Below, one piece after another: positions 1 through 64,000 of a stretch of 64,000 nt of DNA. The notes beneath the pieces are model-generated. The model had not been told where the DNA came from and did not search any database. It worked only from the letters and a program-made list of their open reading frames with translations. The DNA comes from Gaiellales bacterium (GTDB lineage Bacteria > Actinomycetota > Thermoleophilia > Gaiellales > JAICJC01). The DNA is taken from the NCBI GenBank assembly GCA_035473255.1, contig DATIOK010000130.1, forward strand, positions 1,211 to 65,210, in the 5' to 3' direction. The translations under genes and the position numbers were made by a program. Position 1 is the first letter of the stretch. Every line of letters begins with the position of its first letter.

Positions 1-1
1 G

Positions 2-1174
2 TGGCAGAACCGCTATCAATGGCGCCGGGCCGACGGCGAGCTGCGCTGGTTCCGGTCGATCACGCGGGTCGTGGCGCCGGGGGTGGTGCAATCGATCGTG
101 TTCGACGCCACCGAGGACGTGGAGCGGGATCAGGAGCTCGCCCTCGAGCAGCGCCGCTACAAGACGCTGGTCGAGCAGATGCCGATGGTGACCCTGCGTG
201 CCGACAGCAGCGGCGTGGTCGAGTACGTCAGCCCGCAGGTCGAGGAACTGTTCGGCACGTCGCCGGAGGAGTTCATCCGCGAGGTCAACTCCGAGAACTG
301 GCTGGAGATGATCCACCCGGCAGACCGAAGGCGGGTGGCGGAGTTCGTCGACCTCGGCCAGGACTGTGGCGACGAGGTGCACGAGCTGGAGCTGCGCGTG
401 CAGACGCGCCCCGGCGAGTACCGCGACATACTGCTGCGCCGCGCCCAGATCGACGCCCCGGAGACGGAGTCCGGCCACTACTTCCACAGCGTCGTGATCG
501 ACATCTCGGCGCTCCGTCAGGCCGAGGCACGCAGCCGCGCGGCCGTCGATCAGCTGGTGCGCGCCAGCGAGGAGGAGCAGGCGCGGCTGGCCGTGGAGCT
601 GCACGACGACACGCTCCAGGTGATGATCGCGGTGCTGCTGCAGCTGCAGCGCGTGCGGCCCGAGCAGCCCACCCTGGTGTCTGCTGCCGAGATGCTGGAG
701 GGGGCGATCGACCGCACCCGCCGGCTGATGTTCGAGATCCGCCCGGCGGCGCTGGAGCGGGAGGGGCTGGCGGCGATGATCTCACGGGTGGCACGCGAGG
801 GTCCCTGGCTGTCGGCCGAGGTCGACATCGCGATCGAGCGCCAGTCCCGGACGGTGGAGGCGCTCTGCTACCGGTCGTTACGCGAGCTGATCGTGAATGC
901 CCGCAAGCACTCCCAGGCCAGAACGCTGCGGGTGACAGGCCAGGAGTCCGGCGGCCAGCTGGCGTTCACCGTGGCGGACGACGGCGTCGGATTCGACACC
1001 GCTCAGGCGATGGACGGCGCCGACTTCCACGTCGGGCTGGCCACGATGGTCGAGCGGCTGCGCCTGGCCGGCGGCGAGGTCGAGATCGTCAGCAGCACCG
1101 GCGCCGGCACCGAGATCCGGATGACGCTGCCGGCCGAGCCGCGCGTGCAGACGGGTGCGAACACCGCGGCGTGA
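2..1174 (+). CDS. PAS-domain sensor histidine kinase (HisKA_3 type), 5' end outside window
   Basis: The frame of ORF 71..1174 stays open back to base 2 (WQNRYQWRRADGELRWFRS, end of a PAS fold). It has a further PAS segment, H-box ELHDDTLQ and HATPase G-box DDGVGFD. Stop TGA at 1172-1174. Confidence 0.85.
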   Translation, partial: WQNRYQWRRADGELRWFRSITRVVAPGVVQSIVFDATEDVERDQELALEQRRYKTLVEQMPMVTLRADSSGVVEYVSPQVEELFGTSPEEFIREVNSENWLEMIHPADRRRVAEFVDLGQDCGDEVHELELRVQTRPGEYRDILLRRAQIDAPETESGHYFHSVVIDISALRQAEARSRAAVDQLVRASEEEQARLAVELHDDTLQVMIAVLLQLQRVRPEQPTLVSAAEMLEGAIDRTRRLMFEIRPAALEREGLAAMISRVAREGPWLSAEVDIAIERQSRTVEALCYRSLRELIVNARKHSQARTLRVTGQESGGQLAFTVADDGVGFDTAQAMDGADFHVGLATMVERLRLAGGEVEIVSSTGAGTEIRMTLPAEPRVQTGANTAA

Positions 1175-1179
1175 CAACC

Positions 1180-2175
1180 TCAGTGTCTGTGGTACCCGTC
1201 GCTCTTGAACCAGGCGATCGTGTCGGCCAGCGTCTCGTCCAGCGGGCGCGTGCCGTAACCGAGCTCGGTGCGCGCCTTCTGCGACGTGTAGAACCACCAG
1301 TACGCGCTGGAGCGCAGCTCGTTGTCGTCGAGCGGCACCAGCGGCAGCCGCAGCGCCCGCGATACACGCAGGAACGGGGTGAGTGCGCCCACCGGCAGCT
1401 TGTAGGTCGCCCGCCGGCGGCCGGAGACGGTGCCGACGCGCTCGAAGAACTCGGGGTAGGGGAGGTTCCCTTCGTCGCTGGAGAGGATGTAGCGCTCGCC
1501 GGATGCGCCCCGCTGCTCTGCCAGCAGCATGCCGGACACCACATCGCGCACGTCCACGTAGGACAGCCCGCCCCGCACGGTGAACCGCAGCACGCCGCGC
1601 AGGTACTCCTCGATCGGCCAGGAGGAGACGCGGTGCACGTCGCCCGGCCCGATCAGGAACCCCGGGTTGACGACCACGACGTCGAGGCCGTCCGCGGCGG
1701 CCTGCAGCGCGTGCTGCTCGCCCAGCGCCTTGGCGCGCGCATAGCGGAAGTCGGGGCGCCCGTCGTCCCCGTCCAGCAGCCAATGGGCCTCGCTGCGGGG
1801 GTGCTCGGGCGTCGAAGCAGGGCCCATCGCACCCACGCTGGACGCGAACACGACGCGCTCGACGGCGGCCGTCGCCGCCGCGTCCAGCAGGTTCTTGGCG
1901 CCCACCACATTGACCTGCTCCAGGCGCAGGTCGTCGGAGGCGCGGTGCCCGACCACGCCGGCCAGGTGGAACACGTGGCTGACACCTTCCAACGCCGGCC
2001 CCAGGGTCTCGGGGTGGGTGACGTCGCCGAGCACCGTCATGGCGCCGGTGCCGGACAGCCGCTGCTCGGAGTCCCACGTCCGCACCATCGCCCGCACGTC
2101 GCGGCCCTGGGCGCGCAGCTGCCGCACCATCTCCACGCCGATGTAGCCGGCGGCACCGGTGACGAGGGTCAGCAT
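1180..2175 (-). CDS. NAD-dependent epimerase/dehydratase (SDR family)
   Basis: Tail of ORF 1180..2301. Internal ATG at 2175 gives MLTLVTGAAGYIG (Rossmann GxxGxxG); YARAK catalytic YxxxK is present. The upstream 42 codons look non-coding. Confidence 0.85.
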   Translation of the reverse strand: MLTLVTGAAGYIGVEMVRQLRAQGRDVRAMVRTWDSEQRLSGTGAMTVLGDVTHPETLGPALEGVSHVFHLAGVVGHRASDDLRLEQVNVVGAKNLLDAAATAAVERVVFASSVGAMGPASTPEHPRSEAHWLLDGDDGRPDFRYARAKALGEQHALQAAADGLDVVVVNPGFLIGPGDVHRVSSWPIEEYLRGVLRFTVRGGLSYVDVRDVVSGMLLAEQRGASGERYILSSDEGNLPYPEFFERVGTVSGRRRATYKLPVGALTPFLRVSRALRLPLVPLDDNELRSSAYWWFYTSQKARTELGYGTRPLDETLADTIAWFKSDGYHRH

Positions 2176-2209
2176 CCCGGAAAGCCTACCGGCGGGATAG
2201 GTTTCCCGA

Positions 2210-3547
2210 ATGGGTGAACGCCGCACGGTGGTGGCGCTGGGCCTGATCGTCGGTTTGGTGCTGGCCGATTCGTCGGTCGTGATCCTGGCGCTTCCCGACA
2301 TCCTCGATCACTTCAACGTCTCGATCGACCACGTGGCGTGGGTGCTGACGCTCTTCAACCTGGTGCTGGCCGTGGTCGCAGTGCCGGCCGCCTACCTGTC
2401 GCGGCGGTTCGCGCCGGGCGTCGTCTGCACGGCCGGGCTGCTGCTGTTCGCAGCGGCCTCGCTGGGCTGCGCGCTTGCCCCCGACTTCACCTGGCTGCTG
2501 GTCTCGCGCGCCGGCCAGGCCGTGGGCGGTGCCGCCGCCGTGTGCGCGGCGCTGGAGCTGCTCTCGACCGTGGCCGGCTCCGAGAGGCGCGCGGTGGGCG
2601 TGTGGGCGGCCGCCGGCGGGCTCGGTGCCGCGGCCGGACCGGCCGTCGGCGGGGTGCTGACCGACGCGATCAGCTGGCAGGCGATCTTCTTCGTGCAGGT
2701 GCCGCTGGCGCTGGCGGCACTGGCGCTGATCCCGCATCGCTCCACGCGGCCGGCCCCGGTAGCAGCTCCGGCCGGCCGACCCGCGCTGGCGGCGAACGTG
2801 TCGCTGGCGCTGCTTTCGGCGGCGCTGACGGCGGCGCTGTTCCTGGTGGTGCTGCTGCTGATCAACGGCTGGGGCCACAGCCCGCTGGCCGCGGCGGCGG
2901 TGGTGACGGTGATGCCGCTGGCGGCGTTTGCCACCTACCGGCTGGTCCCGGCAAACGCGCCCTCGGCCCGGATCCGGGCGATCTGCGGGGCGATCCTGAT
3001 CGCCGGTGGGCTGGCCGCGCTGGCGCTGCTGCCGGCGGCGGCATGGGGCTGGCTGGTGCCGCCGCAGGTGGCGATCGGCGTCGGCTTCGCGTTGTCGCTG
3101 GGCGCGCTCACGCAGGACGCGCTGGCCGGCCGCTCGCCGCTCGCCATCCACGGCGGCTGGACGCTGGCCGCCCGCCACGCCGGGGTCTGCCTGGGCCTGT
3201 TGATCCTGACGCCGATCTTCACCGGCGACCTGGTCGACCAGCAGAACGCCGCCGAGCTGGCCGGCACCCGTCTGATCCTCGACTCATCGCTCAGCCTCTC
3301 CCAGAAGGTGTCGCTGGGCTCGGCCATCGTCGCCCAGGTCAGCTCGGCCTCGGTCACGCGGCCGCCCAACCTGCATCCCGCGTTCCAGCAGGCGGGTGAC
3401 TCGCCGGAGGTGCATCGGCTGGAGGCTTCGATCCGGGATCAGATCGAGCGCGCGGTCACGCATGCGTTCAGCAACAGCTTCCTGGTGGCCTCGCTGCTGG
3501 CGCTGCTGGCGGCGCTGCCGCTGATCCGCGGGAACGTCGAGCTGTGA
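2210..3547 (+). CDS. MFS transporter (DHA-like) with soluble C-terminal extension
   Basis: 445-aa ORF with multiple hydrophobic helices and MFS-type loop motifs. Divergent from the SDR gene across a 34-bp gap. Confidence 0.8.
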
Positions 3548-3999
3548 CCCGGCAGTCCAAGTGGCTGCTGGCTGCCGTCGCGATCGCGCTCGCCCTGGTG
3601 GGCGTCTACGCGCTGGCCGGCGGCACCGACTACAAGCCGGACGCCGCGCCCGACCCCTGCGCTGCGTACCGGTGGCCGCAGGGCGTCAGTGGCGCCACGG
3701 CGATCACCGCGCAGGTGGGGCTGTCGGCGCTGGGCGGTGCCGCCTGCGACCTCGGCGTCTCCCGCGAGGAGCTGACGCTGGCCTTCGCCGACCAGGGACG
3801 GCTGGATGCGTTCGAGAAGAAGCACGGCTTCAGCAGTGGCCGCGTCAACGAGGCCGCCCGCGCCGGCCTCAACCGTGCCGTCGACGAGGGCGAGCAGGCC
3901 GGCGCGTTCAACTCGGTGGAGGCGTTCCTGTTGCACGCGGCGATCGGACTGGCGCCGATCGACAAGCTGATCTCCTACGTGCGGCAGTACCTGTCGTAG
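3544..3999 (+). CDS. membrane-anchored hypothetical protein
   Basis: 151-aa ORF with an N-terminal TM helix ([20 protein letters not shown]). GTGA start/stop overlap with the upstream MFS gene suggests translational coupling. Confidence 0.6.
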
Positions 4000-4063
4000 C
4001 GCCTACTGCTGCCTCACGCGACAGACTGCGACCGCGCTCGGCGGTCTGTGCGATCCTCGAGGC

Positions 4064-5254
4064 ATGCGTCGCACCGCGGTCCTGATCTACCTCGCAATCT
4101 TCATCGGCGAGGTGGTGTGGTCGTCACTCGTGCCGCTGGTGCCCACGTACAGCGACCGGTTCGACCTGTCCAAGCTGGAGGCGGGGGTGCTGCTGGCGGC
4201 GGCCAGCCTCACGATCCTGCTGGCGTCGATCCCGGCGACGCTGCTGAGCGACCGCTACGGCGCGCGAGCGGTGACGCTGGTGGCCGTGGGCGGGATGGCG
4301 GTGGCCGATGTCGGGCAGGCGCTGGCCGATCGCTACTGGATGCTGCTGGTGGCGCGTGCGCTGTTCGGGATCGCGTTCGGGGCGCTGTGGGTGGCCGGAG
4401 TGGCGTGGCTGGCCGAGGCTGCCGGCGCGCTGCAGGCGCGGGCGCTGTCGTTGACGATCACGACGGCGGGGCTGGCCGGGATCGTGGGACCGGCGTTCGC
4501 GGGCGTGCTGGTGCAGCGGTTCGGGCTGGCGGCGCCGTTCCTGAGCTGTGCGATCGGAACGGCGGCGGTGGTGTCGATGATGGTGCTCTCGGAATCGGAT
4601 GCGGGGCAGCGGCTGGACGGCGTGCCGCCGCTGCTGCAGACGCTGGGGGCGGCGATGGGCAGCAGGCTGATCCTGTCCAGCCTGCTCCTGATGACGCTGG
4701 GCGGGTTCGTGGGCGGCGCCACCAACCTGCTGGCGCCGCTACAGCTGCACCAGAACGGGCTCAGCAGCGCGGCGATCGGGATCGCGTTCTCGGCGGCGGC
4801 GGTGGCGTTCATCGCGTCGAGCGGTGTGGTGGCACGGTTCGGGGAGCGGGCGGCGAAGGTGGGGGTGGGTGTCATCGCGACCGTGCTGATGTCGACGACG
4901 CTGCTGATCGTGGTGGTCAGCACGACGACGCCGGCGGTGCTCAGCTTCCTGCTGCTGCGGGGCCCGGTCGCGGCGGTGATGTTCACGATCACGTTCCCGC
5001 TGGGCGTCGTCGGAGCGCGCGCCGCGGGGGTCAGCCTGAGCGCGGTGGCGGCGTTGCTGAACATGGTCTGGGCGGGGTCGGCGCTGGTCGGTCCGATCCT
5101 GGCAGGCGCGATCTCGCAAGCCGCGTCGCCCGAGGCCAGCTACCTGGTCGTGATCGTGATGGCGCTGGCCGGCAGCGCCTGGATGGCGACGGCAGGACGC
5201 GCTCCGCGCGTGGCGCGGGAGCCGGACTGCACGCGCACGGTCACCGGACGCTAG
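4064..5254 (+). CDS. MFS transporter
   Basis: 396-aa polytopic ORF. Its N-terminal region is paralogous to ORFs 5454..6641 and 39784..40926 (LVPLVPxYxDRFxLS). Confidence 0.85.
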   Translation: MRRTAVLIYLAIFIGEVVWSSLVPLVPTYSDRFDLSKLEAGVLLAAASLTILLASIPATLLSDRYGARAVTLVAVGGMAVADVGQALADRYWMLLVARALFGIAFGALWVAGVAWLAEAAGALQARALSLTITTAGLAGIVGPAFAGVLVQRFGLAAPFLSCAIGTAAVVSMMVLSESDAGQRLDGVPPLLQTLGAAMGSRLILSSLLLMTLGGFVGGATNLLAPLQLHQNGLSSAAIGIAFSAAAVAFIASSGVVARFGERAAKVGVGVIATVLMSTTLLIVVVSTTTPAVLSFLLLRGPVAAVMFTITFPLGVVGARAAGVSLSAVAALLNMVWAGSALVGPILAGAISQAASPEASYLVVIVMALAGSAWMATAGRAPRVAREPDCTRTVTGR

Positions 5255-5318
5255 CAGGGGGCGGGACGGCGCGGGTTAGAATCCGGCGCGGAGCGGCCGC
5301 CCGGCGGCCGCGCCGGTT

Positions 5319-5391
5319 GCCGACGTAGCTCAGCTGGTAGAGCACATCACTCGTAATGATGGGGTCGGGAGTTCGAGTCTCCCCGTCGGCT
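5319..5391 (+). tRNA. tRNA-Thr (anticodon CGT)
   Basis: Hand-folded cloverleaf: acceptor GCCGACG/CGTCGGC, D-arm GCTC..GAGC, anticodon stem CATCA/TGATG with loop CTCGTAA, T-arm GGGAG TTCGAGT CTCCC. Confidence 0.95.
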
Positions 5392-5453
5392 CTCGACAGA
5401 CCTCCCGCGGGACGACGACCTGTGGCGGCTCCCGGCGCGCAAGCCGATAGCGT

Positions 5454-6641
5454 GTGAGCATGCAGCCCTACCGCCGTATCACCATCGCCGTCGGCGTCTC
5501 GATGTTCGTCGACGCCTCGCTGTACCTGGCGGTGCTGCCGCTGCTGCCCCGCTACGCCGACCAGTTCAACCTGAACACGTTCCAGGCCGGCCTGGTGCTG
5601 GCCGCCTACCCGGTCTCTGTGCCGTTCGTCTCGCTCGGCTGCATCGTGCTGGTGCCGCGCATCGGCGCCCGCCGCATCTCGCTTGCCTCCGCGCTACTGA
5701 TGACCATCGCCACGGTCATCTTCGCCTGGGCGCCGAACGTCGAAGTCCTGATCCTGGCCCGGTTCGTCCAGGGCTTCGCCAGCGGCTCGATCTGGACGGC
5801 CTCCATGTCCTGGGTCACCGACAACGCCCCGGCCGGCCACCGCGGCCGCGAGTCCGGCATCGTCATGGGCCTGCTCTCGGCCGGGTCGATCGCCGGCCCC
5901 GGCATCGGCGCCCTCGCCGCCACCGCCGGTTCCGGCCTCGCATTCGGGCTGGTCGCCGCCGTCAGCTTCGTGGGCGTGGTGCTCGCCCTGCTCGCCCCAA
6001 CCGGCCGGGCGGTCACCGCCGGCGAGTCGCGTCTCTGGGCCTCGATCGCGCGCGGCGCGCGACAGCCGGCCACGATTGCGGCCATGGCCATGAGCCTGAT
6101 CGACCTCTGCGCCTTTGGCGCCGTCGATCTGCTGGTGCCGCTTGGCCTCGGCAGGAGCGGCACCTCGGTCGACGTGATCGCGATCTGCTTCGCCGCCGGC
6201 GCCGTGCTTGGCGCCGCGGTCGGTCCCATCGCCGGTCGCGTGGTCGACCGCATCGGCCCCGCGCCCGTGGGACTGGTGGTCGGCATCGGCGTGATGGTGA
6301 TCCCCGTCGTGCTTGCGTTCGGGCCCTCGGACGTCGTCCAGCTGGCGCTGCTGGTAACCGCCGGCCCCCTGTTCGCGGTGATCGGCGCCGCGATGTTCCC
6401 GCTCTCCTCACTCGGCGCCGACGCTGCCCGCGTGTCACACGTGACCGTGATGGGCCTGCTCGGCGTTGTCTGGGCGGCCGGCTTCGCCGTCGTGCCGCTG
6501 GTGCTCGGGGCGGTGGCTACCGCCACCTCCACCGCCACCGCGTTCACGCTGGCGTCGTTGCTCTGCCTGCCGGCCCTGGTGCTGCTGGTGACCAGCGTGC
6601 GCCGGCTGGGTGCCGCCCCCGCCGTTGCGCCCGCCGCGTGA
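5454..6641 (+). CDS. MFS transporter
   Basis: 395-aa polytopic ORF, paralog of 4064..5254. The start could instead be the ATG at 5460. Confidence 0.85.
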   Translation: MSMQPYRRITIAVGVSMFVDASLYLAVLPLLPRYADQFNLNTFQAGLVLAAYPVSVPFVSLGCIVLVPRIGARRISLASALLMTIATVIFAWAPNVEVLILARFVQGFASGSIWTASMSWVTDNAPAGHRGRESGIVMGLLSAGSIAGPGIGALAATAGSGLAFGLVAAVSFVGVVLALLAPTGRAVTAGESRLWASIARGARQPATIAAMAMSLIDLCAFGAVDLLVPLGLGRSGTSVDVIAICFAAGAVLGAAVGPIAGRVVDRIGPAPVGLVVGIGVMVIPVVLAFGPSDVVQLALLVTAGPLFAVIGAAMFPLSSLGADAARVSHVTVMGLLGVVWAAGFAVVPLVLGAVATATSTATAFTLASLLCLPALVLLVTSVRRLGAAPAVAPAA

Positions 6642-6644
6642 CGG

Positions 6645-7004
6645 CTACCCGGTGGCCACCCACACAACCAGGATCGTGGTCGTGCCGTCGTGGCCGTCCA
6701 TGCCGTAGTGGTGGAACAGCTGCTCCTCCTCGCTCGGCGAGAGGCTCTCGTCGGCGCTGATGTTGGGCGCGTTGTTGACCTGATCGGCAGTGAACGCAAC
6801 CCGGATCTTCTCGCCCTCGATCTCCGCACCCTCGACCGGCACGAAGTGCAGCTTGGTGCCGAAGCGCCCGCCGCTGACCAGCAGGAATGCCGCCTCGCTC
6901 GTGCGCTCGTCGGCGTAGAGGTCCTCGGCTCGTCCCAGATGCGTGCCGCCGACGTCGATCACCTCGCGCTCGCGCATGATGTGCAGATCAGCTGTACCCG
7001 GCAT
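6645..7004 (-). CDS. PRC-barrel domain protein
   Basis: Tail of ORF 6645..7217 from the ATG at 7004: MPGTADLHIMREREVIDVGGTHLGRAEDLY... The layout is typical of a small PRC-barrel protein. Confidence 0.7.
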   Translation of the reverse strand: MPGTADLHIMREREVIDVGGTHLGRAEDLYADERTSEAAFLLVSGGRFGTKLHFVPVEGAEIEGEKIRVAFTADQVNNAPNISADESLSPSEEEQLFHHYGMDGHDGTTTILVVWVATG

Positions 7005-7080
7005 GTGAACCCCCTTCGTGAGCAGATGGTGGTGGCGCCAGCCTAGATCAATCATCAGCGCTCTGCGAGACTGCGTGGCC

Positions 7081-7794
7081 GTGAACGACGCCGCGATCAG
7101 CATCCGCGATCTGGTGGTCGACCGCGGCGGGCACCGTGTGCTCGACGGTGTGTCGGTGGAGGTGGCCGCCGGCCGCATCACCGGGCTGCTAGGTCCCAGC
7201 GGATGCGGCAAGTCCACGCTGATGCGCTCGATCGTCGGCGTGCAGATCGTCGCCTCCGGCCGGGTCGACGTGCTGGGCCTGCCGGCCGGGGCGCCCGGCC
7301 TGCGCTCGGACGTCGGCTACGTCACTCAGGCGCCGTCGGTCTACCTCGACCTGACCGCCCGCCAGAACCTCGACTACTTCGCGCGCGTGCTCGACGCACC
7401 CGCCCAGCGCGTGGCCGAGGCGATCGCGTCCGTCGACCTGGCCTCCAGCGCCGACCGGCCGGTCGGCAGCCTCTCCGGCGGCCAGCGGGCGCGCGTGTCG
7501 CTGGCCACCGCGCTGCTCAGCCGGCCTCGGCTGCTGGTGCTGGACGAGCCCACCGTCGGCCTCGATCCGGTGCTGCGCGGCGAGCTCTGGGCCGGCTTCC
7601 GCGACCTGGCCGACGCCGGCACCACGCTGCTCGTGAGCAGCCACGTGATGGACGAGGCCGACCGCTGCGACGACATCGTGCTGATGCGCGACGGCGCCAT
7701 CCTGGCGGCGACTGCGCGCGAGCAGCTCTTGACCGAGACCGGCGCCGACGGTGTCGAGCAGGCCTTCCTGCGCCTGGTCGGTGCGGGCTCGTGA
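7081..7794 (+). CDS. ABC transporter ATP-binding protein
   Basis: Walker A GPSGCGKST, signature LSGGQRARV, Walker B LLVLDEPT. The GTG at 7081 is preferred over the track start at 7018. Confidence 0.9.
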   Translation: MNDAAISIRDLVVDRGGHRVLDGVSVEVAAGRITGLLGPSGCGKSTLMRSIVGVQIVASGRVDVLGLPAGAPGLRSDVGYVTQAPSVYLDLTARQNLDYFARVLDAPAQRVAEAIASVDLASSADRPVGSLSGGQRARVSLATALLSRPRLLVLDEPTVGLDPVLRGELWAGFRDLADAGTTLLVSSHVMDEADRCDDIVLMRDGAILAATAREQLLTETGADGVEQAFLRLVGAGS

Positions 7795-8528
7795 GCCCGC
7801 GGGTGGTGCTGTCAACCGGCCGGCGGGTGCTGCTGCAGCTGCGCGGCGATCCGCGCACGCTGGCGCTGTTGCTGCTGGTGCCGTGCGTGCTCGAGGCGCT
7901 GATCAAGTGGGTGTTCGAGGGCACGCCGGAGGTGTTCCAGCGCGTGGGTGTGCCTCTCGTCGGCATCTTCCCGCTGGTCTCGATGTTCCTGGTCACGTCG
8001 ATCGCGATGCTGCGTGAGCGCACCACCGGCACGCTCGAGCGGCTCATGACAATGCCGCTGGCGAAGCTCGATTTGCTGGCCGGCTACGGCCTGGCGTTCG
8101 CGGCGATGGCCACACTGCAGGCCGGGCTCGTGTCCTTCGTCGCCGTCGGCCTGCTCGGTCTCGAGGTGGCCGGATCGACACCGTTGGTGGTCGTGTTCGC
8201 CGTGCTGAACGCACTGCTGGGCATGGCCCTCGGCCTGTTCCTCTCCGCCTTTGCGCGCACCGAGTTCCAGGCGGTCCAGTTCATGCCGGCGTTCCTGCTG
8301 CCGCAGATCCTGCTGTGTGGGCTGCTGGTGCCGCGGGACCGGATGGCGCGGCCGCTGGAGCTGATCTCCTACCTGCTGCCGATGACCTACGCCTACGACG
8401 CGCTGTCGCGGGTGGCGGCCTCGTCGACGGTCAGCGCCGAGGTCTGGCGAGACGCTGTGATCCTGATCGGCGCGACGGCGCTCGCGCTCGGGCTGGGCGC
8501 CGCCACCCTGCGGCGCCGCACGGCCTAG
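7791..8528 (+). CDS. ABC-2 type transporter permease
   Basis: GTG at 7791 overlaps the ATPase stop (GTGA). It is the in-frame part of ORF 7203..8528 and encodes a 6-TM ABC-2 pattern (VSPRVVLSTGRRVLLQLRGDPRT...). Confidence 0.85.
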   Translation: MSPRVVLSTGRRVLLQLRGDPRTLALLLLVPCVLEALIKWVFEGTPEVFQRVGVPLVGIFPLVSMFLVTSIAMLRERTTGTLERLMTMPLAKLDLLAGYGLAFAAMATLQAGLVSFVAVGLLGLEVAGSTPLVVVFAVLNALLGMALGLFLSAFARTEFQAVQFMPAFLLPQILLCGLLVPRDRMARPLELISYLLPMTYAYDALSRVAASSTVSAEVWRDAVILIGATALALGLGAATLRRRTA

Positions 8529-8538
8529 CTGGATGTGG

Positions 8539-9138
8539 TCACCCGTCGATCGGGATGTGCCGGGGCTGCGACGCTACCCGTGCCAGCCAGGTCTCGACCG
8601 CCGGGAACCGGCCCAGCTCGAACCCGCCCTCCTCGGCCACGTTCGTGTAGCCGTAGAGCGCGATGTCGGCCACCGTGTAGCGCTCGCCGACCAGGAACGC
8701 GTGCTCTGCCAGGTGCCGCTCCATCGCGGCCAGCGTGCCGTATCCCGCCTCCTGCTTGGCCGGCAGCTCCGCCGCCCAGCGCTCGGGAGTGCCCGACACG
8801 GCCAGCCAGAACCGCGCCACCGCGATGTTCGGCTCCAGGTCGTACTGCTCGAAGAACAGCCACTGCAGCACCTGCGCCCGCTCGTAGCGGTCGTCGGGCA
8901 GGAACGGCGTGCCCTCGGCCAGGTAGCAGAGGATCGCGCCCGACTCGCCCAGCGCGCGGCCGTCGTCGAACACCAGCGTCGGCACCCGCAGCGCCGGGTT
9001 GAGGCCGCCCAGCACGTTCGGGCGGTCGGAGCGGTCGAGCACGTCCATCTCCACCAGCTCCAGCGACAGTCCCAGCTGCGCCGCCAGCAGCCGCACCTTG
9101 TAGCAGTTACCCGAGACCGCGCTGTTGTAGAGCAGCAA
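8539..9138 (-). CDS. glutathione S-transferase family protein
   Basis: 199-aa ORF with a GST N-terminal thioredoxin-like fold (VPTLVFDDGRALGESGAILCYL) and a C-terminal helical domain. Confidence 0.8.
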   Translation of the reverse strand: MLLYNSAVSGNCYKVRLLAAQLGLSLELVEMDVLDRSDRPNVLGGLNPALRVPTLVFDDGRALGESGAILCYLAEGTPFLPDDRYERAQVLQWLFFEQYDLEPNIAVARFWLAVSGTPERWAAELPAKQEAGYGTLAAMERHLAEHAFLVGERYTVADIALYGYTNVAEEGGFELGRFPAVETWLARVASQPRHIPIDG

Positions 9139-9147
9139 CGGCTCGCC

Positions 9148-10653
9148 CTAGAACCACTTGGTGTAGATCGGGTCCGGCACCGGCACCGCGTGGTCGGCCG
9201 GCGTGCCGTGAAACAGCGACGTGATGCCCTTCGACCAGGCCTTCGCGCGGTCGGTCAGCTGCCGGTCGTCGGTCTGCATGCGCCCGCGGGTCACGATCAC
9301 ACCCAGATCGCCGCCCTTGTAGCGGTACTCGTCGGTGCCGTAGACGCGCAGGTAGAAGGCCTCGTCGTCATGTCCGACCGTGTGCCACGTGGTCACCAGC
9401 CGCACGAACTCGATGCTGCCGTCCTCGCGCATCTGCCAGAGCCCGCTGGACGGGGCGCGGGTGATCCTCTCGACCGCGTCGTCGGTCTGCTTCAGCACCA
9501 GCTGGCTCCATTCGTCGTAGGTCTCCCACCGCTTCTGCAGCTTCTTCAGGTCGACCTCCCAGTCCACGTCCAGGAACTCGAGCAGGTGGAACAGGAACAG
9601 CGGCGCCCCGCCGTACTTCGACGTGAGCAGGTTGGTGAGCGGGCTGGCGCCGGAGATGCGCGGGTTGATCTCGCCCAGGTAGACCTCGCCGCTGCCGTTC
9701 TCGACCAGGAAGTCGACGCAGAAGACGCCGCTGTAGCCGTGCGCGTAGAGCGTGTCGCCGAGCTTGCGCGCCATCGCCCGGATCGAATCGCGCGTCGCCT
9801 TGTCGAACACGCCGGGAAACACGTCGTTGCCGCACCAGCCACCGCGGTAGGGGGTCAGCTCCTCGAAGCCGGTGATGTCGGTCTGGATCGGCCCCACCAG
9901 CGTGCCGTGCCTGGTGGCGCAGGCCTCCACCGTGCCCGGCAGGTGCTCGATCCGGCGCATGATCTTGAGCTCCTCGCCCTCGAGCTTCTCGGAGTGCTCG
10001 TCCCACTGCTCCTCGTTCGTGATGAAGAACGTGGTGCGGCCGGAGTCGCCGTAGGGCGTCTGCACGACCAGGTCGGAGCCGAGCTTTGCCTTGCGGGCGC
10101 GCTCCATCAGCTGCTTGAAGCTCTTGGCCCGGGCCAGCACGTTGGGCGCGCACTCGATGCCGGCCTCGCCGGCCAGCTGCGTGGTCGTGATCTTGGAATC
10201 GACGTGCTCGCGCAGCGCCCGCGGCGGCAGCGCGATGTCGAGCCCCAGCTCGCCGGCCAGCTCCTCGGTGTCGGAGTCGAACATGACGAACAGCACCTTG
10301 CCCCCGCCCCGTGCGTGCACGCGGTCGGCCACCTGCTTGTGGCCAAGCAGGTAGGTGTTCACGTCCTCGAACGAGCCGAAGTCGCGGGCCCCCTCGCTGT
10401 GCGGCACGAACACGTGCGGGTGGTGGCCGTCGAACGAGTCGAAGTAGGTGATGTACTCGAACGCCCCCACCCACTGGTCGATGCCGAGCACGTTGTAGGC
10501 GGTCGGGGAGACGAAGTAGATGGGCGTGCGGCTGGAGCGGGCGAACTGGTAGACGTCGTTGAGGCCGCGCAGCTTCGGCCGTGCCGAGCGCTTCGCCACA
10601 ATCCCCTTGCCAGGTGTCACCGGCGGTGTCCCCCTGTTGACGCCATCCGGCAA
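9148..10653 (-). CDS. ATP-grasp family ligase with pre-ATP-grasp N-domain (PGM1-like peptide ligase type)
   Basis: 501-aa ORF. It carries ATP-grasp signatures (LVVQTPYGDSGRTTFF, CVDFLVENGSGEVYLGEINPRISGASP). Only 10 bp upstream of the GST gene. Confidence 0.75.
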   Translation of the reverse strand: MPDGVNRGTPPVTPGKGIVAKRSARPKLRGLNDVYQFARSSRTPIYFVSPTAYNVLGIDQWVGAFEYITYFDSFDGHHPHVFVPHSEGARDFGSFEDVNTYLLGHKQVADRVHARGGGKVLFVMFDSDTEELAGELGLDIALPPRALREHVDSKITTTQLAGEAGIECAPNVLARAKSFKQLMERARKAKLGSDLVVQTPYGDSGRTTFFITNEEQWDEHSEKLEGEELKIMRRIEHLPGTVEACATRHGTLVGPIQTDITGFEELTPYRGGWCGNDVFPGVFDKATRDSIRAMARKLGDTLYAHGYSGVFCVDFLVENGSGEVYLGEINPRISGASPLTNLLTSKYGGAPLFLFHLLEFLDVDWEVDLKKLQKRWETYDEWSQLVLKQTDDAVERITRAPSSGLWQMREDGSIEFVRLVTTWHTVGHDDEAFYLRVYGTDEYRYKGGDLGVIVTRGRMQTDDRQLTDRAKAWSKGITSLFHGTPADHAVPVPDPIYTKWF

Positions 10654-10696
10654 CGCTACAGGTGCGCGCCACGGCCATCAAGGCCGGCGCGGTGGC

Positions 10697-11818
10697 TCAG
10701 GCGAAGATCACCTGAGGCGTGTGCGGGATCTCCCGCTCGCGCTGCAAGAGCGGCGGCATCAGCACCCGCGTGTCGCGCAGCCGCTGGCCGTTCTCGGCGT
10801 CGGCCATGCGCACCGTCCAGACGTCGTCGGGCCACAGCAGCCGCACGCTGCGCTCGCGTGTGTCGTAACGGGCCGTGTACACCGTGCCCCACGTGTGTTC
10901 CGCCGAGTTGCGCTGCACCGGCTCGCTCAGGAACACCTGCTCCAGCCGGTCGAGGGTCATCGCCGGGTCGGCCAGGGCGTCGGCCAGCACCGCCTCCCGC
11001 CGCTCCGTCTCTGTCAGCGCCGCGTGCTCGGGCCACTCGGTGGCTCCCTGCCGGTTGCCGGCACAGAGGCCGCCGTGCTCGATCACCGGCGCCCGATCCG
11101 GCGCCACCCGCACCAGCGCCGCCTGGCCAGAGGCGTCCACCAGGGCGATGTTGTAGGACAGGTTGACCGGCACCGCCGCCACAGCCTCGAGCGCCTGCGG
11201 CACGTCCGCGCACTGCTCCAGGATGTAGCGCAGCAGCAGCGTCACCGCGAAGCCGCGGCCGACCGCGCGGCGCCCGCCGAAGGCCAGCGCCACCGCCAGG
11301 CCGTCCTCGTTGACGCCGTCCAGCGCGCCCCACAGGCAATCGCTCATCGCCATCGTGCGCCGGGTCGAGATGGTCGTGGTCAGCAGCGTCGTTTCGCACA
11401 GGGCCGGGGCGTAGTCGTAGCTGCGCAGGAGCGACGGGTTGCCGTCGCGCGTCCAGGCCGCCAGCGAGCAGGCCGCCAGGAACGGCGGCGGGTCCCACAG
11501 CGATAGGAACCGTGCCTCCAGGTCGCCGCCGCCGACCAGGTCGACCAGGCCCTCGTAGGCGGGCACCAGCTCGGGGACGTGCGTGCGCACGGCCCGCAGG
11601 CAGCCGGCGTACGACGATCGCTCCTGTTCGCCGTCGCGCAGGAACCAGCGCCGGTAGGCGGGCCACCACAGGTCGAACAGCTCGCGCAGCCTCTGGCCCG
11701 GTCGCTCCTCGACGACCGAGCGGAAGGTGACGGCCGTGGCGCGCGGCCCGTCGTCCTCCCCGCGGCGGGGCACATCGGCGCTCATCCCCATATTGTACTT
11801 GTGCACCCGGCCGATCAC
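10697..11818 (-). CDS. C45-family Ntn hydrolase / acyl-CoA:6-APA acyltransferase-like protein
   Basis: 373-aa ORF with a C45-like core (CSLAAW, GVNEDGLAVAL, NIALVDASG). Start is uncertain: GTG 11818, ATG 11791 or ATG 11785. Confidence 0.65.
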   Translation of the reverse strand: MIGRVHKYNMGMSADVPRRGEDDGPRATAVTFRSVVEERPGQRLRELFDLWWPAYRRWFLRDGEQERSSYAGCLRAVRTHVPELVPAYEGLVDLVGGGDLEARFLSLWDPPPFLAACSLAAWTRDGNPSLLRSYDYAPALCETTLLTTTISTRRTMAMSDCLWGALDGVNEDGLAVALAFGGRRAVGRGFAVTLLLRYILEQCADVPQALEAVAAVPVNLSYNIALVDASGQAALVRVAPDRAPVIEHGGLCAGNRQGATEWPEHAALTETERREAVLADALADPAMTLDRLEQVFLSEPVQRNSAEHTWGTVYTARYDTRERSVRLLWPDDVWTVRMADAENGQRLRDTRVLMPPLLQREREIPHTPQVIFA

Positions 11819-11859
11819 GCCCTCGACGCGGTGACCGAAAGGCTCACTAGCATGCGTCG

Positions 11860-13299
11860 ATGCGACTGGAGGAGTACGCGGCGCACGACGCTCTGGCGCT
11901 GGCAGAGCTGGTGCGGGAGGGGCAGGTGACGCCGGCCGAGCTGGCCCATCTGGCCGTGCGCGGGGCGGAGCGGACCGAGCCTCGCCTGGGCGCGATTGCG
12001 GGGCTGTATGACGATGCGGTGGAGTCGGCAGAGGCCGCGGAGCCGGGGCCGTTTCACGGCGTCCCGGTGCTGCTGAAGGATCTGTTCCACGGCGACGCCG
12101 GGCGGGCCACCGAGGCCGGCAGCCGCCTGGCCGAGGGATGGGTGGCGCAGGTGCAGTCGGAGCTGGTGCGACGGGTGCGGGCTTGCGGCATGGTGCCGGT
12201 CGGCCGCGCCACCACCTCCGAGTTCGGGGTGATGGGCACCACCGAGACGGTCGCCTGCGGCCCCACCAGCACGCCCTGGAGCGGTGACCACATGGCCGGC
12301 GGCTCCAGCGGCGGATCCGGCGCCGCGGTGGGCGCGGGAATCGTGCCGATCGCGACCGGCTCGGACGGCGGCGGCTCGATCAGGATCCCGGCATCGGCCT
12401 GCGGCGTGGTCGGCCTGAAGACCTCGCGGGGTCGTGTCACCTGGGCTCCGGCCGCGGGCGAGCCGCTGCTGGGCTGGGCGGTGCACCACGTGCTGACCCG
12501 GTCGCTGCGCGACACCGCCGCCTGCCTGGACGAGCTGGCCACGCCGTACCCCGGCGAGTCCTTCACACTGACGGGTCCGCCCGACGGCGGCTGGCTCGAC
12601 CAGCTGCAGCTGCAGCCCGGCCCGCTGCGCATCGCCTTCTGCTGGCAGCCGTGGTCCGGCGCCGAGGTGGTGGCCGAGATCCGGGCCGCCTGCGAGGCGA
12701 CGGCGACGCTGCTGTCCGGTCTCGGGCACGAGCTGATCGAGGCCTCGCCGCAGTTCTCCTGGGAGCAGTTCCTGGACGCGATGACCGTGATCTGGTCGTC
12801 CACCACCGCCCAGACCGTCGACGGGTTCGCCCAGGCGGTGGGCCGCGAGCCGAGCCCCGACAACCTCGAGCTCCCCACCTTCCGGATGGTCGAGTTCGGC
12901 CGCGCGGTGAAGGTCGGCGAGCTGCTGAACGCGATCGACTCGGCGGGATATGTGAGCCGGCAGGTGCGCGGCTTCTTCGAGGACTACGACGTGCTGCTGA
13001 CCCCTACGCTGGGAGCGCTGCCCGCCAGGCTCGGCACCTACCGGCCGGACGAGGAGCTCGAGCCCAAGCAGCTGTTCGGCTCGTGGGCGCACCTGGAGTC
13101 GTTCCTGCCGGTGTTCAACGCCTCCGGCCAGCCGGCCATCAGCCTGCCGCTGCACATGAGCGAGCAGGGGCTGCCGATCGGGATGCAGCTGGTCGGCCGG
13201 GTCGGGGCCGAAGCCACGCTGCTGCGCGTTTCCGCCCAGTTGGAGCAGGCGCTGCCGTGGGCGGCGCGGGTGCCGCCCCTCCACGTTTCCGATGGCTAG
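11860..13299 (+). CDS. amidase (amidase-signature family)
   Basis: 479-aa ORF with the AS motif GGSSGGSGAAVGAG and a catalytic Ser/Lys context. Divergent from the C45 gene across 41 bp. Confidence 0.9.
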   Translation: MRLEEYAAHDALALAELVREGQVTPAELAHLAVRGAERTEPRLGAIAGLYDDAVESAEAAEPGPFHGVPVLLKDLFHGDAGRATEAGSRLAEGWVAQVQSELVRRVRACGMVPVGRATTSEFGVMGTTETVACGPTSTPWSGDHMAGGSSGGSGAAVGAGIVPIATGSDGGGSIRIPASACGVVGLKTSRGRVTWAPAAGEPLLGWAVHHVLTRSLRDTAACLDELATPYPGESFTLTGPPDGGWLDQLQLQPGPLRIAFCWQPWSGAEVVAEIRAACEATATLLSGLGHELIEASPQFSWEQFLDAMTVIWSSTTAQTVDGFAQAVGREPSPDNLELPTFRMVEFGRAVKVGELLNAIDSAGYVSRQVRGFFEDYDVLLTPTLGALPARLGTYRPDEELEPKQLFGSWAHLESFLPVFNASGQPAISLPLHMSEQGLPIGMQLVGRVGAEATLLRVSAQLEQALPWAARVPPLHVSDG

Positions 13300-13969
13300 C
13301 GGCGATCACAGCCGTCCGGTGGTTGTCGACCGTCGGGACACGCCGCGCGGCGAGCTGGTGCTGCGCCGTGCCGGCTCTCACCACGAAGTGATCGCGAACG
13401 GCACCTTCATGATGGACACGCGCGACGGCCGCTCGGAGCGGGCTCTGGTGCGCGAGGCGCTGGCCGGCCTGGCGGACGCCCGGCTGCTGCTGGGCGGCCT
13501 CGGCGTCGGCTTCTCGCTGGACGAGGCGCTGCGCGGCGACCGCGTCTCGGACGTGGTCGTGATCGAGCTCGAGCCGGCCGTGGTCGAGTGGGCCGGCACA
13601 CATCTGCGCCGCCTCAACCGCCACGGCGTGAACGACCACCGCGTGCGGCTGGTGGTGGGCGACCTGCGCAGGCAGCTCGGCCGGCTGGGCTGTGAGTTCG
13701 ACGCCATCTGCCTGGACGTCGACAACGGGCCGGGCTGGCTCGTGCACGAGGCCAACGCGGAGCTCTACAGTGACGACGGCCTCGAGTCGCTGGCGGGGCT
13801 GCTGCGGCCGGGTGGCCGCCTTGCGGTGTGGGCCTCGGCGCCCGACCTCGAGTTCGAGCGCCGGCTGCGCGCGCGGTTCGCGGTGGTGCGCACCGTCACG
13901 GTCGACGTCGCCCGCGGCCCGGCGGACGTGATGTACATAGCTTCTCTACCCAAAGCCGACGGCGGTTGA
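13292..13969 (+). CDS. spermidine synthase-like SAM-dependent transferase
   Basis: 225-aa ORF overlapping the amidase stop by 8 nt. It has an LLLGGLGVGFS GxGxG motif and an aminopropyltransferase-like layout. Confidence 0.65.
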   Translation: MASGDHSRPVVVDRRDTPRGELVLRRAGSHHEVIANGTFMMDTRDGRSERALVREALAGLADARLLLGGLGVGFSLDEALRGDRVSDVVVIELEPAVVEWAGTHLRRLNRHGVNDHRVRLVVGDLRRQLGRLGCEFDAICLDVDNGPGWLVHEANAELYSDDGLESLAGLLRPGGRLAVWASAPDLEFERRLRARFAVVRTVTVDVARGPADVMYIASLPKADGG

Positions 13970-14956
13970 CGCCGGCAGCGGGCTGCGCGGCAGGTCGTCG
14001 CGCGGCGTGCCCAGGTTGTAGTCCGACGGCGCCACGTCGTTGGGCGTGTCCGCGTAAAAGACGCTGGCCAGCGTCTGGATCTGCGAGCGTCCGCGGTCGA
14101 GTTCGAACTGGCCGCCGCCGTACATGCGGATGCCGCGCTGCTCGCAGGCATCGATGCACTCCAGCAGACGCCGCACGCTCCCGAAGCGGGACGGCTTGAT
14201 GTTCATCCAGCGCGGATCCACCGGTAACGCGTCGACGTCGGCCAGCGAGTGGATGGGCGCGTCGAAGCTGAGGCGGTCGAGCGCTCCCGACAGCGCCTCG
14301 CGGCATTCGCCGTCCAGGGCGGCGTCCTCGATCACGGCGTCGGGGAAGCGCTCGGCCAGCATCCGATAGAGCACCGGATCGGGAGCCACGTCCACGGGGG
14401 TGCCCGTGTAGTAGGCCTTGAAGTCGAGCACGCGCACGCGGCCGGAGGCGGCCAGCGTCGCGATCAGCGGCTCGTCCCACGTCGGCTCGGGGTCGAGCTT
14501 GAACTCGAGCTGCGGGTCGAACTCGAGCCAGGGACCGATCTCACCCCGCGTCGAGAGCACGAAGCGCACCGGCCGCGCCTCGCGCCCGGCCGCGTCGGCC
14601 AGCGACCGCCCCGCCTGCTGCAGGCCCAGGTCGAGCGCCGCGCTCTCGAACGCCCAGCGGCGGTAGTCGCGCGACGCGTCCATCTCCGGCGGGGTGCCGG
14701 GGAACAGGTCGTGGGGGTCGATCAGCTGCGACAGCTCGTCCAGGCTGTGCCGTCCGGCCAGCTGCAGGTCGGCCGGGAAGCCGTCGTGATCGCCGGCGGT
14801 GTAGGTGACATCCTCGCCCACGCCCGTGTGGCCGGCGCCCTCCATCACCACCAGCGTTGTCACGCGGGTAAACTCGGTCGAGACCTGTGTCTCACGCCGC
14901 TCAAGCCGGTAGTGCTCGAGGTCGATCGGCAGATCGGCAAGGCGGTCGTAGAGCAC
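13946..14956 (-). CDS. enolase-superfamily (mandelate racemase/muconate lactonizing-like) protein
   Basis: 336-aa ORF. The C-terminal barrel motif MYGGGQFELDRGRSQIQTLA and acidic ligand-like positions are present. The family call is tentative. Confidence 0.55.
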   Translation of the reverse strand: MLYDRLADLPIDLEHYRLERRETQVSTEFTRVTTLVVMEGAGHTGVGEDVTYTAGDHDGFPADLQLAGRHSLDELSQLIDPHDLFPGTPPEMDASRDYRRWAFESAALDLGLQQAGRSLADAAGREARPVRFVLSTRGEIGPWLEFDPQLEFKLDPEPTWDEPLIATLAASGRVRVLDFKAYYTGTPVDVAPDPVLYRMLAERFPDAVIEDAALDGECREALSGALDRLSFDAPIHSLADVDALPVDPRWMNIKPSRFGSVRRLLECIDACEQRGIRMYGGGQFELDRGRSQIQTLASVFYADTPNDVAPSDYNLGTPRDDLPRSPLPASTAVGFG

Positions 14957-14977
14957 GCCGCCAGCATAGCCGCCGGC

Positions 14978-16774
14978 TCAGGCTGCGTTGGAGCTCTGGC
15001 GTCGGCGCGAGAGCCAGTCCGTTGCCTGAGCGGACGGCATCGGCTGCGCCAGAACGAAACCCTGTACCTCGTCGCAGCCTGCCAGCCGCAGGCGCTCCCA
15101 CACGGCCATATCCTCGGCGCCCTCCGCCACGACCCGCAGGCCGAGGTTGTGGGCGAGATCGACCACGGCGTGCACGATGGTGGCGTCGTGTTCGTTGTCG
15201 GTCATCCCCAGCACGAACGAGCGGTCGATCTTGAGCGCATGCACGGGCAGGTTCTTCAGGTAGGCGAGGCTCGAGTAGCCGGCGCCGAAGTCGTCGATGG
15301 TGGTGGTGGGGCCGAGCTCGCCGATGCGCGTGACGATGGCGCGCGCCCGGGCCGGGTCGGCGGTCAGCACGCTCTCGGTGATCTCCACCTCCAGCAACTC
15401 GGACGCCACCTTGGCCTCGTGCAGGGCCCTCTCGATCTCGTCGGGCAGCCGCACGTCGATCAGGTCGCGGGCCGAGAGGTTGACCGATACCGGCATCACG
15501 AGGCCCATCCGCTTCCAGTCGGCGACCTGGCGCAGTGCGGTCTTCAGCACCCACATCGAGAGCAGGTTGATCAACCCGCTGCGCTCGGCCAGCGGGATGA
15601 ACTGGTCGGGGCTGATCATGCCGCGGTCGGGATGCTTCCAGCGCACCAGCGCCTCGACACCGGAGATGTCCCCGGTGCGGAGGGTTGCCTTGGGCTGGTA
15701 GTAGAGGCTCAGCTGGCCGCCCTCGATGGCCCGGCGCAGGTCGGAGGCGAGCGCCAGCTTCTGCGAGTTGTCGGCCTCCTGCTCCCGGGTGTGCATCGCG
15801 ATGCCGGTGTGGTTTCGCTTGGCCGCGTACATGGCGCTGTCGGCCCGCTGCAGCAGTCCGTCGTAGTCGGCCGCGTGCAACGGCGCCAGCGCGATGCCCA
15901 TGCTGGCGTCGATCTCGAGCGTCATGCCGGAGACGAGGAAGGGGCGGCGCAGCGACTCGCCTACGCGCATCGCCAGCTGCTCGGCGGTGACGGCGTCGGC
16001 CTGGCTGCGCAGGATTGCGAACTCGTCGCCCCCCAGCCGGGTCACGAGCGTGCTCTCGGTGGTGAACCCGGCCAGGCGCTCGCCGACCTGGCGCAGCAGC
16101 TGGTCGCCGGCGAAGTGCCCGAGCGTGTCGTTCACCTCCTTGAACTCGTTCAGGTCCATCAGGATCAGCGCCATCGCGTCGCCGTTCAGTCGCATGATCC
16201 GGCGCTGGGCCTCTTCGCGCAGCAGCACCCGGTTGGGCAGCCCGGTGAGCGCGTCATGGCGGGCCAGGTACTCGGTGTCGAGCGCGGGCGTGGCCGGCAG
16301 GCGCTGTGGCTTCCGGGCCTTTCGGGCCGGCAGCTGCGGGCGGCGCAGGTGCGGCAGCAGGCGCGCGATCGCGATCGCCGTGGCCGCTGCGGCCGCCACC
16401 GCAAGCAGCAGGCCGGCGATCACCATCTCGAGGTGCGCGAGGCCCGACAGCGGCGGCTTCGTGCTCAGGCGCAGGCTGGCGCCGCGGGGAAGCGGCATGG
16501 AACCGGCCGAGCTGGAGACTTTGCCGACGGTCGTCGGATGCCCGTTGCGTAGCCGCAGCTCGGCGCCGGTGATCGCGCCGGAGCCGAACGCCTGCGCAAG
16601 CACGAGCCGTGCCCCGGCCGTGTCCTTGTTGTGAAGACGGCGGCCGACCTGCCGCAGGATCGACGCCCGCTGGGCCGCCGCCTGCCCGTTTCCGCCCGCG
16701 TAGTAGCCGGCCGCCGAGGCACCCGCGAGCAGGCCGCCGATCACCAACATGATGAGGAAGCGCCGTAACAGCAT
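14978..16774 (-). CDS. membrane-bound GGDEF-EAL protein (diguanylate cyclase/phosphodiesterase)
   Basis: 598-aa ORF with two TM segments, RLGGDEF, and EALVRW plus DDFGAGYSSL EAL motifs. Confidence 0.9.
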   Translation of the reverse strand: MLLRRFLIMLVIGGLLAGASAAGYYAGGNGQAAAQRASILRQVGRRLHNKDTAGARLVLAQAFGSGAITGAELRLRNGHPTTVGKVSSSAGSMPLPRGASLRLSTKPPLSGLAHLEMVIAGLLLAVAAAAATAIAIARLLPHLRRPQLPARKARKPQRLPATPALDTEYLARHDALTGLPNRVLLREEAQRRIMRLNGDAMALILMDLNEFKEVNDTLGHFAGDQLLRQVGERLAGFTTESTLVTRLGGDEFAILRSQADAVTAEQLAMRVGESLRRPFLVSGMTLEIDASMGIALAPLHAADYDGLLQRADSAMYAAKRNHTGIAMHTREQEADNSQKLALASDLRRAIEGGQLSLYYQPKATLRTGDISGVEALVRWKHPDRGMISPDQFIPLAERSGLINLLSMWVLKTALRQVADWKRMGLVMPVSVNLSARDLIDVRLPDEIERALHEAKVASELLEVEITESVLTADPARARAIVTRIGELGPTTTIDDFGAGYSSLAYLKNLPVHALKIDRSFVLGMTDNEHDATIVHAVVDLAHNLGLRVVAEGAEDMAVWERLRLAGCDEVQGFVLAQPMPSAQATDWLSRRRQSSNAA

Positions 16775-16824
16775 CGTGAGCGTGATCTATCGGCGCTGCG
16801 GAATGGTGCCTGTAGGGTTGATGG

Positions 16825-17901
16825 ATGCCGCCCGATGAGCTGCAAACACCGTGTCTGGTGGTCGACCTCGACCGTCTCGAGCGGAATCTGCGCAGCTGGC
16901 AGGACGCGGTGGCAGCGCACGGGGTCCGCTTTCGGCCGCACATCAAGACCCACAAGACGCTCGAGATCGCCCGGATGCAGCTCGCGGCCGGCGCCGCGGG
17001 CATCACCACGGCCAAGGTCTCGGAGGCCGAGCTGTACGTCGATGCCGGCTTCGACGACGTGGTCGTCGCCTACCCGGTGGTGGCGGAGCTGGCCTGTGCG
17101 CGGCTGGCGCGGCTGGCTGCGCAGGCGCGCATCGGGGTGAACGTCGAGAACCACGAGGCCGCCCAGCGGCTGTCGAGCGCGGCTGTGGCCGAGGGCGCCG
17201 AGCTGGGCGTCTTCGTCGACCTCGACACCGGCCTCGGCCGCTGCGGCGTGCCCGCGGGCGAGCCTGCGCTGGTCGACGCGCTGGCCGACCGGGTGCGCGA
17301 GCTGCCGGGGCTGCGCCTGCGCGGCATCACCAGCTACCGGAGCATCGGCTACGCCGGCGGGGGCGGCGACGCGGCCGCTTCCGGCCGGGAGGAGGGCGAG
17401 ACGGTGGTCGCGGCCGCGCGGCGGCTGGGCCTGGACGAGGCGGCGGCCGGCAGCACGCCCACCGGCCGCGCGGTTGCCGCGGTGCCGGGGGTGACCGAGG
17501 TGCGGGCCGGCACCTACGTGTTCAACGACCTGATGCAGCTGGGGAACGGCTCCGCCCGGCCGCAGGATGTGGCGCTCTCGATCCTGACCACGGTCGTCAG
17601 CAGCAACCGCGAGGGGCGGGTGACGGTGGACGGCGGGTCGAAGACGTTCTCAGGCGACGTCGTGCTCGACGACGGCGGGCGCATGGTCGCTCGCAGCGTG
17701 GACGGCTCGATCGTGCTTGACGGGCTGACCGAGGAGCACGGCGTCGGGCGCACGTCACGGCCGGTGGCGGTGGGCGAGCGGATCGCGTTTCATCCCGCCC
17801 ACGTCTGCACCACGGTCAACCTCAGCGGCCAGCTGTTCGCGGTGCGCGACGGCCGGGTCGAGGCGGTCTGGCCGGTGGCCGCGCGCGGCCTGCGAACGTA
17901 G
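16825..17901 (+). CDS. D-serine dehydratase-like / D-threonine aldolase-like PLP enzyme (alanine racemase N-fold)
   Basis: 358-aa ORF with PHIKTHK (PLP lysine) near the N-terminus and the typical DSD1-family layout. Confidence 0.8.
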   Translation: MPPDELQTPCLVVDLDRLERNLRSWQDAVAAHGVRFRPHIKTHKTLEIARMQLAAGAAGITTAKVSEAELYVDAGFDDVVVAYPVVAELACARLARLAAQARIGVNVENHEAAQRLSSAAVAEGAELGVFVDLDTGLGRCGVPAGEPALVDALADRVRELPGLRLRGITSYRSIGYAGGGGDAAASGREEGETVVAAARRLGLDEAAAGSTPTGRAVAAVPGVTEVRAGTYVFNDLMQLGNGSARPQDVALSILTTVVSSNREGRVTVDGGSKTFSGDVVLDDGGRMVARSVDGSIVLDGLTEEHGVGRTSRPVAVGERIAFHPAHVCTTVNLSGQLFAVRDGRVEAVWPVAARGLRT

Positions 17902-17903
17902 CA

Positions 17904-18371
17904 TCAGCGCTGCGTAGCTGCCGCCTGCACCGCGCGGACGATGCCCGAGTAGCCGGTGCAGCGGCAGAGGTTGCCGGACAGCGCCAGGCGGATCTCGTCC
18001 TCGTCGGGCGAGGGGTTGCGGTCGAGCAGCGCCTTCGCCGAGATCAGCATGCCGGGCGTGCAGAATCCGCACTGGACGCCGCCCTGGTCGAGGAAGGCCT
18101 GTTGCAGCGGGTGCAGCTGACCGTCCTCGCCGGCAAGGCCCTCGATGGTGACGATCTCGCGGCCGTCGGCCTGCAGCGCCAGGTACGAGCAGGAGTTGAC
18201 CGGCTGGCCGTCCAGCAACACCATGCAGGCACCGCACTCGGAGTCGTCGCATCCCTCCTTGGCGCCGGTCAGCCCGACCTCGCCGCGCAGCACCGACAGC
18301 AGGTTTCGGCCCGGCTCGATCGCGACCGGGTAGGCGCGGCCGTTCACGTTCAGGGTGGCGTCGTACCTCAT
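17904..18371 (-). CDS. (2Fe-2S)-binding small subunit of a xanthine dehydrogenase-family molybdoenzyme
   Basis: Tail of ORF 17904..19037 from the ATG at 18371. Motifs: [32 protein letters not shown] overlap with the upstream subunit. Confidence 0.9.
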
Positions 18372-19285
18372 GGTGCTCCTCCGTTGACCGCACCGTGGAG
18401 GGCGGGGCTGGCTGGGATCGGGAACCGCCCGCCGCGGGCGCGGGCGATCGCGGTGCTGATCGCGCGCCGGGTCAGCACGGCGGCCATCGCCCGCCGGTAG
18501 TCGGCCGAACCGCGCACGTCGGAGATCGGCCGCGAGGCGCCCGCCGCGGCATCCGCCGCCGCCTGCACGGCGGCGTCCGAGGCGTCGCTGCCGTTGAGGG
18601 CCTGCTCGGCCTCGGCCACGCGGTGGATGGTGGGCGCCAGAGCGGTGATGGCGATGCGCGCATCGCGCACGGTGCCGCCGTCGAGCGTGACCACCGCGGT
18701 CGCGCCCACGATCGCGATCTCCATCTGGCGGCGGTACTCGAGCCGCGCGTAGCAGCTGCCGGTTCCGTCCTTCGGGGCGGGGATGGCCAGCTCGGTCAGC
18801 AGCTCGCCGGGCTCGGCCACGGTGCGACCGGGGCCGGTCAGCAGGTCGGCCAGCGCCACCCGGCGGGTGCCCGACGCCGAGCGCAGCGTGGCGATCGCGT
18901 CGAAGCAGATCAGCGGGCCGCCGGTCTCCATGGCCGGCGAGGCGTTCATGACGTTGCCGCCGATGGTGCCGGCGTTGCGGGTGGCGTGGCTGCCCACGAT
19001 CGCGGATGCGTCCGCCAGGGCGGTGAACAGCTCGCATACGGTGCTCGAGGCGACGAGGTCGGCGTGGGTGGCGAGCGCGCCCAGCACCAGCCCGCCGTCC
19101 TGTTCCCGGATCCCGCGCAGCTCGGACACGCGGTGGATCGCGACCAGGGCGTCCGGCAGCGGCGCCTTGCCGCCGCGCGCGCCGACCACCAGGTCGGTGC
19201 CGCCGGCGATCGGCCGCGCGCCGGCGGCCATCGCCTCCAGCGCCTCGTCGACCGAGGTGGCGGCCGTGTAGCTCTGCGCGCTCAT
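18368..19285 (-). CDS. FAD-binding medium subunit (CoxM/XdhB-like)
   Basis: ATG at 19285 (MSAQSYTAATSVDEALEAM) with an AGGTDL FAD motif. ATGA overlaps at both ends. Confidence 0.85.
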   Translation of the reverse strand: MSAQSYTAATSVDEALEAMAAGARPIAGGTDLVVGARGGKAPLPDALVAIHRVSELRGIREQDGGLVLGALATHADLVASSTVCELFTALADASAIVGSHATRNAGTIGGNVMNASPAMETGGPLICFDAIATLRSASGTRRVALADLLTGPGRTVAEPGELLTELAIPAPKDGTGSCYARLEYRRQMEIAIVGATAVVTLDGGTVRDARIAITALAPTIHRVAEAEQALNGSDASDAAVQAAADAAAGASRPISDVRGSADYRRAMAAVLTRRAISTAIARARGGRFPIPASPALHGAVNGGAP

Positions 19286-21570
19286 CGCTGCATCGCCTCC
19301 CACACCCGCGCCGGGGTCATGGGCAGCTGGTGCACGCGCGCGCCGGTGACCTGAGCGATCGCGTTGGCGATCGCGCCCGGAGTCGGCACGCAGGGCGGCT
19401 CACCGATGCCCTTGGAGCCATTCGGGCCGCCGGCGCCGGGCTTGGTCGGAGAGTCCACCCAGCCGATGTGGATCGGCGGCGAGTCGCTCGCCGTCTGCAG
19501 CTTGTAGTCGAGCAGGTGCGGGTTCAGCTGGCGCGCGTCCTCGCCGATCAGCGACCCCTCCAGGGTGGCCATGCCGATGCCCATGACGACGCCGCCCTCG
19601 ACCTGGCCGTTGGCGCCGATCGGGTTCAGCACGCGTCCCGACTCGTGCACCGCGGCCACCTCCAGCACCCGCACGACGCCGGTCTCGCGATCGACCTTGC
19701 AGCGCACCGCATGCGTGATGAAAGTGGGGGCGAGGAACGATTCCATTCCCAGCCGGCCGGTGCACCCAGCCGCGTCTGAGGCGGGCATCTCCGGCACCGC
19801 GTCGGCGCCGCGGCCGAGCAGCAGGGTGCTGCCGTGGGCGGCCTCGGCCAGCTCCGGGATGGTGACCGACTTGGTGGGCGACCCCTTCACCGAGACCGCG
19901 CCGTCCTTCAGCTCCAGGTCGTCGCGGTTGGCTTCCAGCTGCTCGGCGGCCAGGTCGAGCAGCTGCTCACGCACGTCGTTCGCGGCGGCCATCACCGCGC
20001 GGCCGTTGTTGAAGGTGGTCTGTGAGCCGGACGCGCCGGAGTCGAACGGGCCGGCGTCGGTGTCCTGATACAACAGCGAGAAGCTCTCCGGCTCCATGCC
20101 CAGGATCTCCGCGGCCAGCAGCGGCAACGCCATCACGGCGCCGGTGCCGCACTCCTGTGCGCCGGTGATGATGGTGGCCGACCCGTCGCCGTTGATCTTC
20201 ACGTAGGCGCCGGAAGCGATGCCGAACGACGGCCACCAGCCGACGGCGACGCCGATCGCCTCGTCCTCGGTCAGTTCCTTGCCGTAGCCAATCAGCTCCA
20301 CCGCCCGCTCCAGCGTCTCCGCGGCGCCGATGTCCTCGAACACCTGCCGGGTGGGCCCCTCGTCGCCGTTCTTGACGATGTTGCGGCGGCGGAACTCGAC
20401 GGGGTCCATGCCCAGCTGCCCGGCCACCGAGTCCATGTGCTGCTCGAGCGCCCAGCAGGCCTGCGGGGCGGTCGGGGCGCGCACCGAGCCGGAGGGTGTG
20501 GTGTTCGTGTAGGCCAGGCTGGCATCGACGAAGACGTTCTCGATCTTGTACGGGCCGGCCGCCATCATCGCGGCCAGCTGCGGGAAGAATGGCGCATCGG
20601 CGCTGTAGGCGCCGTTGTCCAGGATCAGGCGGCCGCGGCGGGCAACGATGCTGCCGTCCCTGCGCACGCCGGTCTCCAGCTCCAGCACCTGTCCCTCGCG
20701 GCGGTGATCGGGGGCGAGGAACTCCTCGCGGCGCGAGAACACCAGGCGCACGGGGCGCTGAGCGACGCGGGCCAGCGCTGCCACCTGAGCCTCGTAGTGG
20801 AACTCGCACTTGCCGCCGAACCCTCCGCCCAGGTGCGGCACCACGATGCGAACGTGCGCCTCGGGCAGCTCCAGGGTGGTGGCCACGCCGCTGCGGGCGA
20901 TGAACGGCACCTGGGTCGACGACCAGATCGTGACCCGGTCTCCCTGCCACTGCGCGACCACGGCATGGGGCTCGATCGGCACCGCGTGGGACATGTCGGC
21001 GACGTAGCGCTCCTTGACGACGATGTCCGCCTCGGCCATGCCCTTGTCAGGATCACCCTTGAGGATCGTCGAGCGCGAGCAGTCGTTGCCCTCGCGGACG
21101 ACATCCTCAGAGGCTCCGTACGACGCCCAGTCCTCGTGCAGCAGCGGTGCCCCGGGCTCGAGGGCTGCCTCGACATCGCTGACGATCTCGAGCGGCTCGT
21201 AGTCGACCTCGATCAGCTCGACGGCGCGCTGGGCGATCTCATCCGTGAGTGCGGCCACCGCCGCGACCAGCTCGCCCTCGTAGCGCACCTTGTGCTTGGC
21301 GAACAGCCGCCGGTCCTGGACAAACGGCCCGTAGCGGACGTCGGGCACGTCCTCGTGCGTGATCACGGCGAACACCCCCGGCAGCGCCTTGGCATTGGAG
21401 GTGTCGATGCGCGTGATGCGGGCGTGGGCGTGGTCGGAGTAGCGGAACTTCGCCTGGAGCATGCCGGTCATGTCCAGGTCGGCGGTGTAGCGCCCAAGGC
21501 CGGTCACCTTGTCCTTGCCGTCCTGCCGGATGAACGGCTTCTCTGCTGTGGCCAACGCGAGCTCCTTCAA
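19282..21570 (-). CDS. molybdopterin-binding large subunit (xanthine dehydrogenase/aldehyde oxidase family)
   Basis: 762-aa ORF with GGGFGGK and the a/b-hammerhead plus Mo-binding layout. A TTG at 21555 preceded by AAGGAG is a plausible alternative start. Confidence 0.9.
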   Translation of the reverse strand: MKELALATAEKPFIRQDGKDKVTGLGRYTADLDMTGMLQAKFRYSDHAHARITRIDTSNAKALPGVFAVITHEDVPDVRYGPFVQDRRLFAKHKVRYEGELVAAVAALTDEIAQRAVELIEVDYEPLEIVSDVEAALEPGAPLLHEDWASYGASEDVVREGNDCSRSTILKGDPDKGMAEADIVVKERYVADMSHAVPIEPHAVVAQWQGDRVTIWSSTQVPFIARSGVATTLELPEAHVRIVVPHLGGGFGGKCEFHYEAQVAALARVAQRPVRLVFSRREEFLAPDHRREGQVLELETGVRRDGSIVARRGRLILDNGAYSADAPFFPQLAAMMAAGPYKIENVFVDASLAYTNTTPSGSVRAPTAPQACWALEQHMDSVAGQLGMDPVEFRRRNIVKNGDEGPTRQVFEDIGAAETLERAVELIGYGKELTEDEAIGVAVGWWPSFGIASGAYVKINGDGSATIITGAQECGTGAVMALPLLAAEILGMEPESFSLLYQDTDAGPFDSGASGSQTTFNNGRAVMAAANDVREQLLDLAAEQLEANRDDLELKDGAVSVKGSPTKSVTIPELAEAAHGSTLLLGRGADAVPEMPASDAAGCTGRLGMESFLAPTFITHAVRCKVDRETGVVRVLEVAAVHESGRVLNPIGANGQVEGGVVMGIGMATLEGSLIGEDARQLNPHLLDYKLQTASDSPPIHIGWVDSPTKPGAGGPNGSKGIGEPPCVPTPGAIANAIAQVTGARVHQLPMTPARVWEAMQR

Positions 21571-21639
21571 TCGAGGCGGGGGTTGATACTACGTGAGACG
21601 GGGCGACCGGAAAAGCCGGAGCCGGGCTGATGCCGTCTG

Positions 21640-22896
21640 TTACGAGCCGGGCGTGGCCAGGTCGATGCGGGTGAAGGAGGCGCGGCCGGCGGCCTCCCGT
21701 ACCGACCACAGCTGGTCTGGGCGGATCGAGAGCAGCGCGTTCTGGTCGGGCAGCGTGATCGCGGCGCCGGCCAGGCGGTTCACCGATGGGTCGAGCTCGC
21801 GGACGCCCTGGCCCGCGATCGCCAGCCAGATCGCGCCTGCGGCGGCGGCCATGGCGGAGGCCGGTGCCGGCAGGGCGATTATCTGCGGGGCGCGGCCGGG
21901 CGGGCCGTCGAAGCGGAGCAGCTGTGGACGTCCGTCGCGGGTGCCCGCGACCCACACGGCGCCGGCTCCCGCTGCGATCACGCTGGGGACGAGCCCGGAC
22001 AGCCGGGTCGCTCCCAGCACGTGGCCGTCCGCGGCGCTGAGCGCAATGATCGAGGACGCGGTCAGCGCCCACACCCGCCGGCTGCTGCCGGCGATCGCCA
22101 GCACGCCGGTCACCGGGGTGAGGGTGGCCCGACCATTGTCGATGCGGGCAACGCCGCCGGCCAGCGCCACCCAGATCTGGCCATTCGCGACCAGCGGCGC
22201 GCAGGACGTGGCTGGAGTCGAGCAGCCGGCGACGCCGGGCAGCGGCAGGCGCGACTGAACCTTGCCGGAGCCGCGGTCGCGGAAGACCAGCTCGGCGCCC
22301 GCGGGGCCGTTCACCAGCAACATCAGTGAGCCGCCGGACACGGCCACCCCCAGCGCGGGGCGGACGGAGGCGAAGGTGTAGTTGACCGAGCCGTCGGTCG
22401 CCGCCAGCCGCGTGACGGAGCCGCCGGCGGCCTGGTACCAGAGGCCACCGTTGCCGGCGGCGGCGACGGCGATGCCGTGAGCAGCCGGGGCGGTGGCGGC
22501 GACGGTGGTCGAGACGGTGAAGGCGGGCGGACGCCGGCTGACGGCGGGGGCCGGTGCGGAGCCGCCCGAATCGCCCTGCAGCCACATCACCAGGCCGATC
22601 ACGGCGGCGACCACGATCGGGAGCATCAGCGCGGCGATCGCCAGCCGGCCGGCCCGGCGGCGGTCGCGGGCGACGCGGTCGCGGGCGGGCGCGCGCACGA
22701 CCGCGGGGGCCTGTTGCGGGACGGGTGGTGAGGGCGGCACCTGGCCGGTCGTGGGATCGATGCGGAGCCCGTGCTCGGAGGTCTCACGGGCGGTCAGCAG
22801 CGCGAAGCGAGGGTCGTCGACGTGTTCGACCACCAGATCGCCTCCCGGCTCGGGTGCCCGCGCCGCGGGCGGTTCACGCGGATCCGTCACGAGCAT
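21640..22896 (-). CDS. single-pass membrane protein with repeat-rich (beta-propeller-like) extracytoplasmic domain
   Basis: 418-aa ORF with a cytoplasmic N-tail, one TM helix (LAIAALMLPIVVAAVIGLVMWL), then a repetitive G/A/V-rich strand pattern. No recognisable catalytic motif. Confidence 0.55.
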   Translation of the reverse strand: MLVTDPREPPAARAPEPGGDLVVEHVDDPRFALLTARETSEHGLRIDPTTGQVPPSPPVPQQAPAVVRAPARDRVARDRRRAGRLAIAALMLPIVVAAVIGLVMWLQGDSGGSAPAPAVSRRPPAFTVSTTVAATAPAAHGIAVAAAGNGGLWYQAAGGSVTRLAATDGSVNYTFASVRPALGVAVSGGSLMLLVNGPAGAELVFRDRGSGKVQSRLPLPGVAGCSTPATSCAPLVANGQIWVALAGGVARIDNGRATLTPVTGVLAIAGSSRRVWALTASSIIALSAADGHVLGATRLSGLVPSVIAAGAGAVWVAGTRDGRPQLLRFDGPPGRAPQIIALPAPASAMAAAAGAIWLAIAGQGVRELDPSVNRLAGAAITLPDQNALLSIRPDQLWSVREAAGRASFTRIDLATPGS

Positions 22897-22953
22897 CCAC
22901 TGTACAAACCACCTCGGCTAGCGCGGCCGCAGCGGACCGGTAGGATCTGCCGC

Positions 22954-24942
22954 ATGCATTCCTCTTACGCCCTTGACGCAAGCGATTTTGCCGTCGAACG
23001 GGACGGCAAGCAGCAGCCGCTGTCCGAACTGTGGCCGGGCGGATACCAGCCCGGCGACCGGCTCGGCGTCGTGCTCGCCCAGCCGATGGACGCCGTCGGC
23101 TGCTCCAACCTGATCTGCGCGACCATCACGCTGTTCTACGACTACATGCGGGCCACCCTCGGCACCGGCAACTTCTTCCGCTACTGCGATACCTACTTGT
23201 TCGGCGTTGGCTGCGAGGCCGGCGACTTCAACCAGCTGGACATCTGGCCGCTGCACAAGTGGGTGACGATTCTGAACCCGACCACCGAGGCGCTACTGGA
23301 GGCGGTCAACGACCGCAAGGTCAACCTGCTGGCGATCCCCGAGACGGGCGCGCGCTGCCGCGGCGAGGTGGTGCTCTCGACGTGGAACGCCTATCTGTCG
23401 CACGTGAAGTCGGTCGTGACGTACTCGCCGCGCACCGGCGTGGCGCGTGACTCCGACGTGCACCTGGTCGGAAACCGCGTGGTCGAGAGCTACGTGGAGC
23501 AGGCGATCTTCACGACGCCGGGGCTGGACGCCGGGTTCCAGGCCAAGCTGCGGCGGCTGCGGCGCAACATCGACCGGGAGGAGAAGCAGCCGGTCGAGGG
23601 CTACCGCACGCTGGCCGGGCCGGCGCAGGCGCGGGCGCTGCTGGGCGTGACCCAGGTGCTGCCGCCCGGCCACCAGGAGCTGACGCGGCGCGCGACCCCG
23701 ACGACGATCATGCCCGTGGAGGTGCCGATGCCGGCCCTCGACGGCGACGCGGCCCCTTTTGACATCGCCGCCGCCGCGGCGCTGCAGGTCGATCGGCCGG
23801 CACCGTCCGGCGCCTACCCGGACGGGCTCCTGCGAACGGGGTTCGACGGTATCCAGCGGCGGCTGGGCGGCAACTTCGCGGAGTGGGAGGGCTGGGACTG
23901 GATCTCGGACTTCGGCGACCCGATCGCCGAGCACCACACGGTGCGCGAGGCGGTCGGCATCTGGGACGAGTCGCCGCTTCGCAAGTGGTTCTTCAGGGGC
24001 ACGAAGGCGATGGCGGCGGTCGACTACTGCTTCACGGCCGACATGGCCGGCCTCGAGGCGGGGCAGGCGCGCTACGCGCCCTTCGTGGACGCACAGGGCA
24101 GGATGCTGGGCGACGGCGTCGTCTTCCGCGGCGACGACCCCGAGAACGTGCTGGTGGTGACGGCGCTCGACACCGACGCCGACCACTTCCGCCGGATAAC
24201 CGGCGACTTCGGGATCGAGATCACGGAGCACACGATGGAGATGCCGCACCTGCAGGTGCAGGGGCCGCGCTCGCGCGAGCTGCTGTCCGCCGTGACCGAC
24301 GCCGACGTCGCCGGACTGCGGTACTTCCGGTTCCTGACGGAGCCGGTCTCGGTCTGCGGTGCGCCCTGCTACGTGGCCCGCACCGGCTACTCGGGTGAGC
24401 TCGGCTACGAGGTGTTCTGCGAGCCGGGCGATGCGGAGCAGGTCTGGCAGGGGCTGCTCGACCAGGGCGCCGCGATGGGCATCCGGCCCTACGGGCTGGC
24501 GGCGGTCGAGAGCCTGCGGATCGAGGCCGGGCTGATCTTCATCGGCTTCGACTACTTCCCGGGCGTGACATCGCCCTTCCACGTCAACCTCGACCGCATG
24601 ATCAAGCTGGACAAGGGCGACTTCCATGGCAAGCAGGCGTTGCAGGCGGAGCTCGACGCGGGCATCACGCACCGCATGGTGACGCTCGTGATCGCCGGTG
24701 AGGACGCGCCCGACTACAACACGCCGGTGCTCTCGAACGGGCGCGGCGTGGGCAAGCTGACATCACCCAGCGCGGGACGCTCGCCGACGGTGGACAAGCT
24801 GATCGCGATGGCCTGCATCGAGGCGGACCTGGCCGAGGTGGGCAGGCAGGTCGAGGTGACGCTGCCCGACGGCCGGCTGGTGCCGGCGCTGGTCGACCAG
24901 TTCCCGATCTACGACCCCGAGAAGTCGCGACCGCGCTCCTAG
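22954..24942 (+). CDS. fusion protein: uncharacterised ~330-aa N-domain plus GcvT-type aminomethyltransferase domain
   Basis: ATG at 22954 (MHSSYALDASDF) within ORF 22771..24942. The C-terminal half has the GcvT pattern (EHHTVREAVGIWDESPLRKW, ARTGYSGELGYEVF, SLRIEAGL). Confidence 0.8.
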   Translation: MHSSYALDASDFAVERDGKQQPLSELWPGGYQPGDRLGVVLAQPMDAVGCSNLICATITLFYDYMRATLGTGNFFRYCDTYLFGVGCEAGDFNQLDIWPLHKWVTILNPTTEALLEAVNDRKVNLLAIPETGARCRGEVVLSTWNAYLSHVKSVVTYSPRTGVARDSDVHLVGNRVVESYVEQAIFTTPGLDAGFQAKLRRLRRNIDREEKQPVEGYRTLAGPAQARALLGVTQVLPPGHQELTRRATPTTIMPVEVPMPALDGDAAPFDIAAAAALQVDRPAPSGAYPDGLLRTGFDGIQRRLGGNFAEWEGWDWISDFGDPIAEHHTVREAVGIWDESPLRKWFFRGTKAMAAVDYCFTADMAGLEAGQARYAPFVDAQGRMLGDGVVFRGDDPENVLVVTALDTDADHFRRITGDFGIEITEHTMEMPHLQVQGPRSRELLSAVTDADVAGLRYFRFLTEPVSVCGAPCYVARTGYSGELGYEVFCEPGDAEQVWQGLLDQGAAMGIRPYGLAAVESLRIEAGLIFIGFDYFPGVTSPFHVNLDRMIKLDKGDFHGKQALQAELDAGITHRMVTLVIAGEDAPDYNTPVLSNGRGVGKLTSPSAGRSPTVDKLIAMACIEADLAEVGRQVEVTLPDGRLVPALVDQFPIYDPEKSRPRS

Positions 24943-24952
24943 CCGGCCGTAA

Positions 24953-24964
24953 GCCGCCTTCGGC
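24953..24964 (+). terminator. short GC hairpin after the GcvT-fusion gene
   Basis: GCCG-CCTT-CGGC, 11 nt after the stop codon. No U-tract. Confidence 0.25.
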
Positions 24965-24989
24965 GATCTGTCAAGCCCGGGCCGAGGCG

Positions 24990-25004
24990 GGTGTCAAACA
25001 CCGC
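24990..25004 (-). repeat. solo GGTGTTTGACACC box (same box as the ends of the 134-nt repeats)
   Basis: The plus strand reads GGTGTCAAACACCGC, which is the reverse complement of GCGGTGTTTGACACC. Confidence 0.6.
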
Positions 25005-25178
25005 TCCATACCCCGTGAAGCGTTCGGCCCGGATTCGCCACATCCGCGGGGATCGGGGTGACAGGCGTTCGTGGCAGCTCCGGGGTTTCGGGCCGACCCG
25101 GGCTCAGAGCCCGACTCGGCGGGCGCGGCACCCTGTTGCCGAATTGGCACCGGTCGGGTCGTGAAAGAATCAGGCCGG

Positions 25179-25931
25179 ATGGGCTCGTCTGACTCACCGA
25201 TCGTCGTGATTGCATCCGGATTCGGCGGCGTGGCCGTGTGCGATGCGATCGTGCGGCTGTTGCCCAAAGAGGACACGGTGCTCCTGGCCGACCACGCCTA
25301 CGCGCCCTACGCGCGTCGCCGGTCCGCCGTCGTGGTCGACCGGCTCACACGCCTAGCCTGCGACGTCGTCGCCGAGCGCCGGCCCAAGCTGGTGGTGCTG
25401 GCCTCCGCCCAGGGCTGCGCCGACGCCCTCGAGCCGATCCGCACCCGGTTGGCGCCGGTGCCCGCGATCGGCATCGACGGCATCGTCCCGCAGGCCGCCG
25501 CCCGCTCGGCCTCGGGCCGCATCGCCTTCATGACCGGCGCGGGCTGCCTGCGCGGTGGCCAGCTGGCCCGCGCGCTCAAGCGCGAGCGCGGCGGCGGCCG
25601 GGTGACGTGGTCGGCCGTGCCCGGTCTGCGCGAGCTGGTCGAGTCCGGCCGTGACCCAGGCTCTGCCGTCGCCGCCGAGGTGGCCACGCTGCGGGCCGCC
25701 GGGGTCGACGCGATCGCGCTCGGCTGCCCACACGCGAGCGCCGTCGCCGCGCAGGTGAAGCTGGCCGCCGGCGAGCAGGTGGCGGTGGTCGACTCGGCCG
25801 CGCTGGCGGCGGAGCGGGTGCGCCGGCTGCTGATGCGCGGGGGTCTCACGACGCGGCGCCGGCGCCCCGGTCGGCGGGAGCTGATCAGCACCGATCCTGC
25901 GGCCGGTCAGGCCGGGCTCGCCATCCGCTGA
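25179..25931 (+). CDS. glutamate racemase-like (Asp/Glu racemase family) protein, catalytically degenerate
   Basis: ATG at 25179 (MGSSDSPIVVIASGFGG). It aligns by eye to MurI, but ACNTA is replaced by ASAQG (first Cys lost) while GCPHAS keeps the second Cys. Confidence 0.65.
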   Translation: MGSSDSPIVVIASGFGGVAVCDAIVRLLPKEDTVLLADHAYAPYARRRSAVVVDRLTRLACDVVAERRPKLVVLASAQGCADALEPIRTRLAPVPAIGIDGIVPQAAARSASGRIAFMTGAGCLRGGQLARALKRERGGGRVTWSAVPGLRELVESGRDPGSAVAAEVATLRAAGVDAIALGCPHASAVAAQVKLAAGEQVAVVDSAALAAERVRRLLMRGGLTTRRRRPGRRELISTDPAAGQAGLAIR

Positions 25932-25933
25932 GG

Positions 25934-26404
25934 TCAGGCCACTCCGGTGTCGCCGGCCGGGCCCCACACGTCGCGGGCGCGCGCTCCCACGCCCAGCTCC
26001 AGCAGCAGGTCGTCGTCCAGCGTGTCCGCGTATGCGGCCACGATCTGCAGCGCCCGGATGAACTCCTGGGTCTGCAGGTTGCTGGCCAGGATCGCGTACT
26101 CGAGGGCGATCACGCCGTCCTCCTCGTAGTACGACAGCCTGCCCACCAGCAGGCTGCAGTTGCGCAGGTTGATGGCGGCCAGCGCCCTCGCGCCCGCCTC
26201 CTCGAACCGCACGCCCTGCAGCACCGGCGATTGGAACAGCACCAGCGGCTCGTCGCCGAACGAGCCCGGCCGCACCATCACGGCGGCCGTGCCGTCGCGG
26301 ATCGGGACGAAGAACTCGAGCCCGTCCTGCGACGGTGTGAAGCCGATCTTGGCCCGGACCAAAATCCCGTGGATTCGCTCGGCAAGTGCGGGCAGATCTG
26401 TCAT
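25934..26404 (-). CDS. YbjN-like (type III chaperone-like) putative sensory transduction regulator
   Basis: 156-aa acidic ORF. The pattern FFVPIRDGTAAVMVR...LLVGRLSYYEEDGVIALEYAIL is typical of YbjN-domain proteins. Confidence 0.5.
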   Translation of the reverse strand: MTDLPALAERIHGILVRAKIGFTPSQDGLEFFVPIRDGTAAVMVRPGSFGDEPLVLFQSPVLQGVRFEEAGARALAAINLRNCSLLVGRLSYYEEDGVIALEYAILASNLQTQEFIRALQIVAAYADTLDDDLLLELGVGARARDVWGPAGDTGVA

Positions 26405-26461
26405 GGGGTGACTATCTCATGCACGTCAAGGCGGTGACGGGCGGTGCGTTAGAGTGGCCCG

Positions 26462-27361
26462 GTGCCTCGCCCACTGCGTGTCGGAGTGCAGCTCCCAGAG
26501 ACCGAGCGGGTCGTCCGCTGGCCCGAGTATCTGGCCATGGCGACGGCCGCCGAGCAGGTCGGATTCGACTCGATCTGGCTCGGCGATCACCTGCTCTACG
26601 CCCCCGAGCACGGCCGCCCCGAGCGCGGACCCTGGGAGGTCTGGACGATGCTTGGGGCGCTTGCCGCGGCGACCGAACGGGTCTCGCTCGGCCCGCTGGT
26701 GGCGTGCACGGCATTCCACAGCCCCGGCCTGCTGGCGAAGATGGCGGCCACCGTCGATGACGTCAGCGGCGGCCGCCTCGTGCTGGGCCTCGGTGCCGGC
26801 TGGAACGAGCGCGAGTTCAGCGCGTTCGGCCTGCCCTACGACCGCCGCGTGTCGCGCTTCGCCGAGTCGTTCGAGATCGTGCACGGGCTGCTGGCCGGCG
26901 AGCGCGTCAGCATGGACGGCAACTTCTCCCAGGTCGACGACCTGGTGCTGCTGCCACCGCCGGCGCGGCGGATCCCGATCATGATCGGCTCGAACGGGCC
27001 GCGCATGCTCAGCCTGACCCTGCCCCACGCCGACTCCTGGAACACCTGGTTCGACGACTACGGCAACTCGCCCGACGGCTTCGCGGCCCTCAACCGGCGG
27101 ATCAGCGAGGCGGCCGAGCAGGCCGGCCGTGACCCTGCGCAGATCGAGCGCAGCGCCTGCGTCGCCGTCGCGTTGGACGACTCCGGCGAGCGGTCGGCCC
27201 ACCCCGACGCGCCGCCCGTGGCCGGCGGCGCCGACCTGGCAGCGCACCTGCGCGACCTCGCGGCGGCAGGGGCGGACGAGGCGATTCTGGTGGTCAGCCC
27301 GATCACCGAGGGCTCGATCCGCGAGCTGGCCGGTGCGCTGGCTGCGCTCGACGTCGGCTAG
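26462..27361 (+). CDS. LLM-class (luciferase-like) F420/flavin-dependent oxidoreductase
   Basis: 299-aa ORF with FDSIWLGDHLLY and GRLVLGLGAGW motifs. Confidence 0.85.
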   Translation: MPRPLRVGVQLPETERVVRWPEYLAMATAAEQVGFDSIWLGDHLLYAPEHGRPERGPWEVWTMLGALAAATERVSLGPLVACTAFHSPGLLAKMAATVDDVSGGRLVLGLGAGWNEREFSAFGLPYDRRVSRFAESFEIVHGLLAGERVSMDGNFSQVDDLVLLPPPARRIPIMIGSNGPRMLSLTLPHADSWNTWFDDYGNSPDGFAALNRRISEAAEQAGRDPAQIERSACVAVALDDSGERSAHPDAPPVAGGADLAAHLRDLAAAGADEAILVVSPITEGSIRELAGALAALDVG

Positions 27362-27639
27362 GCCGTCGCGCGCTCGCCGAAGCGGGCGATCGACCGTTCG
27401 CGGGCGCGCTCGATCTCGCGGGCGCGGTCACGCGGCGGCGCGGTCGCGACCAGCTCGCCCAGCAGCGTCGACGTGGCCTCCGCGACCGCCTCGACGGCGC
27501 GCTGGAAGGCCTCCTCGTTGACCCGGGCGGGCTTGGTCATCCCGCTCACCTTGCGCACGTATTGCAGGGCCGCGTTGTGCGCGTCCTGCTCGGTGCTGGC
27601 CGGCTCGTAGTTGTGAAGTGGTCGGATGTTTCTGCACAT
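27358..27639 (-). CDS. DUF2277-family small protein
   Basis: 93-aa ORF starting MCRNIRPLHNYEPAST, the characteristic N-terminus of this family. Confidence 0.75.
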   Translation of the reverse strand: MCRNIRPLHNYEPASTEQDAHNAALQYVRKVSGMTKPARVNEEAFQRAVEAVAEATSTLLGELVATAPPRDRAREIERARERSIARFGERATA

Positions 27640-27690
27640 GCGCCCACTCTAGCCCGACCTGTGGCCCGACGTTGCTAGGCTCGGCAAAGC

Positions 27691-28152
27691 ATGCTTGCGC
27701 CCGGCGATCTGATCCCCGATCTGAGCCTGTTCGGCGTCGACGCCGAGCGGGTGCGTCTGCGCGATCTGGGCGCCGCGGTGATCGCCTTCTACCTGTACGA
27801 CTGGACAAGCACCTGACGGAGTGAGCTGAGGCTCCTGCGTGACAGGAGCGCGGAGTTCGCGGAGCTGGGCGTGGCGGTGGTGGGCATCTCACGCGACAGC
27901 CCCTACTCGCACATCGAGTGGTCGCGGCGGCTCAGCCTCGGCTACCCGCTGCTCTCGGACTGGAACGCCGAGGCGGTGCGGGCGTTCGGCGTCTCGCAGG
28001 ACCTGGACGGCCTCGCCGACACCCCTGTGCGGTCGGCCTTCGTGGTCGACGGCGAGGGCGCCGTGCGTGCCGCTCACCGCTACGGCGACGGCGAGCTGCC
28101 CGACGTCGAGCAGCTGCTGGACGAGGCGGCGGCACTGAACCGCGCGTCCTGA
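27691..28152 (+). CDS. AhpE/BCP-like 1-Cys peroxiredoxin with in-frame TGA (candidate selenocysteine) at the peroxidatic position
   Basis: The ATG at 27691 opens MLAPGDLIPDLSLFGVDAERVRLRDLGAAVIAFYLYDWTST-TGA-RSELRLLRDRSAEFAELGVAVVGISRD..., which joins track ORF 27871..28152 in frame. The TGA at 27814-27816 aligns with Cys of the TxxC Prx motif (AhpE FTGICQGELDQLRD). Confidence 0.6.
27831..27849 (+). promoter_or_regulatory. candidate bacterial SECIS-like hairpin
   Basis: GCTCCTG-CGTGA-CAGGAGC: 7-bp stem, 5-nt loop containing GU, beginning 14 nt after the TGA. Confidence 0.4.
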
Positions 28153-28249
28153 TGTGCGCGGGATTGGAACCGAATCGCCACACCGGTAACGAATCGCTTG
28201 CTCGCGGGTCCATAATTCCGATATCTACGTAAAGGGAGCTGATCACCAC

Positions 28250-28798
28250 ATGACCGAGAAGGCCACCTTCGCAGCCGGCTGTTTCTGGGGCGTCGAGCAT
28301 GCGTTCATGCAGATCGACGGCGTCACCGCCACCCAGGTCGGATACATCGGCGGAACCGTCGACGACCCGGACTACCGCACCGTTTGCAGCGGACGCACCG
28401 GCCACGCCGAGGCCGTCGAGGTCGAGTACGACCCCGAGCAGGTCAGCTACGAGCAGCTGCTGGCCGTGTTCTGGGGCGAGCACGATCCCACCCAGAAGAA
28501 CCGCCAGGGGCCGGACGTCGGCACCCAGTACCGGTCGGAGATCTTCGTGCACTCGCCCGAGCAGCGGCGGATCGCCGAGCAGTCGCTGGCCGCCATGCAG
28601 ACGCACCTGGGCAAGCCGATCGCGACCCAGATCACCGAGGCGCCGACGTTCTGGCGCGCCGAGGAGTACCACCAGCGCTACTTCGAGAAGCACGGCCAGG
28701 TCGCCTGCAAGCTGCAGGCGCCAGCGCCCGTGACCGCTCGCAGCGAGCCGGTCGAGCAGCGCTCCGGTCTTCTGTCCGGACTGTTCAGCCGCTCGTAG
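28250..28798 (+). CDS. msrA: peptide-methionine (S)-S-oxide reductase
   Basis: 182-aa ORF with the GCFWG active site and the HDPTQ..NRQG..G.QYRS motif. SD AAGGGAG lies upstream. Confidence 0.92.
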
Positions 28799-28849
28799 AC
28801 GAACGGGCCGCGCGGGTGGCGACATGGTCGCCCTCGCGCGGCCGGTATC

Positions 28850-29218
28850 GTGAGCGGCATGCTCAGCACGGGCAGCTTCGCCGTTCATATCGCCGACCTC
28901 GACCTCGATCTCGACCCGCTCGATCCCGGGAGCATCGTCGAGGGCTCGCCCCAGACCTGGAACCGGGTGGTCTGGGGGAGCGAGGACGGCCGCATCATCC
29001 GCGGCGTCTGGCAGATCTCGCCAGGGGTCGTGGTCGATACTGAGGCCCACGAGATGTTCGTCGTGATCGCCGGCCGCGCCACGATCGCCATCGACGGCGG
29101 CACCACGTTCGACGTCGGCCCGGGCGACATGGGTGTGCTCGAGGAGGGCGCCCGCTCCACCTGGACCGTGCACGAGACGCTGCGCAAGGCGTATCAGATC
29201 CTGCTGCCCGCGTCGTGA
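28850..29218 (+). CDS. cupin-fold protein (DUF861/EutQ-like)
   Basis: 122-aa ORF with a cupin beta-barrel pattern (HEMFVVIAGRATIAIDGG..FDVGPGD). Confidence 0.7.
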   Translation: MSGMLSTGSFAVHIADLDLDLDPLDPGSIVEGSPQTWNRVVWGSEDGRIIRGVWQISPGVVVDTEAHEMFVVIAGRATIAIDGGTTFDVGPGDMGVLEEGARSTWTVHETLRKAYQILLPAS

Positions 29219-30606
29219 GCAGCGCCGCCTGGGTTGAGGCCGAGCCACGCCCCTTCTGGCTGGACTCGCCGCTTGCTCCAGCCCCGGCCGACCCGTTCGC
29301 GGGCGAGGACAGCTGCTCGCTGGCCGTGGTCGGCGGCGGCTTCACCGGCCTGTGGGCGGCGCTGCAGGCCAAGCAGGACGACCCCGCCCGCGACGTCGTG
29401 GTGCTGGAGGGAGCGACGGTGGCCGCGGGCGCCAGCGGACGCAACGGCGGGTTTGCCGACGCGTCCATCACCCATGGCCTGCCCAACGGCCTCAGCCGGT
29501 TCCCCGACGAGATCGACCAGCTGGAGCGGCTGGGGCGTGAGAACCTGAACGGCATCGAGCGGGCGATCGAGCGCCACGGCATCGACTGCGGCTGGGAGCG
29601 GACGGGATCGATCCTGGTCGCCCGCAGCAGGCACGAGGTCGCGGAGCTGAGCGAGTTCGTGCCGGTGATGCGGGACCACGGGTACGACTGCGACTGGCTC
29701 GGCGCCGAGGCGGTGCGCGCGCAGGTCGACTCGCCCACCTACCTGGGTGGCATCTGGGAGCGGAGCGGCTCCGCCATGGTCGACCCGGCCCGCCTGGCAT
29801 GGGGCCTTCGCCGCGTCTGCATCGAGCTGGGCGTGCGGCTGCACGAGCGTTCACCGGTGACGGCGCTTCACGAGCTGGCCGACGGCGTGATGCTGTCGAT
29901 GCCGGATGGCCGGCTGCGGGCCGAGCGCGTGGTGCTCGCCACCAACGGCTTCCCGCCGTTGATCGGCGACATCCGCCGCTACATCGCACCCGTGTACGAC
30001 TACGTGCTGGTGACCGAGCCGCTGTCGGCGCAGCGGATGTCGGCGCTCGGCTGGAGCGGCCGGCAGGGCCTGTTCGACGCCGCAAACCAGTTTCACTACT
30101 ACCGGCTGACCGACGACAACCGGATCCTGTGGGGCGGCTATGACGCCGTATACCACTACGGCAACGCCGTCGCAGCCGAGCTGGAACAGCGGCCAGCCAC
30201 CTTCTCGCTGTTGTCGCGCCACTTCTTCGAGACCTTCCCGCAGCTGGAGGGCGTTCGCTTCACCCACCGCTGGGGCGGGGTGATCGACACCTGCAGCCGG
30301 TTCAGCGTGATGTTCGGCCGGGCGATGGGCGGTCGCGTCAGCTACGCCGTCGGATACACCGGCCTCGGCGTCGGCGCCAGCCGCTTCGGAGCCCGCGTCG
30401 CGCTCGACCTGGTTGACGGTCGCGACACCGAGCTGACCCGGCTGCGCCTGGTGCGCAGCAAACCCTTGCCGTTCCCGCCCGAGCCGCTGCGCTGGGCCGG
30501 GATCAAGCTGACCACGCGCGCCCTTGCGCTGGCCGATCGCAGGGACGGCAAGCGCGGGCTCTACCTGCGCGCGCTCGACCGGGTCGGCCTCGGCTTCGAC
30601 TCCTGA
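29215..30606 (+). CDS. FAD-dependent oxidoreductase (DAO family, gamma-glutamylputrescine oxidase-like)
   Basis: 463-aa ORF with GTGA overlap to the cupin gene and an N-terminal VVGGGFTGLWAA dinucleotide fold. Confidence 0.8.
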   Translation: MSSAAWVEAEPRPFWLDSPLAPAPADPFAGEDSCSLAVVGGGFTGLWAALQAKQDDPARDVVVLEGATVAAGASGRNGGFADASITHGLPNGLSRFPDEIDQLERLGRENLNGIERAIERHGIDCGWERTGSILVARSRHEVAELSEFVPVMRDHGYDCDWLGAEAVRAQVDSPTYLGGIWERSGSAMVDPARLAWGLRRVCIELGVRLHERSPVTALHELADGVMLSMPDGRLRAERVVLATNGFPPLIGDIRRYIAPVYDYVLVTEPLSAQRMSALGWSGRQGLFDAANQFHYYRLTDDNRILWGGYDAVYHYGNAVAAELEQRPATFSLLSRHFFETFPQLEGVRFTHRWGGVIDTCSRFSVMFGRAMGGRVSYAVGYTGLGVGASRFGARVALDLVDGRDTELTRLRLVRSKPLPFPPEPLRWAGIKLTTRALALADRRDGKRGLYLRALDRVGLGFDS

Positions 30607-30609
30607 GGT

Positions 30610-31575
30610 CTACGCCGGGGCCGGGCGCCAGCGCCGCGGGCTCGGCTCCCGTGCCCGCCCGGTCTCGGCCAGCCGCTCCAGGTGCGAGATCGCCTCGACC
30701 AGCGCGAACCGCTGCTCGTGGAACCCCAGCAGCTCGTCCCGCCAGATCAGCTGCGCCGCGTCGTAGGCGGTCTCGGCGCCCTCGTCGAGGGCGGCCGCCG
30801 CGGCATCGAGGCGGTCATCATGGTGCGCCGCGATCTCGCGGGCGCGCGACGGCGCGTCGTCGATCACGGGTCCGTGGCCGGGGAGGACGCGCCGCGGCGC
30901 CAGCTCCGACAGCCGCTGCAGCGTGGCCAGGTAGCGACCCAGCGGGTCGCGCGCGGTGTCCGGCCAGCGGCCCACGTTGGGGGTGATCTCGTCGAGCAGC
31001 ACGTCGCCGCCCAGCAGGCGGCCGCTGGTCTCGCCGAGCAGAGCGATGTGCCCGTCCGCATGACCGGGCACGTGCAGTACGCGGAACGCCTCGTCGCCCA
31101 GCACCACCCGGTCGCCCTCGTCCACGAGCCGCGTGGGCGTCGCCAGCCGTACGCCGGTGCGGCTCTCGGCCCGGGTCGAGGCGGCCGCCAGCTCGGCCGG
31201 CATGCCGTGGTCGCGCAGGTAGCCCTCGAACTCGTCGTCCGAGCCCTGTTCCCAGGCGGCCACCGCCATCGCCCGGTCGAGCCGGCCCTGCACCACCTCC
31301 GGGGCGCCGCTCAGCTCCGCCAGGCCGGCGCTGGCCCCGACGTGGTCGGGGTGGTAGTGCGTCAGCACCAGGCGCGCCACCGGCGACGGCCCTAGCTGCG
31401 CGAGCGCCTGCGCCCACCATCGCAACGTCGCCTCGCTGCCGAGCCCGGCGTCGACCAGCGTCCAGCCGTCGAGGCCCGCCAGCGCGTAGCAGTGCACGTG
31501 GTCGAGCGCCCACGGCAGCGGCATCGTGATCTGCACGAGCCCGGGCTCGAGCTCGGTCAGCGTCGGTTCCCGCAT
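30610..31575 (-). CDS. MBL-fold metallo-hydrolase
   Basis: 321-aa ORF with the HYHPDHVG (HxHxDH) motif and downstream His/Asp ligands. Confidence 0.85.
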   Translation of the reverse strand: MREPTLTELEPGLVQITMPLPWALDHVHCYALAGLDGWTLVDAGLGSEATLRWWAQALAQLGPSPVARLVLTHYHPDHVGASAGLAELSGAPEVVQGRLDRAMAVAAWEQGSDDEFEGYLRDHGMPAELAAASTRAESRTGVRLATPTRLVDEGDRVVLGDEAFRVLHVPGHADGHIALLGETSGRLLGGDVLLDEITPNVGRWPDTARDPLGRYLATLQRLSELAPRRVLPGHGPVIDDAPSRAREIAAHHDDRLDAAAAALDEGAETAYDAAQLIWRDELLGFHEQRFALVEAISHLERLAETGRAREPSPRRWRPAPA

Positions 31576-31578
31576 TTA

Positions 31579-31744
31579 GATGGTTGATTCCACGAGCTGC
31601 GCGGCTCTGGAGCTGGTCCGAGTCGCGCCAGACGCCACGATCGCCCTTGAACAGGCCTCATCCAGCCTGCCCTGCGGTCGATCCCGTCGTCTGGAACGAC
31701 TCGTCCTGCGCCCAGAGGCCACGAATCCCGTGGAATCAACCATC
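31579..31744. repeat. 166-bp palindromic MITE-like element with perfect 16-bp terminal inverted repeats
   Basis: GATGGTTGATTCCACG (31579-31594) and CGTGGAATCAACCATC (31729-31744). The inner arms are patchily complementary. The element fills the whole gap between the NHase accessory gene stop and the MBL gene start. Confidence 0.8.
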
Positions 31745-31949
31745 AGGGAGAGCAGCCCGTCAGCTGCTCCAGCGCGACCATCCAGCTGTCGTAGTAGGGC
31801 CGGTCGGGATCCTCGGCGATCGCGGCCTTGAGTCGCTCGCGGAAGGCGTCCCAGGGCTGGTCCATGCTGCGGCAGGCGACCTGCGCCATCGCGAACAGCC
31901 GCGCCTGCCAGGGCTCGGTGAAGGCCTCGTCCGGCAGGTCGGTGATCAC
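31743..31949 (-). CDS. nitrile hydratase accessory (activator) protein
   Basis: GTG at 31949 overlaps the alpha-subunit stop (GTGA). The 68-aa product VITDLPDEAFTEPWQARLFAMAQV... is typical of P14K-type activators. Confidence 0.75.
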   Translation of the reverse strand: MITDLPDEAFTEPWQARLFAMAQVACRSMDQPWDAFRERLKAAIAEDPDRPYYDSWMVALEQLTGCSP

Positions 31950-32563
31950 GCCGAGACGCCCTCGGTCACGCCTGGCACCGCCACGCCGACCATGCAGTCG
32001 CGCGTAACAAGGTCGGCCAGGCCCTGTTCGTCCAGGTGCTCGGTGCCGTCGGGCCGCATCGGCAGCACGATGTAGCGCACCTCGGCGCTCGAGTCCCAGA
32101 TCCTGATCGCGGTCGTCTCCGGCAGCTCCAGCCCGAACTCGCGCAGCACCGCCCGCGGCTCGCGCACCATGCGGGCGCGGTAGGGCGGGCTCTTGTACCA
32201 GACCGGCGGCACGCCCAGCACCGGCCAGGGATAGCACGAGCAGAGCGTGCACACGATCGCATTGTGGGTGACGGGCGTGTTCTCGACGCAGACCAGACGC
32301 TCGCCCTCGGCGCCGCCGTACCCCATCTCGGCGGCTGCGGCGGTGCCGTCGGCCAGCAACCGCTTGCGGTAGGCCGGATCGACCCACGCTCGTGCCACCA
32401 TGCGCGCGCCCCGCCGCGGCCCGATCTCGTTCTGGAACTGCTCGACGACGGCGTCCACAGCGTCGGTCGAGATGAGGCCGCGCTCGACCAGCAGCGCCTC
32501 GAGTGCCATGGTGCGCAGTTCCGACCGTGACTTCTCGCGGGCGTGGTGGTGCCCCTCGCTCAT
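31946..32563 (-). CDS. nthA: nitrile hydratase alpha subunit (Co-type)
   Basis: ATG at 32563 (MSEGHHHAREKS). Metal-binding motif VCTLCSCYPWPVLG; Thr in CTLCSC indicates the cobalt type. Confidence 0.92.
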   Translation of the reverse strand: MSEGHHHAREKSRSELRTMALEALLVERGLISTDAVDAVVEQFQNEIGPRRGARMVARAWVDPAYRKRLLADGTAAAAEMGYGGAEGERLVCVENTPVTHNAIVCTLCSCYPWPVLGVPPVWYKSPPYRARMVREPRAVLREFGLELPETTAIRIWDSSAEVRYIVLPMRPDGTEHLDEQGLADLVTRDCMVGVAVPGVTEGVSA

Positions 32564-33219
32564 GCCGCCTCCTCCAGGTAGGTCTCCCACAGATCGACCA
32601 GCACCGTGTGGTCGGCGCCGTCGTCGGGCCACAGGTCGGCGGCCGCGAAGGAGACCGTGTAGCACGGTGCGCGGCGCTGCTCGCCCAGGTCCTCGTTCTC
32701 AGGCAGCCAGTCCGGCGCAAGCCGCCGCTCGACGACCCCCGCGACGCCGCGCACGTAGCGTGGACAGCGGTTGTGCACCGTCGTCGAGATGCGGCGCACG
32801 CGCACCGGTTGTCCGACCGCGAAGCGATGGCCGCCCTCCGGTCGCGCGGGCGGTCGTGGCTGCATGTCGGCCCGCACCGCCTCCACCATCGCCGGATCCG
32901 ACCGTTCCGGCACCTGCCCGCCGGCCCGCAGCGCCTCGACCCGACGATCGACGTCGGCGGGGGCCAGGACACCGCGTTCGGCCAGCATCACCTCGAGCGC
33001 GTGCTCCCATCGCTCATAGTACGACGACGCCAGGTAACGCCCGGTCTCGATCCGCTCCACCTGTGGCCGCATGACGCCGATCGGGCCGCCGGTGGCCCAC
33101 AGCGTCAGCGACATGCCGAACACGCGGCCTTCCCAGCGCTCGTGGAATGGGGGCTCGCCCGGCTCGGACACGACCGCGTCGAACCCCTGCATGCCGCCCA
33201 TGTCATGGATGCCGTCCAC
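32560..33219 (-). CDS. nthB: nitrile hydratase beta subunit
   Basis: GTG at 33219 gives VDGIHDMGGMQGFDAV, the canonical beta N-terminus. ATGA overlap with alpha. Confidence 0.9.
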   Translation of the reverse strand: MDGIHDMGGMQGFDAVVSEPGEPPFHERWEGRVFGMSLTLWATGGPIGVMRPQVERIETGRYLASSYYERWEHALEVMLAERGVLAPADVDRRVEALRAGGQVPERSDPAMVEAVRADMQPRPPARPEGGHRFAVGQPVRVRRISTTVHNRCPRYVRGVAGVVERRLAPDWLPENEDLGEQRRAPCYTVSFAAADLWPDDGADHTVLVDLWETYLEEAA

Positions 33220-33238
33220 GGCTGCCAGACTACATCGA

Positions 33239-33739
33239 ATGAGCGATGCCGACGATCTCGCCGACCTGCTGGCGGAGCTGACCGTCAGCCTGGTGGTGGA
33301 GCTGCACCCGGCGATCGCCGACCTGGCCATGCCGGGCCACTTCAGGCCCGCCGGCGCGCCCGCAGCCGCCGTGTTCCTGCGCCCGCTCGAAGGCGAACCA
33401 ACCCACCGCAGCGGCCCGCCGTCCCTGGCCGTGGCCGAGCTGGCCGCGGACGCCGCCGAGGCCGCGCATGCCCGGCTGGGCTACGGCCGCCGCGAGGGCA
33501 ATCCGTTCCTGCCGGGTCTGGCTCTGGCCGCGTTCTACCTGGTCGAGGCCCGGCGCAGCGGCGCGTTCGGGCTGGGCGCGCTGACCGGCGGCCGCGTGCG
33601 CGCCTATCCGCTGGCGGCGGATGAGGCCCACCACGACCCGCCGCTGCTGCCGGGCACGGCAGCGATACGCGCCTGGTACCCGGTCGAGGGCGCGCCGGAT
33701 GCCTGCATCGAGCTGCGGCTCAGCCCGTCGCCTGCGTGA
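33239..33739 (+). CDS. hypothetical protein
   Basis: ATG at 33239 (MSDADDLADLLAEL) within ORF 33071..33739. Third-position GC is very high throughout. Divergent from the NHase operon; no recognised motif. Confidence 0.5.
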   Translation: MSDADDLADLLAELTVSLVVELHPAIADLAMPGHFRPAGAPAAAVFLRPLEGEPTHRSGPPSLAVAELAADAAEAAHARLGYGRREGNPFLPGLALAAFYLVEARRSGAFGLGALTGGRVRAYPLAADEAHHDPPLLPGTAAIRAWYPVEGAPDACIELRLSPSPA

Positions 33740-35087
33740 CCGGCTCGGCCTCGCGCGATCCCGCGTCGTAGCGCCAGAAGGCCGGCAGCAGCGCGGCCGT
33801 GACGGCGACCCCGATCACGCACAGCACGCCGCCCGAGACGATCGATCCGCGCACGCCGATCAGCGAGGCCGCGGCGCCCGCCTCGACGTTCCCGGCCAGC
33901 GGGCCGGTCGAGTAGCCGACCTGCTCGATGCCGGCCAGGCGACCGCGCAGCTCGGTGGGGATGGTCTGGTTCCACACGGTCGACCGGAAGATGCCAGACA
34001 CCGTGTCGGCCGCTCCCGCCACCGCCAGGCCGGCCAGCACCAGCGCCAGCCCGGGCGCCAGCCCCACCACCGTGATCGCGAGCCCCCAGCCGGCGGCCGC
34101 GAAGCAGATGGCCGCGCCGTGCCTGCGCGTCCCGCCCGTCCAGCCGCTGGTGAGCGTGGCCGCGAGGGCGCCCACCGCCGGCGCCGCGTACATCAGGCCG
34201 AGCACGCCGGCGCCGCCGAACTCGTGCGCGAAGGCCGGGAAGATCGCGTTCGGCATGCCGAAGAACATGGCCACGATGTCGACCGCGTAGGTTCCGAGCA
34301 GCACGGGCCGGGCCGCCGCATAGCGCAGGCCCTCGAGGATGCCGTGCAGGCTGACCTCGGCGCCCGCGACCGGCGGCGGCGCCGCGCGCATCATCCCCAG
34401 CAGCAGTAGCGACGCGGCGAAGGTGGCCACGTCGAAGGCGTAGGTGAGCGGTAGCCCCACCACCGCGATCAGCACGCCCCCCAGCGCGGGGCCGCCGATC
34501 TCCCCGATATTGAAACGGAGCGTGCCGATCGCCGCCGCGGCCGGCATCTCGTCGCGGTCGACCAGGCGCTGGGTGAGGGCCTCCAGCGACGGGCGCTGGA
34601 GACCGTCCAGCGCCGCCATCACGGCCGCGACCACGAACAGCAGCCACAGCTGGGGGCTGGCCAGCGTCGCGTTCAGCAGCAGCACGATCGAGGCGCCGGC
34701 GAATGACAGCTCGGTCAGGAGCAGCATCCGCCGCCGGTCGCGAGCGTCGGCCAGCGCGCCGCCCAGAAACGCGGTCACCAGCAGCGGGCACAGTTCGGCC
34801 AGGCCCAGCAGGCCCACCACCAGCGAGGAGCCGGACAGCTGGTAGGCCTGGTAGGGCAGGGCCACGTAGGTCACCATCGAGCCCAGGAACGTGATCGCCT
34901 GGCCGGCCGTCAGCAGCCGAAAGTCGCGGTGTCGCCGGAGCGGGCCGAGGTCGATGGTGAGCTTGCGGACCACGCCGCGCGGCTGGTCGGGCTCCGTCGC
35001 CGTCTGCGGCAGCGGCGGCATGGGCGAGAGCCGCTCCGCCTCATGCTGGCCGTGGCCGTGCTCGTCTTTGGGAGGCTCCTCGGGCAC
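33720..35087 (-). CDS. MFS transporter (EntS/enterobactin-exporter-like)
   Basis: 455-aa polytopic ORF containing FRLLTAGQAITFLGSMVTYVALPYQAYQLSGS. The start may lie further downstream. Confidence 0.85.
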   Translation of the reverse strand: MPEEPPKDEHGHGQHEAERLSPMPPLPQTATEPDQPRGVVRKLTIDLGPLRRHRDFRLLTAGQAITFLGSMVTYVALPYQAYQLSGSSLVVGLLGLAELCPLLVTAFLGGALADARDRRRMLLLTELSFAGASIVLLLNATLASPQLWLLFVVAAVMAALDGLQRPSLEALTQRLVDRDEMPAAAAIGTLRFNIGEIGGPALGGVLIAVVGLPLTYAFDVATFAASLLLLGMMRAAPPPVAGAEVSLHGILEGLRYAAARPVLLGTYAVDIVAMFFGMPNAIFPAFAHEFGGAGVLGLMYAAPAVGALAATLTSGWTGGTRRHGAAICFAAAGWGLAITVVGLAPGLALVLAGLAVAGAADTVSGIFRSTVWNQTIPTELRGRLAGIEQVGYSTGPLAGNVEAGAAASLIGVRGSIVSGGVLCVIGVAVTAALLPAFWRYDAGSREAEPVTQATG

Positions 35088-35115
35088 GACCGGGGAGGAT
35101 AGTTACCATGCGGCG

Positions 35116-35691
35116 ATGCTGACCGACCGCTTCCAGCAGGCGCTGATCTACGCCGCTCAGGTGCACGACGGCCAGTCCCGCAAGGGCGGCGAGTCGATCC
35201 CGTACCTGGCCCACCTGATGTCGGTGGCGGCGCTGGTGCTGGAGAACGGCGGCGGCGAGGACGAGGCGATCGCGGCGCTGCTCCACGACGCGATCGAGGA
35301 TCGCGGCGATCGCACCAACCTCGAGGAGCTGCGCCGGCGCTTCGGCGATCAGGTCGCGTTCATCGTCGATGCCTGCAGCGACACCGACCAGCGCCCGAAA
35401 CCGCCCTGGCAGGGGCGCAAGCAGGCGTACATCGATCGCATGCAGACCGCGCCGGTGGCCGTGCTGCGGGTGGCCTGCGCAGACAAGGTGCACAACGCCC
35501 GCTCGACGCTCAGCGACCTGCACGTGTACGGCGCCGCCACCTGGAGCAAGTTCGGCAGCACGGTCGAGCAGCAGCTCTGGTATTACCAGACCCTGTCCGA
35601 GCTGTTCTCACGGCGGCTGCCGGGGCCGCTGTCGGACGAGCTGGCGCGGCTGGTGGCGGAGATCACGGAGCGGTCGGCGACGACCATCTAG
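35116..35691 (+). CDS. HD-domain phosphohydrolase ((p)ppGpp hydrolase-like)
   Basis: ATG at 35116 (MLTDRFQQALIYAAQVHDGQSRKG) with HLMSVA...LLHDAIED HD motifs. Confidence 0.8.
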   Translation: MLTDRFQQALIYAAQVHDGQSRKGGESIPYLAHLMSVAALVLENGGGEDEAIAALLHDAIEDRGDRTNLEELRRRFGDQVAFIVDACSDTDQRPKPPWQGRKQAYIDRMQTAPVAVLRVACADKVHNARSTLSDLHVYGAATWSKFGSTVEQQLWYYQTLSELFSRRLPGPLSDELARLVAEITERSATTI

Positions 35692-36314
35692 GCATGGCCT
35701 GGGAAGTGGCGGTGGGTGGCGACCCGCCGGTCCGCGTGCACGAGGTCGGCCAGCGTGCCGTGGCCGAGGCGCTCCAGCCTGGTAGCGAGGGCGAGGAACA
35801 CCTGCGCGGTCGTGAGCGCGTCGCCCATCGCCTGGTGGGGGTGGTGGCTGGGCAGGCCCAGCTGATCCGTCAGCGTCTGAAGCGGCTTGTAGCCGGGATC
35901 GGCGCCGTCGGCGACGACGCCGTGCAGCCGCCACAGCATCGCGGTGTCGATGATGCCGCGGGGCAACCGGCCGCCCGCCTGCCGCAGAGCCGGTCCCAGG
36001 AAGGCGCGCTCGACCCAGGCCGCGTGGGCGATCGGCGTTCGGCCCCTGATCGCCTCGGCCAGCGGCGCCAGCGCCTCTCCTAGCGGAGGCGCGGAGTCGA
36101 GATCGTGGGGCAGGATCCCGTGGATCTCGACAGGCCCGGTATGGCGGCCCGCGGTCGGCTTGACCATGCCCTGGATGGCACCGCCGGCCCGGATCCGGCC
36201 GCCGTCAAGCGGCACCGCGCCGAACGCGATCACCTCGTCGGTCTTTGGGTCGAGACCGGTCAGCTCCACGTCAACGCACAGCAGCGCGGCGTCGCGCCAG
36301 GAACGCCGCCTCAT
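35688..36314 (-). CDS. DnaQ-like 3'-5' exonuclease (DEDDh)
   Basis: ATG at 36314 with ATGA overlap to the upstream gene. ExoI VDVELTGLD and ExoIII HQAMGDALTTAQVF motifs. Confidence 0.85.
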   Translation of the reverse strand: MRRRSWRDAALLCVDVELTGLDPKTDEVIAFGAVPLDGGRIRAGGAIQGMVKPTAGRHTGPVEIHGILPHDLDSAPPLGEALAPLAEAIRGRTPIAHAAWVERAFLGPALRQAGGRLPRGIIDTAMLWRLHGVVADGADPGYKPLQTLTDQLGLPSHHPHQAMGDALTTAQVFLALATRLERLGHGTLADLVHADRRVATHRHFPGHA

Positions 36315-38158
36315 AGCGCGGTCAGGCCGAGCTCGTTGCTGAGGCCGCGCTGCACCTCTGCCACCGCGCGGAAGGCGTCCTTCAGGTAGCGGCGGGTGAG
36401 CGGGGCCAGCTCGCGCGGGTCGATCGCGTCGTTCGGCTTCGCTCCCCGGCGCAGCGCGTCGATCTGGCTCTCCATGCGCAGGTCGGTGAACAGCTCGAAC
36501 GCGACCCGCAGCGTCGAGGCCCAGCGGCCGTCGAGCGTGCCGGCCCGTTCCGCCGCGTCCAGGCGCGCGGCGGTGGAGGTCTCCGACGATCCCGCGGACA
36601 TCGCCGCCCAGCGGGCGATGTCGACGACCGGCAGCAGCCCGCCGGACTTGATGTCGAGGGTGCCGCGCCGCTCGCCGTCGTGCTCGACCACGAAGTCGCG
36701 GAAGAAGCCCGTGGGCGGCCGGTCGCTGAGCGCGAACAGGCCCAGCCGCCGCAGCAGCTGGGGGTGGCGCCGGGCGCCCGCGAACACGTCCCCGACGGCG
36801 CGCCAGCCTGACTCGGTCGTCCACACCGGCCGGCCGTCGATCATCAGCGACACCAGGATCAGCGCCTTCTCCTCGGTGGGATCGTCCAGCCACGACCGCG
36901 CCGCCGCCAGCCAGGCCCCCTGCGATCGCAGGAACAGCGGCTTGCAGGCGACGGCGCCGTTGGGGCATCGCGGTATGCCGCAGCGCTCGAGGCCGGCCAC
37001 AACCTCGGCGGCCACACGCGCGAGCGGCTCCCGCACCGCCGGGTCGTCGCCCTCGCCTTGCCAGGCGATCGCGCTGTCCTGGTCGGAGCTGGGGAAGGCC
37101 TCGCGCCGGGCCACGCTGCCGAGCGACAGCCAGGTGAACGGCGCCAATTCCGGGTGCCCGTCGATGACCAGCTCGATCATGCGGCGCGTGAGCGCGTCGT
37201 GGACGGTGGCGATCACCCGTGAGATGGAAGCGGCGGCGATCTTGGCGTCGTGCAGGCCGATGATCGTGTCCGAGAGCGGCTCCACGGCGGCCGCCAGCTC
37301 GTCGACGGTGGTCGCCGCCGTGATCGCTCTGCGCAGGAGGAAGGGGGTGCGCGTCTCCACCGCCATCAGATCGGTGTCGGAGATGACGCCGATCACGCGG
37401 CCGGATGCGTCCACCACCGGCAGGTGGCGGACGCCGCGGTCGAGCATGTCCAGCAGCGCGTCGGCGCCGGTGACGTCGTCGGCGATGGTGGTGGCCGGGG
37501 CGGTCATCACCTCCGACACGGGGGTGTCGGCGGGCACCCCCGCGGCCACCACGCGCTCGCGCAGGTCGCGGTCGGTGACGATGCCGAATCCGTCGCCGAG
37601 ATCGACCAGCACGGCCGACGAGCTGGCCTCGACCATGCGCCGGGCGGCCTCCTGCACCGTCGCGGCGGGAGCGGCGATCACCGGGTCGCCGCGGAGCAGG
37701 CGGCTGACGGGCCGGCGGGCCGGGTCGACCACGGCGATCGCCAGCGGATCCAGCTCGCGCTGCAGCATCTCGTAGCGGCCCGCCAGCGAGCGGGCCGCGA
37801 ACCGCAGGGCGGCCGGCCGTGCCAGCACCGGCCGGATCGCCTCGGCCGGCAGGCGGTAGAGCAGCGAGTCCTCGGCGGCCCGCACCGCCAGCGCCGTCGG
37901 CCACTCCGACAGCAGCGAGGCGTGACCGAACATCTCACCCTCCGACAGCATGTCCACGACCCGGTCGCCGTCCAGCAGCTCGACGGCGCCGCGCCGCACC
38001 ACCCAGGCCACGCCGGGCGTCGTCACCGCCTGCTCGAGCACCATGGTTCCGGCCTCCGCGTACTCGATCTCGCAGGCCGCGGCCACCTCGTCCAGCTCCT
38101 CCTCGCTGAGCGTGTCGAAGGGCGGGTTGTCTCGCAGGAACTCCGCGATCTCGTGCAT
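36311..38158 (-). CDS. cNMP-binding / tandem CBS / DUF294 nucleotidyltransferase signal-transduction protein
   Basis: ATG at 38158 (MHEIAEFLRDNPPFDTL). N-terminal cyclic-nucleotide-binding fold, two CBS repeats, and a GlnD-like NTase motif SLGSVARREAFPSSDQDSAIAW. Confidence 0.85.
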   Translation of the reverse strand: MHEIAEFLRDNPPFDTLSEEELDEVAAACEIEYAEAGTMVLEQAVTTPGVAWVVRRGAVELLDGDRVVDMLSEGEMFGHASLLSEWPTALAVRAAEDSLLYRLPAEAIRPVLARPAALRFAARSLAGRYEMLQRELDPLAIAVVDPARRPVSRLLRGDPVIAAPAATVQEAARRMVEASSSAVLVDLGDGFGIVTDRDLRERVVAAGVPADTPVSEVMTAPATTIADDVTGADALLDMLDRGVRHLPVVDASGRVIGVISDTDLMAVETRTPFLLRRAITAATTVDELAAAVEPLSDTIIGLHDAKIAAASISRVIATVHDALTRRMIELVIDGHPELAPFTWLSLGSVARREAFPSSDQDSAIAWQGEGDDPAVREPLARVAAEVVAGLERCGIPRCPNGAVACKPLFLRSQGAWLAAARSWLDDPTEEKALILVSLMIDGRPVWTTESGWRAVGDVFAGARRHPQLLRRLGLFALSDRPPTGFFRDFVVEHDGERRGTLDIKSGGLLPVVDIARWAAMSAGSSETSTAARLDAAERAGTLDGRWASTLRVAFELFTDLRMESQIDALRRGAKPNDAIDPRELAPLTRRYLKDAFRAVAEVQRGLSNELGLTAL

Positions 38159-38267
38159 ATGCAGGACGATCCTAAGGTTCGGGAACCGTAAATGTTTTTC
38201 GCGGGTGATTGACGCGGCACGCACCCTTCGCTACCCCGAGCCTACGGAGTTCATCGGGTGAAGGGGG

Positions 38268-38366
38268 TCAAACGATGATGAAGTCCCAGACAGTGTCGAC
38301 GACCGTGGCGATCGCGCCACCCGCCGGCATGCGAAAGTTGAGCGGCACGATGACGGTTCGCCGCAT
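38268..38366 (-). CDS. candidate 32-aa small protein (MRRTVIVPLNFRMPAGGAIATVVDTVWDFIIV)
   Basis: ATG at 38366 to TGA at 38268. 27 of 32 codons end in G/C. It lies 110 nt upstream of the cNMP/CBS/DUF294 gene on the same strand. No strong SD. Confidence 0.3.
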   Translation of the reverse strand: MRRTVIVPLNFRMPAGGAIATVVDTVWDFIIV

Positions 38367-38431
38367 CGTTCCGCGTTGAGCGCGGGGGCGTGATCTTGGG
38401 TCGCGCACGGGCGACGTGCTAGCGTCAACCC

Positions 38432-38932
38432 GTGCGCGACTCCAGATATCACGGCAGTTTCGACCATCCCGTCCGAGCATTCCTGATTGGCGTCACGTTG
38501 CTGGTGCTGCTGTTCGGAGGGTTCGTGGTCGGAATCGAGGCGGGTAAGAACCCGATCGAGCAGACGAGCGCGGCTGTTCGGATAGTGACCACGAAGGGCC
38601 ACGTTCACCCCGTCACAGTCGGCCTGCCGGTCGTGAGCACCGTGATCGACGGCCGCACTAGCGTGGTCACGCTGCCGGGTTCGGTGCGCCGGCAGGTGGT
38701 CGTGATCCACCGCCATGGCAAGACCCTCTACGGATACGCCACGATCCAGCCGCCGCTCGCCGGGGACACCAGCTTCACCAACAGCGCCGCGACCGTCTAC
38801 GAGCCGGCACCGGTGACGGTGACGACGCCGCCCGAGACGGTGACCGCGCCGCCGGTGACGGTGACCGTGACCGTGACCGCGCCACCGCCCTCGTCGACCG
38901 ACTCCTCCGGCACCGCCCAGACCGGTCCCTGA
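38432..38932 (+). CDS. membrane-anchored protein with C-terminal Val-Thr/Pro-rich repeats
   Basis: 166-aa ORF (GTG start) with a TM helix AFLIGVTLLVLLFGGFVVGI and a C-terminus PVTVTTPPETVTAPPVTVTVTVTAPPPSS. Confidence 0.6.
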   Translation: MRDSRYHGSFDHPVRAFLIGVTLLVLLFGGFVVGIEAGKNPIEQTSAAVRIVTTKGHVHPVTVGLPVVSTVIDGRTSVVTLPGSVRRQVVVIHRHGKTLYGYATIQPPLAGDTSFTNSAATVYEPAPVTVTTPPETVTAPPVTVTVTVTAPPPSSTDSSGTAQTGP

Positions 38933-38971
38933 CCCGCCCGCGGGTACGTGCCAACTTTGCCACGACCTGTT

Positions 38972-38985
38972 GCGGGTTTCCCCGC
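38972..38985 (+). terminator. GC hairpin downstream of 38432..38932
   Basis: GCGGG-TTTC-CCCGC, 40 nt after the stop and just before repeat copy A. Confidence 0.3.
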
Positions 38986-38995
38986 GACCTGCGTC

Positions 38996-39129
38996 GAGGG
39001 CCGAAGCGGTGTTTGACTCCAATAGTTGGGCTTTTCGCTTAGCTGAGCCAATCGCCAGTCACAGCGGGCGTGACACCCGTCAAGAATGGGTGCCTGAATG
39101 CCGCGGCGGCCAGGTCGGTGTTTGACACC
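38996..39129 (+). repeat. 134-nt intergenic repeat, copy A (bounded by GGTGTTTGAC(T/A)CC boxes)
   Basis: Aligns without gaps to 52388-52521 (105/134 identical by hand count). Boxes at 39008-39020 and 39117-39129. Internal hairpins CCAA-TAG-TTGG and GTCAC-N7-GTGAC. Confidence 0.85.
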
Positions 39130-39161
39130 AGCTCCGCGCCCGTGGGGAGCCTTCGCAGCGC

Positions 39162-39755
39162 CTACGGGCGGTAAGCGTGGAGCTCGGGGCCGTGGCGCTT
39201 TAGCCAGGCCTGCGCCGCCCGGCGGAACGGGTAGGCCTCGTCCACCAGCTGCCAGAAGCGGCGCGAATGGTTCATCTGACGCAGGTGGCACAGCTCGTGG
39301 ACGACCACGTAGTCGGCGACCCAGGCCGGCGCCATCACCAGCCGCCACGAGAACGACAGCGTGCCGCGAGTCGAGCATGAGCCCCAGCGTGAGCGCGGGT
39401 CGCCGACCCGGATCCGCGACCAGCCGCTGACCTCGAGCCGGGCCGCCTCGCGCTCGACCGTCTCGGTCAGCATCCCCCGCGCCTGCCGCCGGTACCAGGC
39501 CCCCAGGTCGCCCGCAGGAGCCGGCCGAGGCTCGCCGTCCAGCCAGGCGACGCCCTCGCGCTGGAGGCCCAGCGATGGCTCTGGCTCAGCCGCGCGCCGC
39601 CGCTCGATCCACTCGCGGTGCTCCGCCACGAAACCGTCGATCCAGGCCGCCGAGGTGCCCGGCGGCACCACCACCTCGACCGGCCGGTGCGGCGCCACCA
39701 CGATCCGCGCCCGGCGCACGCGGCTGGACTCGCGGATCAGGAGAGGCGGCGTCAT
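39162..39755 (-). CDS. YgjP-like metal-dependent hydrolase (DUF45/M48-like)
   Basis: 197-aa ORF with an HELCHLRQMNHSRRFW zinc-hydrolase motif. Confidence 0.8.
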   Translation of the reverse strand: MTPPLLIRESSRVRRARIVVAPHRPVEVVVPPGTSAAWIDGFVAEHREWIERRRAAEPEPSLGLQREGVAWLDGEPRPAPAGDLGAWYRRQARGMLTETVEREAARLEVSGWSRIRVGDPRSRWGSCSTRGTLSFSWRLVMAPAWVADYVVVHELCHLRQMNHSRRFWQLVDEAYPFRRAAQAWLKRHGPELHAYRP

Positions 39756-39783
39756 CGCTCGAGACTACCCATAGACTCGGCCG

Positions 39784-40926
39784 ATGCGACGGCTCCTGAT
39801 CCTGCTCTACGCGCTGATCTTCGTGGACGAGGTGGTGCTGGTGTCGCTGGTGCCGCTGCTGCCGTCCTACCGCGACGCCTTCTCCCTATCCGGGTTCGAG
39901 TCGGGAGTCGCCTTGTCGGCGGCGAGCCTCGCGATCGTCGCCGGGGCCATCCCCGGCGGAGTCGCCGGCGACCGGCTCGGCCACCGCCGCGTTACGCTCG
40001 CGGCCGGCCTGCTACTGGCCGCCTCCTGCCTGGGCCAGGGGCTCGCCGTCGGCCTCTGGACGCTGGTCGCCGCCCGGCTCGCCTTCGGCGTCGCCTCGGC
40101 CGTGATCTGGTCGGCCGGCCTGTCGTGGCTGTCCGACTCCGCCGGCGAGGATCGGCCCGGCGCCGTCGGCGCCGTGATCGCCGTGGCCGGGCTGGGTGGG
40201 ATGGTCGGCCCGGTCTTCGCCGGCGTCCTGGCCGACCGGGTCAGCCGCGGTGCGCCGTTCCTGATCCTGGCCGCCGTTTCGCTGGGACTGGTGGTCGCGC
40301 TCGCCTTCGCCGACCACGGCAGCGAAGGCCGCCATGAGCAGCAGCTGCGGCTGAGCGCCGCGCTCGGCCTGGCCCGCCGCAACCCGCTGATCGCGGGTGC
40401 CGTCACGCTGATGCTGCTGGGCGGCTTCTCGGACGGCGTCGTGTTCCTGGTCGCCCCCGCGCAGCTCAGCGATGCCGGCCGCTCGACCGCCACCATCGGC
40501 CTGATCCTCTCGATCGGCTCGGGCGTGTTCATCGCATGCAGCGCGCTGGCCGCGCGCACCGGCAAGTGGACCGTGACCCTGGTCGCAGGCGCCATCTGCA
40601 CCGCCCTCTCGGCGCTGGTGCTGCTGCCGGTGCTCGGCACCAGCACGTCGGCGGTCGTGGCCGGCATGCTGATCGTGCGCGCCGCCCCGCTCGGCTTCAT
40701 GTACGCGGTGGCGCTGCCGCTGGGCGTGCGCGGCGCGCGCAACGCCGGGATCGGGGTGGGCGCCGTCAACGGCATGACCGCGTTCGCCTGGGGCGCGGCC
40801 AGTTTCGGCGGCGCGATCGTCGCCGGCGCCGGCCTCGACCAGCCCGGCCCGAGCGCCGTCTACGGCTTCCTGACGGCCTGCTGCCTCGCCGCCACCGCCT
40901 ACCTGCTGGCGCTGGGCCGGCGCTAG
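39784..40926 (+). CDS. MFS transporter
   Basis: 380-aa polytopic ORF, paralog of 4064..5254 and 5454..6641. Confidence 0.85.
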   Translation: MRRLLILLYALIFVDEVVLVSLVPLLPSYRDAFSLSGFESGVALSAASLAIVAGAIPGGVAGDRLGHRRVTLAAGLLLAASCLGQGLAVGLWTLVAARLAFGVASAVIWSAGLSWLSDSAGEDRPGAVGAVIAVAGLGGMVGPVFAGVLADRVSRGAPFLILAAVSLGLVVALAFADHGSEGRHEQQLRLSAALGLARRNPLIAGAVTLMLLGGFSDGVVFLVAPAQLSDAGRSTATIGLILSIGSGVFIACSALAARTGKWTVTLVAGAICTALSALVLLPVLGTSTSAVVAGMLIVRAAPLGFMYAVALPLGVRGARNAGIGVGAVNGMTAFAWGAASFGGAIVAGAGLDQPGPSAVYGFLTACCLAATAYLLALGRR

Positions 40927-41047
40927 CCCCCGGTAGCGGTGCAGACGGCGGCCGGGCCTTCGTGCGCGTGGCCCCCGGGGGATAACCGCACCAACCCTTC
41001 AGGCAAACCGTATCGATCGGAGACGCCGCTGGTGACACGCTGCGGGC

Positions 41048-42823
41048 ATGATCCTCGTCGCCCCAACCCAGCGCCCGATCAGCTCGATCGTCACCCGCAT
41101 CGGTGCCTGGCTGCCCCGTGGTTGGGGCGACCTGGCCCGCCAGCTGGCCATCTTCGCGCTGTTCGACCTGCTCTACGAGGCGACCCGCACACTGGCCGTC
41201 GGTGACCGCGCGGTCGCCCTTCGCCACGCCAACGACATCGTCTCGGCCGAGCGCTCGCTGGGGATGTTCCATGAGCTCGACGTCCAGCACTTCGCGGCCA
41301 CGTCGCCGCATTTCGTGCAGGCTGTCGCCAACTGGACGTACTTCAACTGCCAGTTCACGATCAGCTTCGGGTTCCTGTTCTGGGTCTACCTGCGCCGCAA
41401 CCATGCGTTCCCGCTGGTGCGCAACGTGTTCATCGTTGCCAACACGATCGGCCTGGCCTGCTACACGCTCTACCCGGCGGCACCGCCGCGGATGCTGGGC
41501 TCGCTCGGCTTCGTGGACACGCTCAACGAGACGTCCGTCAATCACCACTCCGGCCTGATCGCATCGCTGTCCAACCCGTACGCGGCGATGCCCAGCCTGC
41601 ACACCGCCTACGCCCTGATCGTCGGCATTTCCGCCGTCATGCTCGTCCGCACCCGCGTGCTGCGCGTGCTGTGGGCCGTCTACCCGGCACTGGTCGTGTT
41701 CTCGATCGTGGCCACCGCCAACCACTTCTTCCTCGACGCGGCCGGCGGCGCCGCCGTGGCGATGCTCGCCGCGCTCGCCGTCTATGCGGCCCACACGCGC
41801 AGCCGGCGACTCGCGGCTGTGCTGGTGGCGGCGCCGGTCGCGTCGTTCCTGGTCTACGGCTTCGCCGGCCGCGCCGGCCAGGCCGCCGATACGCTTGCGG
41901 CCGTGGCCCTGGGAACGCTGGCGCTGGCGATGGCCGCCAACCTGGTGTCCGTCTGGCTGAAGGCTGCCGTCTGGCGCCGCACCCTGGACGCCGTCGACGA
42001 CGCCCCGCGGCTGACGACGCGCGACCTGCTGCCCAGCGTCTTCATCGGCTTCCTGTTCAACACGGTGCTGGTCGCCCGGCTGGGCGAGCTGGTGCGGGTC
42101 GCGGTGCTGACCCGCCGCATCCGCCGCTCCGGATCGCAGCTGCCTGTGACCGCGGTCGCCGGCACGCTGGTCGCCGAACAGCTCGTGCTCGGCGCGGCGC
42201 TGGCCGTGATCGGCGCGGGTCTGGCGCTGACGATCGTCGACCTGCCCGCGTGGGCCGACTCGACGCTGATGGTTCTCGGTGCCCTGACCGGTGGCGCCGT
42301 GATCGCCGGGATCCTCGCCAGGCGCACACAGCCGACCCTTCCCTCTCGGCTCACGCGCCTGGCGGGCCCGGCACGAGAGCTGCGCCGCAGCCTGCGGATC
42401 ATGCGCGATCCCCGGCGCCTGGCCGTGGCGCTGGCTCTGGGTGTCGCCTCGTGGGCGGCCCAGATCGCCGGCATCTACTGGACGCTCGACGCGTTCGGCC
42501 TGCCCCATACGATCACCTCGGCCTCGGCCGTGTTCATGGTCTCGACGCTGGTCGGCGTGGTGCCGCTGATGCCCGGGAACGTGGGCGTCTTCCAGATTGC
42601 GGTGGCTGGCGTGCTGGCCTCGTCATTCGGGATCTCGGCCGCATCCGGCGCCGCGTTTGCGATCGGCCTGCAGGCCACCGAGGTGCTGCTCGGTGCCGGA
42701 ATCGGGGCACTGTTCCTGCTGGCCGAGAGCGCCTCCTTCACCGAGCTGCGCCGAGCCGCTCCGGCGGCAGCGACCGTCACGCCGTGCGAGGCGTACGACC
42801 GGCAGCTGGCCTACGCTGCCTAG
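41048..42823 (+). CDS. fusion membrane protein: PAP2-family phosphatase/transferase domain plus lysylphosphatidylglycerol-synthase-TM-like (flippase-like) domain
   Basis: 591-aa ORF. The N-half carries PAP2 motifs PSLHTAYA and ATANHFFLD. The C-half is an 8-TM region with an LPG_synthase_TM-like pattern (FIGFLFNTVLVARLGELVRV). Confidence 0.75.
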   Translation: MILVAPTQRPISSIVTRIGAWLPRGWGDLARQLAIFALFDLLYEATRTLAVGDRAVALRHANDIVSAERSLGMFHELDVQHFAATSPHFVQAVANWTYFNCQFTISFGFLFWVYLRRNHAFPLVRNVFIVANTIGLACYTLYPAAPPRMLGSLGFVDTLNETSVNHHSGLIASLSNPYAAMPSLHTAYALIVGISAVMLVRTRVLRVLWAVYPALVVFSIVATANHFFLDAAGGAAVAMLAALAVYAAHTRSRRLAAVLVAAPVASFLVYGFAGRAGQAADTLAAVALGTLALAMAANLVSVWLKAAVWRRTLDAVDDAPRLTTRDLLPSVFIGFLFNTVLVARLGELVRVAVLTRRIRRSGSQLPVTAVAGTLVAEQLVLGAALAVIGAGLALTIVDLPAWADSTLMVLGALTGGAVIAGILARRTQPTLPSRLTRLAGPARELRRSLRIMRDPRRLAVALALGVASWAAQIAGIYWTLDAFGLPHTITSASAVFMVSTLVGVVPLMPGNVGVFQIAVAGVLASSFGISAASGAAFAIGLQATEVLLGAGIGALFLLAESASFTELRRAAPAAATVTPCEAYDRQLAYAA

Positions 42824-43612
42824 ATGATTCGGGCAATCGGCTGGTGTGTGGCGGCCGTGTTAAGCGCGGTGATCCTGACGGTCGCGGGCTGCGCCGCCGC
42901 GGGCGGGGCAAGCAGCATGACGTCGTCATCGCCGCCGCCGTCGGTCGCGGCCACCAGGCCGCCCCCGACCACCACCACGATCACCGACCCGGTGCCGCCC
43001 ACCACCACGACGCCGCCGCCGGCGCCGCCCACGCCGTCGGCGGCGAAGCCGCCCATCACCCGGGACCGCATCAGGTACGGCGCGAAGCGACGCGCCGAGA
43101 TGGCCGGCTACGCGTACCGCCACTACGGCGTGCGCAGCTTCCGGCTGCACCCGAAGCTGATCGTGCTGCACTTCACCGACAGCGGGCCTGGCTCGTACCC
43201 CGGCGTGCACGCGCTGTTCAACGCCAACGCGCCCAACGGCGGCGAGCTTCCCGGCGTCTGCGCGCACTACGTGGTCGACCAGGACGGCACCATCTACCAG
43301 CAGGTACCGCTCGGTATCATGTGCCGGCATGCGATCGGCGTCAACGACCACGCGATCGGCATCGAGATGATCCAGCAGCAGGGCATCTCGTCGCACTGGG
43401 CCGACCAGCAGATCCTGCATCGCCGCCCCCAGATCCGGAGCGTGCTGGCGCTGGTGCGCTGGCTGCAGGGCCGCTTCCACATCGCCCAGAGGAACGTCAT
43501 CGGCCACTCGATGGCCAACCACTCGCCCTTCTTCCACGACCGCGAGGGCTGGCGCAACGACCACACCGACTGGCAGGCGCAGGACGTGCGGGAGCTGAGG
43601 CGGCGCCTGTAG
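42824..43612 (+). CDS. N-acetylmuramoyl-L-alanine amidase (amidase_2/PGRP fold) lipoprotein
   Basis: 262-aa ORF with lipobox LTVAGC, a Pro/Thr-rich linker, and AHYVVDQDGTIYQ and HAIGVNDHAIGIEM motifs. Confidence 0.85.
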   Translation: MIRAIGWCVAAVLSAVILTVAGCAAAGGASSMTSSSPPPSVAATRPPPTTTTITDPVPPTTTTPPPAPPTPSAAKPPITRDRIRYGAKRRAEMAGYAYRHYGVRSFRLHPKLIVLHFTDSGPGSYPGVHALFNANAPNGGELPGVCAHYVVDQDGTIYQQVPLGIMCRHAIGVNDHAIGIEMIQQQGISSHWADQQILHRRPQIRSVLALVRWLQGRFHIAQRNVIGHSMANHSPFFHDREGWRNDHTDWQAQDVRELRRRL

Positions 43613-43622
43613 CCTGAGCGGC

Positions 43623-45026
43623 GTGATCCTCGCAATCGACCAGGGCACCACCGGCACAACGTGCCTCGTCGTCGACGACGACGGCCTGGTGCGCGGTCGC
43701 GGGTCACGTCCGATCGAGCAGCGCTACCCCCGGCCGGGCTGGGTCGAGCACGACCCCGAGCAGCTGTGGAGCAGCGTCACCGAGTCGGCAGCGGATGCGC
43801 TGGCGGCGGCCGGCGTATCGGCCGCCGACATACGCGCGATCGGCATCACCAACCAGCGTGAGACCACGGTCCTGTGGGACCGGTCGAGTGGCCGCGCGGT
43901 GGCCGACGCGATCGTGTGGCAGGACCGCCGCACGGCCGCCGCCTGCGCCGATCTGCCTGCCGGCCTGATCCGCGAGCTGACCGGCCTCACTCCCGACCCG
44001 TACTTCTCGGCCACCAAGCTGGCCTGGCTGCTCGAGCACGCGGTCGATTCGCCTGAGGGCCTGGCGTTCGGCACCGTGGACAGCTGGCTGATCTGGAAGC
44101 TGACCGGCGGCCAGGTGCACGCCACCGATCCCACCAACGCCTCGCGCACCATGCTCTGCTCGCTGCGGACGCTTGACTGGGACGACCGCCTGCTCGAGCT
44201 GTTCGGCGTGCCGGCCAACCTGCTGCCGGAGATCCGGCCGTCCAGCGGCCTGTTCGGGGAAGCCCGGCTGCTGGGAGCGCAGCTGCCGGTGATGGGCGTG
44301 GCCGGCGACCAGCAGGCGGCGCTGTTCGGCCAGGCCTGCCTCGAGCCCGGACAGGCCAAGGTCACGTACGGCACCGGTAGCTTCCTGCTGGTGAACGACG
44401 GCGAGCGGCGCGACCCGCCGCCGCACGGCCTGGTGCGGACGGCCGCGGCGCAGCCCGGGGTGACGGCACTCGAGGGCTCGGTGTTCGTGTCGGGGGCAGC
44501 CGTCCAGTGGCTGCGGGACGGGCTCGGGATCCTGGCGGACGCCGGCGACAGCGCCCGGCTGGCCGCCTCGCTGGACGGAAACGACGGCGTCTACTTCGTG
44601 CCCGCCCTGGCCGGGTTGGGGTCGCCCTGGTGGGACGCCGATGCGCGCGGGCTGATCACGGGCCTCACCCGCGGCAGCACCCGCGCTCACCTGGCGCGAG
44701 CGGCGCTCGAGGCGATCGCCTACCAGGTGCGGGATGTGGTGGAGGCGATCCCGGGCGGGGTGGTCGCCCTGCGGGCCGACGGCGGAGCGGCCGCCAACGA
44801 CTGGCTGATGCAGTTCCAGGCCGACCTGCTGGGCGTGGCCGTGGAGGTTGCCGTCGAGCGGGAGATGACGGCGCTGGGCGCCGCTGCGCTGGCGTCCGGC
44901 CGGCCCCCGGCTGTCGCCGCCGGGAAGGTCTACGAGCCGCGCATGTCACGCGACCAGTCCGACGCGCTGCACCACGACTGGTTGGTCGCAGTGCAGCGCG
45001 CCAGGAGCGCCGGTCCCGCTAGCTGA
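43623..45026 (+). CDS. glpK: glycerol kinase (FGGY family)
   Basis: 467-aa ORF (GTG start) with AIDQGTTGT, GWVEHDP, GITNQRETTVLWD and FGTVDSWLIWKLTGG motifs. Confidence 0.88.
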   Translation: MILAIDQGTTGTTCLVVDDDGLVRGRGSRPIEQRYPRPGWVEHDPEQLWSSVTESAADALAAAGVSAADIRAIGITNQRETTVLWDRSSGRAVADAIVWQDRRTAAACADLPAGLIRELTGLTPDPYFSATKLAWLLEHAVDSPEGLAFGTVDSWLIWKLTGGQVHATDPTNASRTMLCSLRTLDWDDRLLELFGVPANLLPEIRPSSGLFGEARLLGAQLPVMGVAGDQQAALFGQACLEPGQAKVTYGTGSFLLVNDGERRDPPPHGLVRTAAAQPGVTALEGSVFVSGAAVQWLRDGLGILADAGDSARLAASLDGNDGVYFVPALAGLGSPWWDADARGLITGLTRGSTRAHLARAALEAIAYQVRDVVEAIPGGVVALRADGGAAANDWLMQFQADLLGVAVEVAVEREMTALGAAALASGRPPAVAAGKVYEPRMSRDQSDALHHDWLVAVQRARSAGPAS

Positions 45027-46476
45027 GATCGATTGCCGGCTCGCCGGCGGGGACAGGCTGCTCGGTCTTGACGTCCCTGGGGATGAACAGGAGCGTCGCC
45101 ACCAACCCGATCAGCGCCATCCCGGCCCCGACCAGGAAGGCCACGTGAAAGCCGTCCACGAGCGCGTTGGGGATCAACGCCAGGTTGTTCCCGTGATCGC
45201 CCAGATACGAGTCGTATCGGGTGAACGTGATCGTCGACAGCACCGCGACGCCGAGCGCGCCGCCGACCTGCTGCGAGGTGTTGATCAGGCCGGAAGCGAT
45301 GCCGGCTTCGTCGTGGGTGACCCCGATCAGCGAGGCGATCTGCACGGGCACGAACGAGAAGCCGAGCCCGATCCCGGCCAGGATGAAGCCTGGCGCCAGG
45401 TCGGTCGCGTAGGAGCCGTGCACCGACACCTGCGAGAACCAGACCAGGCCCGCCACCAGCAGCACCATGCCGGTGATCAGCACCGAGCGCACGCCGATCC
45501 TCGTCACCAACGCCTGCGAGGCGCCGGCGGCGACGATGATCACCGAGGCCACCAGCAGGTAGGCCACGCCCGCCTTCAGGGCCGAGTAGCCGAGCACCTG
45601 CTGCATGTACAGCGACAGCAGGAAGAACATCGAGAAGATGGCCGCTCCCAGCAGCAATCCGACGATATTGGCACCGGTCAGCGACTTCAGGCGGAAGATC
45701 GAGAACGGCAGGATCGGGGCCTTCGCGCGCAGCTCGACGGCGATGAAGCCGGCCAGCAGCACGGCGGCGCCGACCAGCGAGCCGACCACCCTGGACGACG
45801 TCCAGCTGTACGTATCGGTCGTGACCAGCCCATAGACCAGCAGCGTCAGCCCGGCGGTGACCAGAATGGCGCCTGCGATGTCGAGGCTGCGGTTGCCCAG
45901 CTCGACACGGCTCTCGTGCAGCACCCGCTGACCGGCCAGGATCACGATCAGGCCGATCGGCACGTTCAGGAAGAAGATCCACTCCCAGCCGACCTGGTCG
46001 GTGAGGATGCCGCCCAGCAGCACGCCCACGGCACCGCCCGTGCCGGCGATGGCGCCCCAGATGGCGAGCGCCTTGTTACGCTCCTCGCCCTCGGCGAAGG
46101 TGGTGGTGAGGATGGCCAGCGCGGCCGGTGAGATCACCGCGGCGCCGAGGCCCTGGATGGCGCGGAACACGATCAGCTGCGTGTCCGACTGAGACAGGCC
46201 GCAGGCCAGCGACGCGGCCGAGAACAGCACCAGGCCGGAAATGAACATTCGTTTTCTGCCGAGCAGGTCGGCGACGCGGCTGCCCAGCATCAGGAAGCCG
46301 CCGAAGGTCAGGGTGTACGCGCTTACCACCCACTGCAGGTTGGCGTCAGAGAAGTTGAGCGCGTTCTTGATGGTGGGAAGCGCGACGTTGACGATGGCCA
46401 CGTCGAGCACCACCATAAACTGGACTGCACACAGCAGGACCAGCGCGAGCCATTTGCGATCAGTGTCAGGACTCAT
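45019..46476 (-). CDS. MFS drug:H+ antiporter (DHA2/EmrB-QacA, 14-TMS type)
   Basis: ATG at 46476 (MSPDTDRKWLALVLLCAVQFMVVLDVAIVNVALP) is preferred over the track start at 46536. Divergent from a TetR gene. Confidence 0.88.
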   Translation of the reverse strand: MSPDTDRKWLALVLLCAVQFMVVLDVAIVNVALPTIKNALNFSDANLQWVVSAYTLTFGGFLMLGSRVADLLGRKRMFISGLVLFSAASLACGLSQSDTQLIVFRAIQGLGAAVISPAALAILTTTFAEGEERNKALAIWGAIAGTGGAVGVLLGGILTDQVGWEWIFFLNVPIGLIVILAGQRVLHESRVELGNRSLDIAGAILVTAGLTLLVYGLVTTDTYSWTSSRVVGSLVGAAVLLAGFIAVELRAKAPILPFSIFRLKSLTGANIVGLLLGAAIFSMFFLLSLYMQQVLGYSALKAGVAYLLVASVIIVAAGASQALVTRIGVRSVLITGMVLLVAGLVWFSQVSVHGSYATDLAPGFILAGIGLGFSFVPVQIASLIGVTHDEAGIASGLINTSQQVGGALGVAVLSTITFTRYDSYLGDHGNNLALIPNALVDGFHVAFLVGAGMALIGLVATLLFIPRDVKTEQPVPAGEPAIDLS

Positions 46477-46513
46477 CGAACCATCTCCAAACGTTGGAGT
46501 CGTGTTAGGATAG

Positions 46514-46534
46514 GATACAATACAGTGGTGTATC
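46514..46534. promoter_or_regulatory. candidate TetR operator palindrome
   Basis: GATACA-N9-TGTATC in the 89-bp divergent MFS/TetR intergenic region. Confidence 0.45.
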
Positions 46535-46565
46535 AAAACCTCCCGGCCGTGTCAAACTTCTAGCG

Positions 46566-47180
46566 ATGGATGCGATGTCTGATCTGACAACTGCTGAACA
46601 GCGACGCCCCCCGGGGCGGCCGCGGAACGAGGAGGCGGACCGCGAGATCATCGCCGCCACCCTGCGGCTGCTGCCCTTGCAGGGCTACGATCGGCTCTCG
46701 GTGGAGGCCGTGGCAGCCGAGGCAGACGTCACCCGCGCCACCATCTATCGGCGCTATCCCAGCAAGGCGGAGCTGGTGTGCGCCGCTCTCAGCGCATACC
46801 CGGACGACGCGAGCGTGGGCGATCTCGCCGACGTGCGGGCCTACCTGGTCACGCTGATGGCGGTGTTCCGAGCCGGGATCCAGGCCTGCGACGGGGTGGC
46901 CATCTGCAGCTCGCTGTACCTGAACCGTGAGCAGCACCCGGAGATGCTGGAGGAGTTCCGACGCGCGGTGGTGGAGCCGCGCATGGAGCGGATGCGCTCC
47001 GTGCTCGAAGCGGCCGCGGCCGCCGGCCACGTTCGCAAGGGCATCGACGTCGAGATGGTCGTGACGATGCTGTTCGGGGCCGGCATCCAGCGGGTGCTGA
47101 CGGGCGGCACGCTGGACGACGCCTGGCCCGAGCGGGTGGTAGCGGCGGCGTGGCCGCTGCTCGACCCCGCCGGCTGTTAG
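46566..47180 (+). CDS. TetR/AcrR family transcriptional regulator
   Basis: 204-aa ORF with an N-terminal HTH (REIIAATLRLLPLQGYDRLSVEAVAAEADVTRATIYRRYPSK). Confidence 0.9.
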   Translation: MDAMSDLTTAEQRRPPGRPRNEEADREIIAATLRLLPLQGYDRLSVEAVAAEADVTRATIYRRYPSKAELVCAALSAYPDDASVGDLADVRAYLVTLMAVFRAGIQACDGVAICSSLYLNREQHPEMLEEFRRAVVEPRMERMRSVLEAAAAAGHVRKGIDVEMVVTMLFGAGIQRVLTGGTLDDAWPERVVAAAWPLLDPAGC

Positions 47181-47201
47181 CTGTCCGCCGCCGTCCTGCT
47201 G

Positions 47202-47399
47202 ATGGTTGATTCCGCGGTCTCCGTGGCTATTCGCCGCCGTGGCGCTGCCCTACCAGGTCTACCGCCAGACCGGACGTCGGTGCGGTTCTCGGTTGTGTCC
47301 GGCGGGCTGATCTGCATCGCCGGCGCCGGGCTGATGCAGCTGCTGCTGCCGGCGCTGTTCCGCTACCAGCGGCCGGCCGCGCTCACGGCTTCCACTTGA
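47202..47399 (+). pseudogene. probable remnant of an EntS-like MFS transporter gene
   Basis: Two frames carry MFS-like fragments: WLFAAVALPYQVYRQTG (compare VALPYQAYQLSG in 33720..35087) and GGLICIAGAGLMQLLLPALFRY. Total length is only about 200 nt, and it begins at the 13-mer GATGGTTGATTCC. Confidence 0.35.
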
Positions 47400-47901
47400 T
47401 GCTGCAGCCGACCGGCGTCGTCTCCGGCCGTCGCAGCTCGACGCCCGACAGCACGTCGTCGAGCGCCTCACGTAGCCACAGCGCGTTGGCCGCCGGGTCC
47501 TCGTAGTCCTGGTCGGGCGCGCCCCGGTAGCGGATGCGCATCTCGCCGTCGATCACGAACACGTCGGGCGTGGTGCGCGCGCCGTAGGCGCGTGCCACCT
47601 CCTGCGCCTCGTCGTGAAGGTACGGTACCGACCAGCCCTCCTCGGCCACCCGCTCGCGCATCGCGTCGAGCGAGTCGGACGGGTAGCGCTCACCATCGTT
47701 GGGGTTCACGAACAACGTGCGGACGCCGCGGAACCCGTAGTCGTGCGCGACATCGGCCAGCCGCTCGTGCCAGGCCAGCGCGTAGGGGCAGTGGTTGCAG
47801 GTGAACACGACCACCACCGGCCCGGTGGCGGTCAGCTCCGAGAGCCGGTGCACGCGGCCGTCGGTGTCGGGCAGCGCGAAGTCGTGAGCGGTGGCGATCA
47901 C
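47383..47901 (-). CDS. thioredoxin-fold redoxin (thiol-disulfide oxidoreductase/AhpC-TSA-like)
   Basis: GTG at 47901 (VIATAHDFALPDTDG) with GTGA overlap to the upstream gene. CNHC redox motif. Confidence 0.75.
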   Translation of the reverse strand: MIATAHDFALPDTDGRVHRLSELTATGPVVVVFTCNHCPYALAWHERLADVAHDYGFRGVRTLFVNPNDGERYPSDSLDAMRERVAEEGWSVPYLHDEAQEVARAYGARTTPDVFVIDGEMRIRYRGAPDQDYEDPAANALWLREALDDVLSGVELRRPETTPVGCSIKWKP

Positions 47902-48230
47902 GCGGCCACCGCCTGTGCCAGCGCCTCGCGCAGCCGCGCGGGATCGGGAGTGGGCGACGGGCGGCCGTCGGCGCGGCGGTAGATGCGGCAGGTGAGGCCG
48001 GGCATGTCGTCGGCCGGGAAGGGGTCGACGCCCCCGATGCGGATCGTGGGCGATCCCGGGAAGCGCTCCTCCACAGCCTGCTGCTCGGTCGCCATCTCGC
48101 GCATCTCGACCGCGTCGGGATCGAGGCCAAGGTCGGTCAGCGCGGCGCGCAGGTCGGCCAGCGTGCGCTCGGTGGACGGGCAGCCCTGCCACCAGAGAAG
48201 CTCGATGCGAGGTCGCATGGCCGTCAGCAT
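47898..48230 (-). CDS. small thioredoxin-like fold protein
   Basis: 110-aa ORF with a WWQGCPST (CxxT) motif near the N-terminus and a GSPTIRIGG cis-Pro-like region. Confidence 0.6.
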   Translation of the reverse strand: MLTAMRPRIELLWWQGCPSTERTLADLRAALTDLGLDPDAVEMREMATEQQAVEERFPGSPTIRIGGVDPFPADDMPGLTCRIYRRADGRPSPTPDPARLREALAQAVAA

Positions 48231-48264
48231 AGCCGGGCCGTGCCGACTAGGATCGCTCGCTCAG

Positions 48265-50802
48265 ATGGGCTGCGATCCCCGACACGAGGTCCTGTTCGAG
48301 CCGGTCCGGATCGGGCCCAAGACGCTCCGAAACCGCTTCTACCAGGTGCCCCACTGCACCGGGTTCGGCGTTGAGAAGCCGTGGTCGCAGGCCCGGCACC
48401 GGGCGGTCAAGGCCCAGGGCGGCTGGGCCGCCGTCTGCACCGAGTACTGCACCATCAGCGCCGAGTCCGACGAGACGCCGTACGTGGCCGCGCGGATGTG
48501 GGACGACCACGACCTGCAGATGCTGGCCGTGACCGCCGAGCAGGCGCACGAGCTGGGCGCGCTGGCCGGGATCGAGCTGTCGCACACGGGCGCGCACGGC
48601 GAGAACAGCGAGTCGCGGCTGCCCGCGGCGGCGCCGTCGCAGATCGCCGGCGACTTCGCGGTGGGGGTGGTGCCGCGGGCGATGACCAGGCGCGACATCC
48701 GCCGCGTGCAGGGCGACTGGGTGACGGCGGCGCGGCGCTCGCGCACCGCCGGCTTCGACATCGTCTACGTGTACGGCGCGCACACGTACCTGCCCGGCCA
48801 GTTCCTATCGCCTCACTACAACCGCCGCACAGACGAGTACGGCGGATCGCTGGTGAACCGGGCCCGGTTCTGGCTGGAGACGCTGGAGATGGTGCGCGAG
48901 GCGGTCGGCGACGACTGCGCGGTGGCGTGCCGGGTGGCGGTCGACCGCCGCGGCGCGCTGGGCGTCGATCTCGACGAGGGCCTCGAGTTCGTGTCGCTGG
49001 CCGACCACCTGGTCGACCTCTGGGACGTGACGGTCGGATCGATCGGCGAGTGGTCGCTGGACTCCGGGCCGTCCCGCTTCTACCGCGAGGGTTGGCAGCT
49101 GGAGAGCACCGCCCGTGTGCGCGAGGCGACGCGCAAGCCGATCGTGGGCGTGGCCCGGATGACGGATCCCGACCTGATGGCGAACGTGATCCGAAGCGGC
49201 GTCTGGGACCTGATCGGCGCCGCCCGCCCATCGATCTCCGACCCGTATCTGCCCGAGAAGATCCGCCAGGGCAGGGTGGACGAGATCCGCGAGTGCATCG
49301 GCTGTAACGTCTGCATCTCGAAGGCCGACAGCCGCCGACATATCGGCTGCACCCAGAATCCGACCGCCGGCGAGGAGCACCGGCGGGGATGGCATCCGGA
49401 GCACGTGCCGCCGCTGGCGGAGCCCCTGCACGCGCTGGTGGTCGGGGCCGGGCCGAGCGGCCTGGAGTGCGCCATCACGCTGGCGCGGCGCGGCGCGCGG
49501 GTCGATCTGGTCGACCGGGGCGCGATGGTGGGCGGCTCGATGGGCTGGATCACGCGCCTGCCGGGGATGGGGGAGTGGGGCCGGCTGGTCGCGTACCGGG
49601 CGGTGCAGCTGAAGCGGCTGCCTTTGATCGAGCTGACCACCGGCCGCGAGCTGGACGCGGACGAGATCCGCGGCTGGGGTGCCGACGTGGTGGTGCTTGC
49701 CACCGGCTCGAGCTGGTCCGGCGACGGGCTCAACGGCTTCACGCGTGAGCCGATCCCGGGCGCCGACGACGCCCTGCCGCACGTGCTGACGCCGGAGCAG
49801 GTGCTGCTGGAGGGCAAGCGGCCGCCGGGCCCGCGCGTCGTGGTGTACGACGGCGACGCGTACTTCGCGGCAGCCGGGCTGGCCGAGCTGCTGGCCGGGG
49901 AGGGGCACGAGGTGGAGCTGGTGACCGGCTACGACACGATCGCGCCGTTCGCGGCCGAGACGCTGGAGGACGTGCTCACCCGCAGCCGGCTGCACGAGGC
50001 GGGGGTGGCAATGCGGGGCGCCACCACGCTGGCCGGGATCGAGCCGGGGCGCGTGGTCGCCGAGAACGAGTTCGGCGAGCCGTTCACGATCGCAGCCGAC
50101 GCTGTGGTGCTGGTCACCCAGAGGGTCTCCCGCGACCGGCTCTACCACGAGCTGGACGGCACGCTGCCGCGGGTGCACCGGATCGGAGACTGCGTCGCGC
50201 CGCGGATCCTGGCCGAGGTCGTGTTCGACGGCCACCGCATGGCGCGGGAGATCGACCAGCCGGATCCGGACGTGGCGCTGCCCTACCTGCGAGAGCGGCC
50301 GATGCAGGATCCGCCGCCGGCACCGGCCGCACCGCCGCCGACGCTGACGCTGCCGGAACGGCTGCAGCCGCGTCCGCGACGGGTGGAGCTGCTCGAGGGA
50401 GCGGCCGGCGAGGTGGCGGCCCGCATCGACCAGCTGGTGCGGGGGCAAGGCGAGGTGGTGGTGGCAGCAGGGGGTGGTGCGGGCGATGACCTGGATCCCT
50501 ACCGGCGGCTGGCGGAGCGCTACGGCGGGCGGTTTGCCGTGTCGCGGCCGCAGGTGGAGGCGGGGCGCGCAACCCGGGCCGACCTGGTCGGCGCAAGCTC
50601 GCACGCGGTCGCGCCGGACGTATATCTGGCCTTCGGCATCTCGGGTGCAATCCCGCATCTGGTGGGGATGGCCGACAGCGGAACGGTGGTTGCGATCAAC
50701 ACCGACAGATCCGCGCGGATCTTCGATTACGCCGATTTCGGCGCGCTCGTGGACGCCGAGCAGGTCGCGCGGCGGATCTGCGACGGGCCCCCTTTAGGGT
50801 GA
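48265..50802 (+). CDS. trimethylamine/dimethylamine/histamine dehydrogenase-family flavoprotein fused to an ETF-alpha C-terminal FAD-binding domain
   Basis: ATG at 48265 (MGCDPRHEVLFEPVRIGPKTLRNRFYQVPHCTG). OYE-like TIM barrel with a VPHC cysteinyl-FMN-type site, 4Fe-4S motif CIGCNVCISKx11C, and an ADP-binding VVGAGPSGLE fold. The last ~125 aa carry AVSRPQVEAG...AFGISGAIPHLVGMADSGTVVAINTD..ARIFDYADFG. Confidence 0.8.
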   Translation: MGCDPRHEVLFEPVRIGPKTLRNRFYQVPHCTGFGVEKPWSQARHRAVKAQGGWAAVCTEYCTISAESDETPYVAARMWDDHDLQMLAVTAEQAHELGALAGIELSHTGAHGENSESRLPAAAPSQIAGDFAVGVVPRAMTRRDIRRVQGDWVTAARRSRTAGFDIVYVYGAHTYLPGQFLSPHYNRRTDEYGGSLVNRARFWLETLEMVREAVGDDCAVACRVAVDRRGALGVDLDEGLEFVSLADHLVDLWDVTVGSIGEWSLDSGPSRFYREGWQLESTARVREATRKPIVGVARMTDPDLMANVIRSGVWDLIGAARPSISDPYLPEKIRQGRVDEIRECIGCNVCISKADSRRHIGCTQNPTAGEEHRRGWHPEHVPPLAEPLHALVVGAGPSGLECAITLARRGARVDLVDRGAMVGGSMGWITRLPGMGEWGRLVAYRAVQLKRLPLIELTTGRELDADEIRGWGADVVVLATGSSWSGDGLNGFTREPIPGADDALPHVLTPEQVLLEGKRPPGPRVVVYDGDAYFAAAGLAELLAGEGHEVELVTGYDTIAPFAAETLEDVLTRSRLHEAGVAMRGATTLAGIEPGRVVAENEFGEPFTIAADAVVLVTQRVSRDRLYHELDGTLPRVHRIGDCVAPRILAEVVFDGHRMAREIDQPDPDVALPYLRERPMQDPPPAPAAPPPTLTLPERLQPRPRRVELLEGAAGEVAARIDQLVRGQGEVVVAAGGGAGDDLDPYRRLAERYGGRFAVSRPQVEAGRATRADLVGASSHAVAPDVYLAFGISGAIPHLVGMADSGTVVAINTDRSARIFDYADFGALVDAEQVARRICDGPPLG

Positions 50803-51001
50803 CGCACTAGACTCGATGGTGCGCTGAAATCTGGGGTGGCGCACCGAAAGGGTGCGCGGCAGCCACGTTGCGCGGGCGAAACTGGGGTCTACTCCTGGCT
50901 TTGTTGCAGCGCTTCGCGTGACTGTTGCCGAGGTCCTCGGGTTGGAGCCCCCGGGGGCCTCGGCCCGCTTCTCCGCCCTACTGACAACAGGAGGAGCGGA
51001 A

Positions 51002-52336
51002 ATGGCCGGCGGCGACGTGGTGATTCTGGGAGGCGGGAGCACGGGCGAGGCCTGTGTCTCCGCCCTCCGCGAGCTCGAGCCCGACACGCGCATCACGCTG
51101 GTGGAGCGGGAGCTGGTCGGCGGCGAATGCTCGTACTACGCGTGCATGCCGACCAAGGGGATGCTGCGGCCGCTGGAGGCCGTCGCGGCGGCGCACAACG
51201 TGCCGGGTGCGAGGGAGGCGGTGACGGGGCCGGTCAGCGCCGATGGCGTGTTCGGGCACCGCGAGTCGATCACCAACGGCTGGGACGACTCCTCGCAGGC
51301 GAAATGGCTGACGTCCAAGCATGCGGAGCTGGTGCGGGGCGAGGCTCGCGTGCTGCGGCCGGGGGTGATCGCGGTGGGCGAGCGGGAGGTCGAGTACGGG
51401 CGGCTGGTGATTGCAACCGGGTCGCGGCCCCTGATCCCGCCGATCCCCGGCCTGGACAGCGTCGAGTACTGGACGAACCGGGAGGCCACCAGCCGGCGCG
51501 AGGTCCCGTCCAGCCTGGTCGTGCTGGGCGCCGGCCCGGTGGGATGCGAGCTGGCCCAGTTCTTCAGCCGCATGGGCGCGCGGGTGGCGATCGTGGACGC
51601 GGCCGACCGGCTGCTGCCACGCGATCACCCCGAGGCGGGTGACCTGCTGGGCGAGTTCCTCGCGGGCGAGGGCATCACCCTGCACCTGGGGAAGGGGGTG
51701 GATCGGATCGATCCGGGGGTGAAGCTGCGGCTGAAGGACGGCACGGTGGTCGAGGGTGAGCGATTGCTGGTCGCCACCGGACGGCGGCCGAACTCGGATG
51801 GCTTCGGGCTCGAGCAGCTGGGGGTGACGCTCGGCACGGGCGGAGCCGTGGAGGTGGACGAGCGCATGCGCGCGGCCGATGGAGTGTGGGCGATCGGAGA
51901 TGTGAACGCGATCGCGATGTTCACGCACGTCGGCAAGTACCAGGCTCGTGTGGCGGCGGCGGACATGGCCGGGAAGCCGGCCAAGGCCGACCACAGCGCC
52001 GTGCCGGCGGTGACGTTCACGGACCCGCAGGTGGCGTCGGTGGGTCGCACGAGCGGCGATGGGCTGGTGACCGGCGAGCGGAGGATCGACAGCGTGTCGC
52101 GCACGTCGACCTACGAGCGGCCGAAACGACCGGGGTTCCTGAAGGTGATGGCAGACCCCGAGCGAGGGGTGCTGGTGGGCGCGGTGGCCGTGGGTCCCGA
52201 GGCGGGCGAATGGCTGGGCCAGCTGACGCTGGCGGTACGCGCGCAGGTGCCGGTGGAGCTGCTGCGCGAGACGATCCAGCCCTACCCGACGTTTAGCGAA
52301 GCGGTGCAGTTCGCGGTGCGCGACCTGCCCATGTAG
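51002..52336 (+). CDS. class I pyridine nucleotide-disulfide oxidoreductase (dihydrolipoamide dehydrogenase/mercuric reductase-like)
   Basis: ATG at 51002 preceded by GGAGGAG. Motifs VVILGGGSTGE and the redox disulfide GGECSYYACMPTK, plus a C-terminal dimerisation domain. Confidence 0.85.
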   Translation: MAGGDVVILGGGSTGEACVSALRELEPDTRITLVERELVGGECSYYACMPTKGMLRPLEAVAAAHNVPGAREAVTGPVSADGVFGHRESITNGWDDSSQAKWLTSKHAELVRGEARVLRPGVIAVGEREVEYGRLVIATGSRPLIPPIPGLDSVEYWTNREATSRREVPSSLVVLGAGPVGCELAQFFSRMGARVAIVDAADRLLPRDHPEAGDLLGEFLAGEGITLHLGKGVDRIDPGVKLRLKDGTVVEGERLLVATGRRPNSDGFGLEQLGVTLGTGGAVEVDERMRAADGVWAIGDVNAIAMFTHVGKYQARVAAADMAGKPAKADHSAVPAVTFTDPQVASVGRTSGDGLVTGERRIDSVSRTSTYERPKRPGFLKVMADPERGVLVGAVAVGPEAGEWLGQLTLAVRAQVPVELLRETIQPYPTFSEAVQFAVRDLPM

Positions 52337-52367
52337 CCAGCGCCGACTTCGCAACGATCGGTCACGG

Positions 52368-52381
52368 GGTTCGCACGAACC
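52368..52381 (+). terminator. GC hairpin downstream of 51002..52336
   Basis: GGTTCG-CA-CGAACC, 32 nt after the stop and just before repeat copy B. Confidence 0.3.
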
Positions 52382-52387
52382 GCCGGC

Positions 52388-52521
52388 GAGGGCCGAAGCG
52401 GTGTTTGACTCCAATAATTGGAACTTTGGCTCAACTACGCCAAACGCGTGTCACGGCCGGCGTGACCTCGGTCAGGATCGCGTGCCGAAGTGCCACGGTC
52501 GCCGTGTCGGTGTTTGACACC
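52388..52521 (+). repeat. 134-nt intergenic repeat, copy B
   Basis: Gap-free alignment to 38996-39129. Boxes GGTGTTTGACTCC (52400-52412) and GGTGTTTGACACC (52509-52521). Located between convergent genes. Confidence 0.85.
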
Positions 52522-52545
52522 GGGTTTCGCCCTGCGCACAGCGTT

Positions 52546-53757
52546 TCAGGCGCTTCCGATCAGCTGGCGGGCAGCGCGTTCGCCGCTTCGCAGCGCGCCC
52601 TCCATGGTCGAGTACCAGTGCCGCTCGGTGTGCTCGCCGGCGAAGGCGATCCGCCCGACCGTGGCCTCCAGCCGATCGTCGAGATCCGTCGGCCGGTCCG
52701 GCTGGCGCGCGCTGTAGGCCCCGTCCGGCCAGGTCGAGAGCACCGCCGCCGCGCCGTCGAGCTCGAGGTCGGGTCGCAGCGCTGCGACCCGCTCGAGGTA
52801 CCGCTCCGGCCCGGCGTCCACCCGCAGCGCATCTACGGCCGGCTCCGACCCCGCAAACGCCGTGACCAGCGGCGCCACGGCTCCGTCGCCGTCCTTCGCC
52901 GTCCACGTCCAGAAGTGCTCCGGCACCGATAGCACCGAGCTGGCCTGCGCCTCAGCCACCAGCGGCACCGCCAGCTTGGCCGCCTGCCCGTAGACGACCC
53001 GCGCCAGCGCGTCGCCCTTCCAGGCGGGCAGCGGCGGGTCGAAGGCGATCCCGTCCGTGGCCGGCGCCGGAACCGAGACCACCACCGCGTCCACGTCGAG
53101 GTCGTCGTTGATCCGAAAGCCGTCCCCGACCTGCGCCACCCGCACCGCCGGCGTCCCCAGCTGCACCCGCAGCCCCGTCGCCAGCCGTTTCGCCACCTGA
53201 TCGTTCCCGCCCGCCACCCGCCGCGCCTCCACGTCGTCGAACAGCTCACCGACGTGGCGCACTGCGCCCGCCGCCAGCAGCGACACGGGATGGGCGTAGG
53301 AGACCTGGATCCTGCACGCGATCAGCTCGCGCGCCCCCGCATCCATCGGCACCCGCTCCAGCAGCTCCGCGACCGTCAGACCCTCGCCGGCACCGGACTC
53401 CACGGCAGCGACCAGCGCCGCCAGCCCCGCCCCCAGAGCGGCCGCACCGATGCCGATGCCTCCGCGCGGGTCGCGCTGGGTGAAGCTCATGCCCATCGGC
53501 GCCAGCTCGAGACCGAGCCGGCTCACCAGTGCCGGCAGCACCGTGTAGCCCTCCGTCACGAACTCCGCGCCCATCTCGACGATCGCACCGCCCGGCAGCC
53601 TCTGCGACCAGACCCGGCCGCCCACCCGCGGCTCTCGCTCCAGCACCGTGACCGCGACGCCCTCCCCCCGAAGCGCCGCGGCCGCTGCCAGGCCCGCGAG
53701 TCCCGCTCCGATCACGGCCACGCTGGCCACGCCGCTGTCGCCGCCGGCTGTCCTCAT
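52546..53757 (-). CDS. flavin-containing amine oxidase (monoamine/polyamine oxidase family)
   Basis: ATG at 53757 (MRTAGGDSGVASVAVIGAGLAGLAAA...LEREPRVGGR) within ORF 52546..54048. Its start overlaps the rsgA stop by 1 nt. Confidence 0.85.
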   Translation of the reverse strand: MRTAGGDSGVASVAVIGAGLAGLAAAAALRGEGVAVTVLEREPRVGGRVWSQRLPGGAIVEMGAEFVTEGYTVLPALVSRLGLELAPMGMSFTQRDPRGGIGIGAAALGAGLAALVAAVESGAGEGLTVAELLERVPMDAGARELIACRIQVSYAHPVSLLAAGAVRHVGELFDDVEARRVAGGNDQVAKRLATGLRVQLGTPAVRVAQVGDGFRINDDLDVDAVVVSVPAPATDGIAFDPPLPAWKGDALARVVYGQAAKLAVPLVAEAQASSVLSVPEHFWTWTAKDGDGAVAPLVTAFAGSEPAVDALRVDAGPERYLERVAALRPDLELDGAAAVLSTWPDGAYSARQPDRPTDLDDRLEATVGRIAFAGEHTERHWYSTMEGALRSGERAARQLIGSA

Positions 53758-54851
53758 CAGTCCCGCGAGGGCCGCGACGCGTTTCGCATCTGCTTGCTCA
53801 GCGTCTTCCACTGCTGCCGCTGTTCCGAGCGCGCGCGCTTGTCCTGCTTCAGCTCCTGGAAGCGCAGCTCCCGCAGCAGCTTGTTGTAGCTCTCCAATCG
53901 GTCCGGGGCGAGCGTGCCGGCTGTGATCGCCGCGGTCACGGCGCAGCCGGGTTCGCCCTCGTGCTTGCAGTCGCTGAACCGGCAGCCGGCCGCCAGCTCG
54001 TGCACGTCTGCGAAGGTCTGCTCGAGGCCGTCCCCGTCGCCGTCCCACATGCTCACCGACCGCATGCCCGGCGTGTCGATCAGCACCCCGCCCGACGGCA
54101 GCGGGATCAGCTCGCGGTGCGAGGTCGTATGCCGGCCGCGGCCGTCCGGCCGCACGTCCTGCGTCCGCAGCCGCTCCTCGCCCACCAGCCTGTTGATCAG
54201 CGTGGACTTGCCCGCACCCGACAGCCCCAGCAGCGCCACCGTGCGATTCCCCCTGATGTGCGCGTCGAGCGCCTCGAGGCCATCGCCGGTGGCGGCGCTG
54301 ATCGCGAGCACATCGGTGCCGAACGCGATCGACTCCGCCTCCAGCACGAACCGCTCCGTGTCCTCGCAGAGGTCGGTCTTGGTCAGCAGGATCACCGGCT
54401 GCGCGCCGCTCTGCCAGCCCAGCGTCAGGTACCGCTCCAGCCGGCGCAGGCTGAACCGCTGGTCGAGCGAGTTGACGAGGAACACGACGTCGATGTTGGC
54501 CGCCACCACCTGCCCGATCGTCTCCTCGCCGGAGGCCTGCCGCGTGAATGCGGTTCGCCGTTCCATCAGCGCCCGCAGGACGGCGTCGTCGCCGCCCGGG
54601 ACGGCCGGGGTCACCGCCGCCCAGTCGCCCACGGCCGGCGTCTCGAACCGTGGCGGCACCACCGCCCGGTGCACGGCCGTCGCGGCGAACACCGTGCAGA
54701 TGCCGCGGTCGACGCGTGCGATGCGCCCGGGCACGCTGCCCGGTTCGCCCAGCTGTGCGAACTCCTCGTCCCGGGCTTGATCCCAGCCCAGCTGCTGCAA
54801 ACGCTCAGATTCGGGCGGCCCGTCCTCGGGCCACCAGGAAATGTCACTCAC
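53757..54851 (-). CDS. rsgA: ribosome small-subunit-dependent GTPase A
   Basis: G-motifs LLTKTDL and GLSGAGKSTLINRL, and a zinc knuckle FSDCKHEGEPGCAV. The GTG at 54851 is preceded by GGAGAG; the track's TTG start at 54938 is an alternative. Confidence 0.88.
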   Translation of the reverse strand: MSDISWWPEDGPPESERLQQLGWDQARDEEFAQLGEPGSVPGRIARVDRGICTVFAATAVHRAVVPPRFETPAVGDWAAVTPAVPGGDDAVLRALMERRTAFTRQASGEETIGQVVAANIDVVFLVNSLDQRFSLRRLERYLTLGWQSGAQPVILLTKTDLCEDTERFVLEAESIAFGTDVLAISAATGDGLEALDAHIRGNRTVALLGLSGAGKSTLINRLVGEERLRTQDVRPDGRGRHTTSHRELIPLPSGGVLIDTPGMRSVSMWDGDGDGLEQTFADVHELAAGCRFSDCKHEGEPGCAVTAAITAGTLAPDRLESYNKLLRELRFQELKQDKRARSEQRQQWKTLSKQMRNASRPSRD

Positions 54852-54906
54852 GTGGATATCTCTCCAGGGGTTGATGGGTTCCCCGGAGGCCGCGGCGCGC
54901 GGTCGA

Positions 54907-54963
54907 TCAGCGCTGTCGGGGCAGGCGGGGACGTGCAAGCTGGATTACCGATTTCATCCTCAT
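54907..54963 (-). CDS. candidate 18-aa upstream sORF (MRMKSVIQLARPRLPRQR)
   Basis: ATG at 54963 preceded by GGGAGG at 8-nt spacing. Lies in a lower-GC patch upstream of rsgA. Very speculative. Confidence 0.15.
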   Translation of the reverse strand: MRMKSVIQLARPRLPRQR

Positions 54964-54964
54964 G

Positions 54965-55179
54965 GTCCGCACCTCCCTGCCGATTGCACTACAGCGACTC
55001 CAATACCATAGCAATCAACGGCACGAGGTATTGCGCGCGGGGGCAAGGGGGTCGCTACCATGCCCGGCGTGCTCCAACACCGGGGTCGGTGGGTCCGTAC
55101 CCCGAATGCGCTCGATCTGCTCGCGTAGGTGACAGCTTCGCGTGGGCGCAGCTCTGTCCCCGAGTAGGAGGTCCCGATC
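54965..55179 (+). promoter_or_regulatory. structured 5' leader of the Rpf-like gene; possible ydaO (c-di-AMP) riboswitch-like element
   Basis: Contains GCAAUC, GCGCGGGGGCA, ACCGGGGUC, ACCCCGAAU and GUGACAGCU..CGCGUGGGCG blocks, reminiscent of ydaO conserved blocks in the same order. ACCTCC (54971-54976) can pair with the SD GGAGGT (55167-55172). Confidence 0.3.
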
Positions 55180-55206
55180 CTGAGGAAACACCTGTTTGTT
55201 GCCGTT

Positions 55207-55725
55207 TTGATGCTGGCGGCCATCACCCTGACAGTATCTGCACACCGCGCCAGCGCCGCCGTGACGGCGAGCGCGGCTTATCAGAAGGCCGTTCACAGCT
55301 GGCGCCACGAGGCCCGCTTCCGTCGCAACCAGGCCTCCCACCTGGCCCGCCGCCTGGGCGTTCACTACCGCCCCCGCCGGGCCGAGATCCACATGAACAG
55401 GATCGTCCGCCTGCAGCACCTGACGCGACACTACCGGCTCCGCGGCAACCACTTCCGCAGGATCATCCGCCAGCGGTTCCCCCACCTGATGTGCATCCAC
55501 CACTACGAGGGCAGCTGGTCCGCCTACAACCCCGCCGGCTACTACGGCGGCTTCCAGATGGACGCCTCGTTCATGCAGCACTGGGGCGCGGACAAGCTGC
55601 GCAAGTACCGGGGCCGCGATGCTCGGTACTGGTCGGCCGCCGACCAGCTCGCTGTCGCCAGCCGTGCGGTCGCACACATCGGCTACAGCCCGTGGCCGAA
55701 CACCGGGGCCATGTGCGGGCTGTAA
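55207..55725 (+). CDS. secreted transglycosylase-like (resuscitation-promoting-factor-like) protein
   Basis: Signal peptide, then CIHHYEGSWSAYNPAGYYGGFQMD...WPNTGAMCGL (Rpf/transglycosylase-like domain). The frame is open from 55168. A CTG at 55180, 8 nt after AGGAGG, may be the true start. Confidence 0.75.
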   Translation: MMLAAITLTVSAHRASAAVTASAAYQKAVHSWRHEARFRRNQASHLARRLGVHYRPRRAEIHMNRIVRLQHLTRHYRLRGNHFRRIIRQRFPHLMCIHHYEGSWSAYNPAGYYGGFQMDASFMQHWGADKLRKYRGRDARYWSAADQLAVASRAVAHIGYSPWPNTGAMCGL

Positions 55726-55796
55726 CCTCCGCATAATCGCCGCCGCGCTCGCGGGAACGGCTCAAGCGCGGGGCATGCCCGGCCGATGTCCTAGCG

Positions 55797-58394
55797 ATGG
55801 CTTCTGCCGATCGTCTCCGTGCGCTTGTCGACCTGTCCCGGGCGCTCTCCTCCAGCCTGGATCTGGAGGACGTGCTGCGGTGTTTCACGGCCCACGCGAC
55901 GGCCGTGAACGGCGCGGCGGCGACCGCAGTCTCGCTGTGGGAGCGGGACCGCGATGTGCTGATCACCCTCACCGATTACGAGAACCACATCGTTGGCCAG
56001 ATCGCCGAGGCCGATGTCGAGTACGCCCTGGGCGACTTCCCGCTCTCGCGCCGCGTGATGGAGGAGCGGAGCGCGGTCGTGGTGCGCGCCTCCGACCCCG
56101 AGTGCGACCCTCACGAGCGCAGCGTCCTGCTCAAGGAGGGCTACGAGACGATGCTGATGCTGCCGCTGGTGTCGCGCGGCGAGACGATCGGGCTGATGGA
56201 GTTCGCCGACGTCACCGATCGCTCGTGGGACCCGGAGATGGAGTTCTTCGGCGCGCTCACCGACGTGGTTGCGGCCGCTGTCCACAACGCGGTGCTGCAC
56301 GATGAGTTCCGCGAGGCCCAGGAGCGCTACCGGGTGCTGGTCGAGAACCTGCCCGCGATCACCTACGTCGATCTGGCCGGCAGCGGCGATCCCCTCTACG
56401 TCAGCCCTCAGATCGAGGAGCTGATGGGCATCCCCGCCGACGAGTGGCTGGACGGCTTCAACGGCTGGGAGCGGAGGATGCATCCCGACGACCGCCACAC
56501 CATCGCCGAGTACAGGCGCACGGTCGAGACCGGCGAGCCCTACTCCGCGTCCTACCGGATGCAGGGACTGGACGGCCGCATGCGCTGGTTCCGCGACGAC
56601 GCGGCCGCCGTGCGCGACGAGACCGGCACCCCCCGGTTCATCCAGGGCGTGATCTTCGATGTGACCAAGCAGAAGGAGGCCGAGGGCGCGCTGCAGGCCT
56701 CCGAGGCGCGCTTCCGCGAGATGCTCGAGAACGTGCGCCTGGCCGCGGTCGTCACCGACCTCGAGGGCCGCATCACGTTCTGCAACGAGTACCTGGCCGA
56801 ACTTTCGGGCTGGTGGGAGGACGAGCTGCTGGGCCGCATCTGGTCGGAGACCTTCACTCCACCCGACGAGCTGGAGATGGAACAGCGCGCCCAGCGCGGG
56901 ATCGAGCGCGGCAGCGTGATCGCCCACTACGAGAGCTCGATCCTGACCCGCTCCGGCGAGCGGCGGCTGTTCTCCTGGAACAACACCCTGCTCCGCGACG
57001 CCAACGGCGACGTGGTCGGCCAGGCGTCGGTGGGCGAGGACATCACCGATCGCCGGCGCGCCGAGCACGAGCTGGAGCGGCTTGCCTTCCACGACCCGCT
57101 GACCGGCCTGCCGAACCGGATCCTGTTCCACGAGCACCTCGATGTGGCGCTGGCGCGCGCACAGCGGGCGGGCTGCGGCGTCGCCGTGCTGTACGTCGAC
57201 CTGGACGACTTCAAGCTGGTGAATGACAGCTTCGGGCACAACGCCGGTGACGAGCTGCTGTGCGAGGTGGCGGCGCGGCTGACGGGATCGACCCGCGCCG
57301 CCGACGTGGTTGCCCGCCAGGGCGGCGACGAGTTCCTGATCCTGATCGCCGACGTCGAGACCAACGAGGGCGGTGACGTCGTCGACGTGGGGGACGTCGC
57401 CCGCCGCGTCGCCGAGCAGGTGCGCGCGGAGCTACAGCGGCCGCTGATGCTGGCTGACACCGAGATCTACACCAGCGCCAGCCTCGGGATCAGCCTCTAC
57501 CCGGCCGACGCACCCGACGCGGAGAGCCTGCTCAAGCACGCTGACATCGCGATGTATAAGGCCAAGGAGTCCGGCCGCGACGGCTACCAGCTGTTCTCCT
57601 CCACCGGCCACGATCCGCGCGCCCAGCTGTCGATGGCCGGCCGTCTGCGGCGGGCGGTCGAGCGCGATCAGCTGATGCTGCACTACCAGCCGCTGGTGTC
57701 GCTGGCGACCGGCGAGTACGTCGGAGCGGAGGCGCTGCTGCGCTGGCAGGACGATCAGAACGGCCTGGTGATGCCGGGCGACTTCATCCCGCTGGCCGAG
57801 CGCACCGGGCTGATCGGCCCGATCTCGGAGTGGGTGATCGAGGAGGCCTGCCGCCAGAGCGCCGAGTGGCGCTCGATGGGGCTCGACCTGTACGTGTCGG
57901 TGAACCTGCCGGCGGTGTTCTGGCAGCCGACCGCCATGCGGCAGGTGCTGGCCACGATCGAGCGGTTCGGCCTGTCCGCCGACCGCATGATGGTCGAGAT
58001 CACCGAGTCGACCGTGATGGCCGACGCGCTGCGCTCGGAGCCGATCATCGCCGAGCTCCACGAGCGCGGCCTGCGGCTGGCGATCGACGACTTCGGCACC
58101 GGGCACTCCTCGCTGGCGCGGCTGAACCAGATGCTGGTGACCACCCTCAAGATCGACCGGTCGTTCATCGCCGACCTGCCGGGCGACCCCAGCGCGGCCG
58201 TGCTCGTGGCGACCATCATCCAGCTCGCCCACAACCTCGGTCTGCATCCGCTGGCGGAGGGCATCGAGACCGAGGAGCAGCGCACGTTCCTGGTCGAGAA
58301 CGGCTGCCAGCTGGGCCAGGGCTTCCTCTTCTCCAAGGCCGTGCCTGCAGACCGGATCGTGGCGCTGCACAACGCCATGCGCGACGCCGCCTGA
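55797..58394 (+). CDS. GAF-PAS-PAS-GGDEF-EAL signalling protein
   Basis: 865-aa ORF with an N-terminal GAF domain, two PAS segments, RQGGDEF, and EALLRW plus DDFGTGHSSL. Confidence 0.9.
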   Translation: MASADRLRALVDLSRALSSSLDLEDVLRCFTAHATAVNGAAATAVSLWERDRDVLITLTDYENHIVGQIAEADVEYALGDFPLSRRVMEERSAVVVRASDPECDPHERSVLLKEGYETMLMLPLVSRGETIGLMEFADVTDRSWDPEMEFFGALTDVVAAAVHNAVLHDEFREAQERYRVLVENLPAITYVDLAGSGDPLYVSPQIEELMGIPADEWLDGFNGWERRMHPDDRHTIAEYRRTVETGEPYSASYRMQGLDGRMRWFRDDAAAVRDETGTPRFIQGVIFDVTKQKEAEGALQASEARFREMLENVRLAAVVTDLEGRITFCNEYLAELSGWWEDELLGRIWSETFTPPDELEMEQRAQRGIERGSVIAHYESSILTRSGERRLFSWNNTLLRDANGDVVGQASVGEDITDRRRAEHELERLAFHDPLTGLPNRILFHEHLDVALARAQRAGCGVAVLYVDLDDFKLVNDSFGHNAGDELLCEVAARLTGSTRAADVVARQGGDEFLILIADVETNEGGDVVDVGDVARRVAEQVRAELQRPLMLADTEIYTSASLGISLYPADAPDAESLLKHADIAMYKAKESGRDGYQLFSSTGHDPRAQLSMAGRLRRAVERDQLMLHYQPLVSLATGEYVGAEALLRWQDDQNGLVMPGDFIPLAERTGLIGPISEWVIEEACRQSAEWRSMGLDLYVSVNLPAVFWQPTAMRQVLATIERFGLSADRMMVEITESTVMADALRSEPIIAELHERGLRLAIDDFGTGHSSLARLNQMLVTTLKIDRSFIADLPGDPSAAVLVATIIQLAHNLGLHPLAEGIETEEQRTFLVENGCQLGQGFLFSKAVPADRIVALHNAMRDAA

Positions 58395-58408
58395 CTATCC
58401 TTCGGGGT

Positions 58409-59032
58409 ATGCCGATCACGATCACCGATGCTGCGCTTCGGCGCGTGCTCGAGGTGCGCGCCCGCGAGCACGAGCCCGAGGGGCTGGCGCTGTGGGTCGA
58501 GATCGTGGGCGTGGCGGGTGCCGCCTACCAGTACGACATGTCGTTCCTGCGCCACGACGAGATCGACGAGACGGACGTGGTGGTGACCAGCGGCGGGCTG
58601 CAGGTCGTGGTGCCGCGGCTGGATGCGCCCGCCCTCGACGAGGCCACGATCGCGATCGACGAGCGGCTGGGCGGGGGGCTCGTGATCGAGAACCCCAAGC
58701 TGCCGGCACAGACCAGCCCGGCCCTGCGCCTGCCGGAGCTGCCCGAGCTGCAGGGCGATGCCGCGGCCCGCGTGCGCCAGGTGCTGGAGCTGCAGGTGAA
58801 CCCGGCGATCGCGTCGCACGGCGGCCACGCCGAGCTGGTGGCGGTCGAGGGTGACAGCGCCTTCCTGCGCCTCGGCGGCGGCTGCGTCGGCTGCGGCATG
58901 GTGGCGGTGACGCTGAAGCAGGGCGTCGAGTCGGCGATCCGGGCCGGGGTGCCCGAGATCACCCGCGTGGTGGATGTGACCGACCACGCATCGGGCACCA
59001 ACCCGTACTACGAGCCCACCGCGCACGGCTAG
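58409..59032 (+). CDS. NfuA-like Fe-S cluster carrier (degenerate A-type domain plus NifU C-terminal domain)
   Basis: ATG at 58409 (MPITITDAALRRVLEV) with the Nfu motif GGGCVGCGM near the C-terminus. Confidence 0.8.
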   Translation: MPITITDAALRRVLEVRAREHEPEGLALWVEIVGVAGAAYQYDMSFLRHDEIDETDVVVTSGGLQVVVPRLDAPALDEATIAIDERLGGGLVIENPKLPAQTSPALRLPELPELQGDAAARVRQVLELQVNPAIASHGGHAELVAVEGDSAFLRLGGGCVGCGMVAVTLKQGVESAIRAGVPEITRVVDVTDHASGTNPYYEPTAHG

Positions 59033-59036
59033 CTAT

Positions 59037-59052
59037 CGGGGCGAAAGCCCCG
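59037..59052. terminator. bidirectional GC hairpin with GAAA tetraloop
   Basis: CGGGGC-GAAA-GCCCCG, 5 nt after the nfu-like stop. Confidence 0.5.
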
Positions 59053-59063
59053 TTGTCACCGTC

Positions 59064-59245
59064 GAATACTCGCAAAATGCGCGAATTATCCGCTTGCACA
59101 CCATCCGGCGGTGCCATAGGTTTCCTTCTGCGCCGCTCAGGGCAGCCGAGTAGGTTGAACCCGGTCGGACGGATCGTAGAGGCGACTCGAAAGTTCGTTC
59201 GGTCGGTGGACGAAAGGCAAGCCGGGGCGGCGAATCTTTGGTCCC
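59064..59245. repeat. 182-nt repeat, copy 1 (3' flank of adenine deaminase gene)
   Basis: Gap-free alignment to 60975-61156 (156/182 identical by hand count), in the same orientation. It ends 2 nt from the ade stop codon. Confidence 0.9.
59187..59202. promoter_or_regulatory. LexA-box-like palindrome inside repeat copy 1
   Basis: TCGAAAGTTCGTTCGG versus the actinobacterial SOS box TCGAAC-N4-GTTCGA (2 mismatches). Confidence 0.2.
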
Positions 59246-59247
59246 GT

Positions 59248-60945
59248 TCAGTCTTCCGCGGCCAGGCTCACCAGCCTGAACTGATCCACGTCCACCAGTC
59301 CCTGGTCGGTGATCTTGAGCGACGGGATCACCGACAGCGCCAGGAAGCTCATTGCGTGGAACGGCGCCTCGACGGTACAGCCGAGCGCCACGGCCGCATC
59401 TGACAGCGCCTCGCTCTGTGCCAGCACCACGTCCAGCGGCTGGTCGCTGAGCAGCCCAGCCACCGGCAGCGGCAGCTCCGCTCGCACGCCGCGGCCCTCG
59501 ACGGCCACCATGCCTCCGCCCAGCTCGGCCAGGCGTCCGATCGCGCGCGCCATGTCGCCGTCGTCCACGCCCACGCAGACGATGTTGTGCGCGTCGTGGG
59601 CGACGGTGCTCGCGATCGCCCCGCGCTGCAGCCCGAAGCCCTGAACGAATCCGAGCCCGACCCGGCCGGTGCCCAGGTGCCGCTCCGCGACCGCGATCTT
59701 GGCCAGGTTTCGGGCCGGGTCGGCCACGGCCAGCCCGTCCCGGACGGTCGCCGGCATCACCAGAGCCTCCGTCACGATCTGGCCCGGCACCAGGCCGATC
59801 ACGCGGATCGAACCGCCGTCGTCCGTCGTGTGCAGGTCGTTGGGCGAGATCGGCTGGATCCGCACGGTGCGCCGCGCCCACTCCGGCACCGGCGGCGCGA
59901 CCGGCGGCGCCGGCACCAGCCCGTCCTTGAGCACCACGTCCGGCAGGAACCGCTCGAGGTCGGGCAGCACCAGCAGATCGGCTCGCCGCCCCGGCGCGAT
60001 CGCGCCGCGGTCGCCCAATCCGTGCCAGGCGGCCGCGTTGCAGGAGGCCATCGCCAGCGCGTCGCGGGCATCCACCCCCGACTCCACCGCCCGGCGCACC
60101 ATCGAGTTGACATGGCCCTCGCGGGCGATATGCCCGGGCTCGCGGTCATCGGTGCAGAACGCGATCCGCCCGGGGCCGAACTCGTGCACGAGCGGCAGCA
60201 GCGCGTCCAGGTTCCGGGCACCCGACGCCTCGCGGATCAGCAGCCACATCCCCGCCCGCAGCCGCTCGCGGCCCTCCTGCTGCGTCGTCGCCTCGTGATC
60301 CGATCCGATCCCGGCGGCGGCGTACGCCTGCAGCCGGCGGCCGAGCACACCGGGGGCGTGGCCGTCGACGTGCTTCGCTCCCCCCAGGCCCAGCTTTGCG
60401 AGCTCGTCGGGATCACCGGCGATCACGCCCGGGAAGTTCATCATCTCGGCCAGGCCCAGCACGCTTCGGCGGCGCAGCAGCCCCTCCAGGTCACCTGTGG
60501 TGAGCGCCCGCCGCGGCGACTCGAACCGCGATGCCGGCACGCACGACGGGGCCATGAAGAACACGTCCAGCGACAGGTCGGCGCAGGCGTCGGCCAGCCA
60601 GTGCACGCCGTCGGTGCCGAGCACGTTCGCGATCTCGTGCGGGTCGGCGACCACCGACGTGGTGCCGAACGGCAGCACCAGCTTGGCGAACTCGTCCACC
60701 AGCAGCATCGATGACTCGAGGTGCAGGTGCGCATCGATCAGGCCGGGGACGACGTATCGCCCGCCGGCGTCCAGCGTGTCGCGGCCGCGGTACTCTCCGA
60801 CGCCGGCGATCCAGCCGTCGCACACGGCCACGTCGGCCTCGAGCCACTCGCGGGTGTACACCGACAGCACCCGGCCGCCGCGCACGACCAGGTCGGCGGG
60901 CTCGTCGCCGCGTGCCACCGCCAGCCGTCGCGCCAGGTCGGTCAT
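59248..60945 (-). CDS. ade: adenine deaminase
   Basis: 565-aa ORF with the amidohydrolase motif PGLIDAHLHLESS and the typical Ade family length and layout. Confidence 0.9.
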   Translation of the reverse strand: MTDLARRLAVARGDEPADLVVRGGRVLSVYTREWLEADVAVCDGWIAGVGEYRGRDTLDAGGRYVVPGLIDAHLHLESSMLLVDEFAKLVLPFGTTSVVADPHEIANVLGTDGVHWLADACADLSLDVFFMAPSCVPASRFESPRRALTTGDLEGLLRRRSVLGLAEMMNFPGVIAGDPDELAKLGLGGAKHVDGHAPGVLGRRLQAYAAAGIGSDHEATTQQEGRERLRAGMWLLIREASGARNLDALLPLVHEFGPGRIAFCTDDREPGHIAREGHVNSMVRRAVESGVDARDALAMASCNAAAWHGLGDRGAIAPGRRADLLVLPDLERFLPDVVLKDGLVPAPPVAPPVPEWARRTVRIQPISPNDLHTTDDGGSIRVIGLVPGQIVTEALVMPATVRDGLAVADPARNLAKIAVAERHLGTGRVGLGFVQGFGLQRGAIASTVAHDAHNIVCVGVDDGDMARAIGRLAELGGGMVAVEGRGVRAELPLPVAGLLSDQPLDVVLAQSEALSDAAVALGCTVEAPFHAMSFLALSVIPSLKITDQGLVDVDQFRLVSLAAED

Positions 60946-60953
60946 GGCCGCGA

Positions 60954-60959
60954 AGTCTA
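60954..60959 (-). promoter_or_regulatory. candidate -10 hexamer TAGACT for a (near-)leaderless ade transcript
   Basis: A TANNNT hexamer lies 8 nt upstream of the ATG, and there is no SD sequence before the start. Confidence 0.3.
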
Positions 60960-60974
60960 CGCGTTTTCTATTCT

Positions 60975-61156
60975 GAATACTCGCAAAGAGCGCGAATTAT
61001 GCGGTTGCAGAGCGGGTCTCGGTGCCATAGGTTTGCTTCTGCGCCGCTGAGGGCAGCCGAGTAGGTTGAAGCCAGGCGGACGGGCCGTAGAGGCGACTCG
61101 AAAGTTCGTTCGACTGGGGGACCAAAGGCCAGCCGGAGCGGCGAATCTTTGGTCCC
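60975..61156. repeat. 182-nt repeat, copy 2 (5' flank of ade / 3' flank of permease gene)
   Basis: See copy 1. It starts 29 nt upstream of the ade start and contains the hairpin GGGACCAAAG-N19-CTTTGGTCCC. Confidence 0.9.
61098..61113. promoter_or_regulatory. LexA-box-like palindrome inside repeat copy 2
   Basis: TCGAAAGTTCGTTCGA versus TCGAAC-N4-GTTCGA (1 mismatch). Confidence 0.25.
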
Positions 61157-61217
61157 AAACGACCAACGGCCCCCGCCGCAGCCGGAGCTGCGACGAGGGC
61201 CGTCCTCGTCTCTGGCG

Positions 61218-62795
61218 TCAGTCGCCCGTCGCCGCGTCCGGCAGGTCGACCGTCCGGATCGGGCCCGTGAACCAGTTCTTGGCCCACAGGTGCCACGACA
61301 GGAACGAGTAGATCGCAACCGCCCCCACGATCAGCGGGCAGTAGTTGATCAGCCCGTTGTTCCAGGCAAAGTCCGCGTTGCCGGGGACGCCTCCGGGAGC
61401 GGTGGGCAGGAAGGCGATGATGCACACCACGAACACCTCGATCACCGCTATCGGGCACATCCACTTGTACTTGTTTCCGAGTGTCCACGGCCCGGTGACG
61501 AAGGAGTCCCCCATCCTCCATCTCAGGAAGATCGGGATGGCGTAGGCGATATAAAGGCCGACCACCGTGATCGATGCCAGCGCGTAGAATGCGATCGGCA
61601 CCCTGGACGCGTTGCCGTACAGCGACGGCAGGGTCACGATCGCGCAGATCGCGGCCATGCCCAACGTTGCGTTCCGCGGCGCCCGGTTGGGAGCCACCTT
61701 CGACCAGATCTGGTGCCCGGGGACCGCGCGGTCGCGGCTGAACGCGTACATCATCCGCGAGGCGCTGGTGAGGCCGGAGCCGCCGCAGAAGAACTGGCCG
61801 ATGGTCGAGATGATCATCACGGCTTTGAACCCGGCCAGGCCCAGCGCCGTCGCGAAGATGCCGATCGACGAGCCGGCGCCGTACGGGTTGCTGGTCGAGA
61901 TCACGTCGGCGTTCTTGACCGCGAACAGGAAGCACAGCAGCAGGATCCAGCCGCCGATCGCCGAGTAGAACACCGACCGCCACATGCCCTGCGCGGCCGC
62001 CTTGGCCGCGCCCGTGGTCTCCTCGGAGAGGTGGGCGGAGGCGTCGAAGCCGGTGATCGTGTACTGGGTCAGGATCACGCCCAGCGGCACCACGTAGAGG
62101 AAGAACTTGAGGCTGCTGGTGCCTCCCGAGAAGCCGGAGTTGTTGATCCAGTGCGTGAACACGAACGAGGCGCTCTGGTGGGATGTGGGCCCGAAGATCA
62201 GGATCAGCACGATGATCGCCGCACCCACCACGTGCCAGTAGGCGGAGGTGTTGTTCCAGATCGACAGGACGTGCGCCGGGAACAGGTTGATGAACACGTG
62301 CACGGCCAGGACGCAGAGGAAGATCAGGAAGATGTACTTGAGGTTGAACGCGTCGTAGCTGGTGTCGAACAGGCCGATCGTGTAGGACAGGAACGAGGCG
62401 CAGGCGTAGTCGACCGATGCCACCACGCCGACCAGGCCGACCAGGTTGAACCAGCCGGTGAACCATCCCCAGCTGGGGCCGCCCAGCTTGGACGCCCAGT
62501 AGTAGATGCCGCCTGCCGTGGGCATCGCCGAGACGACCTCGGCCATGCACAGAGCGATGATCAGAATGAAGGCGGAGACAACCGGCCACCCGATCGAGAC
62601 CATCACCGGTCCGCCGTTGTTCCAGGCCGCGAAGAAGTTCGTGAAGCAGCCTGCCAGGATCGAGATGATCGAGAAAGAGATCGCGAAGTTCGTGAAGCCG
62701 CCCCAGGAGCGTTCCAGCTCCTGCTTGTAGCCGAGCTCGGCGAGGAGCCGTTCGTCCTCGTTCAGCTGGGGGGCGCCCGGTGACGGGTCGCTCAT
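61218..62795 (-). CDS. APC-family amino acid/polyamine permease
   Basis: 525-aa ORF with 12 TM helices and an N-terminal amphipathic region LLAELGYKQELERSWGGFTNFAISFS. SD GGAGGA upstream. Confidence 0.9.
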   Translation of the reverse strand: MSDPSPGAPQLNEDERLLAELGYKQELERSWGGFTNFAISFSIISILAGCFTNFFAAWNNGGPVMVSIGWPVVSAFILIIALCMAEVVSAMPTAGGIYYWASKLGGPSWGWFTGWFNLVGLVGVVASVDYACASFLSYTIGLFDTSYDAFNLKYIFLIFLCVLAVHVFINLFPAHVLSIWNNTSAYWHVVGAAIIVLILIFGPTSHQSASFVFTHWINNSGFSGGTSSLKFFLYVVPLGVILTQYTITGFDASAHLSEETTGAAKAAAQGMWRSVFYSAIGGWILLLCFLFAVKNADVISTSNPYGAGSSIGIFATALGLAGFKAVMIISTIGQFFCGGSGLTSASRMMYAFSRDRAVPGHQIWSKVAPNRAPRNATLGMAAICAIVTLPSLYGNASRVPIAFYALASITVVGLYIAYAIPIFLRWRMGDSFVTGPWTLGNKYKWMCPIAVIEVFVVCIIAFLPTAPGGVPGNADFAWNNGLINYCPLIVGAVAIYSFLSWHLWAKNWFTGPIRTVDLPDAATGD

Positions 62796-62932
62796 GCGGA
62801 TTCCTCCTGAATTGGTTGTGGCCTATACCACGAGGCCGACGAGTATACGACTCCACGCGGCCGAATTTGTGGCGCGCGCCGAAGTTTTGCGGGTGCGCAG
62901 GAGCCGACTTGCCGTCGTGGAAGTCCCCTCCT

Positions 62933-63802
62933 GTGCGGCACCAGCTCACCCCTGGCGTGCTTCGGCTGTGCGCGCTGGTCGCGCTGTTCGTGTGCTGGGG
63001 CAGCTACCTGGAGGCCCGCGGGGCCGACCTGGGGGCGCGCACGGCCGGCCTGGTCACGGTCGCCTTCTGCCTGCTGATGATCGCGGCCCACGTGGCCGGA
63101 TCCCGGGCGGCGGCGCGCGACGACCCGCCGGCCGAGGTAGATCTGGCCGCCCTGCTCGGCGCGGCGCCGCTGGTGCCGGGACTGGTGCTGCTGCTGTGGC
63201 ATCACGCCGGCGCCGGGGCCAGCGTGGTGTTCCTGTACAGCTTCTCCAACGACGTGGTGGCGAACGCGCTGCTGATCGGGGCCGGCGTCTACGCCGCCGC
63301 GTTCCTGCTGGCCCGCCAGCCGCGCTGGCTGCTGGCGGCCGCCCTGGCGCTGGTGCTCGGGATCGAGCTGCACCTGTCGGCGGGGTTCCAGGTGACGCTG
63401 GCCTCCCGTGGCGGCGGCGACTGGACGCGGTTCCTGGTGACGCTGGGCGCCGTCGCGCTGCTGGTGGCGGCCGGCCGGCTGCTGCGCGGTGAGGAGGAGC
63501 GAAACCTGCTGGTGGCGGCCGCCCTGCTGATGCCGCTGGCGTACTCGGCGATCCCGGTCGCGACCGGTCAGGACGGCGTACGCGCCGTTGTCGGCGCGGC
63601 GCTGCTGGTGGCGATGACCGTGGCGGTGCGGCGAGAGCTGACCGTCGGCATGGGCTTCGGGCTGCTGGTGCTGGGGGCGCTGGAGGTCAGGACGCTTGGG
63701 TCATACGGCTCGTCGCTGGCGCCGCCGGCGCTGTTCGGCGCGGCCGGCCTGGGGCTGGCCTGGCTGTCGGTGATCGCGGCCCGGCGCCGGCACCTGCGGT
63801 AA
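62933..63802 (+). CDS. polytopic membrane protein, function unknown
   Basis: GTG at 62933 within ORF 62780..63802. Seven to eight hydrophobic helices; no recognised motif. Confidence 0.55.
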   Translation: MRHQLTPGVLRLCALVALFVCWGSYLEARGADLGARTAGLVTVAFCLLMIAAHVAGSRAAARDDPPAEVDLAALLGAAPLVPGLVLLLWHHAGAGASVVFLYSFSNDVVANALLIGAGVYAAAFLLARQPRWLLAAALALVLGIELHLSAGFQVTLASRGGGDWTRFLVTLGAVALLVAAGRLLRGEEERNLLVAAALLMPLAYSAIPVATGQDGVRAVVGAALLVAMTVAVRRELTVGMGFGLLVLGALEVRTLGSYGSSLAPPALFGAAGLGLAWLSVIAARRRHLR

Positions 63803-63825
63803 CGCAGGTCAGTTGAGCCGGCAGG

Positions 63826-64000
<175 letters not shown>

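Follow-up and report, generated by a model that had tools for sequence, protein, structure and literature searches.

The window, by which we mean the whole 64-kb stretch of Gaiellales DNA analysed here, carries a peroxiredoxin gene whose reading frame contains one in-frame TGA. Read from the ATG at 27691, this frame comprises 153 codons and closes at the TGA at 28150-28152, and its only internal TGA lies at 27814-27816. All coordinates given for it in the preliminary description of the locus proved correct, and the ORF listing likewise confirmed the observation that the ORF track reports only the C-terminal 93 codons. The features of the locus are as follows.

27691..28152, + strand: predicted Sec-peroxiredoxin CDS, 153 codons (M1...S153, U42) plus terminal TGA (translation, Pfam, 36 orthologs, dN/dS)
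27793..27816, + strand: active-site motif L35-Y-D-W-T39-S-T-U42 (alignment to 2ywn and 1xxu; family motif in all Sec forms)
27814..27816, + strand: UGA codon 42, putative Sec codon (TGA in 34/37 orthologs, TGC in 3/37; TGA in six independent assemblies)
27818..27859, + strand: extended candidate SECIS, with lower helix (27818-27822/27855-27859), internal loop, upper helix and apical loop (RNAalifold consensus)
27831..27849, + strand: candidate apical SECIS hairpin, 7-bp stem GCUCCUG/CAGGAGC, 5-nt loop CGUGA with G at loop position 2
27871..28152, + strand: 93-codon ORF of the ORF finder/gene caller, an artefact in which the same peroxiredoxin gene lacks its N-terminal part
28030..28032, + strand: Arg114 codon, conserved peroxiredoxin active-site Arg (invariant in 34 Sec forms; aligns with the AhpE Arg)
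28250..28798, + strand: msrA, peptide methionine sulfoxide reductase, Cys type (Pfam PMSR, 218.9 bits; context only)

A peroxiredoxin with TGA at the catalytic position

With codon 42 read as Cys, the product matched the Pfam family AhpC-TSA (PF00578) over residues 4-127 with 97.8 bits (cut-off 26) and an E-value of 5.8e-28. HMMER alignments paired codon 42 with the peroxidatic Cys of both S. tokodaii 2ywn ('FTQVC') and M. tuberculosis AhpE 1xxu ('FTGIC'), and R114 ('PVRSAF') with the Arg of AhpE 'ANRGTF', which bears out the earlier proposal that the TGA lies at the peroxidatic Cys position with the T-x-x-C spacing and the later Arg intact. The catalytic Thr-x-x-Sec and Arg are all present (T39, U42 and R114). 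The 34 homologs with TGA at this codon, here termed Sec forms, all have T41 and R114, carry either Thr or Ser at column 39 and share the family motif FY[LI][FY]DW[ST]xTU; the equivalent of Arg114 is also invariant in 28 Cys homologs (R119 of homolog P0003).

The closest solved relatives are Bcp4 (3hjp), 2ywn and AhpE (1xxu). The protein had been called AhpE-like, and AhpE does follow close behind (E 1.6e-13, full-length, ~29% identity), but Sulfolobus Bcp4 scores higher in both sequence (E 2.9e-17) and fold searches, placing the family between BCP/PrxQ and AhpE. An AF2 model of P0003, a 54%-identical Cys homolog, had a pLDDT of 92.4 and placed its Cys in the first turn of helix 45-56; it superposed on Bcp4 with a TM-score of 0.89 (rmsd 1.5 Å) and on AhpE with TM-scores of 0.86-0.88 (rmsd 1.9-2.0 Å). 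The 153-aa product did not reach the cut-off of any NCBIfam model, and the PrxU equivalog NF040737 (peroxi_PrxU) gave 40.6 bits, below its cut-off of 270 bits. The resolving Cys of BCP/PrxQ proteins at +5, which the BCP-like outgroups L037, L038 and L040 carry, is replaced by Arg in the window clade and by Glu in the main clade. Since the translated product contains no other Cys, it would be a '1-Sec' enzyme, and it is best read, from these alignments, as a predicted 1-Sec peroxiredoxin of the BCP/AhpE-like group.

The TGA is conserved in an intact gene

Same-column TGA codons were found in 34 of 37 Gaiellales/Gaiellaceae orthologs with 45-94% amino acid identity, and the other three have TGC; TGA alternates solely with TGC at this column. 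MAGs with the gene include CAVXZW01 (MFD08821.bin.2.33), CAWCPM01 (MFD04967.bin.2.87), DASQYY01 and CAVVAB01, and L030 and L067 are of the TGC type. An intact start codon precedes the TGA by 41-45 codons, the start position and both halves of the gene are kept in 36 orthologs, and the 34 TGA orthologs contain neither frameshifts nor second stops. Values of dN/dS were below 1 (0.1-0.7) both upstream (41 codons) and downstream of the TGA, which indicates purifying selection on the upstream codons as well as on the downstream part. Near-identical strains from different samples also have the TGA in six independent assemblies (NCBI, ENA, JGI and Logan), and at least 53 full-length Cys homologs were found in the protein database among the matches listed. 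A TGA that lies exactly at the catalytic Cys of homologs and alternates with TGC is the signature of Sec/Cys pairs. The preliminary description had argued from the intact frame that this is not a decayed pseudogene, and had pointed to the ortholog column and the base call as the places to look; the retained TGA, the intact frame and the dN/dS values on both sides agree with that argument, and both the ortholog comparison and the repeated assemblies reproduce the TGA.

A conserved hairpin follows the TGA

The hairpin GCUCCUG-CGUGA-CAGGAGC begins 14 nt 3' of the TGA at 27814-27816. Its position, stem and loop are exactly those described previously, but the shape that had been offered in its favour is in itself no evidence (z about -1). 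Folded as a single sequence, the region was no more stable than its shuffled versions (z = -1.05 and -0.58), and this approach was dropped as SECIS evidence because values of -0.6 to -1.05 are unremarkable at the 71% GC of the window. The evidence consists of covariation and synonymous-site conservation, and this comparative signal greatly exceeds what chance would give.

All 34 Sec forms keep the 5-bp core paired; in orthologs L005 and L009, compensatory changes have turned C-G pairs into U-A. Position 2 of the loop is G in 34/34. Paired cells amounted to 93%, against 36-44% in slid controls, with both-side changes at six pairs. The lower helix shows both-side changes at three of its five pairs and 92.9% of cells paired; in the MFE fold of the window's own sequence, this lower stem is slightly shifted. 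Codons within the hairpin are near-fixed (Leu48 CTC 31/32, Leu49 CTG 33/34, Arg50 CGT 33/34, Asp51 GAC 34/34 and Arg52 AGG 32/33), and invariant Arg and Leu columns elsewhere in the gene use mixed codons and never AGG.

The core was intact in 34/34 TGA forms versus 1/6 TGC (Cys) forms (Fisher p = 9.1e-6), and none of 500 shuffles came up to the paired fraction or the covariation score of the real sequences, both figures overstating independence since the compared sequences share phylogeny. Four Cys forms retain the residues LLRDR with the stem broken by synonymous changes, and L071 is a Cys form in which the hairpin is still intact. The co-occurrence of hairpin and TGA, which the preliminary description had proposed as a check, is therefore borne out, with the core broken in five of the six Cys forms.

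Like the SECIS of E. coli fdhF, the candidate element is a coding-sequence stem-loop just after the UGA with G-U in a small apical loop and an internal loop between upper and lower helices; it differs in having no sequence similarity to fdhF and in the position of the loop G-U, which lies at +26/+27 from the U of the UGA, whereas the fdhF loop has G23/U24. Rfam gave no match to SECIS or any other family, either across the whole window at gathering thresholds or for 27780-27900 at E-values up to 10. A small apical loop with G at position 1 or 2 is a hallmark of bacterial SECIS elements (PMC13582414; see also PMC1088965). Judged by these comparisons, the structure downstream of UGA42 is conserved as a predicted SECIS element.

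TGA usage, selenocysteine genes and neighbourhood

TGA ends 22 of the 40 predicted window genes, the peroxiredoxin gene included, and is the commonest ordinary stop; UGA42 is the sole credible in-frame TGA in the 64 kb. Other candidates at 22729, 1172, 14980 and 17757 were rejected, being either junctions between genes or frames that do not code; the translation 5' of 22729 is of low complexity and rich in G/R/D.

The search for selA, selB, selD and tRNA-Sec was confined to the 64-kb window and ~0.6 Mb of related loci, where none was found. Across the window and 37 loci, ARAGORN reported tRNA-Thr only, and none of the 30 other window genes surveyed with Pfam was selenium-related. When E. coli SelA, SelB and SelD were compared by tblastn with the window and all loci, the only matches were weak ones to the SelB GTPase domain in Solirubrobacterales loci (L043-L053), which we take, from reading a 628-aa ORF, to be TypA/BipA. 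Solirubrobacter, Patulibacter and Conexibacter belong, like Gaiellales, to the class Thermoleophilia. SelD, SelA and SelB are recorded in genomes of Solirubrobacter, Patulibacter and Conexibacter Iso977N (Peng 2016 Table S1). Two related loci contain further candidates, namely a SelW/Rdx-like CxxU gene in L006 (TIGR02174 39.1, cut-off 34.2) and a DsbA-like UxxC gene in L025 (PF01323, E 3e-30), each with a GU-loop hairpin 3' of its TGA. These putative TGA genes would fit a normal Sec trait.

The preliminary description had placed the gene in an oxidative-stress cluster with msrA. The msrA gene does adjoin it, but this adjacency is kept solely in the closest clade (L001-L005), so that there is no family-wide oxidative-stress cluster, and a conserved redox operon was rejected on the same grounds. 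No promoter or terminator was detected in a scan of 27300-28900, which included the interval between the peroxiredoxin gene and msrA. By eye, a thioredoxin-type motif was not obvious in the ORFs neighbouring the L008 ortholog.

Discussion

Taken together, we consider that 27691-28152 encodes a SECIS-dependent, BCP/AhpE-like selenocysteine peroxiredoxin of 153 residues and ~17 kDa, with a probability of about 0.86. The central claim of the preliminary description, that the peroxidatic residue is specified by a recoded TGA with a downstream SECIS, thereby gains support from the ortholog TGA codons, the coupling of the hairpin to them and the independent assemblies. In the proposed mechanism, the ribosome would arrive at UGA42 while the mRNA 3' of this codon is folded into the lower helix, the internal loop, the 5-7 bp upper helix and the CGUGA loop, a structure that is itself conserved. 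The SECIS would recruit SelB with Sec-tRNA(Sec), and Sec would be inserted with no termination. By analogy with the family, Sec42 would lie where helix alpha2 begins, together with Thr39 and Arg114, and attack the peroxide O-O bond to form a selenenic acid, and an external thiol, either of the thioredoxin/mycoredoxin type or a low-molecular-weight thiol, may then regenerate the selenol. The Sec state appears to be ancestral in the large Gaiellales/Gaiellaceae family; several lineages apparently went back to Cys later on, and SECIS decay probably followed.

An improbable alternative keeps the same SECIS recoding and has the UGA decoded wholly or partly as Cys by a SelB-delivered, SelC*-type tRNA(ReC), which would yield an ordinary 1-Cys peroxiredoxin. 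Such tRNAs read UGA as Cys given a downstream SECIS, an inherent limit of selenoprotein calls from sequence (PMC13582414), and a conserved TGA and SECIS are equally expected under this explanation; neither tRNA-Sec nor selA/selD was found in the window and fetched loci. However, nothing found in these genomes speaks positively for tRNA(ReC), a plain TGC would yield an identical protein without extra cost, and the SelW-like and DsbA-like genes point towards a normal Sec trait. Lineages that switched to TGC promptly shed the hairpin, which argues that TGA and SECIS are retained for something that Cys cannot supply.

It is more improbable still that UGA42 is a real stop, separating a 41-residue peptide from a distinct 93-104-residue protein, with the hairpin acting in translational coupling or attenuation. 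In many orthologs, gene callers begin the downstream ORF at an ATG lying four codons 3' of the TGA ('MELLRDR...'), and the hairpin overlaps this start, yet the window clade (R-S-E-L-R-L-L) has kept both TGA and hairpin without that ATG. Moreover, a C-terminal piece devoid of the catalytic residue and Thr39 could not, judging from the structural model, adopt the thioredoxin fold of a peroxiredoxin, and a TGA placed exactly at the catalytic Cys of homologs and exchanged only for TGC is typical of Sec/Cys pairs.

It is scarcely credible that we are dealing with a pseudogene created by a nonsense mutation, or with an ordinary Cys peroxiredoxin in which faulty sequencing or assembly has produced the TGA: gene callers do split the gene into 41-aa and 93/100-aa ORFs and the hairpin alone is statistically ordinary, but identical-column TGA codons persist down to 45% identity in undamaged frames, both parts are under purifying selection, and separate samples and assemblers return the same codon. 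Genome-wide reassignment of TGA (e.g. to Trp or Gly), for which the in-frame TGA itself and nothing more could be cited, can be dismissed given the use of TGA as a terminator in more than half of the predicted window genes and the singularity of UGA42.

The favoured selenocysteine reading places the gene alongside known systems. Sec-peroxiredoxins with TxxU are an experimentally founded family (PMC13188914, PMC1088965, PMC1794560), and PrxU of Eubacterium acidaminophilum is the founding member of the prokaryotic selenoprotein family 'Prx' (PF00578). As these are already established, the Gaiellales gene adds a mis-annotated member, and the recoding itself is not new. The AhpC/TSA fold, Sec in place of the peroxidatic Cys in T-x-x-U, a bacterial SECIS inside the CDS and Cys homologs interleaved with Sec forms would all be common to both, whereas the Gaiellales protein is shorter (153 aa), has no second Cys, has Leu/Ile for Pro, occurs in high-GC soil Gaiellales and does not belong to the PrxU lineage. 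With M. tuberculosis AhpE (1xxu/1xvw) it shares a length of 153 aa (residues 2-149 aligned), an actinobacterial host, one catalytic chalcogen but no resolving Cys, and the conserved Thr and Arg. AhpE differs in having Cys and the canonical Pro (FFPLAFTGIC), and the Gaiellales family is at least as near to archaeal BCPs; mycothiol/mycoredoxin-1, the reductant of AhpE, would be no more than a candidate in Gaiellales. Among BCP/PrxQ proteins (Bcp4 3hjp, 2ywn and Xanthomonas PrxQ) are the best sequence and fold matches, and the nearest non-Gaiellales homologs (L037-L040) are BCP-like with 'FFPxAFTxVCTxELC'. The Gaiellales family departs from typical BCPs in the +5 position, in the change of Pro to Leu and in the predicted change of Cys to Sec.

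Full-text literature searches returned no report of a Sec-peroxiredoxin or Sec trait in Gaiellales. The Gaiellales/Gaiellaceae lineage has been recovered from many soil metagenomes and, to our knowledge, is not usually discussed as a Sec user; it would gain a candidate selenoprotein and, by implication, a selenium requirement. In public annotation the gene stands as two pieces, an ORF of 41 aa and a 'redoxin/peroxiredoxin' fragment of 93-104 aa. It had been anticipated that annotation would easily miss such a gene, and fragments indeed make up 67 of the best 120 database homologs, so that a family predicted to be catalytically complete is recorded as truncated proteins with no active site. UGA42 is almost certainly read through with Sec, and this putative recoding is conserved across a common soil actinobacterial group whose annotations miss it. 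For the evolution of Sec usage, the family may offer an unusually clean data set, in which one SECIS is common to two deep clades and several independent reversions to TGC are accompanied by hairpin decay at differing stages.

The motif L35-Y-D-W-T39-S-T-U42 is the family version of PxxxTxxC, with Leu for Pro and UGA for the Cys codon. The active-site Pro in PxxxTxxU has been described as highly conserved (PMC13188914). The Leu had been listed as a deviation; it is indeed present, but is no defect of this copy, since position U-7 is Leu or Ile in all 34 Sec forms. The missing Pro makes the term 'canonical Prx active site' less apt and leaves fold and family membership unaffected. All BCP-like outgroups have Pro here, as do some of the Cys forms (P0004, P0005, P0009, P0017 and L026), among them at least two Cys lineages nested in Sec clades (P0009/P0017; L026). 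A functional coupling between Sec and loss of this 'universal' Pro in the Gaiellales peroxiredoxin family is a tentative idea that we regard as doubtful. If it were true, about five Sec-to-Cys reversions would constitute a natural experiment, the intrinsic reactivity of Sec would relax or change the active-site architecture needed by Cys peroxiredoxins, and abundant aerobic soil Gaiellales would depend on selenium for peroxide defence. The Leu-for-Pro site of the Sec forms is a structure-function lead that is open to test.

A peroxiredoxin frame with TGA at the peroxidatic position

Reading from the ATG at 27691 on the + strand gave a frame of 153 codons that ends at a TGA stop (28150-28152) and contains one internal TGA, at 27814-27816 (codon 42); the mechanical ORF list holds only its last 93 codons (27871-28152). 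Once codon 42 is translated as Cys, the predicted product is unambiguously an AhpC/TSA peroxiredoxin: its residues 4-127 score 97.8 bits against Pfam PF00578, whose cut-off is 26. HMMER alignments with solved structures match codon 42 to the peroxidatic Cys in both S. tokodaii PrxQ (2ywn, FTQVC) and M. tuberculosis AhpE (1xxu, FTGIC), and Arg114 (PVRSAF) to the catalytic Arg. The preliminary description had proposed a full peroxiredoxin with a single TGA in place of the peroxidatic Cys, an intact later Arg (PVRSAFVVD) and only the C-terminal 93 codons in the ORF track, and all of this was recovered. Its central claim of a candidate selenoprotein is supported by TGA conservation, RNA-level selection and TGA-hairpin coupling: the TGA at the peroxidatic residue would be recoded as selenocysteine (Sec), with the downstream hairpin as the putative SECIS. 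Decoding of UGA42 as Cys via a SECIS-directed tRNA(ReC) is a less likely alternative that sequence analysis alone cannot tell apart from Sec.

The TGA is conserved across orthologs

One genome per species was scanned, which yielded 58 loci; 36 of these are Gaiellales/Gaiellaceae-type orthologs with 44-94% amino-acid identity to the window protein. TGA occupies the identical column in 33/36 (34/37 including the window), and the other three (L026 and L030/L031) carry TGC. In all TGA-type genes a start codon lies 41-45 codons 5' of the TGA, and no frameshift or second stop was found in any of the 34 translated genes. Pairwise Nei-Gojobori dN/dS was 0.11-0.72 over the 40-44 codons 5' of the TGA and 0.10-0.52 over the 107-114 codons 3' of it, and therefore both parts are kept as protein. 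Together with the conserved column and the lack of frameshifts, these values rule out a pseudogene, against which the intact downstream frame had already been held to argue.

Six more contigs from near-identical strains, located through the neighbouring MsrA protein in NCBI, ENA, JGI and Logan and derived from different samples, differ by 4-9 nt over the gene and carry TGA at codon 42 (6/6) and the same hairpin (6/6). The same TGA in orthologs and in these other assemblies rules out a sequencing error, and general TGA reassignment is ruled out because TGA ends 22 of the 40 predicted genes in the window, the studied gene included. No other credible in-frame TGA was found in the 64-kb window. 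The other predicted genes end in TAG (16) or TAA (2), a TAG share that looks somewhat large for a genome of 71% GC.

In all six contigs the gene caller had broken the gene in two, calling one ORF of 41 aa and another of 93 or 100 aa. Among the best 120 protein-database homologs, 67 are fragments of 87-111 aa that start just 3' of the TGA column, often with 'MELLRDR...', while 53 are full-length; a motif search placed Cys at the column in 49/53 and located no active-site motif in the other four. No NCBIfam model reaches its cut-off for the window protein, and the NCBI pipeline therefore has no rule to rescue the gene.

The downstream hairpin is coupled to the TGA

The hairpin GCUCCUG-CGUGA-CAGGAGC lies at 27831-27849, 14 nt 3' of the TGA, with a 7-bp stem and 5-nt loop as first described. 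Dinucleotide-shuffled sequences folded about as well as its region (z = -1.05 and -0.58; window 71.4% GC), and it has no match in Rfam; on its own, the hairpin is no evidence. Codon usage was tallied over the 34 TGA-type genes in a codon alignment.

Codon usage within the hairpin and at invariant residues outside it
Leu48, in hairpin: CTC 31/32
Leu49, in hairpin: CTG 33/34
Arg50, in hairpin: CGT 33/34
Asp51, in hairpin: GAC 34/34
Arg52, in hairpin: AGG 32/33
Arg68, invariant, outside hairpin: CGC 28, CGT 4, CGA 1, CGG 1
Leu83, invariant, outside hairpin: CTC 18, CTG 15, CTT 1
Arg114, invariant, outside hairpin: CGG 17, CGC 9, CGA 7, CGT 1

AGG is absent from all other invariant Arg columns of these genes. 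The codon exceptions within the hairpin are compensatory, giving CUUCUG/CAGAAG in L005 and CUCUUG/CAAGAG in L009, with one U-A pair changed to U-G in L003, L004 and L019. RNAalifold placed a lower helix (27818-27822 with 27855-27859) beyond an internal loop, and 3/5 of its pairs have changed on both sides. In the 12-pair structure 93.1% of cells are paired; sliding the partners by 1-3 columns lowers this to 36-44%, and none of 500 shuffles reached the observed values for paired fraction or covariation score. All 34 TGA-type sequences carry G at the second loop position, which is the consensus feature of SECIS elements in bacteria (PMC13582414; PMC1088965).

Among the TGC forms, the stem is broken in L026 (CGC GAC CGG) and the motif is lost entirely in the L030 clade. 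DNA fetched for four further Cys-type homologs retaining L-L-R-D-R revealed synonymous stem-breaking changes in three (CTG CTG CGG GAC AGA; CTG CTG CGC GAC CGG; CTC CTG CGT GAC CGT). The complete CUCCUG-CGUGA-CAGGAG hairpin is still present in the TGC-type locus L071 (1001-1459, protein P0021), presumably a very recent Sec-to-Cys conversion that precedes SECIS decay; its active-site motif is S-S-S-C instead of S-S-T-C. All 34 TGA forms keep the 5-bp core intact, against 1/6 TGC forms (Fisher p = 9.1e-6, in which independence is overstated, the sequences being related). Selection at the RNA level acts on the hairpin, and does so only in company with the TGA; this is how a SECIS is expected to behave, and not a structure that serves the protein sequence. 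The proposal of a SECIS-compatible hairpin draws on codon conservation, covariation and loss in most TGC forms, but gains nothing from the lone fold.

Sec machinery and further candidate selenoproteins

The only tRNA in the window is a tRNA-Thr, and no tRNA genes were found in 37 related loci. Using E. coli queries, tblastn detected no SelA, SelB or SelD in the window or related loci beyond GTPase-domain matches, which we take from the ORF sequence to be TypA/BipA. A scan of the Gaiellales loci for in-frame TGA codons flanked on either side by coding-type GC3 and accompanied by a GU-loop hairpin recovered every peroxiredoxin and two further genes of well-known selenoprotein families:

L006, about 11933-12160, minus strand, TGA at + coordinate 12121: SelW/Rdx-family candidate selenoprotein
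L025 (Gaiellaceae MAG), about 9606-10240, minus strand, TGA at + coordinate 10196: DsbA-like candidate selenoprotein

The L006 gene features a CxxU motif (VEIFYCPV-TGA-SGY; MRRVRVEIFYCPV-TGA-SGYDERAASL around the TGA), matches Pfam Rdx (E 3e-11), exceeds the 34.2 cut-off of TIGR02174 with a score of 39.1, and has a strong hairpin, AGCCGCGA-GUC-UCGCGGCU, 17 nt 3' of the TGA; its MAG is labelled Actinomycetota and was grouped with Gaiellales solely through its peroxiredoxin ortholog. The L025 gene features a UxxC motif (VIWSDYI-TGA-PFCRLG), matches PF01323 (DSBA, E 3e-30) and has a strong hairpin, GCUCGGCC-AGGUGAC-GGCCGAGC, 11 nt 3' of the TGA. Both candidates would lend indirect support to a Sec trait in the lineage.

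Solirubrobacter, Patulibacter and Conexibacter belong to the class Thermoleophilia, as do the Gaiellales. Further indirect support comes from Table S1 of Peng et al. 2016, which lists SelD, SelA and SelB in Solirubrobacter soli, Solirubrobacter sp. URHD0082, Patulibacter americanus and Conexibacter woesei Iso977N; the survey included no Gaiellales genome.

Peroxiredoxin class and active site

The PrxU equivalog NF040737 scored 40.6 against a cut-off of 270, so the window protein is not of the PrxU lineage. Of the solved structures, those most similar to it in sequence are Sulfolobus Bcp4 (3hjp, E 2.9e-17), S. tokodaii PrxQ (2ywn) and M. tuberculosis AhpE, which aligns end to end (residues 2-149). 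An AlphaFold2 model of P0003, a Cys homolog at 54% identity, was built on 28 family members (pLDDT 92.4) and places the Cys in the first turn of helix 45-56; its top Foldseek match was Bcp4 (TM 0.89, rmsd 1.5 A), followed by AhpE (TM 0.86-0.88) and PrxQ/BCP proteins. The AhpE half of the initial AhpE/BCP-like label fits only approximately: Bcp4 is closer in both sequence and fold.

Outside Gaiellales, the nearest homologs (L037-L040) are canonical BCPs that have the active-site Pro, and 3/4 have a resolving Cys at +5 (FFPMAFTSVCTAELC), whereas the Gaiellales family has Arg or Glu there. The window protein has no Cys elsewhere and would therefore be a one-chalcogen (1-Sec) enzyme like AhpE. Such an enzyme would be recycled by an external thiol.

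The Pro of PxxxTxxC/U is described as highly conserved (PMC13188914). The Leu noted earlier at this column (27793-27795) was confirmed, and Leu or Ile occurs there in 34/34 Sec forms. Pro is found in the outgroups and some Cys forms (P0004, P0005, P0009, P0017 and L026), of which P0009/P0017 and L026 are nested among Sec forms. Sec and Pro loss may be coupled in this family.

Evolution and novelty

In a rough neighbour-joining tree, Sec forms occur in both deep clades, represented by the motifs U-R-S-E-L-R-L-L-R-D-R (window clade) and U-T-N-E-M-E-L-L-R-D-R (main Gaiellaceae clade), and Cys forms are nested at several places. Since both clades share the same SECIS, the simplest reading of this crude tree would be a single Sec origin followed by about five reversions to Cys. 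The gene does adjoin msrA in the window, the basis of the proposed oxidative-stress cluster, but this adjacency is kept in L001-L005 only. At L008, one main-clade locus, no thioredoxin-type motif was recognised by eye in the ORFs flanking the peroxiredoxin.

Peroxiredoxins bearing Sec in a TxxU motif form a prokaryotic selenoprotein family that is already established. PrxU of Eubacterium acidaminophilum was its founding member, and several independent Cys-to-Sec events have been inferred for the family (PMC13188914, PMC1088965, PMC1794560). The proposed mechanism is the standard, already known one. What appears to be new is a BCP/AhpE-like, 153-residue, single-Sec member with Leu for Pro, probably ancestral to a large high-GC clade of soil Gaiellales and uniformly misannotated as fragments; a full-text literature search found no published Gaiellales Sec-peroxiredoxin.

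Other genes in the window

Two coding-type ORFs on the minus strand, 9148-10653 (501 aa, GC3 0.96) and 13946-14956 (336 aa, GC3 0.92), had no Pfam match at E <= 1e-5. At 22771-24942 (+), the aminomethyltransferase domains GCV_T and GCV_T_C are confined to residues 362-715 of a 723-aa ORF, and Pfam gave no match in the N-terminal part of about 360 residues; the start may be over-extended, or this part may be an uncharacterised domain. A nitrile hydratase alpha subunit is encoded at 31946-32665 (-) (PF02979, E 3e-86; CTLCSC metal-binding motif), and the same-strand ORFs that follow, to about 33630, presumably supply the beta subunit together with an accessory protein. The 939-aa ORF at 47983-50802 (+) shows an unusual fusion of an Old-Yellow-Enzyme-type FMN oxidoreductase, a pyridine-nucleotide-disulphide oxidoreductase and a C-terminal ETF-alpha FAD-binding domain.

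Follow-up and report, generated by a model that had tools for sequence, protein, structure and literature searches.

The two 182-nt direct repeats that bracket the adenine deaminase gene ade, in the 64,000-nt stretch of Gaiellales DNA analysed here (the window), are very probably two complete small structured RNA genes on the + strand. They belong to a previously undescribed family of structured RNAs, of which uncultured Gaiellales from soil carry several copies in each genome. Gaiellales are among the most abundant soil actinobacterial lineages; to our knowledge, almost none has been cultured. The family is well supported by a covarying fold, a predicted regulated promoter, several copies per genome and its presence on more than 100 soil metagenome contigs, and it is absent from Rfam. 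A search of the literature for Gaiellales non-coding or regulatory RNAs, or for DUF1989 in connection with riboswitches, found none. For annotation, the result accounts for two conserved and apparently 'empty' intergenic stretches on either side of ade, and it shifts the search for a transcript to the correct strand. More broadly, the family is an entry point to a regulon linking a PhoB/PhoR-like two-component system, NUDIX, DUF1989, Peptidase_M55, adenine deaminase and a permease.

The repeat pair and its surroundings

Repeat finding and pairwise comparison place the direct copies at 59064-59245 and 60975-61156, in the same orientation, with 156 of 182 positions identical and no indels (blastn of copy 1 against copy 2, E = 1e-57). 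Recomputation thus reproduced the description in the initial annotation, including the clustering of substitutions at element positions 36-45, the presence of only two between 46 and 96, and the complete identity of 112-138 and 164-182. The geometry is also as described there: copy 1 stops 2 nt short of the ade stop codon (59248-59250), 29 nt separate copy 2 from the start codon of ade (60945), and a GAAA-loop hairpin is found on the far side of copy 1. The palindrome TCGAA-N6-TTCGA, reported for both copies, is perfect in copy 2, but copy 1 reads TCGAA-N6-TTCGG. Outside the repeat the identity of the flanks falls to chance (11/40 and 10/40), and the GC content of the repeat is 60% compared with 71% for the genome. 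A third copy is absent from the window by blastn, nhmmer and a covariance model run with filters off, for which the two copies score 141 and 140 bits and the next best hit 15 bits. Pfam bears out the assignment of the two neighbouring genes as ade and a permease (Table 1).

Table 1. Coordinates of genes, predicted signals and RNA elements around the two copies.
Feature	Position	Strand	Remarks
NfuA/NifU-like gene with terminator hairpin (59037-59052)	58409..59052	+	Pfam, NCBIfam; directly upstream of copy 1
Copy 1 operator-like palindromic site	59067..59085	+	core CGCA-N3-TGCG 59071-59081, then GAA and an A/T-rich stretch
Copy 1 promoter (predicted)	59094..59122	+	-35 TTGCAC 59094-59099, 17-nt spacer, -10 TAGGTT 59117-59122
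Copy 1 RNA, ~115 nt	59129..59245	+	covariance model 141.4 bits, E = 2e-41
Copy 1 helix P1	59131-59138 with 59225-59232	+	
Copy 1 long hairpin P3/P4	59161-59206	+	GNRA loop GCGA 59182-59185, GUA/GAA internal loop alongside
Copy 1 3' tail AAUCUUUGGUCCC	59233-59245	+	
ade (adenine deaminase)	59248..60945	-	Pfam Adenine_deam_C, Amidohydro_1; convergent with copy 1, divergent from copy 2
Hairpin CAGGCT-CACC-AGCCTG	59263..59278	+	within the last ade codons, 18 nt past copy 1
Copy 2 operator-like site	60978..60996	+	core 60982-60992 CGCAAAGAGCG, one mismatch to palindrome
Copy 2 promoter (predicted)	61005..61033	+	-35 TTGCAG 61005-61010, 17-nt spacer, -10 TAGGTT 61028-61033
Copy 2 RNA	61040..61156	+	covariance model 140.5 bits
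Copy 2 helices	P1 61042-61049 with 61136-61143; P3/P4 61072-61117	+	
GC-rich hairpin	61167..61202		between copy 2 and the permease stop codon (61218-61220)
Permease, AA_permease_2	61218..62795	-	NCBIfam 2A0304 subfamily; convergent with copy 2

The ade gene is probably leaderless, judging from a TAGACT on the - strand (60954-60959), 8 nt before the ATG. This -10-like element (TAGACT/TACACT) is kept in orthologous loci, and the distance from the ade start to the RNA 5' end of the upstream copy is a constant ~95 nt across loci. At the other end of ade, the hairpin within its last codons is a candidate stop for transcription of copy 1, the RNA of which would then overlap the ade 3' end; among the 27 ade-convergent loci that were folded, relatives with a wider gap have an intergenic hairpin there instead. 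The GC-rich hairpin that follows copy 2 is probably a two-way terminator, for the RNA on the + strand and for the permease on the - strand, and a strong hairpin occupies the equivalent place in 26 of 26 distinct permease-convergent loci. The NifU-like gene is the upstream neighbour of the copy 1 ortholog in ~26 loci.

A predicted operator and promoter in each unit

We consider it highly likely that each repeat unit consists of a palindromic operator, a promoter of the form TTGCA-N17-TAGGTT and an RNA of ~115 nt, all on the + strand; the start, end and expression of the transcript are inferred from sequence. Across 127 unique upstream regions the best conserved block is CGCAAAnTGCGnGAA. The operator-like site of copy 1 is centred ~53 nt upstream of the predicted RNA start; that of copy 2 sits between two divergent predicted promoters, those of ade and of copy 2 itself. 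In some relatives the operator is a perfect palindrome, TTCGCGCA-N3-TGCGCGAA, and within the window the composite operator pattern matches at the two copies only, with 0 matches expected by chance. Exact matches to the operator core, sought as a sign of extra regulon members in the first 97 loci fetched, fell solely at the RNA's own promoters. A palindromic site is more in line with a regulator of the MarR type than with the neighbouring OmpR-type regulator.

The pattern TTGCnn-N17-TAnnnT, ending 6-7 nt before GCGCCG, is found in 122 of the 127 unique upstream regions, and the spacer measures 17 nt in 121 of them; at random positions of the same loci the same pattern was met 6 times in 5000. 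Aligned relatives keep the -35 and -10 hexamers and vary in the spacer, so that the divergent zone noticed between the two window copies is the predicted 17-nt promoter spacer. A scanner for consensus promoters and terminators gave no match, since it applies E. coli-type criteria, which TTGCA/TAnnnT does not satisfy. Each copy would accordingly have a promoter of its own, as expected for a stand-alone sRNA gene, and since operator and promoter are common to all copies, their expression is presumably turned on jointly. The earlier suggestion of a shared regulatory module holds to the extent that all copies carry this operator and promoter, but the module is not specific to genes for purine or amino-acid uptake.

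The covarying fold

Covariation shows the predicted RNA as an irregular rod, the 5' and 3' ends of which are joined by the closing helix P1. After P1 come three short helices with invariant purine-rich internal loops between them, and then a long covarying hairpin; at the tip, a GNRA tetraloop closes a 3-bp stem that has a GUA/GAA loop next to it. An alignment of the copies, proposed with the initial annotation as a means of detecting covariation, gave covarying pairs in this rod model: 98.0% of 4011 cells are paired, and 13 pairs have changed on both sides, in 257 cells. Slid controls of the model are paired to 26-45%, and none of 500 shuffles reached the signal of the rod, although the shuffle control overstates significance because the aligned sequences are related, which is not the case for the slid controls and the pair-type counts. 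Pair types in P1 are distributed as CG:79/UA:40, CG:70/UA:27/UG:24 and CG:51/GC:32. Every copy has a GNRA loop at the tip (GCGA, GUGA, GCAA or GAGA), and the stem below it switches between GAG/CUC and GGG/CCC. Between the two window copies, the changes in P3 keep the pairing (from copy 1 to copy 2, G-C to A-U, G-U to G-C, A-U to G-U and U-G to C-G).

The same alignment indicates the strand. There are 418 G-U cells, one G-U pair is invariant in 122 of 122 sequences, and pairing drops from 98.0% when read on the + strand to 87.7% on the - strand; the folding energies are -70.5 and -78.6 kcal/mol for the + strand versus about -60 kcal/mol for the - strand. On the G-U content and the orientation of the promoter we rejected an RNA on the - strand, and with it the idea that the element is a 3' UTR of ade or of the permease.

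For 102 of 122 copies, the minimum-free-energy fold lies near the rod. In copy 1 it is the minimum-free-energy fold, and in copy 2, which carries a C95 variant that makes a competing terminal hairpin perfect, the minimum-free-energy fold is this terminal-hairpin form. It is the long hairpin (GGGACCAAAG/CTTTGGTCCC) that the initial annotation had drawn in both copies. It can indeed be drawn there, but family-wide it is only 74% paired, shows no covariation, has its inner stem broken in 31 sequences and excludes the covarying helices P1 and P2, and we rejected it as the conserved fold. The substitution that had been assigned to the loop of an inner GCCG-NNN-CGGC stem actually lies within the covarying closing helix P1 (U-G to U-A). 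The 3' end of the RNA is ambiguous: candidates are P1 followed by a U-rich tail, the competing terminal hairpin, or separate hairpins further downstream, and the tail itself exists in two sequence classes. Mutual information was also used for tertiary pairs or a pseudoknot, but the top signals were clade effects; a loop-tail pair (G-C to A-U) held in one clade and failed in another.

Distribution and maintenance of the family

The genome scan returned 87 stretches, each of which nhmmer confirmed and each of which comes from a MAG labelled Gaiellales, Thermoleophilia or 'uncultured Actinomycetes'; the metagenome scan returned at least 120. The matches listed amount to ~280 copies and 219 distinct RNA sequences, the sources being ~53 MAG species of Gaiellales/Thermoleophilia together with soil metagenome contigs, at least 120 in number. 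An exact-match record for the ade protein of the window was not found, and relatives were collected through homologues. Each genome or MAG has 2-6 paralogous copies, at a few conserved positions and in some cases as tandem pairs; the family is thus multicopy, with CGCA-N3-TGCG as its predicted common regulator site. The initial annotation had suggested a BLASTN search with the 182-mer and had allowed for an element without further copies or covariation; the genome and metagenome scans instead revealed many more copies at other loci, in ~53 species and with a covarying fold.

These data also bear on readings in which the repeat has no function as an RNA. Two 182-nt direct repeats around one gene could recombine, and the pair might in principle be a local duplication scar, or arms for the amplification or excision of ade, with no function of its own. 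However, both copies are kept at both positions, with ade between them, in every relative that shares the permease-ade-NifU locus (ade identity 79-96%), the RNA parts are better conserved than the neighbouring proteins, substitutions preserve base pairs, and the same unit is found at unrelated loci; we regard this reading as contradicted and extremely improbable. Orthologous copies are ~95% identical and paralogous copies ~86%, and therefore the duplication is old and both copies have been maintained. A non-autonomous, MITE-like mobile element or a REP-like repeat, as could be suspected from an intergenic multicopy sequence of ~180 nt with a GC content well below that of the genome, is likewise contradicted and very improbable. 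A genome has just 2-6 copies, whose positions are syntenic between species rather than variable, and neither terminal inverted repeats nor target-site duplications were found: the ends, GAATACTCGC... and ...TTTGGTCCC, are not complementary and have unrelated flanks. Matches to plasmids (blastn) and to viral contigs (pattern search) were likewise absent.

Genomic settings

Besides ade and the permease, copies adjoin genes for a PhoB/PhoR-like two-component system (beside one copy in ~50 loci), NUDIX, DUF1989, Peptidase_M55 and MarR proteins, the MarR-family gene being divergently oriented, according to crude, GC3-based gene calls in the related loci. A co-directional gene lies at most 45 nt away in four of the ~7 conserved settings and two settings are convergent, numbers that amount to few independent observations for inference from context. 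The NUDIX gene starts 1-12 nt and the DUF1989 gene 18-23 nt past the modelled RNA stretch, with no hairpin or -10 box between, and a gene for a 66-aa membrane protein begins ~45 nt after the RNA, the gap holding a Shine-Dalgarno-like GAAGGG. The response-regulator gene has a TAnnnT of its own 6-10 nt before the ATG. In the permease-convergent, ade-convergent, response-regulator and distal-tandem settings, the RNA has a terminator-like hairpin after it; GC-rich hairpins occur after many copies, with weak U-tracts. Some copies thus appear to stand alone with their own terminators, and others to lie directly ahead of the NUDIX, DUF1989 and small membrane protein genes as 5' leaders. Both copies in the window appear to be of the stand-alone kind.

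Possible modes of action

The best reading of the family is a set of sibling regulatory RNAs controlled by a transcription factor. A dimeric factor would bind the palindromic site centred near -53, transcription from a sigma-70-type promoter (TTGCA, 17 nt, TAnnnT) would start 6-8 nt after the -10 box, and the ~115-nt RNA would then fold as the irregular rod closed by P1. Copy 2 would be transcribed divergently from the predicted leaderless ade, with an operator region common to both, and would end at the two-way terminator shared with the permease. Copy 1, following the NfuA terminator, would run head-on into the 3' end of ade, where its convergent transcription could add antisense pressure. 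At loci without a terminator the same RNA would be a 5' leader that couples the NUDIX, DUF1989 or 66-aa membrane protein gene to the common signal. The further proposal that the invariant loops of these siblings act on one common partner, a protein or small ligand rather than through a simple antisense seed, with leader roles elsewhere and antisense pressure at ade, is tentative, and we give it slightly less than even credence.

The stand-alone structured RNA was one of the possibilities raised by the initial annotation, and it gains from the covariation, the predicted promoter and the many further copies; what kind of RNA it is can be argued in several ways. The rod could be the metabolite aptamer of a new riboswitch-like cis-regulatory leader, a ligand shifting the balance between the P1/P2 rod and a 3' hairpin (GGACGAAAGG...CUUUGGUCC, or GAAAGG/CCUUUU) and so setting downstream read-through or translation, or, at the ade locus, antisense transcription into ade. 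Invariant internal loops, covarying stems and a closing P1 are generic features of an aptamer, and such loops would suit ligand recognition no less than protein binding. In every copy the alternative hairpin shares sequence with the 3' strand of P1 and with the P2b/P2c strands, and the NUDIX, DUF1989 and 66-aa genes begin too close to the RNA to have separate promoters. Tandem arrangements, present here, are known for riboswitches, and the neighbours (DUF1989/urea-amidolyase-associated protein, NUDIX, permease) are reminiscent of the gene associations of ykkC-type riboswitches. Nevertheless, we consider this unlikely, if well worth keeping in view. It is unusual for riboswitches that an operator and a promoter come with every copy, the second member of a tandem included, and about half of the copies lead to a terminator hairpin and then to a convergent gene or one with its own -10 box. 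The alternative hairpin does not covary, lacks a following U-tract and, in 117 of 122 copies, is much less stable than the rod, and the mixed gene set points to no nameable ligand. If the invariant loops did bind a metabolite, this would be a new riboswitch class.

A related and doubtful idea is that the rod is the sensor domain of a new, Gaiellales-restricted class of riboswitch or protein-sensing riboregulator, which together with its operator and promoter would form a portable cassette. If so, the cassette would serve NUDIX, DUF1989 or small membrane protein genes as their 5' leader at some loci and be stand-alone or ade-type convergent at others, and one signal would both activate sense genes and oppose convergent ones.

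The multiple copies, tandem pairs, shared regulator site and predicted terminators, as well as the two-component system beside one copy, would also fit trans-acting sRNAs of the Qrr, PrrF, LhrC or csRNA kind, in which an unpaired segment, either the 3' tail (AAUCUUUGGUCC / AAUCCUUUUAAC) or the GAGUAGG loop, would pair with the mRNAs of a regulon. The tail of one class even resembles an anti-Shine-Dalgarno sequence (UCCUUU). We nonetheless find this rather improbable: nearly the whole RNA is conserved and paired, with no variable body around a single conserved seed, and there are two unlike classes of tail sequence. The invariant stretches left unpaired are rich in purines, whereas those of known Gram-positive anti-Shine-Dalgarno sRNAs are C/U-rich.

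Comparison with known RNA families

At gathering thresholds, Rfam 15 matched the whole window with one tRNA only, and three different copies searched at E <= 10 gave only chance-level matches to miRNA, snoRNA, sul1 and Mcr7 models, in keeping with the earlier failure to recognize a riboswitch or sRNA consensus. Visual inspection suggested likenesses to ykkC, c-di-GMP-I, ZTP and 5S rRNA loop E motifs; none had a covariance-model match, and they were treated as coincidence.

Sibling sRNA families with a shared regulator-dependent promoter include Qrr1-5 (LuxO), PrrF1-2 (Fur), LhrC1-5 (LisR) and the csRNAs (CiaR). The Gaiellales RNAs resemble them in that one genome has several nearly identical genes for the small RNA, in part arranged in tandem, each with its own predicted promoter and the same regulator site, and one copy beside a two-component system. 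They differ in that conservation and covariation extend over the entire rod and its internal loops are invariant, as would rather be expected of an RNA that binds a ligand or protein, that some copies appear to be 5' leaders, and that sequence or covariance-model similarity to Qrr, PrrF, LhrC or csRNAs is absent. Riboswitches that also give stand-alone or antisense RNAs are known from the SAM riboswitches SreA and SreB of Listeria and the B12 riboswitch controlling AspocR. These share with the present family a closing P1 with a competing 3' hairpin and placement both ahead of genes and facing convergent ones; unlike them, every Gaiellales copy carries an operator and promoter, and the competing hairpin is non-covarying and much weaker than the rod.

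The ykkC-type RNAs (guanidine-I and the ppGpp, PRPP and nucleoside-diphosphate subtypes; RF00442) likewise neighbour DUF1989/urea-amidolyase-associated, NUDIX hydrolase and permease genes, and a GGGAC-RAAAG-GCC stretch of the present RNA resembles the conserved GGGA...AAAAGCC of ykkC. As to placement, DUF1989 or NUDIX genes come directly after some copies, ade and the permease are convergent, and many copies are stand-alone. Membership in ykkC/guanidine-I was rejected, as three copies gave no RF00442 match at E <= 10 and the RNA is a single rod with no separate P3 hairpin, unlike the P1-P1a-P1b-P2 plus P3 architecture.

Bulged-G (sarcin-ricin/loop E) modules with GNRA caps occur in rRNA and other structured RNAs. 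Compared with a full module, the likeness here is a local, function-neutral motif known from its sequence rather than its 3D form: a 5'-GUA/GAA-3' loop beside the 3-bp GNRA stem, in which the loop is invariant and the stem covaries.

Two copies at conserved positions

The two 182-nt segments that flank ade are direct copies with 156 of 182 positions identical and no indels, a count first made by hand in the initial annotation and reproduced here both by a repeat search and by our own comparison. Similarity ends at both edges, with identity down to 11/40 and 10/40 in the flanks, and the GC content of the element is 60–62% compared with 71% for the window. No third copy was found within the 64 kb by blastn, nhmmer or a covariance model with filters off; the latter scores the two copies at 141.4 and 140.5 bits and the next best segment at 15 bits. 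Domain searches agree with the earlier gene annotations, and the distances then given (2 nt from copy 1 to the ade stop codon, 29 nt from copy 2 to its ATG, with a GAAA hairpin on the far side of copy 1) all hold. The simplest reading of that hairpin is as a terminator for the NfuA/NifU-like gene, which it separates from copy 1. The large signalling protein gene upstream is kept in syntenic relatives; no link between it and the element was found.

Coordinates of the element copies and surrounding features
Feature	Position	Strand	Remarks
tRNA gene	5319-5391		69.9 bits; sole Rfam match in the window at gathering thresholds
GAF-PAS-GGDEF-EAL large signalling protein gene	55797-58394		upstream of NfuA/NifU-like gene
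NfuA/NifU-like gene	58409-59032	+	Pfam, NCBIfam annotation
Hairpin CGGGGC-GAAA-GCCCCG, then TTGT	59037-59052		between NfuA/NifU-like gene and copy 1
Copy 1	59064-59245	+	
Predicted RNA start, copy 1	about 59129	+	
Alignment column 67	59184		third GNRA base
Alignment column 119	59236		C of tail GAAUC
ade	59248-60945	-	Pfam Adenine_deam_C and Amidohydro_1
Hairpin CAGGCT-CACC-AGCCTG	59263-59278		last ade codons, 18 nt after copy 1
ade ATG	60943-60945	-	
TAGACT -10-like box	60954-60959	-	8 nt before ade ATG
Copy 2	60975-61156	+	
Predicted RNA start, copy 2	about 61040	+	
GC-rich hairpin	61167-61202		between RNA and permease stop; probable two-way terminator
Amino acid permease gene	61218-62795	-	domain annotation

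Homologues of ade are labelled Gaiellales wherever the source gives a name. Contigs with ade at 79–96% identity retain the gene order permease, ade, NifU, and all have one element copy in each of the two corresponding gaps; the element is absent from two contigs with more distant ade (73–74%) and other gene contexts. Identity is ~95% between copies that occupy equivalent positions in the window and the related locus L001, and ~86% between paralogous copies; the duplication therefore predates these species, and the two copies have persisted since. When 12 copies are aligned, variation runs through the first 65 nt outside a few short blocks, and the sequence is near-invariant from CTGCGCCGC onward.

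In another related locus, L002, the RNA parts of the two ade-flanking copies (9785-10004 and 11812-12031) do not differ, nor do their 3' flanks, which suggests occasional gene conversion between paralogues. Unlike L002, the window and L001 retain position-specific variants.

A covarying rod

RNAalifold, applied to an alignment of 122 distinct sequences, gives an irregular rod as the consensus. The 5' end (CGCCGYYN) pairs with GRCGGCG near the 3' end to form P1. Next come the three 3-bp helices P2a–P2c, set apart by invariant loops rich in purines (GAGUAGG/AA and GAA/GGGA), and a long hairpin, P3. The tip helix P4, also of 3 bp, carries a GNRA tetraloop as its cap and has 5'-GUA/GAA-3' at its side, an arrangement that we take to resemble a bulged-G (loop E) module. 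Read on the + strand, 98.0% of 4011 cells are paired (87.7% if the - strand is the RNA), and 13 pairs have changed on both sides (257 cells). None of 500 shuffles reaches these values, and sliding the partners by 1–3 columns leaves only 26–45% paired. Covariation is found in P1 (CG:79/UA:40; CG:70/UA:27/UG:24; CG:51/GC:32), in P3, where eight pairs have changes on both sides, and in P4, which shows an A-U to G-C switch. Even between the two window copies, P3 has exchanged G-C for A-U, G-U for G-C, A-U for G-U and U-G for C-G with pairing kept, and one pair is lost.

The long terminal hairpin originally drawn (GGGACCAAAG...CTTTGGTCCC, inner GCCG/CGGC) did not survive the alignment: it is 73.9% paired without covariation, its inner stem is broken in 31 sequences, and it competes with P1, P2b and P2c for their nucleotides. 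In 117 of the 122 sequences the rod is the more stable of the two, and in 102 it lies near the minimum-free-energy fold. Copy 2 departs from this pattern, since a G-to-C change at column 95 renders its terminal hairpin perfect. The TCGAA-N6-TTCGA palindrome, described for both copies, is perfect in copy 2 and imperfect in copy 1.

The tail AAUCCUUUUAAC replaces AAUCUUUGGUCC in about a quarter of copies. Columns 67 and 119 change together from G-C to A-U in 19 DUF1989-proximal copies and not in the NUDIX-type ones; this probably reflects clade membership, not tertiary pairing.

Predicted promoter and operator, and the strand

Upstream of the RNA lie conserved TTGCA and TAnnnT blocks exactly 17 nt apart. 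The pattern TTGCnn-N17-TAnnnT, ending 6–7 nt before GCGCCG, occurs in 122 of 127 distinct upstream regions, compared with 6 of 5000 positions drawn at random from these loci. The divergence between the window copies, earlier located at element positions 36–45, falls in the promoter spacer. Immediately upstream of the promoter is CGCAAAnTGCGnGAA, whose core is palindromic and which in some relatives becomes a perfect palindrome, TTCGCGCA-N3-TGCGCGAA, centred near -53. This promoter-like and operator-like arrangement is conserved.

The element is very probably a + strand gene driven by its own predicted promoter, the strand being assigned from the promoter orientation and the G-U pairs (418 cells, including one invariant pair); the + strand also folds ~10–18 kcal/mol better than the - strand. 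The distance from the RNA 5' end to the start of a divergent gene (ade, M55, MarR) hardly varies, at ~95 nt, which places the operator between two back-to-back promoters. In orthologous loci the ade box is kept as TAGACT or TACACT, 7–8 nt before the ATG, and ade is probably leaderless.

These results bear on the natures initially listed. A structured RNA is borne out by the covarying + strand fold, and a 3' UTR of the - strand genes would lie on the wrong strand. Conservation, covariation and further copies at unrelated loci argue against a duplication scar or recombination arms. A non-autonomous mobile element of MITE or REP type is contradicted by the syntenic positions, the lack of terminal repeats and the absence of plasmid or viral matches. 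The element was rightly judged not to be coding: its frames contain stop codons, and substitutions track base pairs rather than codons.

Distribution and genomic settings

Scanning one genome per species with two invariant blocks gave 87 stretches from ~53 MAGs, all true copies by nhmmer and all labelled Gaiellales, Thermoleophilia, Actinomycetota or uncultured Actinomycetes; the 2–6 copies per MAG are lower bounds, counted from pattern-matching stretches only. A looser three-block pattern found at least 120 stretches in soil metagenomes and no match in viral contigs; plasmids also gave none. The genome and metagenome scans together yield at least 219 distinct RNA sequences, a multicopy family at fixed loci. 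Rfam 15 gives no match at gathering thresholds and, for three different copies at E ≤ 10, only chance-level matches; literature searches for ncRNAs in Gaiellales, and for riboswitches together with DUF1989, brought up no relevant work.

The 130-kb contig CAVWLK010000087.1 carries six copies (L040:297-780 and 6808-7310, L022:1041-1247, L062:6391-6581). At least one of them (L040:588-780, 113 bits) is plainly degenerate, without a 5' strand for P1, and the copy next to it (L040:297-474, 131 bits) is also off consensus; these may be decaying paralogues.

A handful of settings recur, as judged from gene calls that we made from GC3, grouped into clusters and named by Pfam and NCBIfam searches. The RNA lies between a NifU-like gene and convergent ade (~26–31 copies), between divergent ade and a convergent permease (~24–32), between a MutT1-like NUDIX gene and an OmpR-type response regulator (best matches PhoB) with a PhoR-like kinase nearby (~50), or 1–12 nt ahead of that same NUDIX gene (16–18). 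Elsewhere a divergent Peptidase_M55 gene is followed by two tandem RNA genes with their own promoters and, 18–23 nt on, a DUF1989 gene (~43 copies), or a divergent MarR-family gene by the RNA and, after ~45 nt, a gene for a 66-aa membrane protein.

Both stand-alone copies and leaders occur, and the window copies are of the stand-alone kind. A strong GC-rich hairpin separates the RNA from the permease stop at 26 of 26 distinct permease-convergent loci, and an intergenic hairpin is present at ade-convergent loci with a wider gap; the window clade has the small hairpin in the last ade codons. Hairpins also follow distal tandem copies and copies before the response regulator, whose gene has its own TAnnnT 6–10 nt before the ATG. 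The NUDIX, DUF1989 and 66-aa genes lack a -10 box, and no hairpin separates them from the RNA, so they must be transcribed through it; at the MarR loci listed below, a hairpin does stand before the 55–66-aa gene.

At the MarR loci (L083, L109, L111, L139, L154, L155, L158, L169, L201, L210, L216; e.g., L109:519-640) the MarR-family gene diverges at ~78–99 nt from the RNA, which is followed by a hairpin, a GAAGGG Shine-Dalgarno-like box and the membrane protein gene. At response-regulator loci (L048:516-540, L053, L019, L073 and others) the box is a conserved TACAAT, TACGAT or TAGCCT, and from sequence the gene is probably leaderless with its own promoter; in L080 the kinase gene is convergent with it.

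Possible mode of action

The structured RNA family is new, of a generally familiar kind, real and well supported, and comes from a host lineage that is poorly studied yet abundant in soil. The RNA gene family itself is very probable, and our preferred reading is that its members are regulator-controlled sibling regulatory RNAs that also serve as leaders at some loci. Transcription would begin at the predicted starts, and one dimeric regulator could co-control all copies together with divergent genes such as ade. One candidate is the divergently encoded MarR-type protein; alternatively, the neighbouring PhoB-like regulator could fill this role. The RNA may act in trans on a common partner through its invariant loops, to which we give close to an even chance. 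A true riboswitch seems rather unlikely; there is a non-trivial chance of a new ligand-sensing class.

At ade, the gene arrangement would have consequences at both ends: shared control at the 5' end, by way of the operator separating ade from copy 2, and, since only 2 nt lie between copy 1 and the stop codon, convergent transcription at the 3' end. Antisense overlap or transcriptional interference there is speculation.
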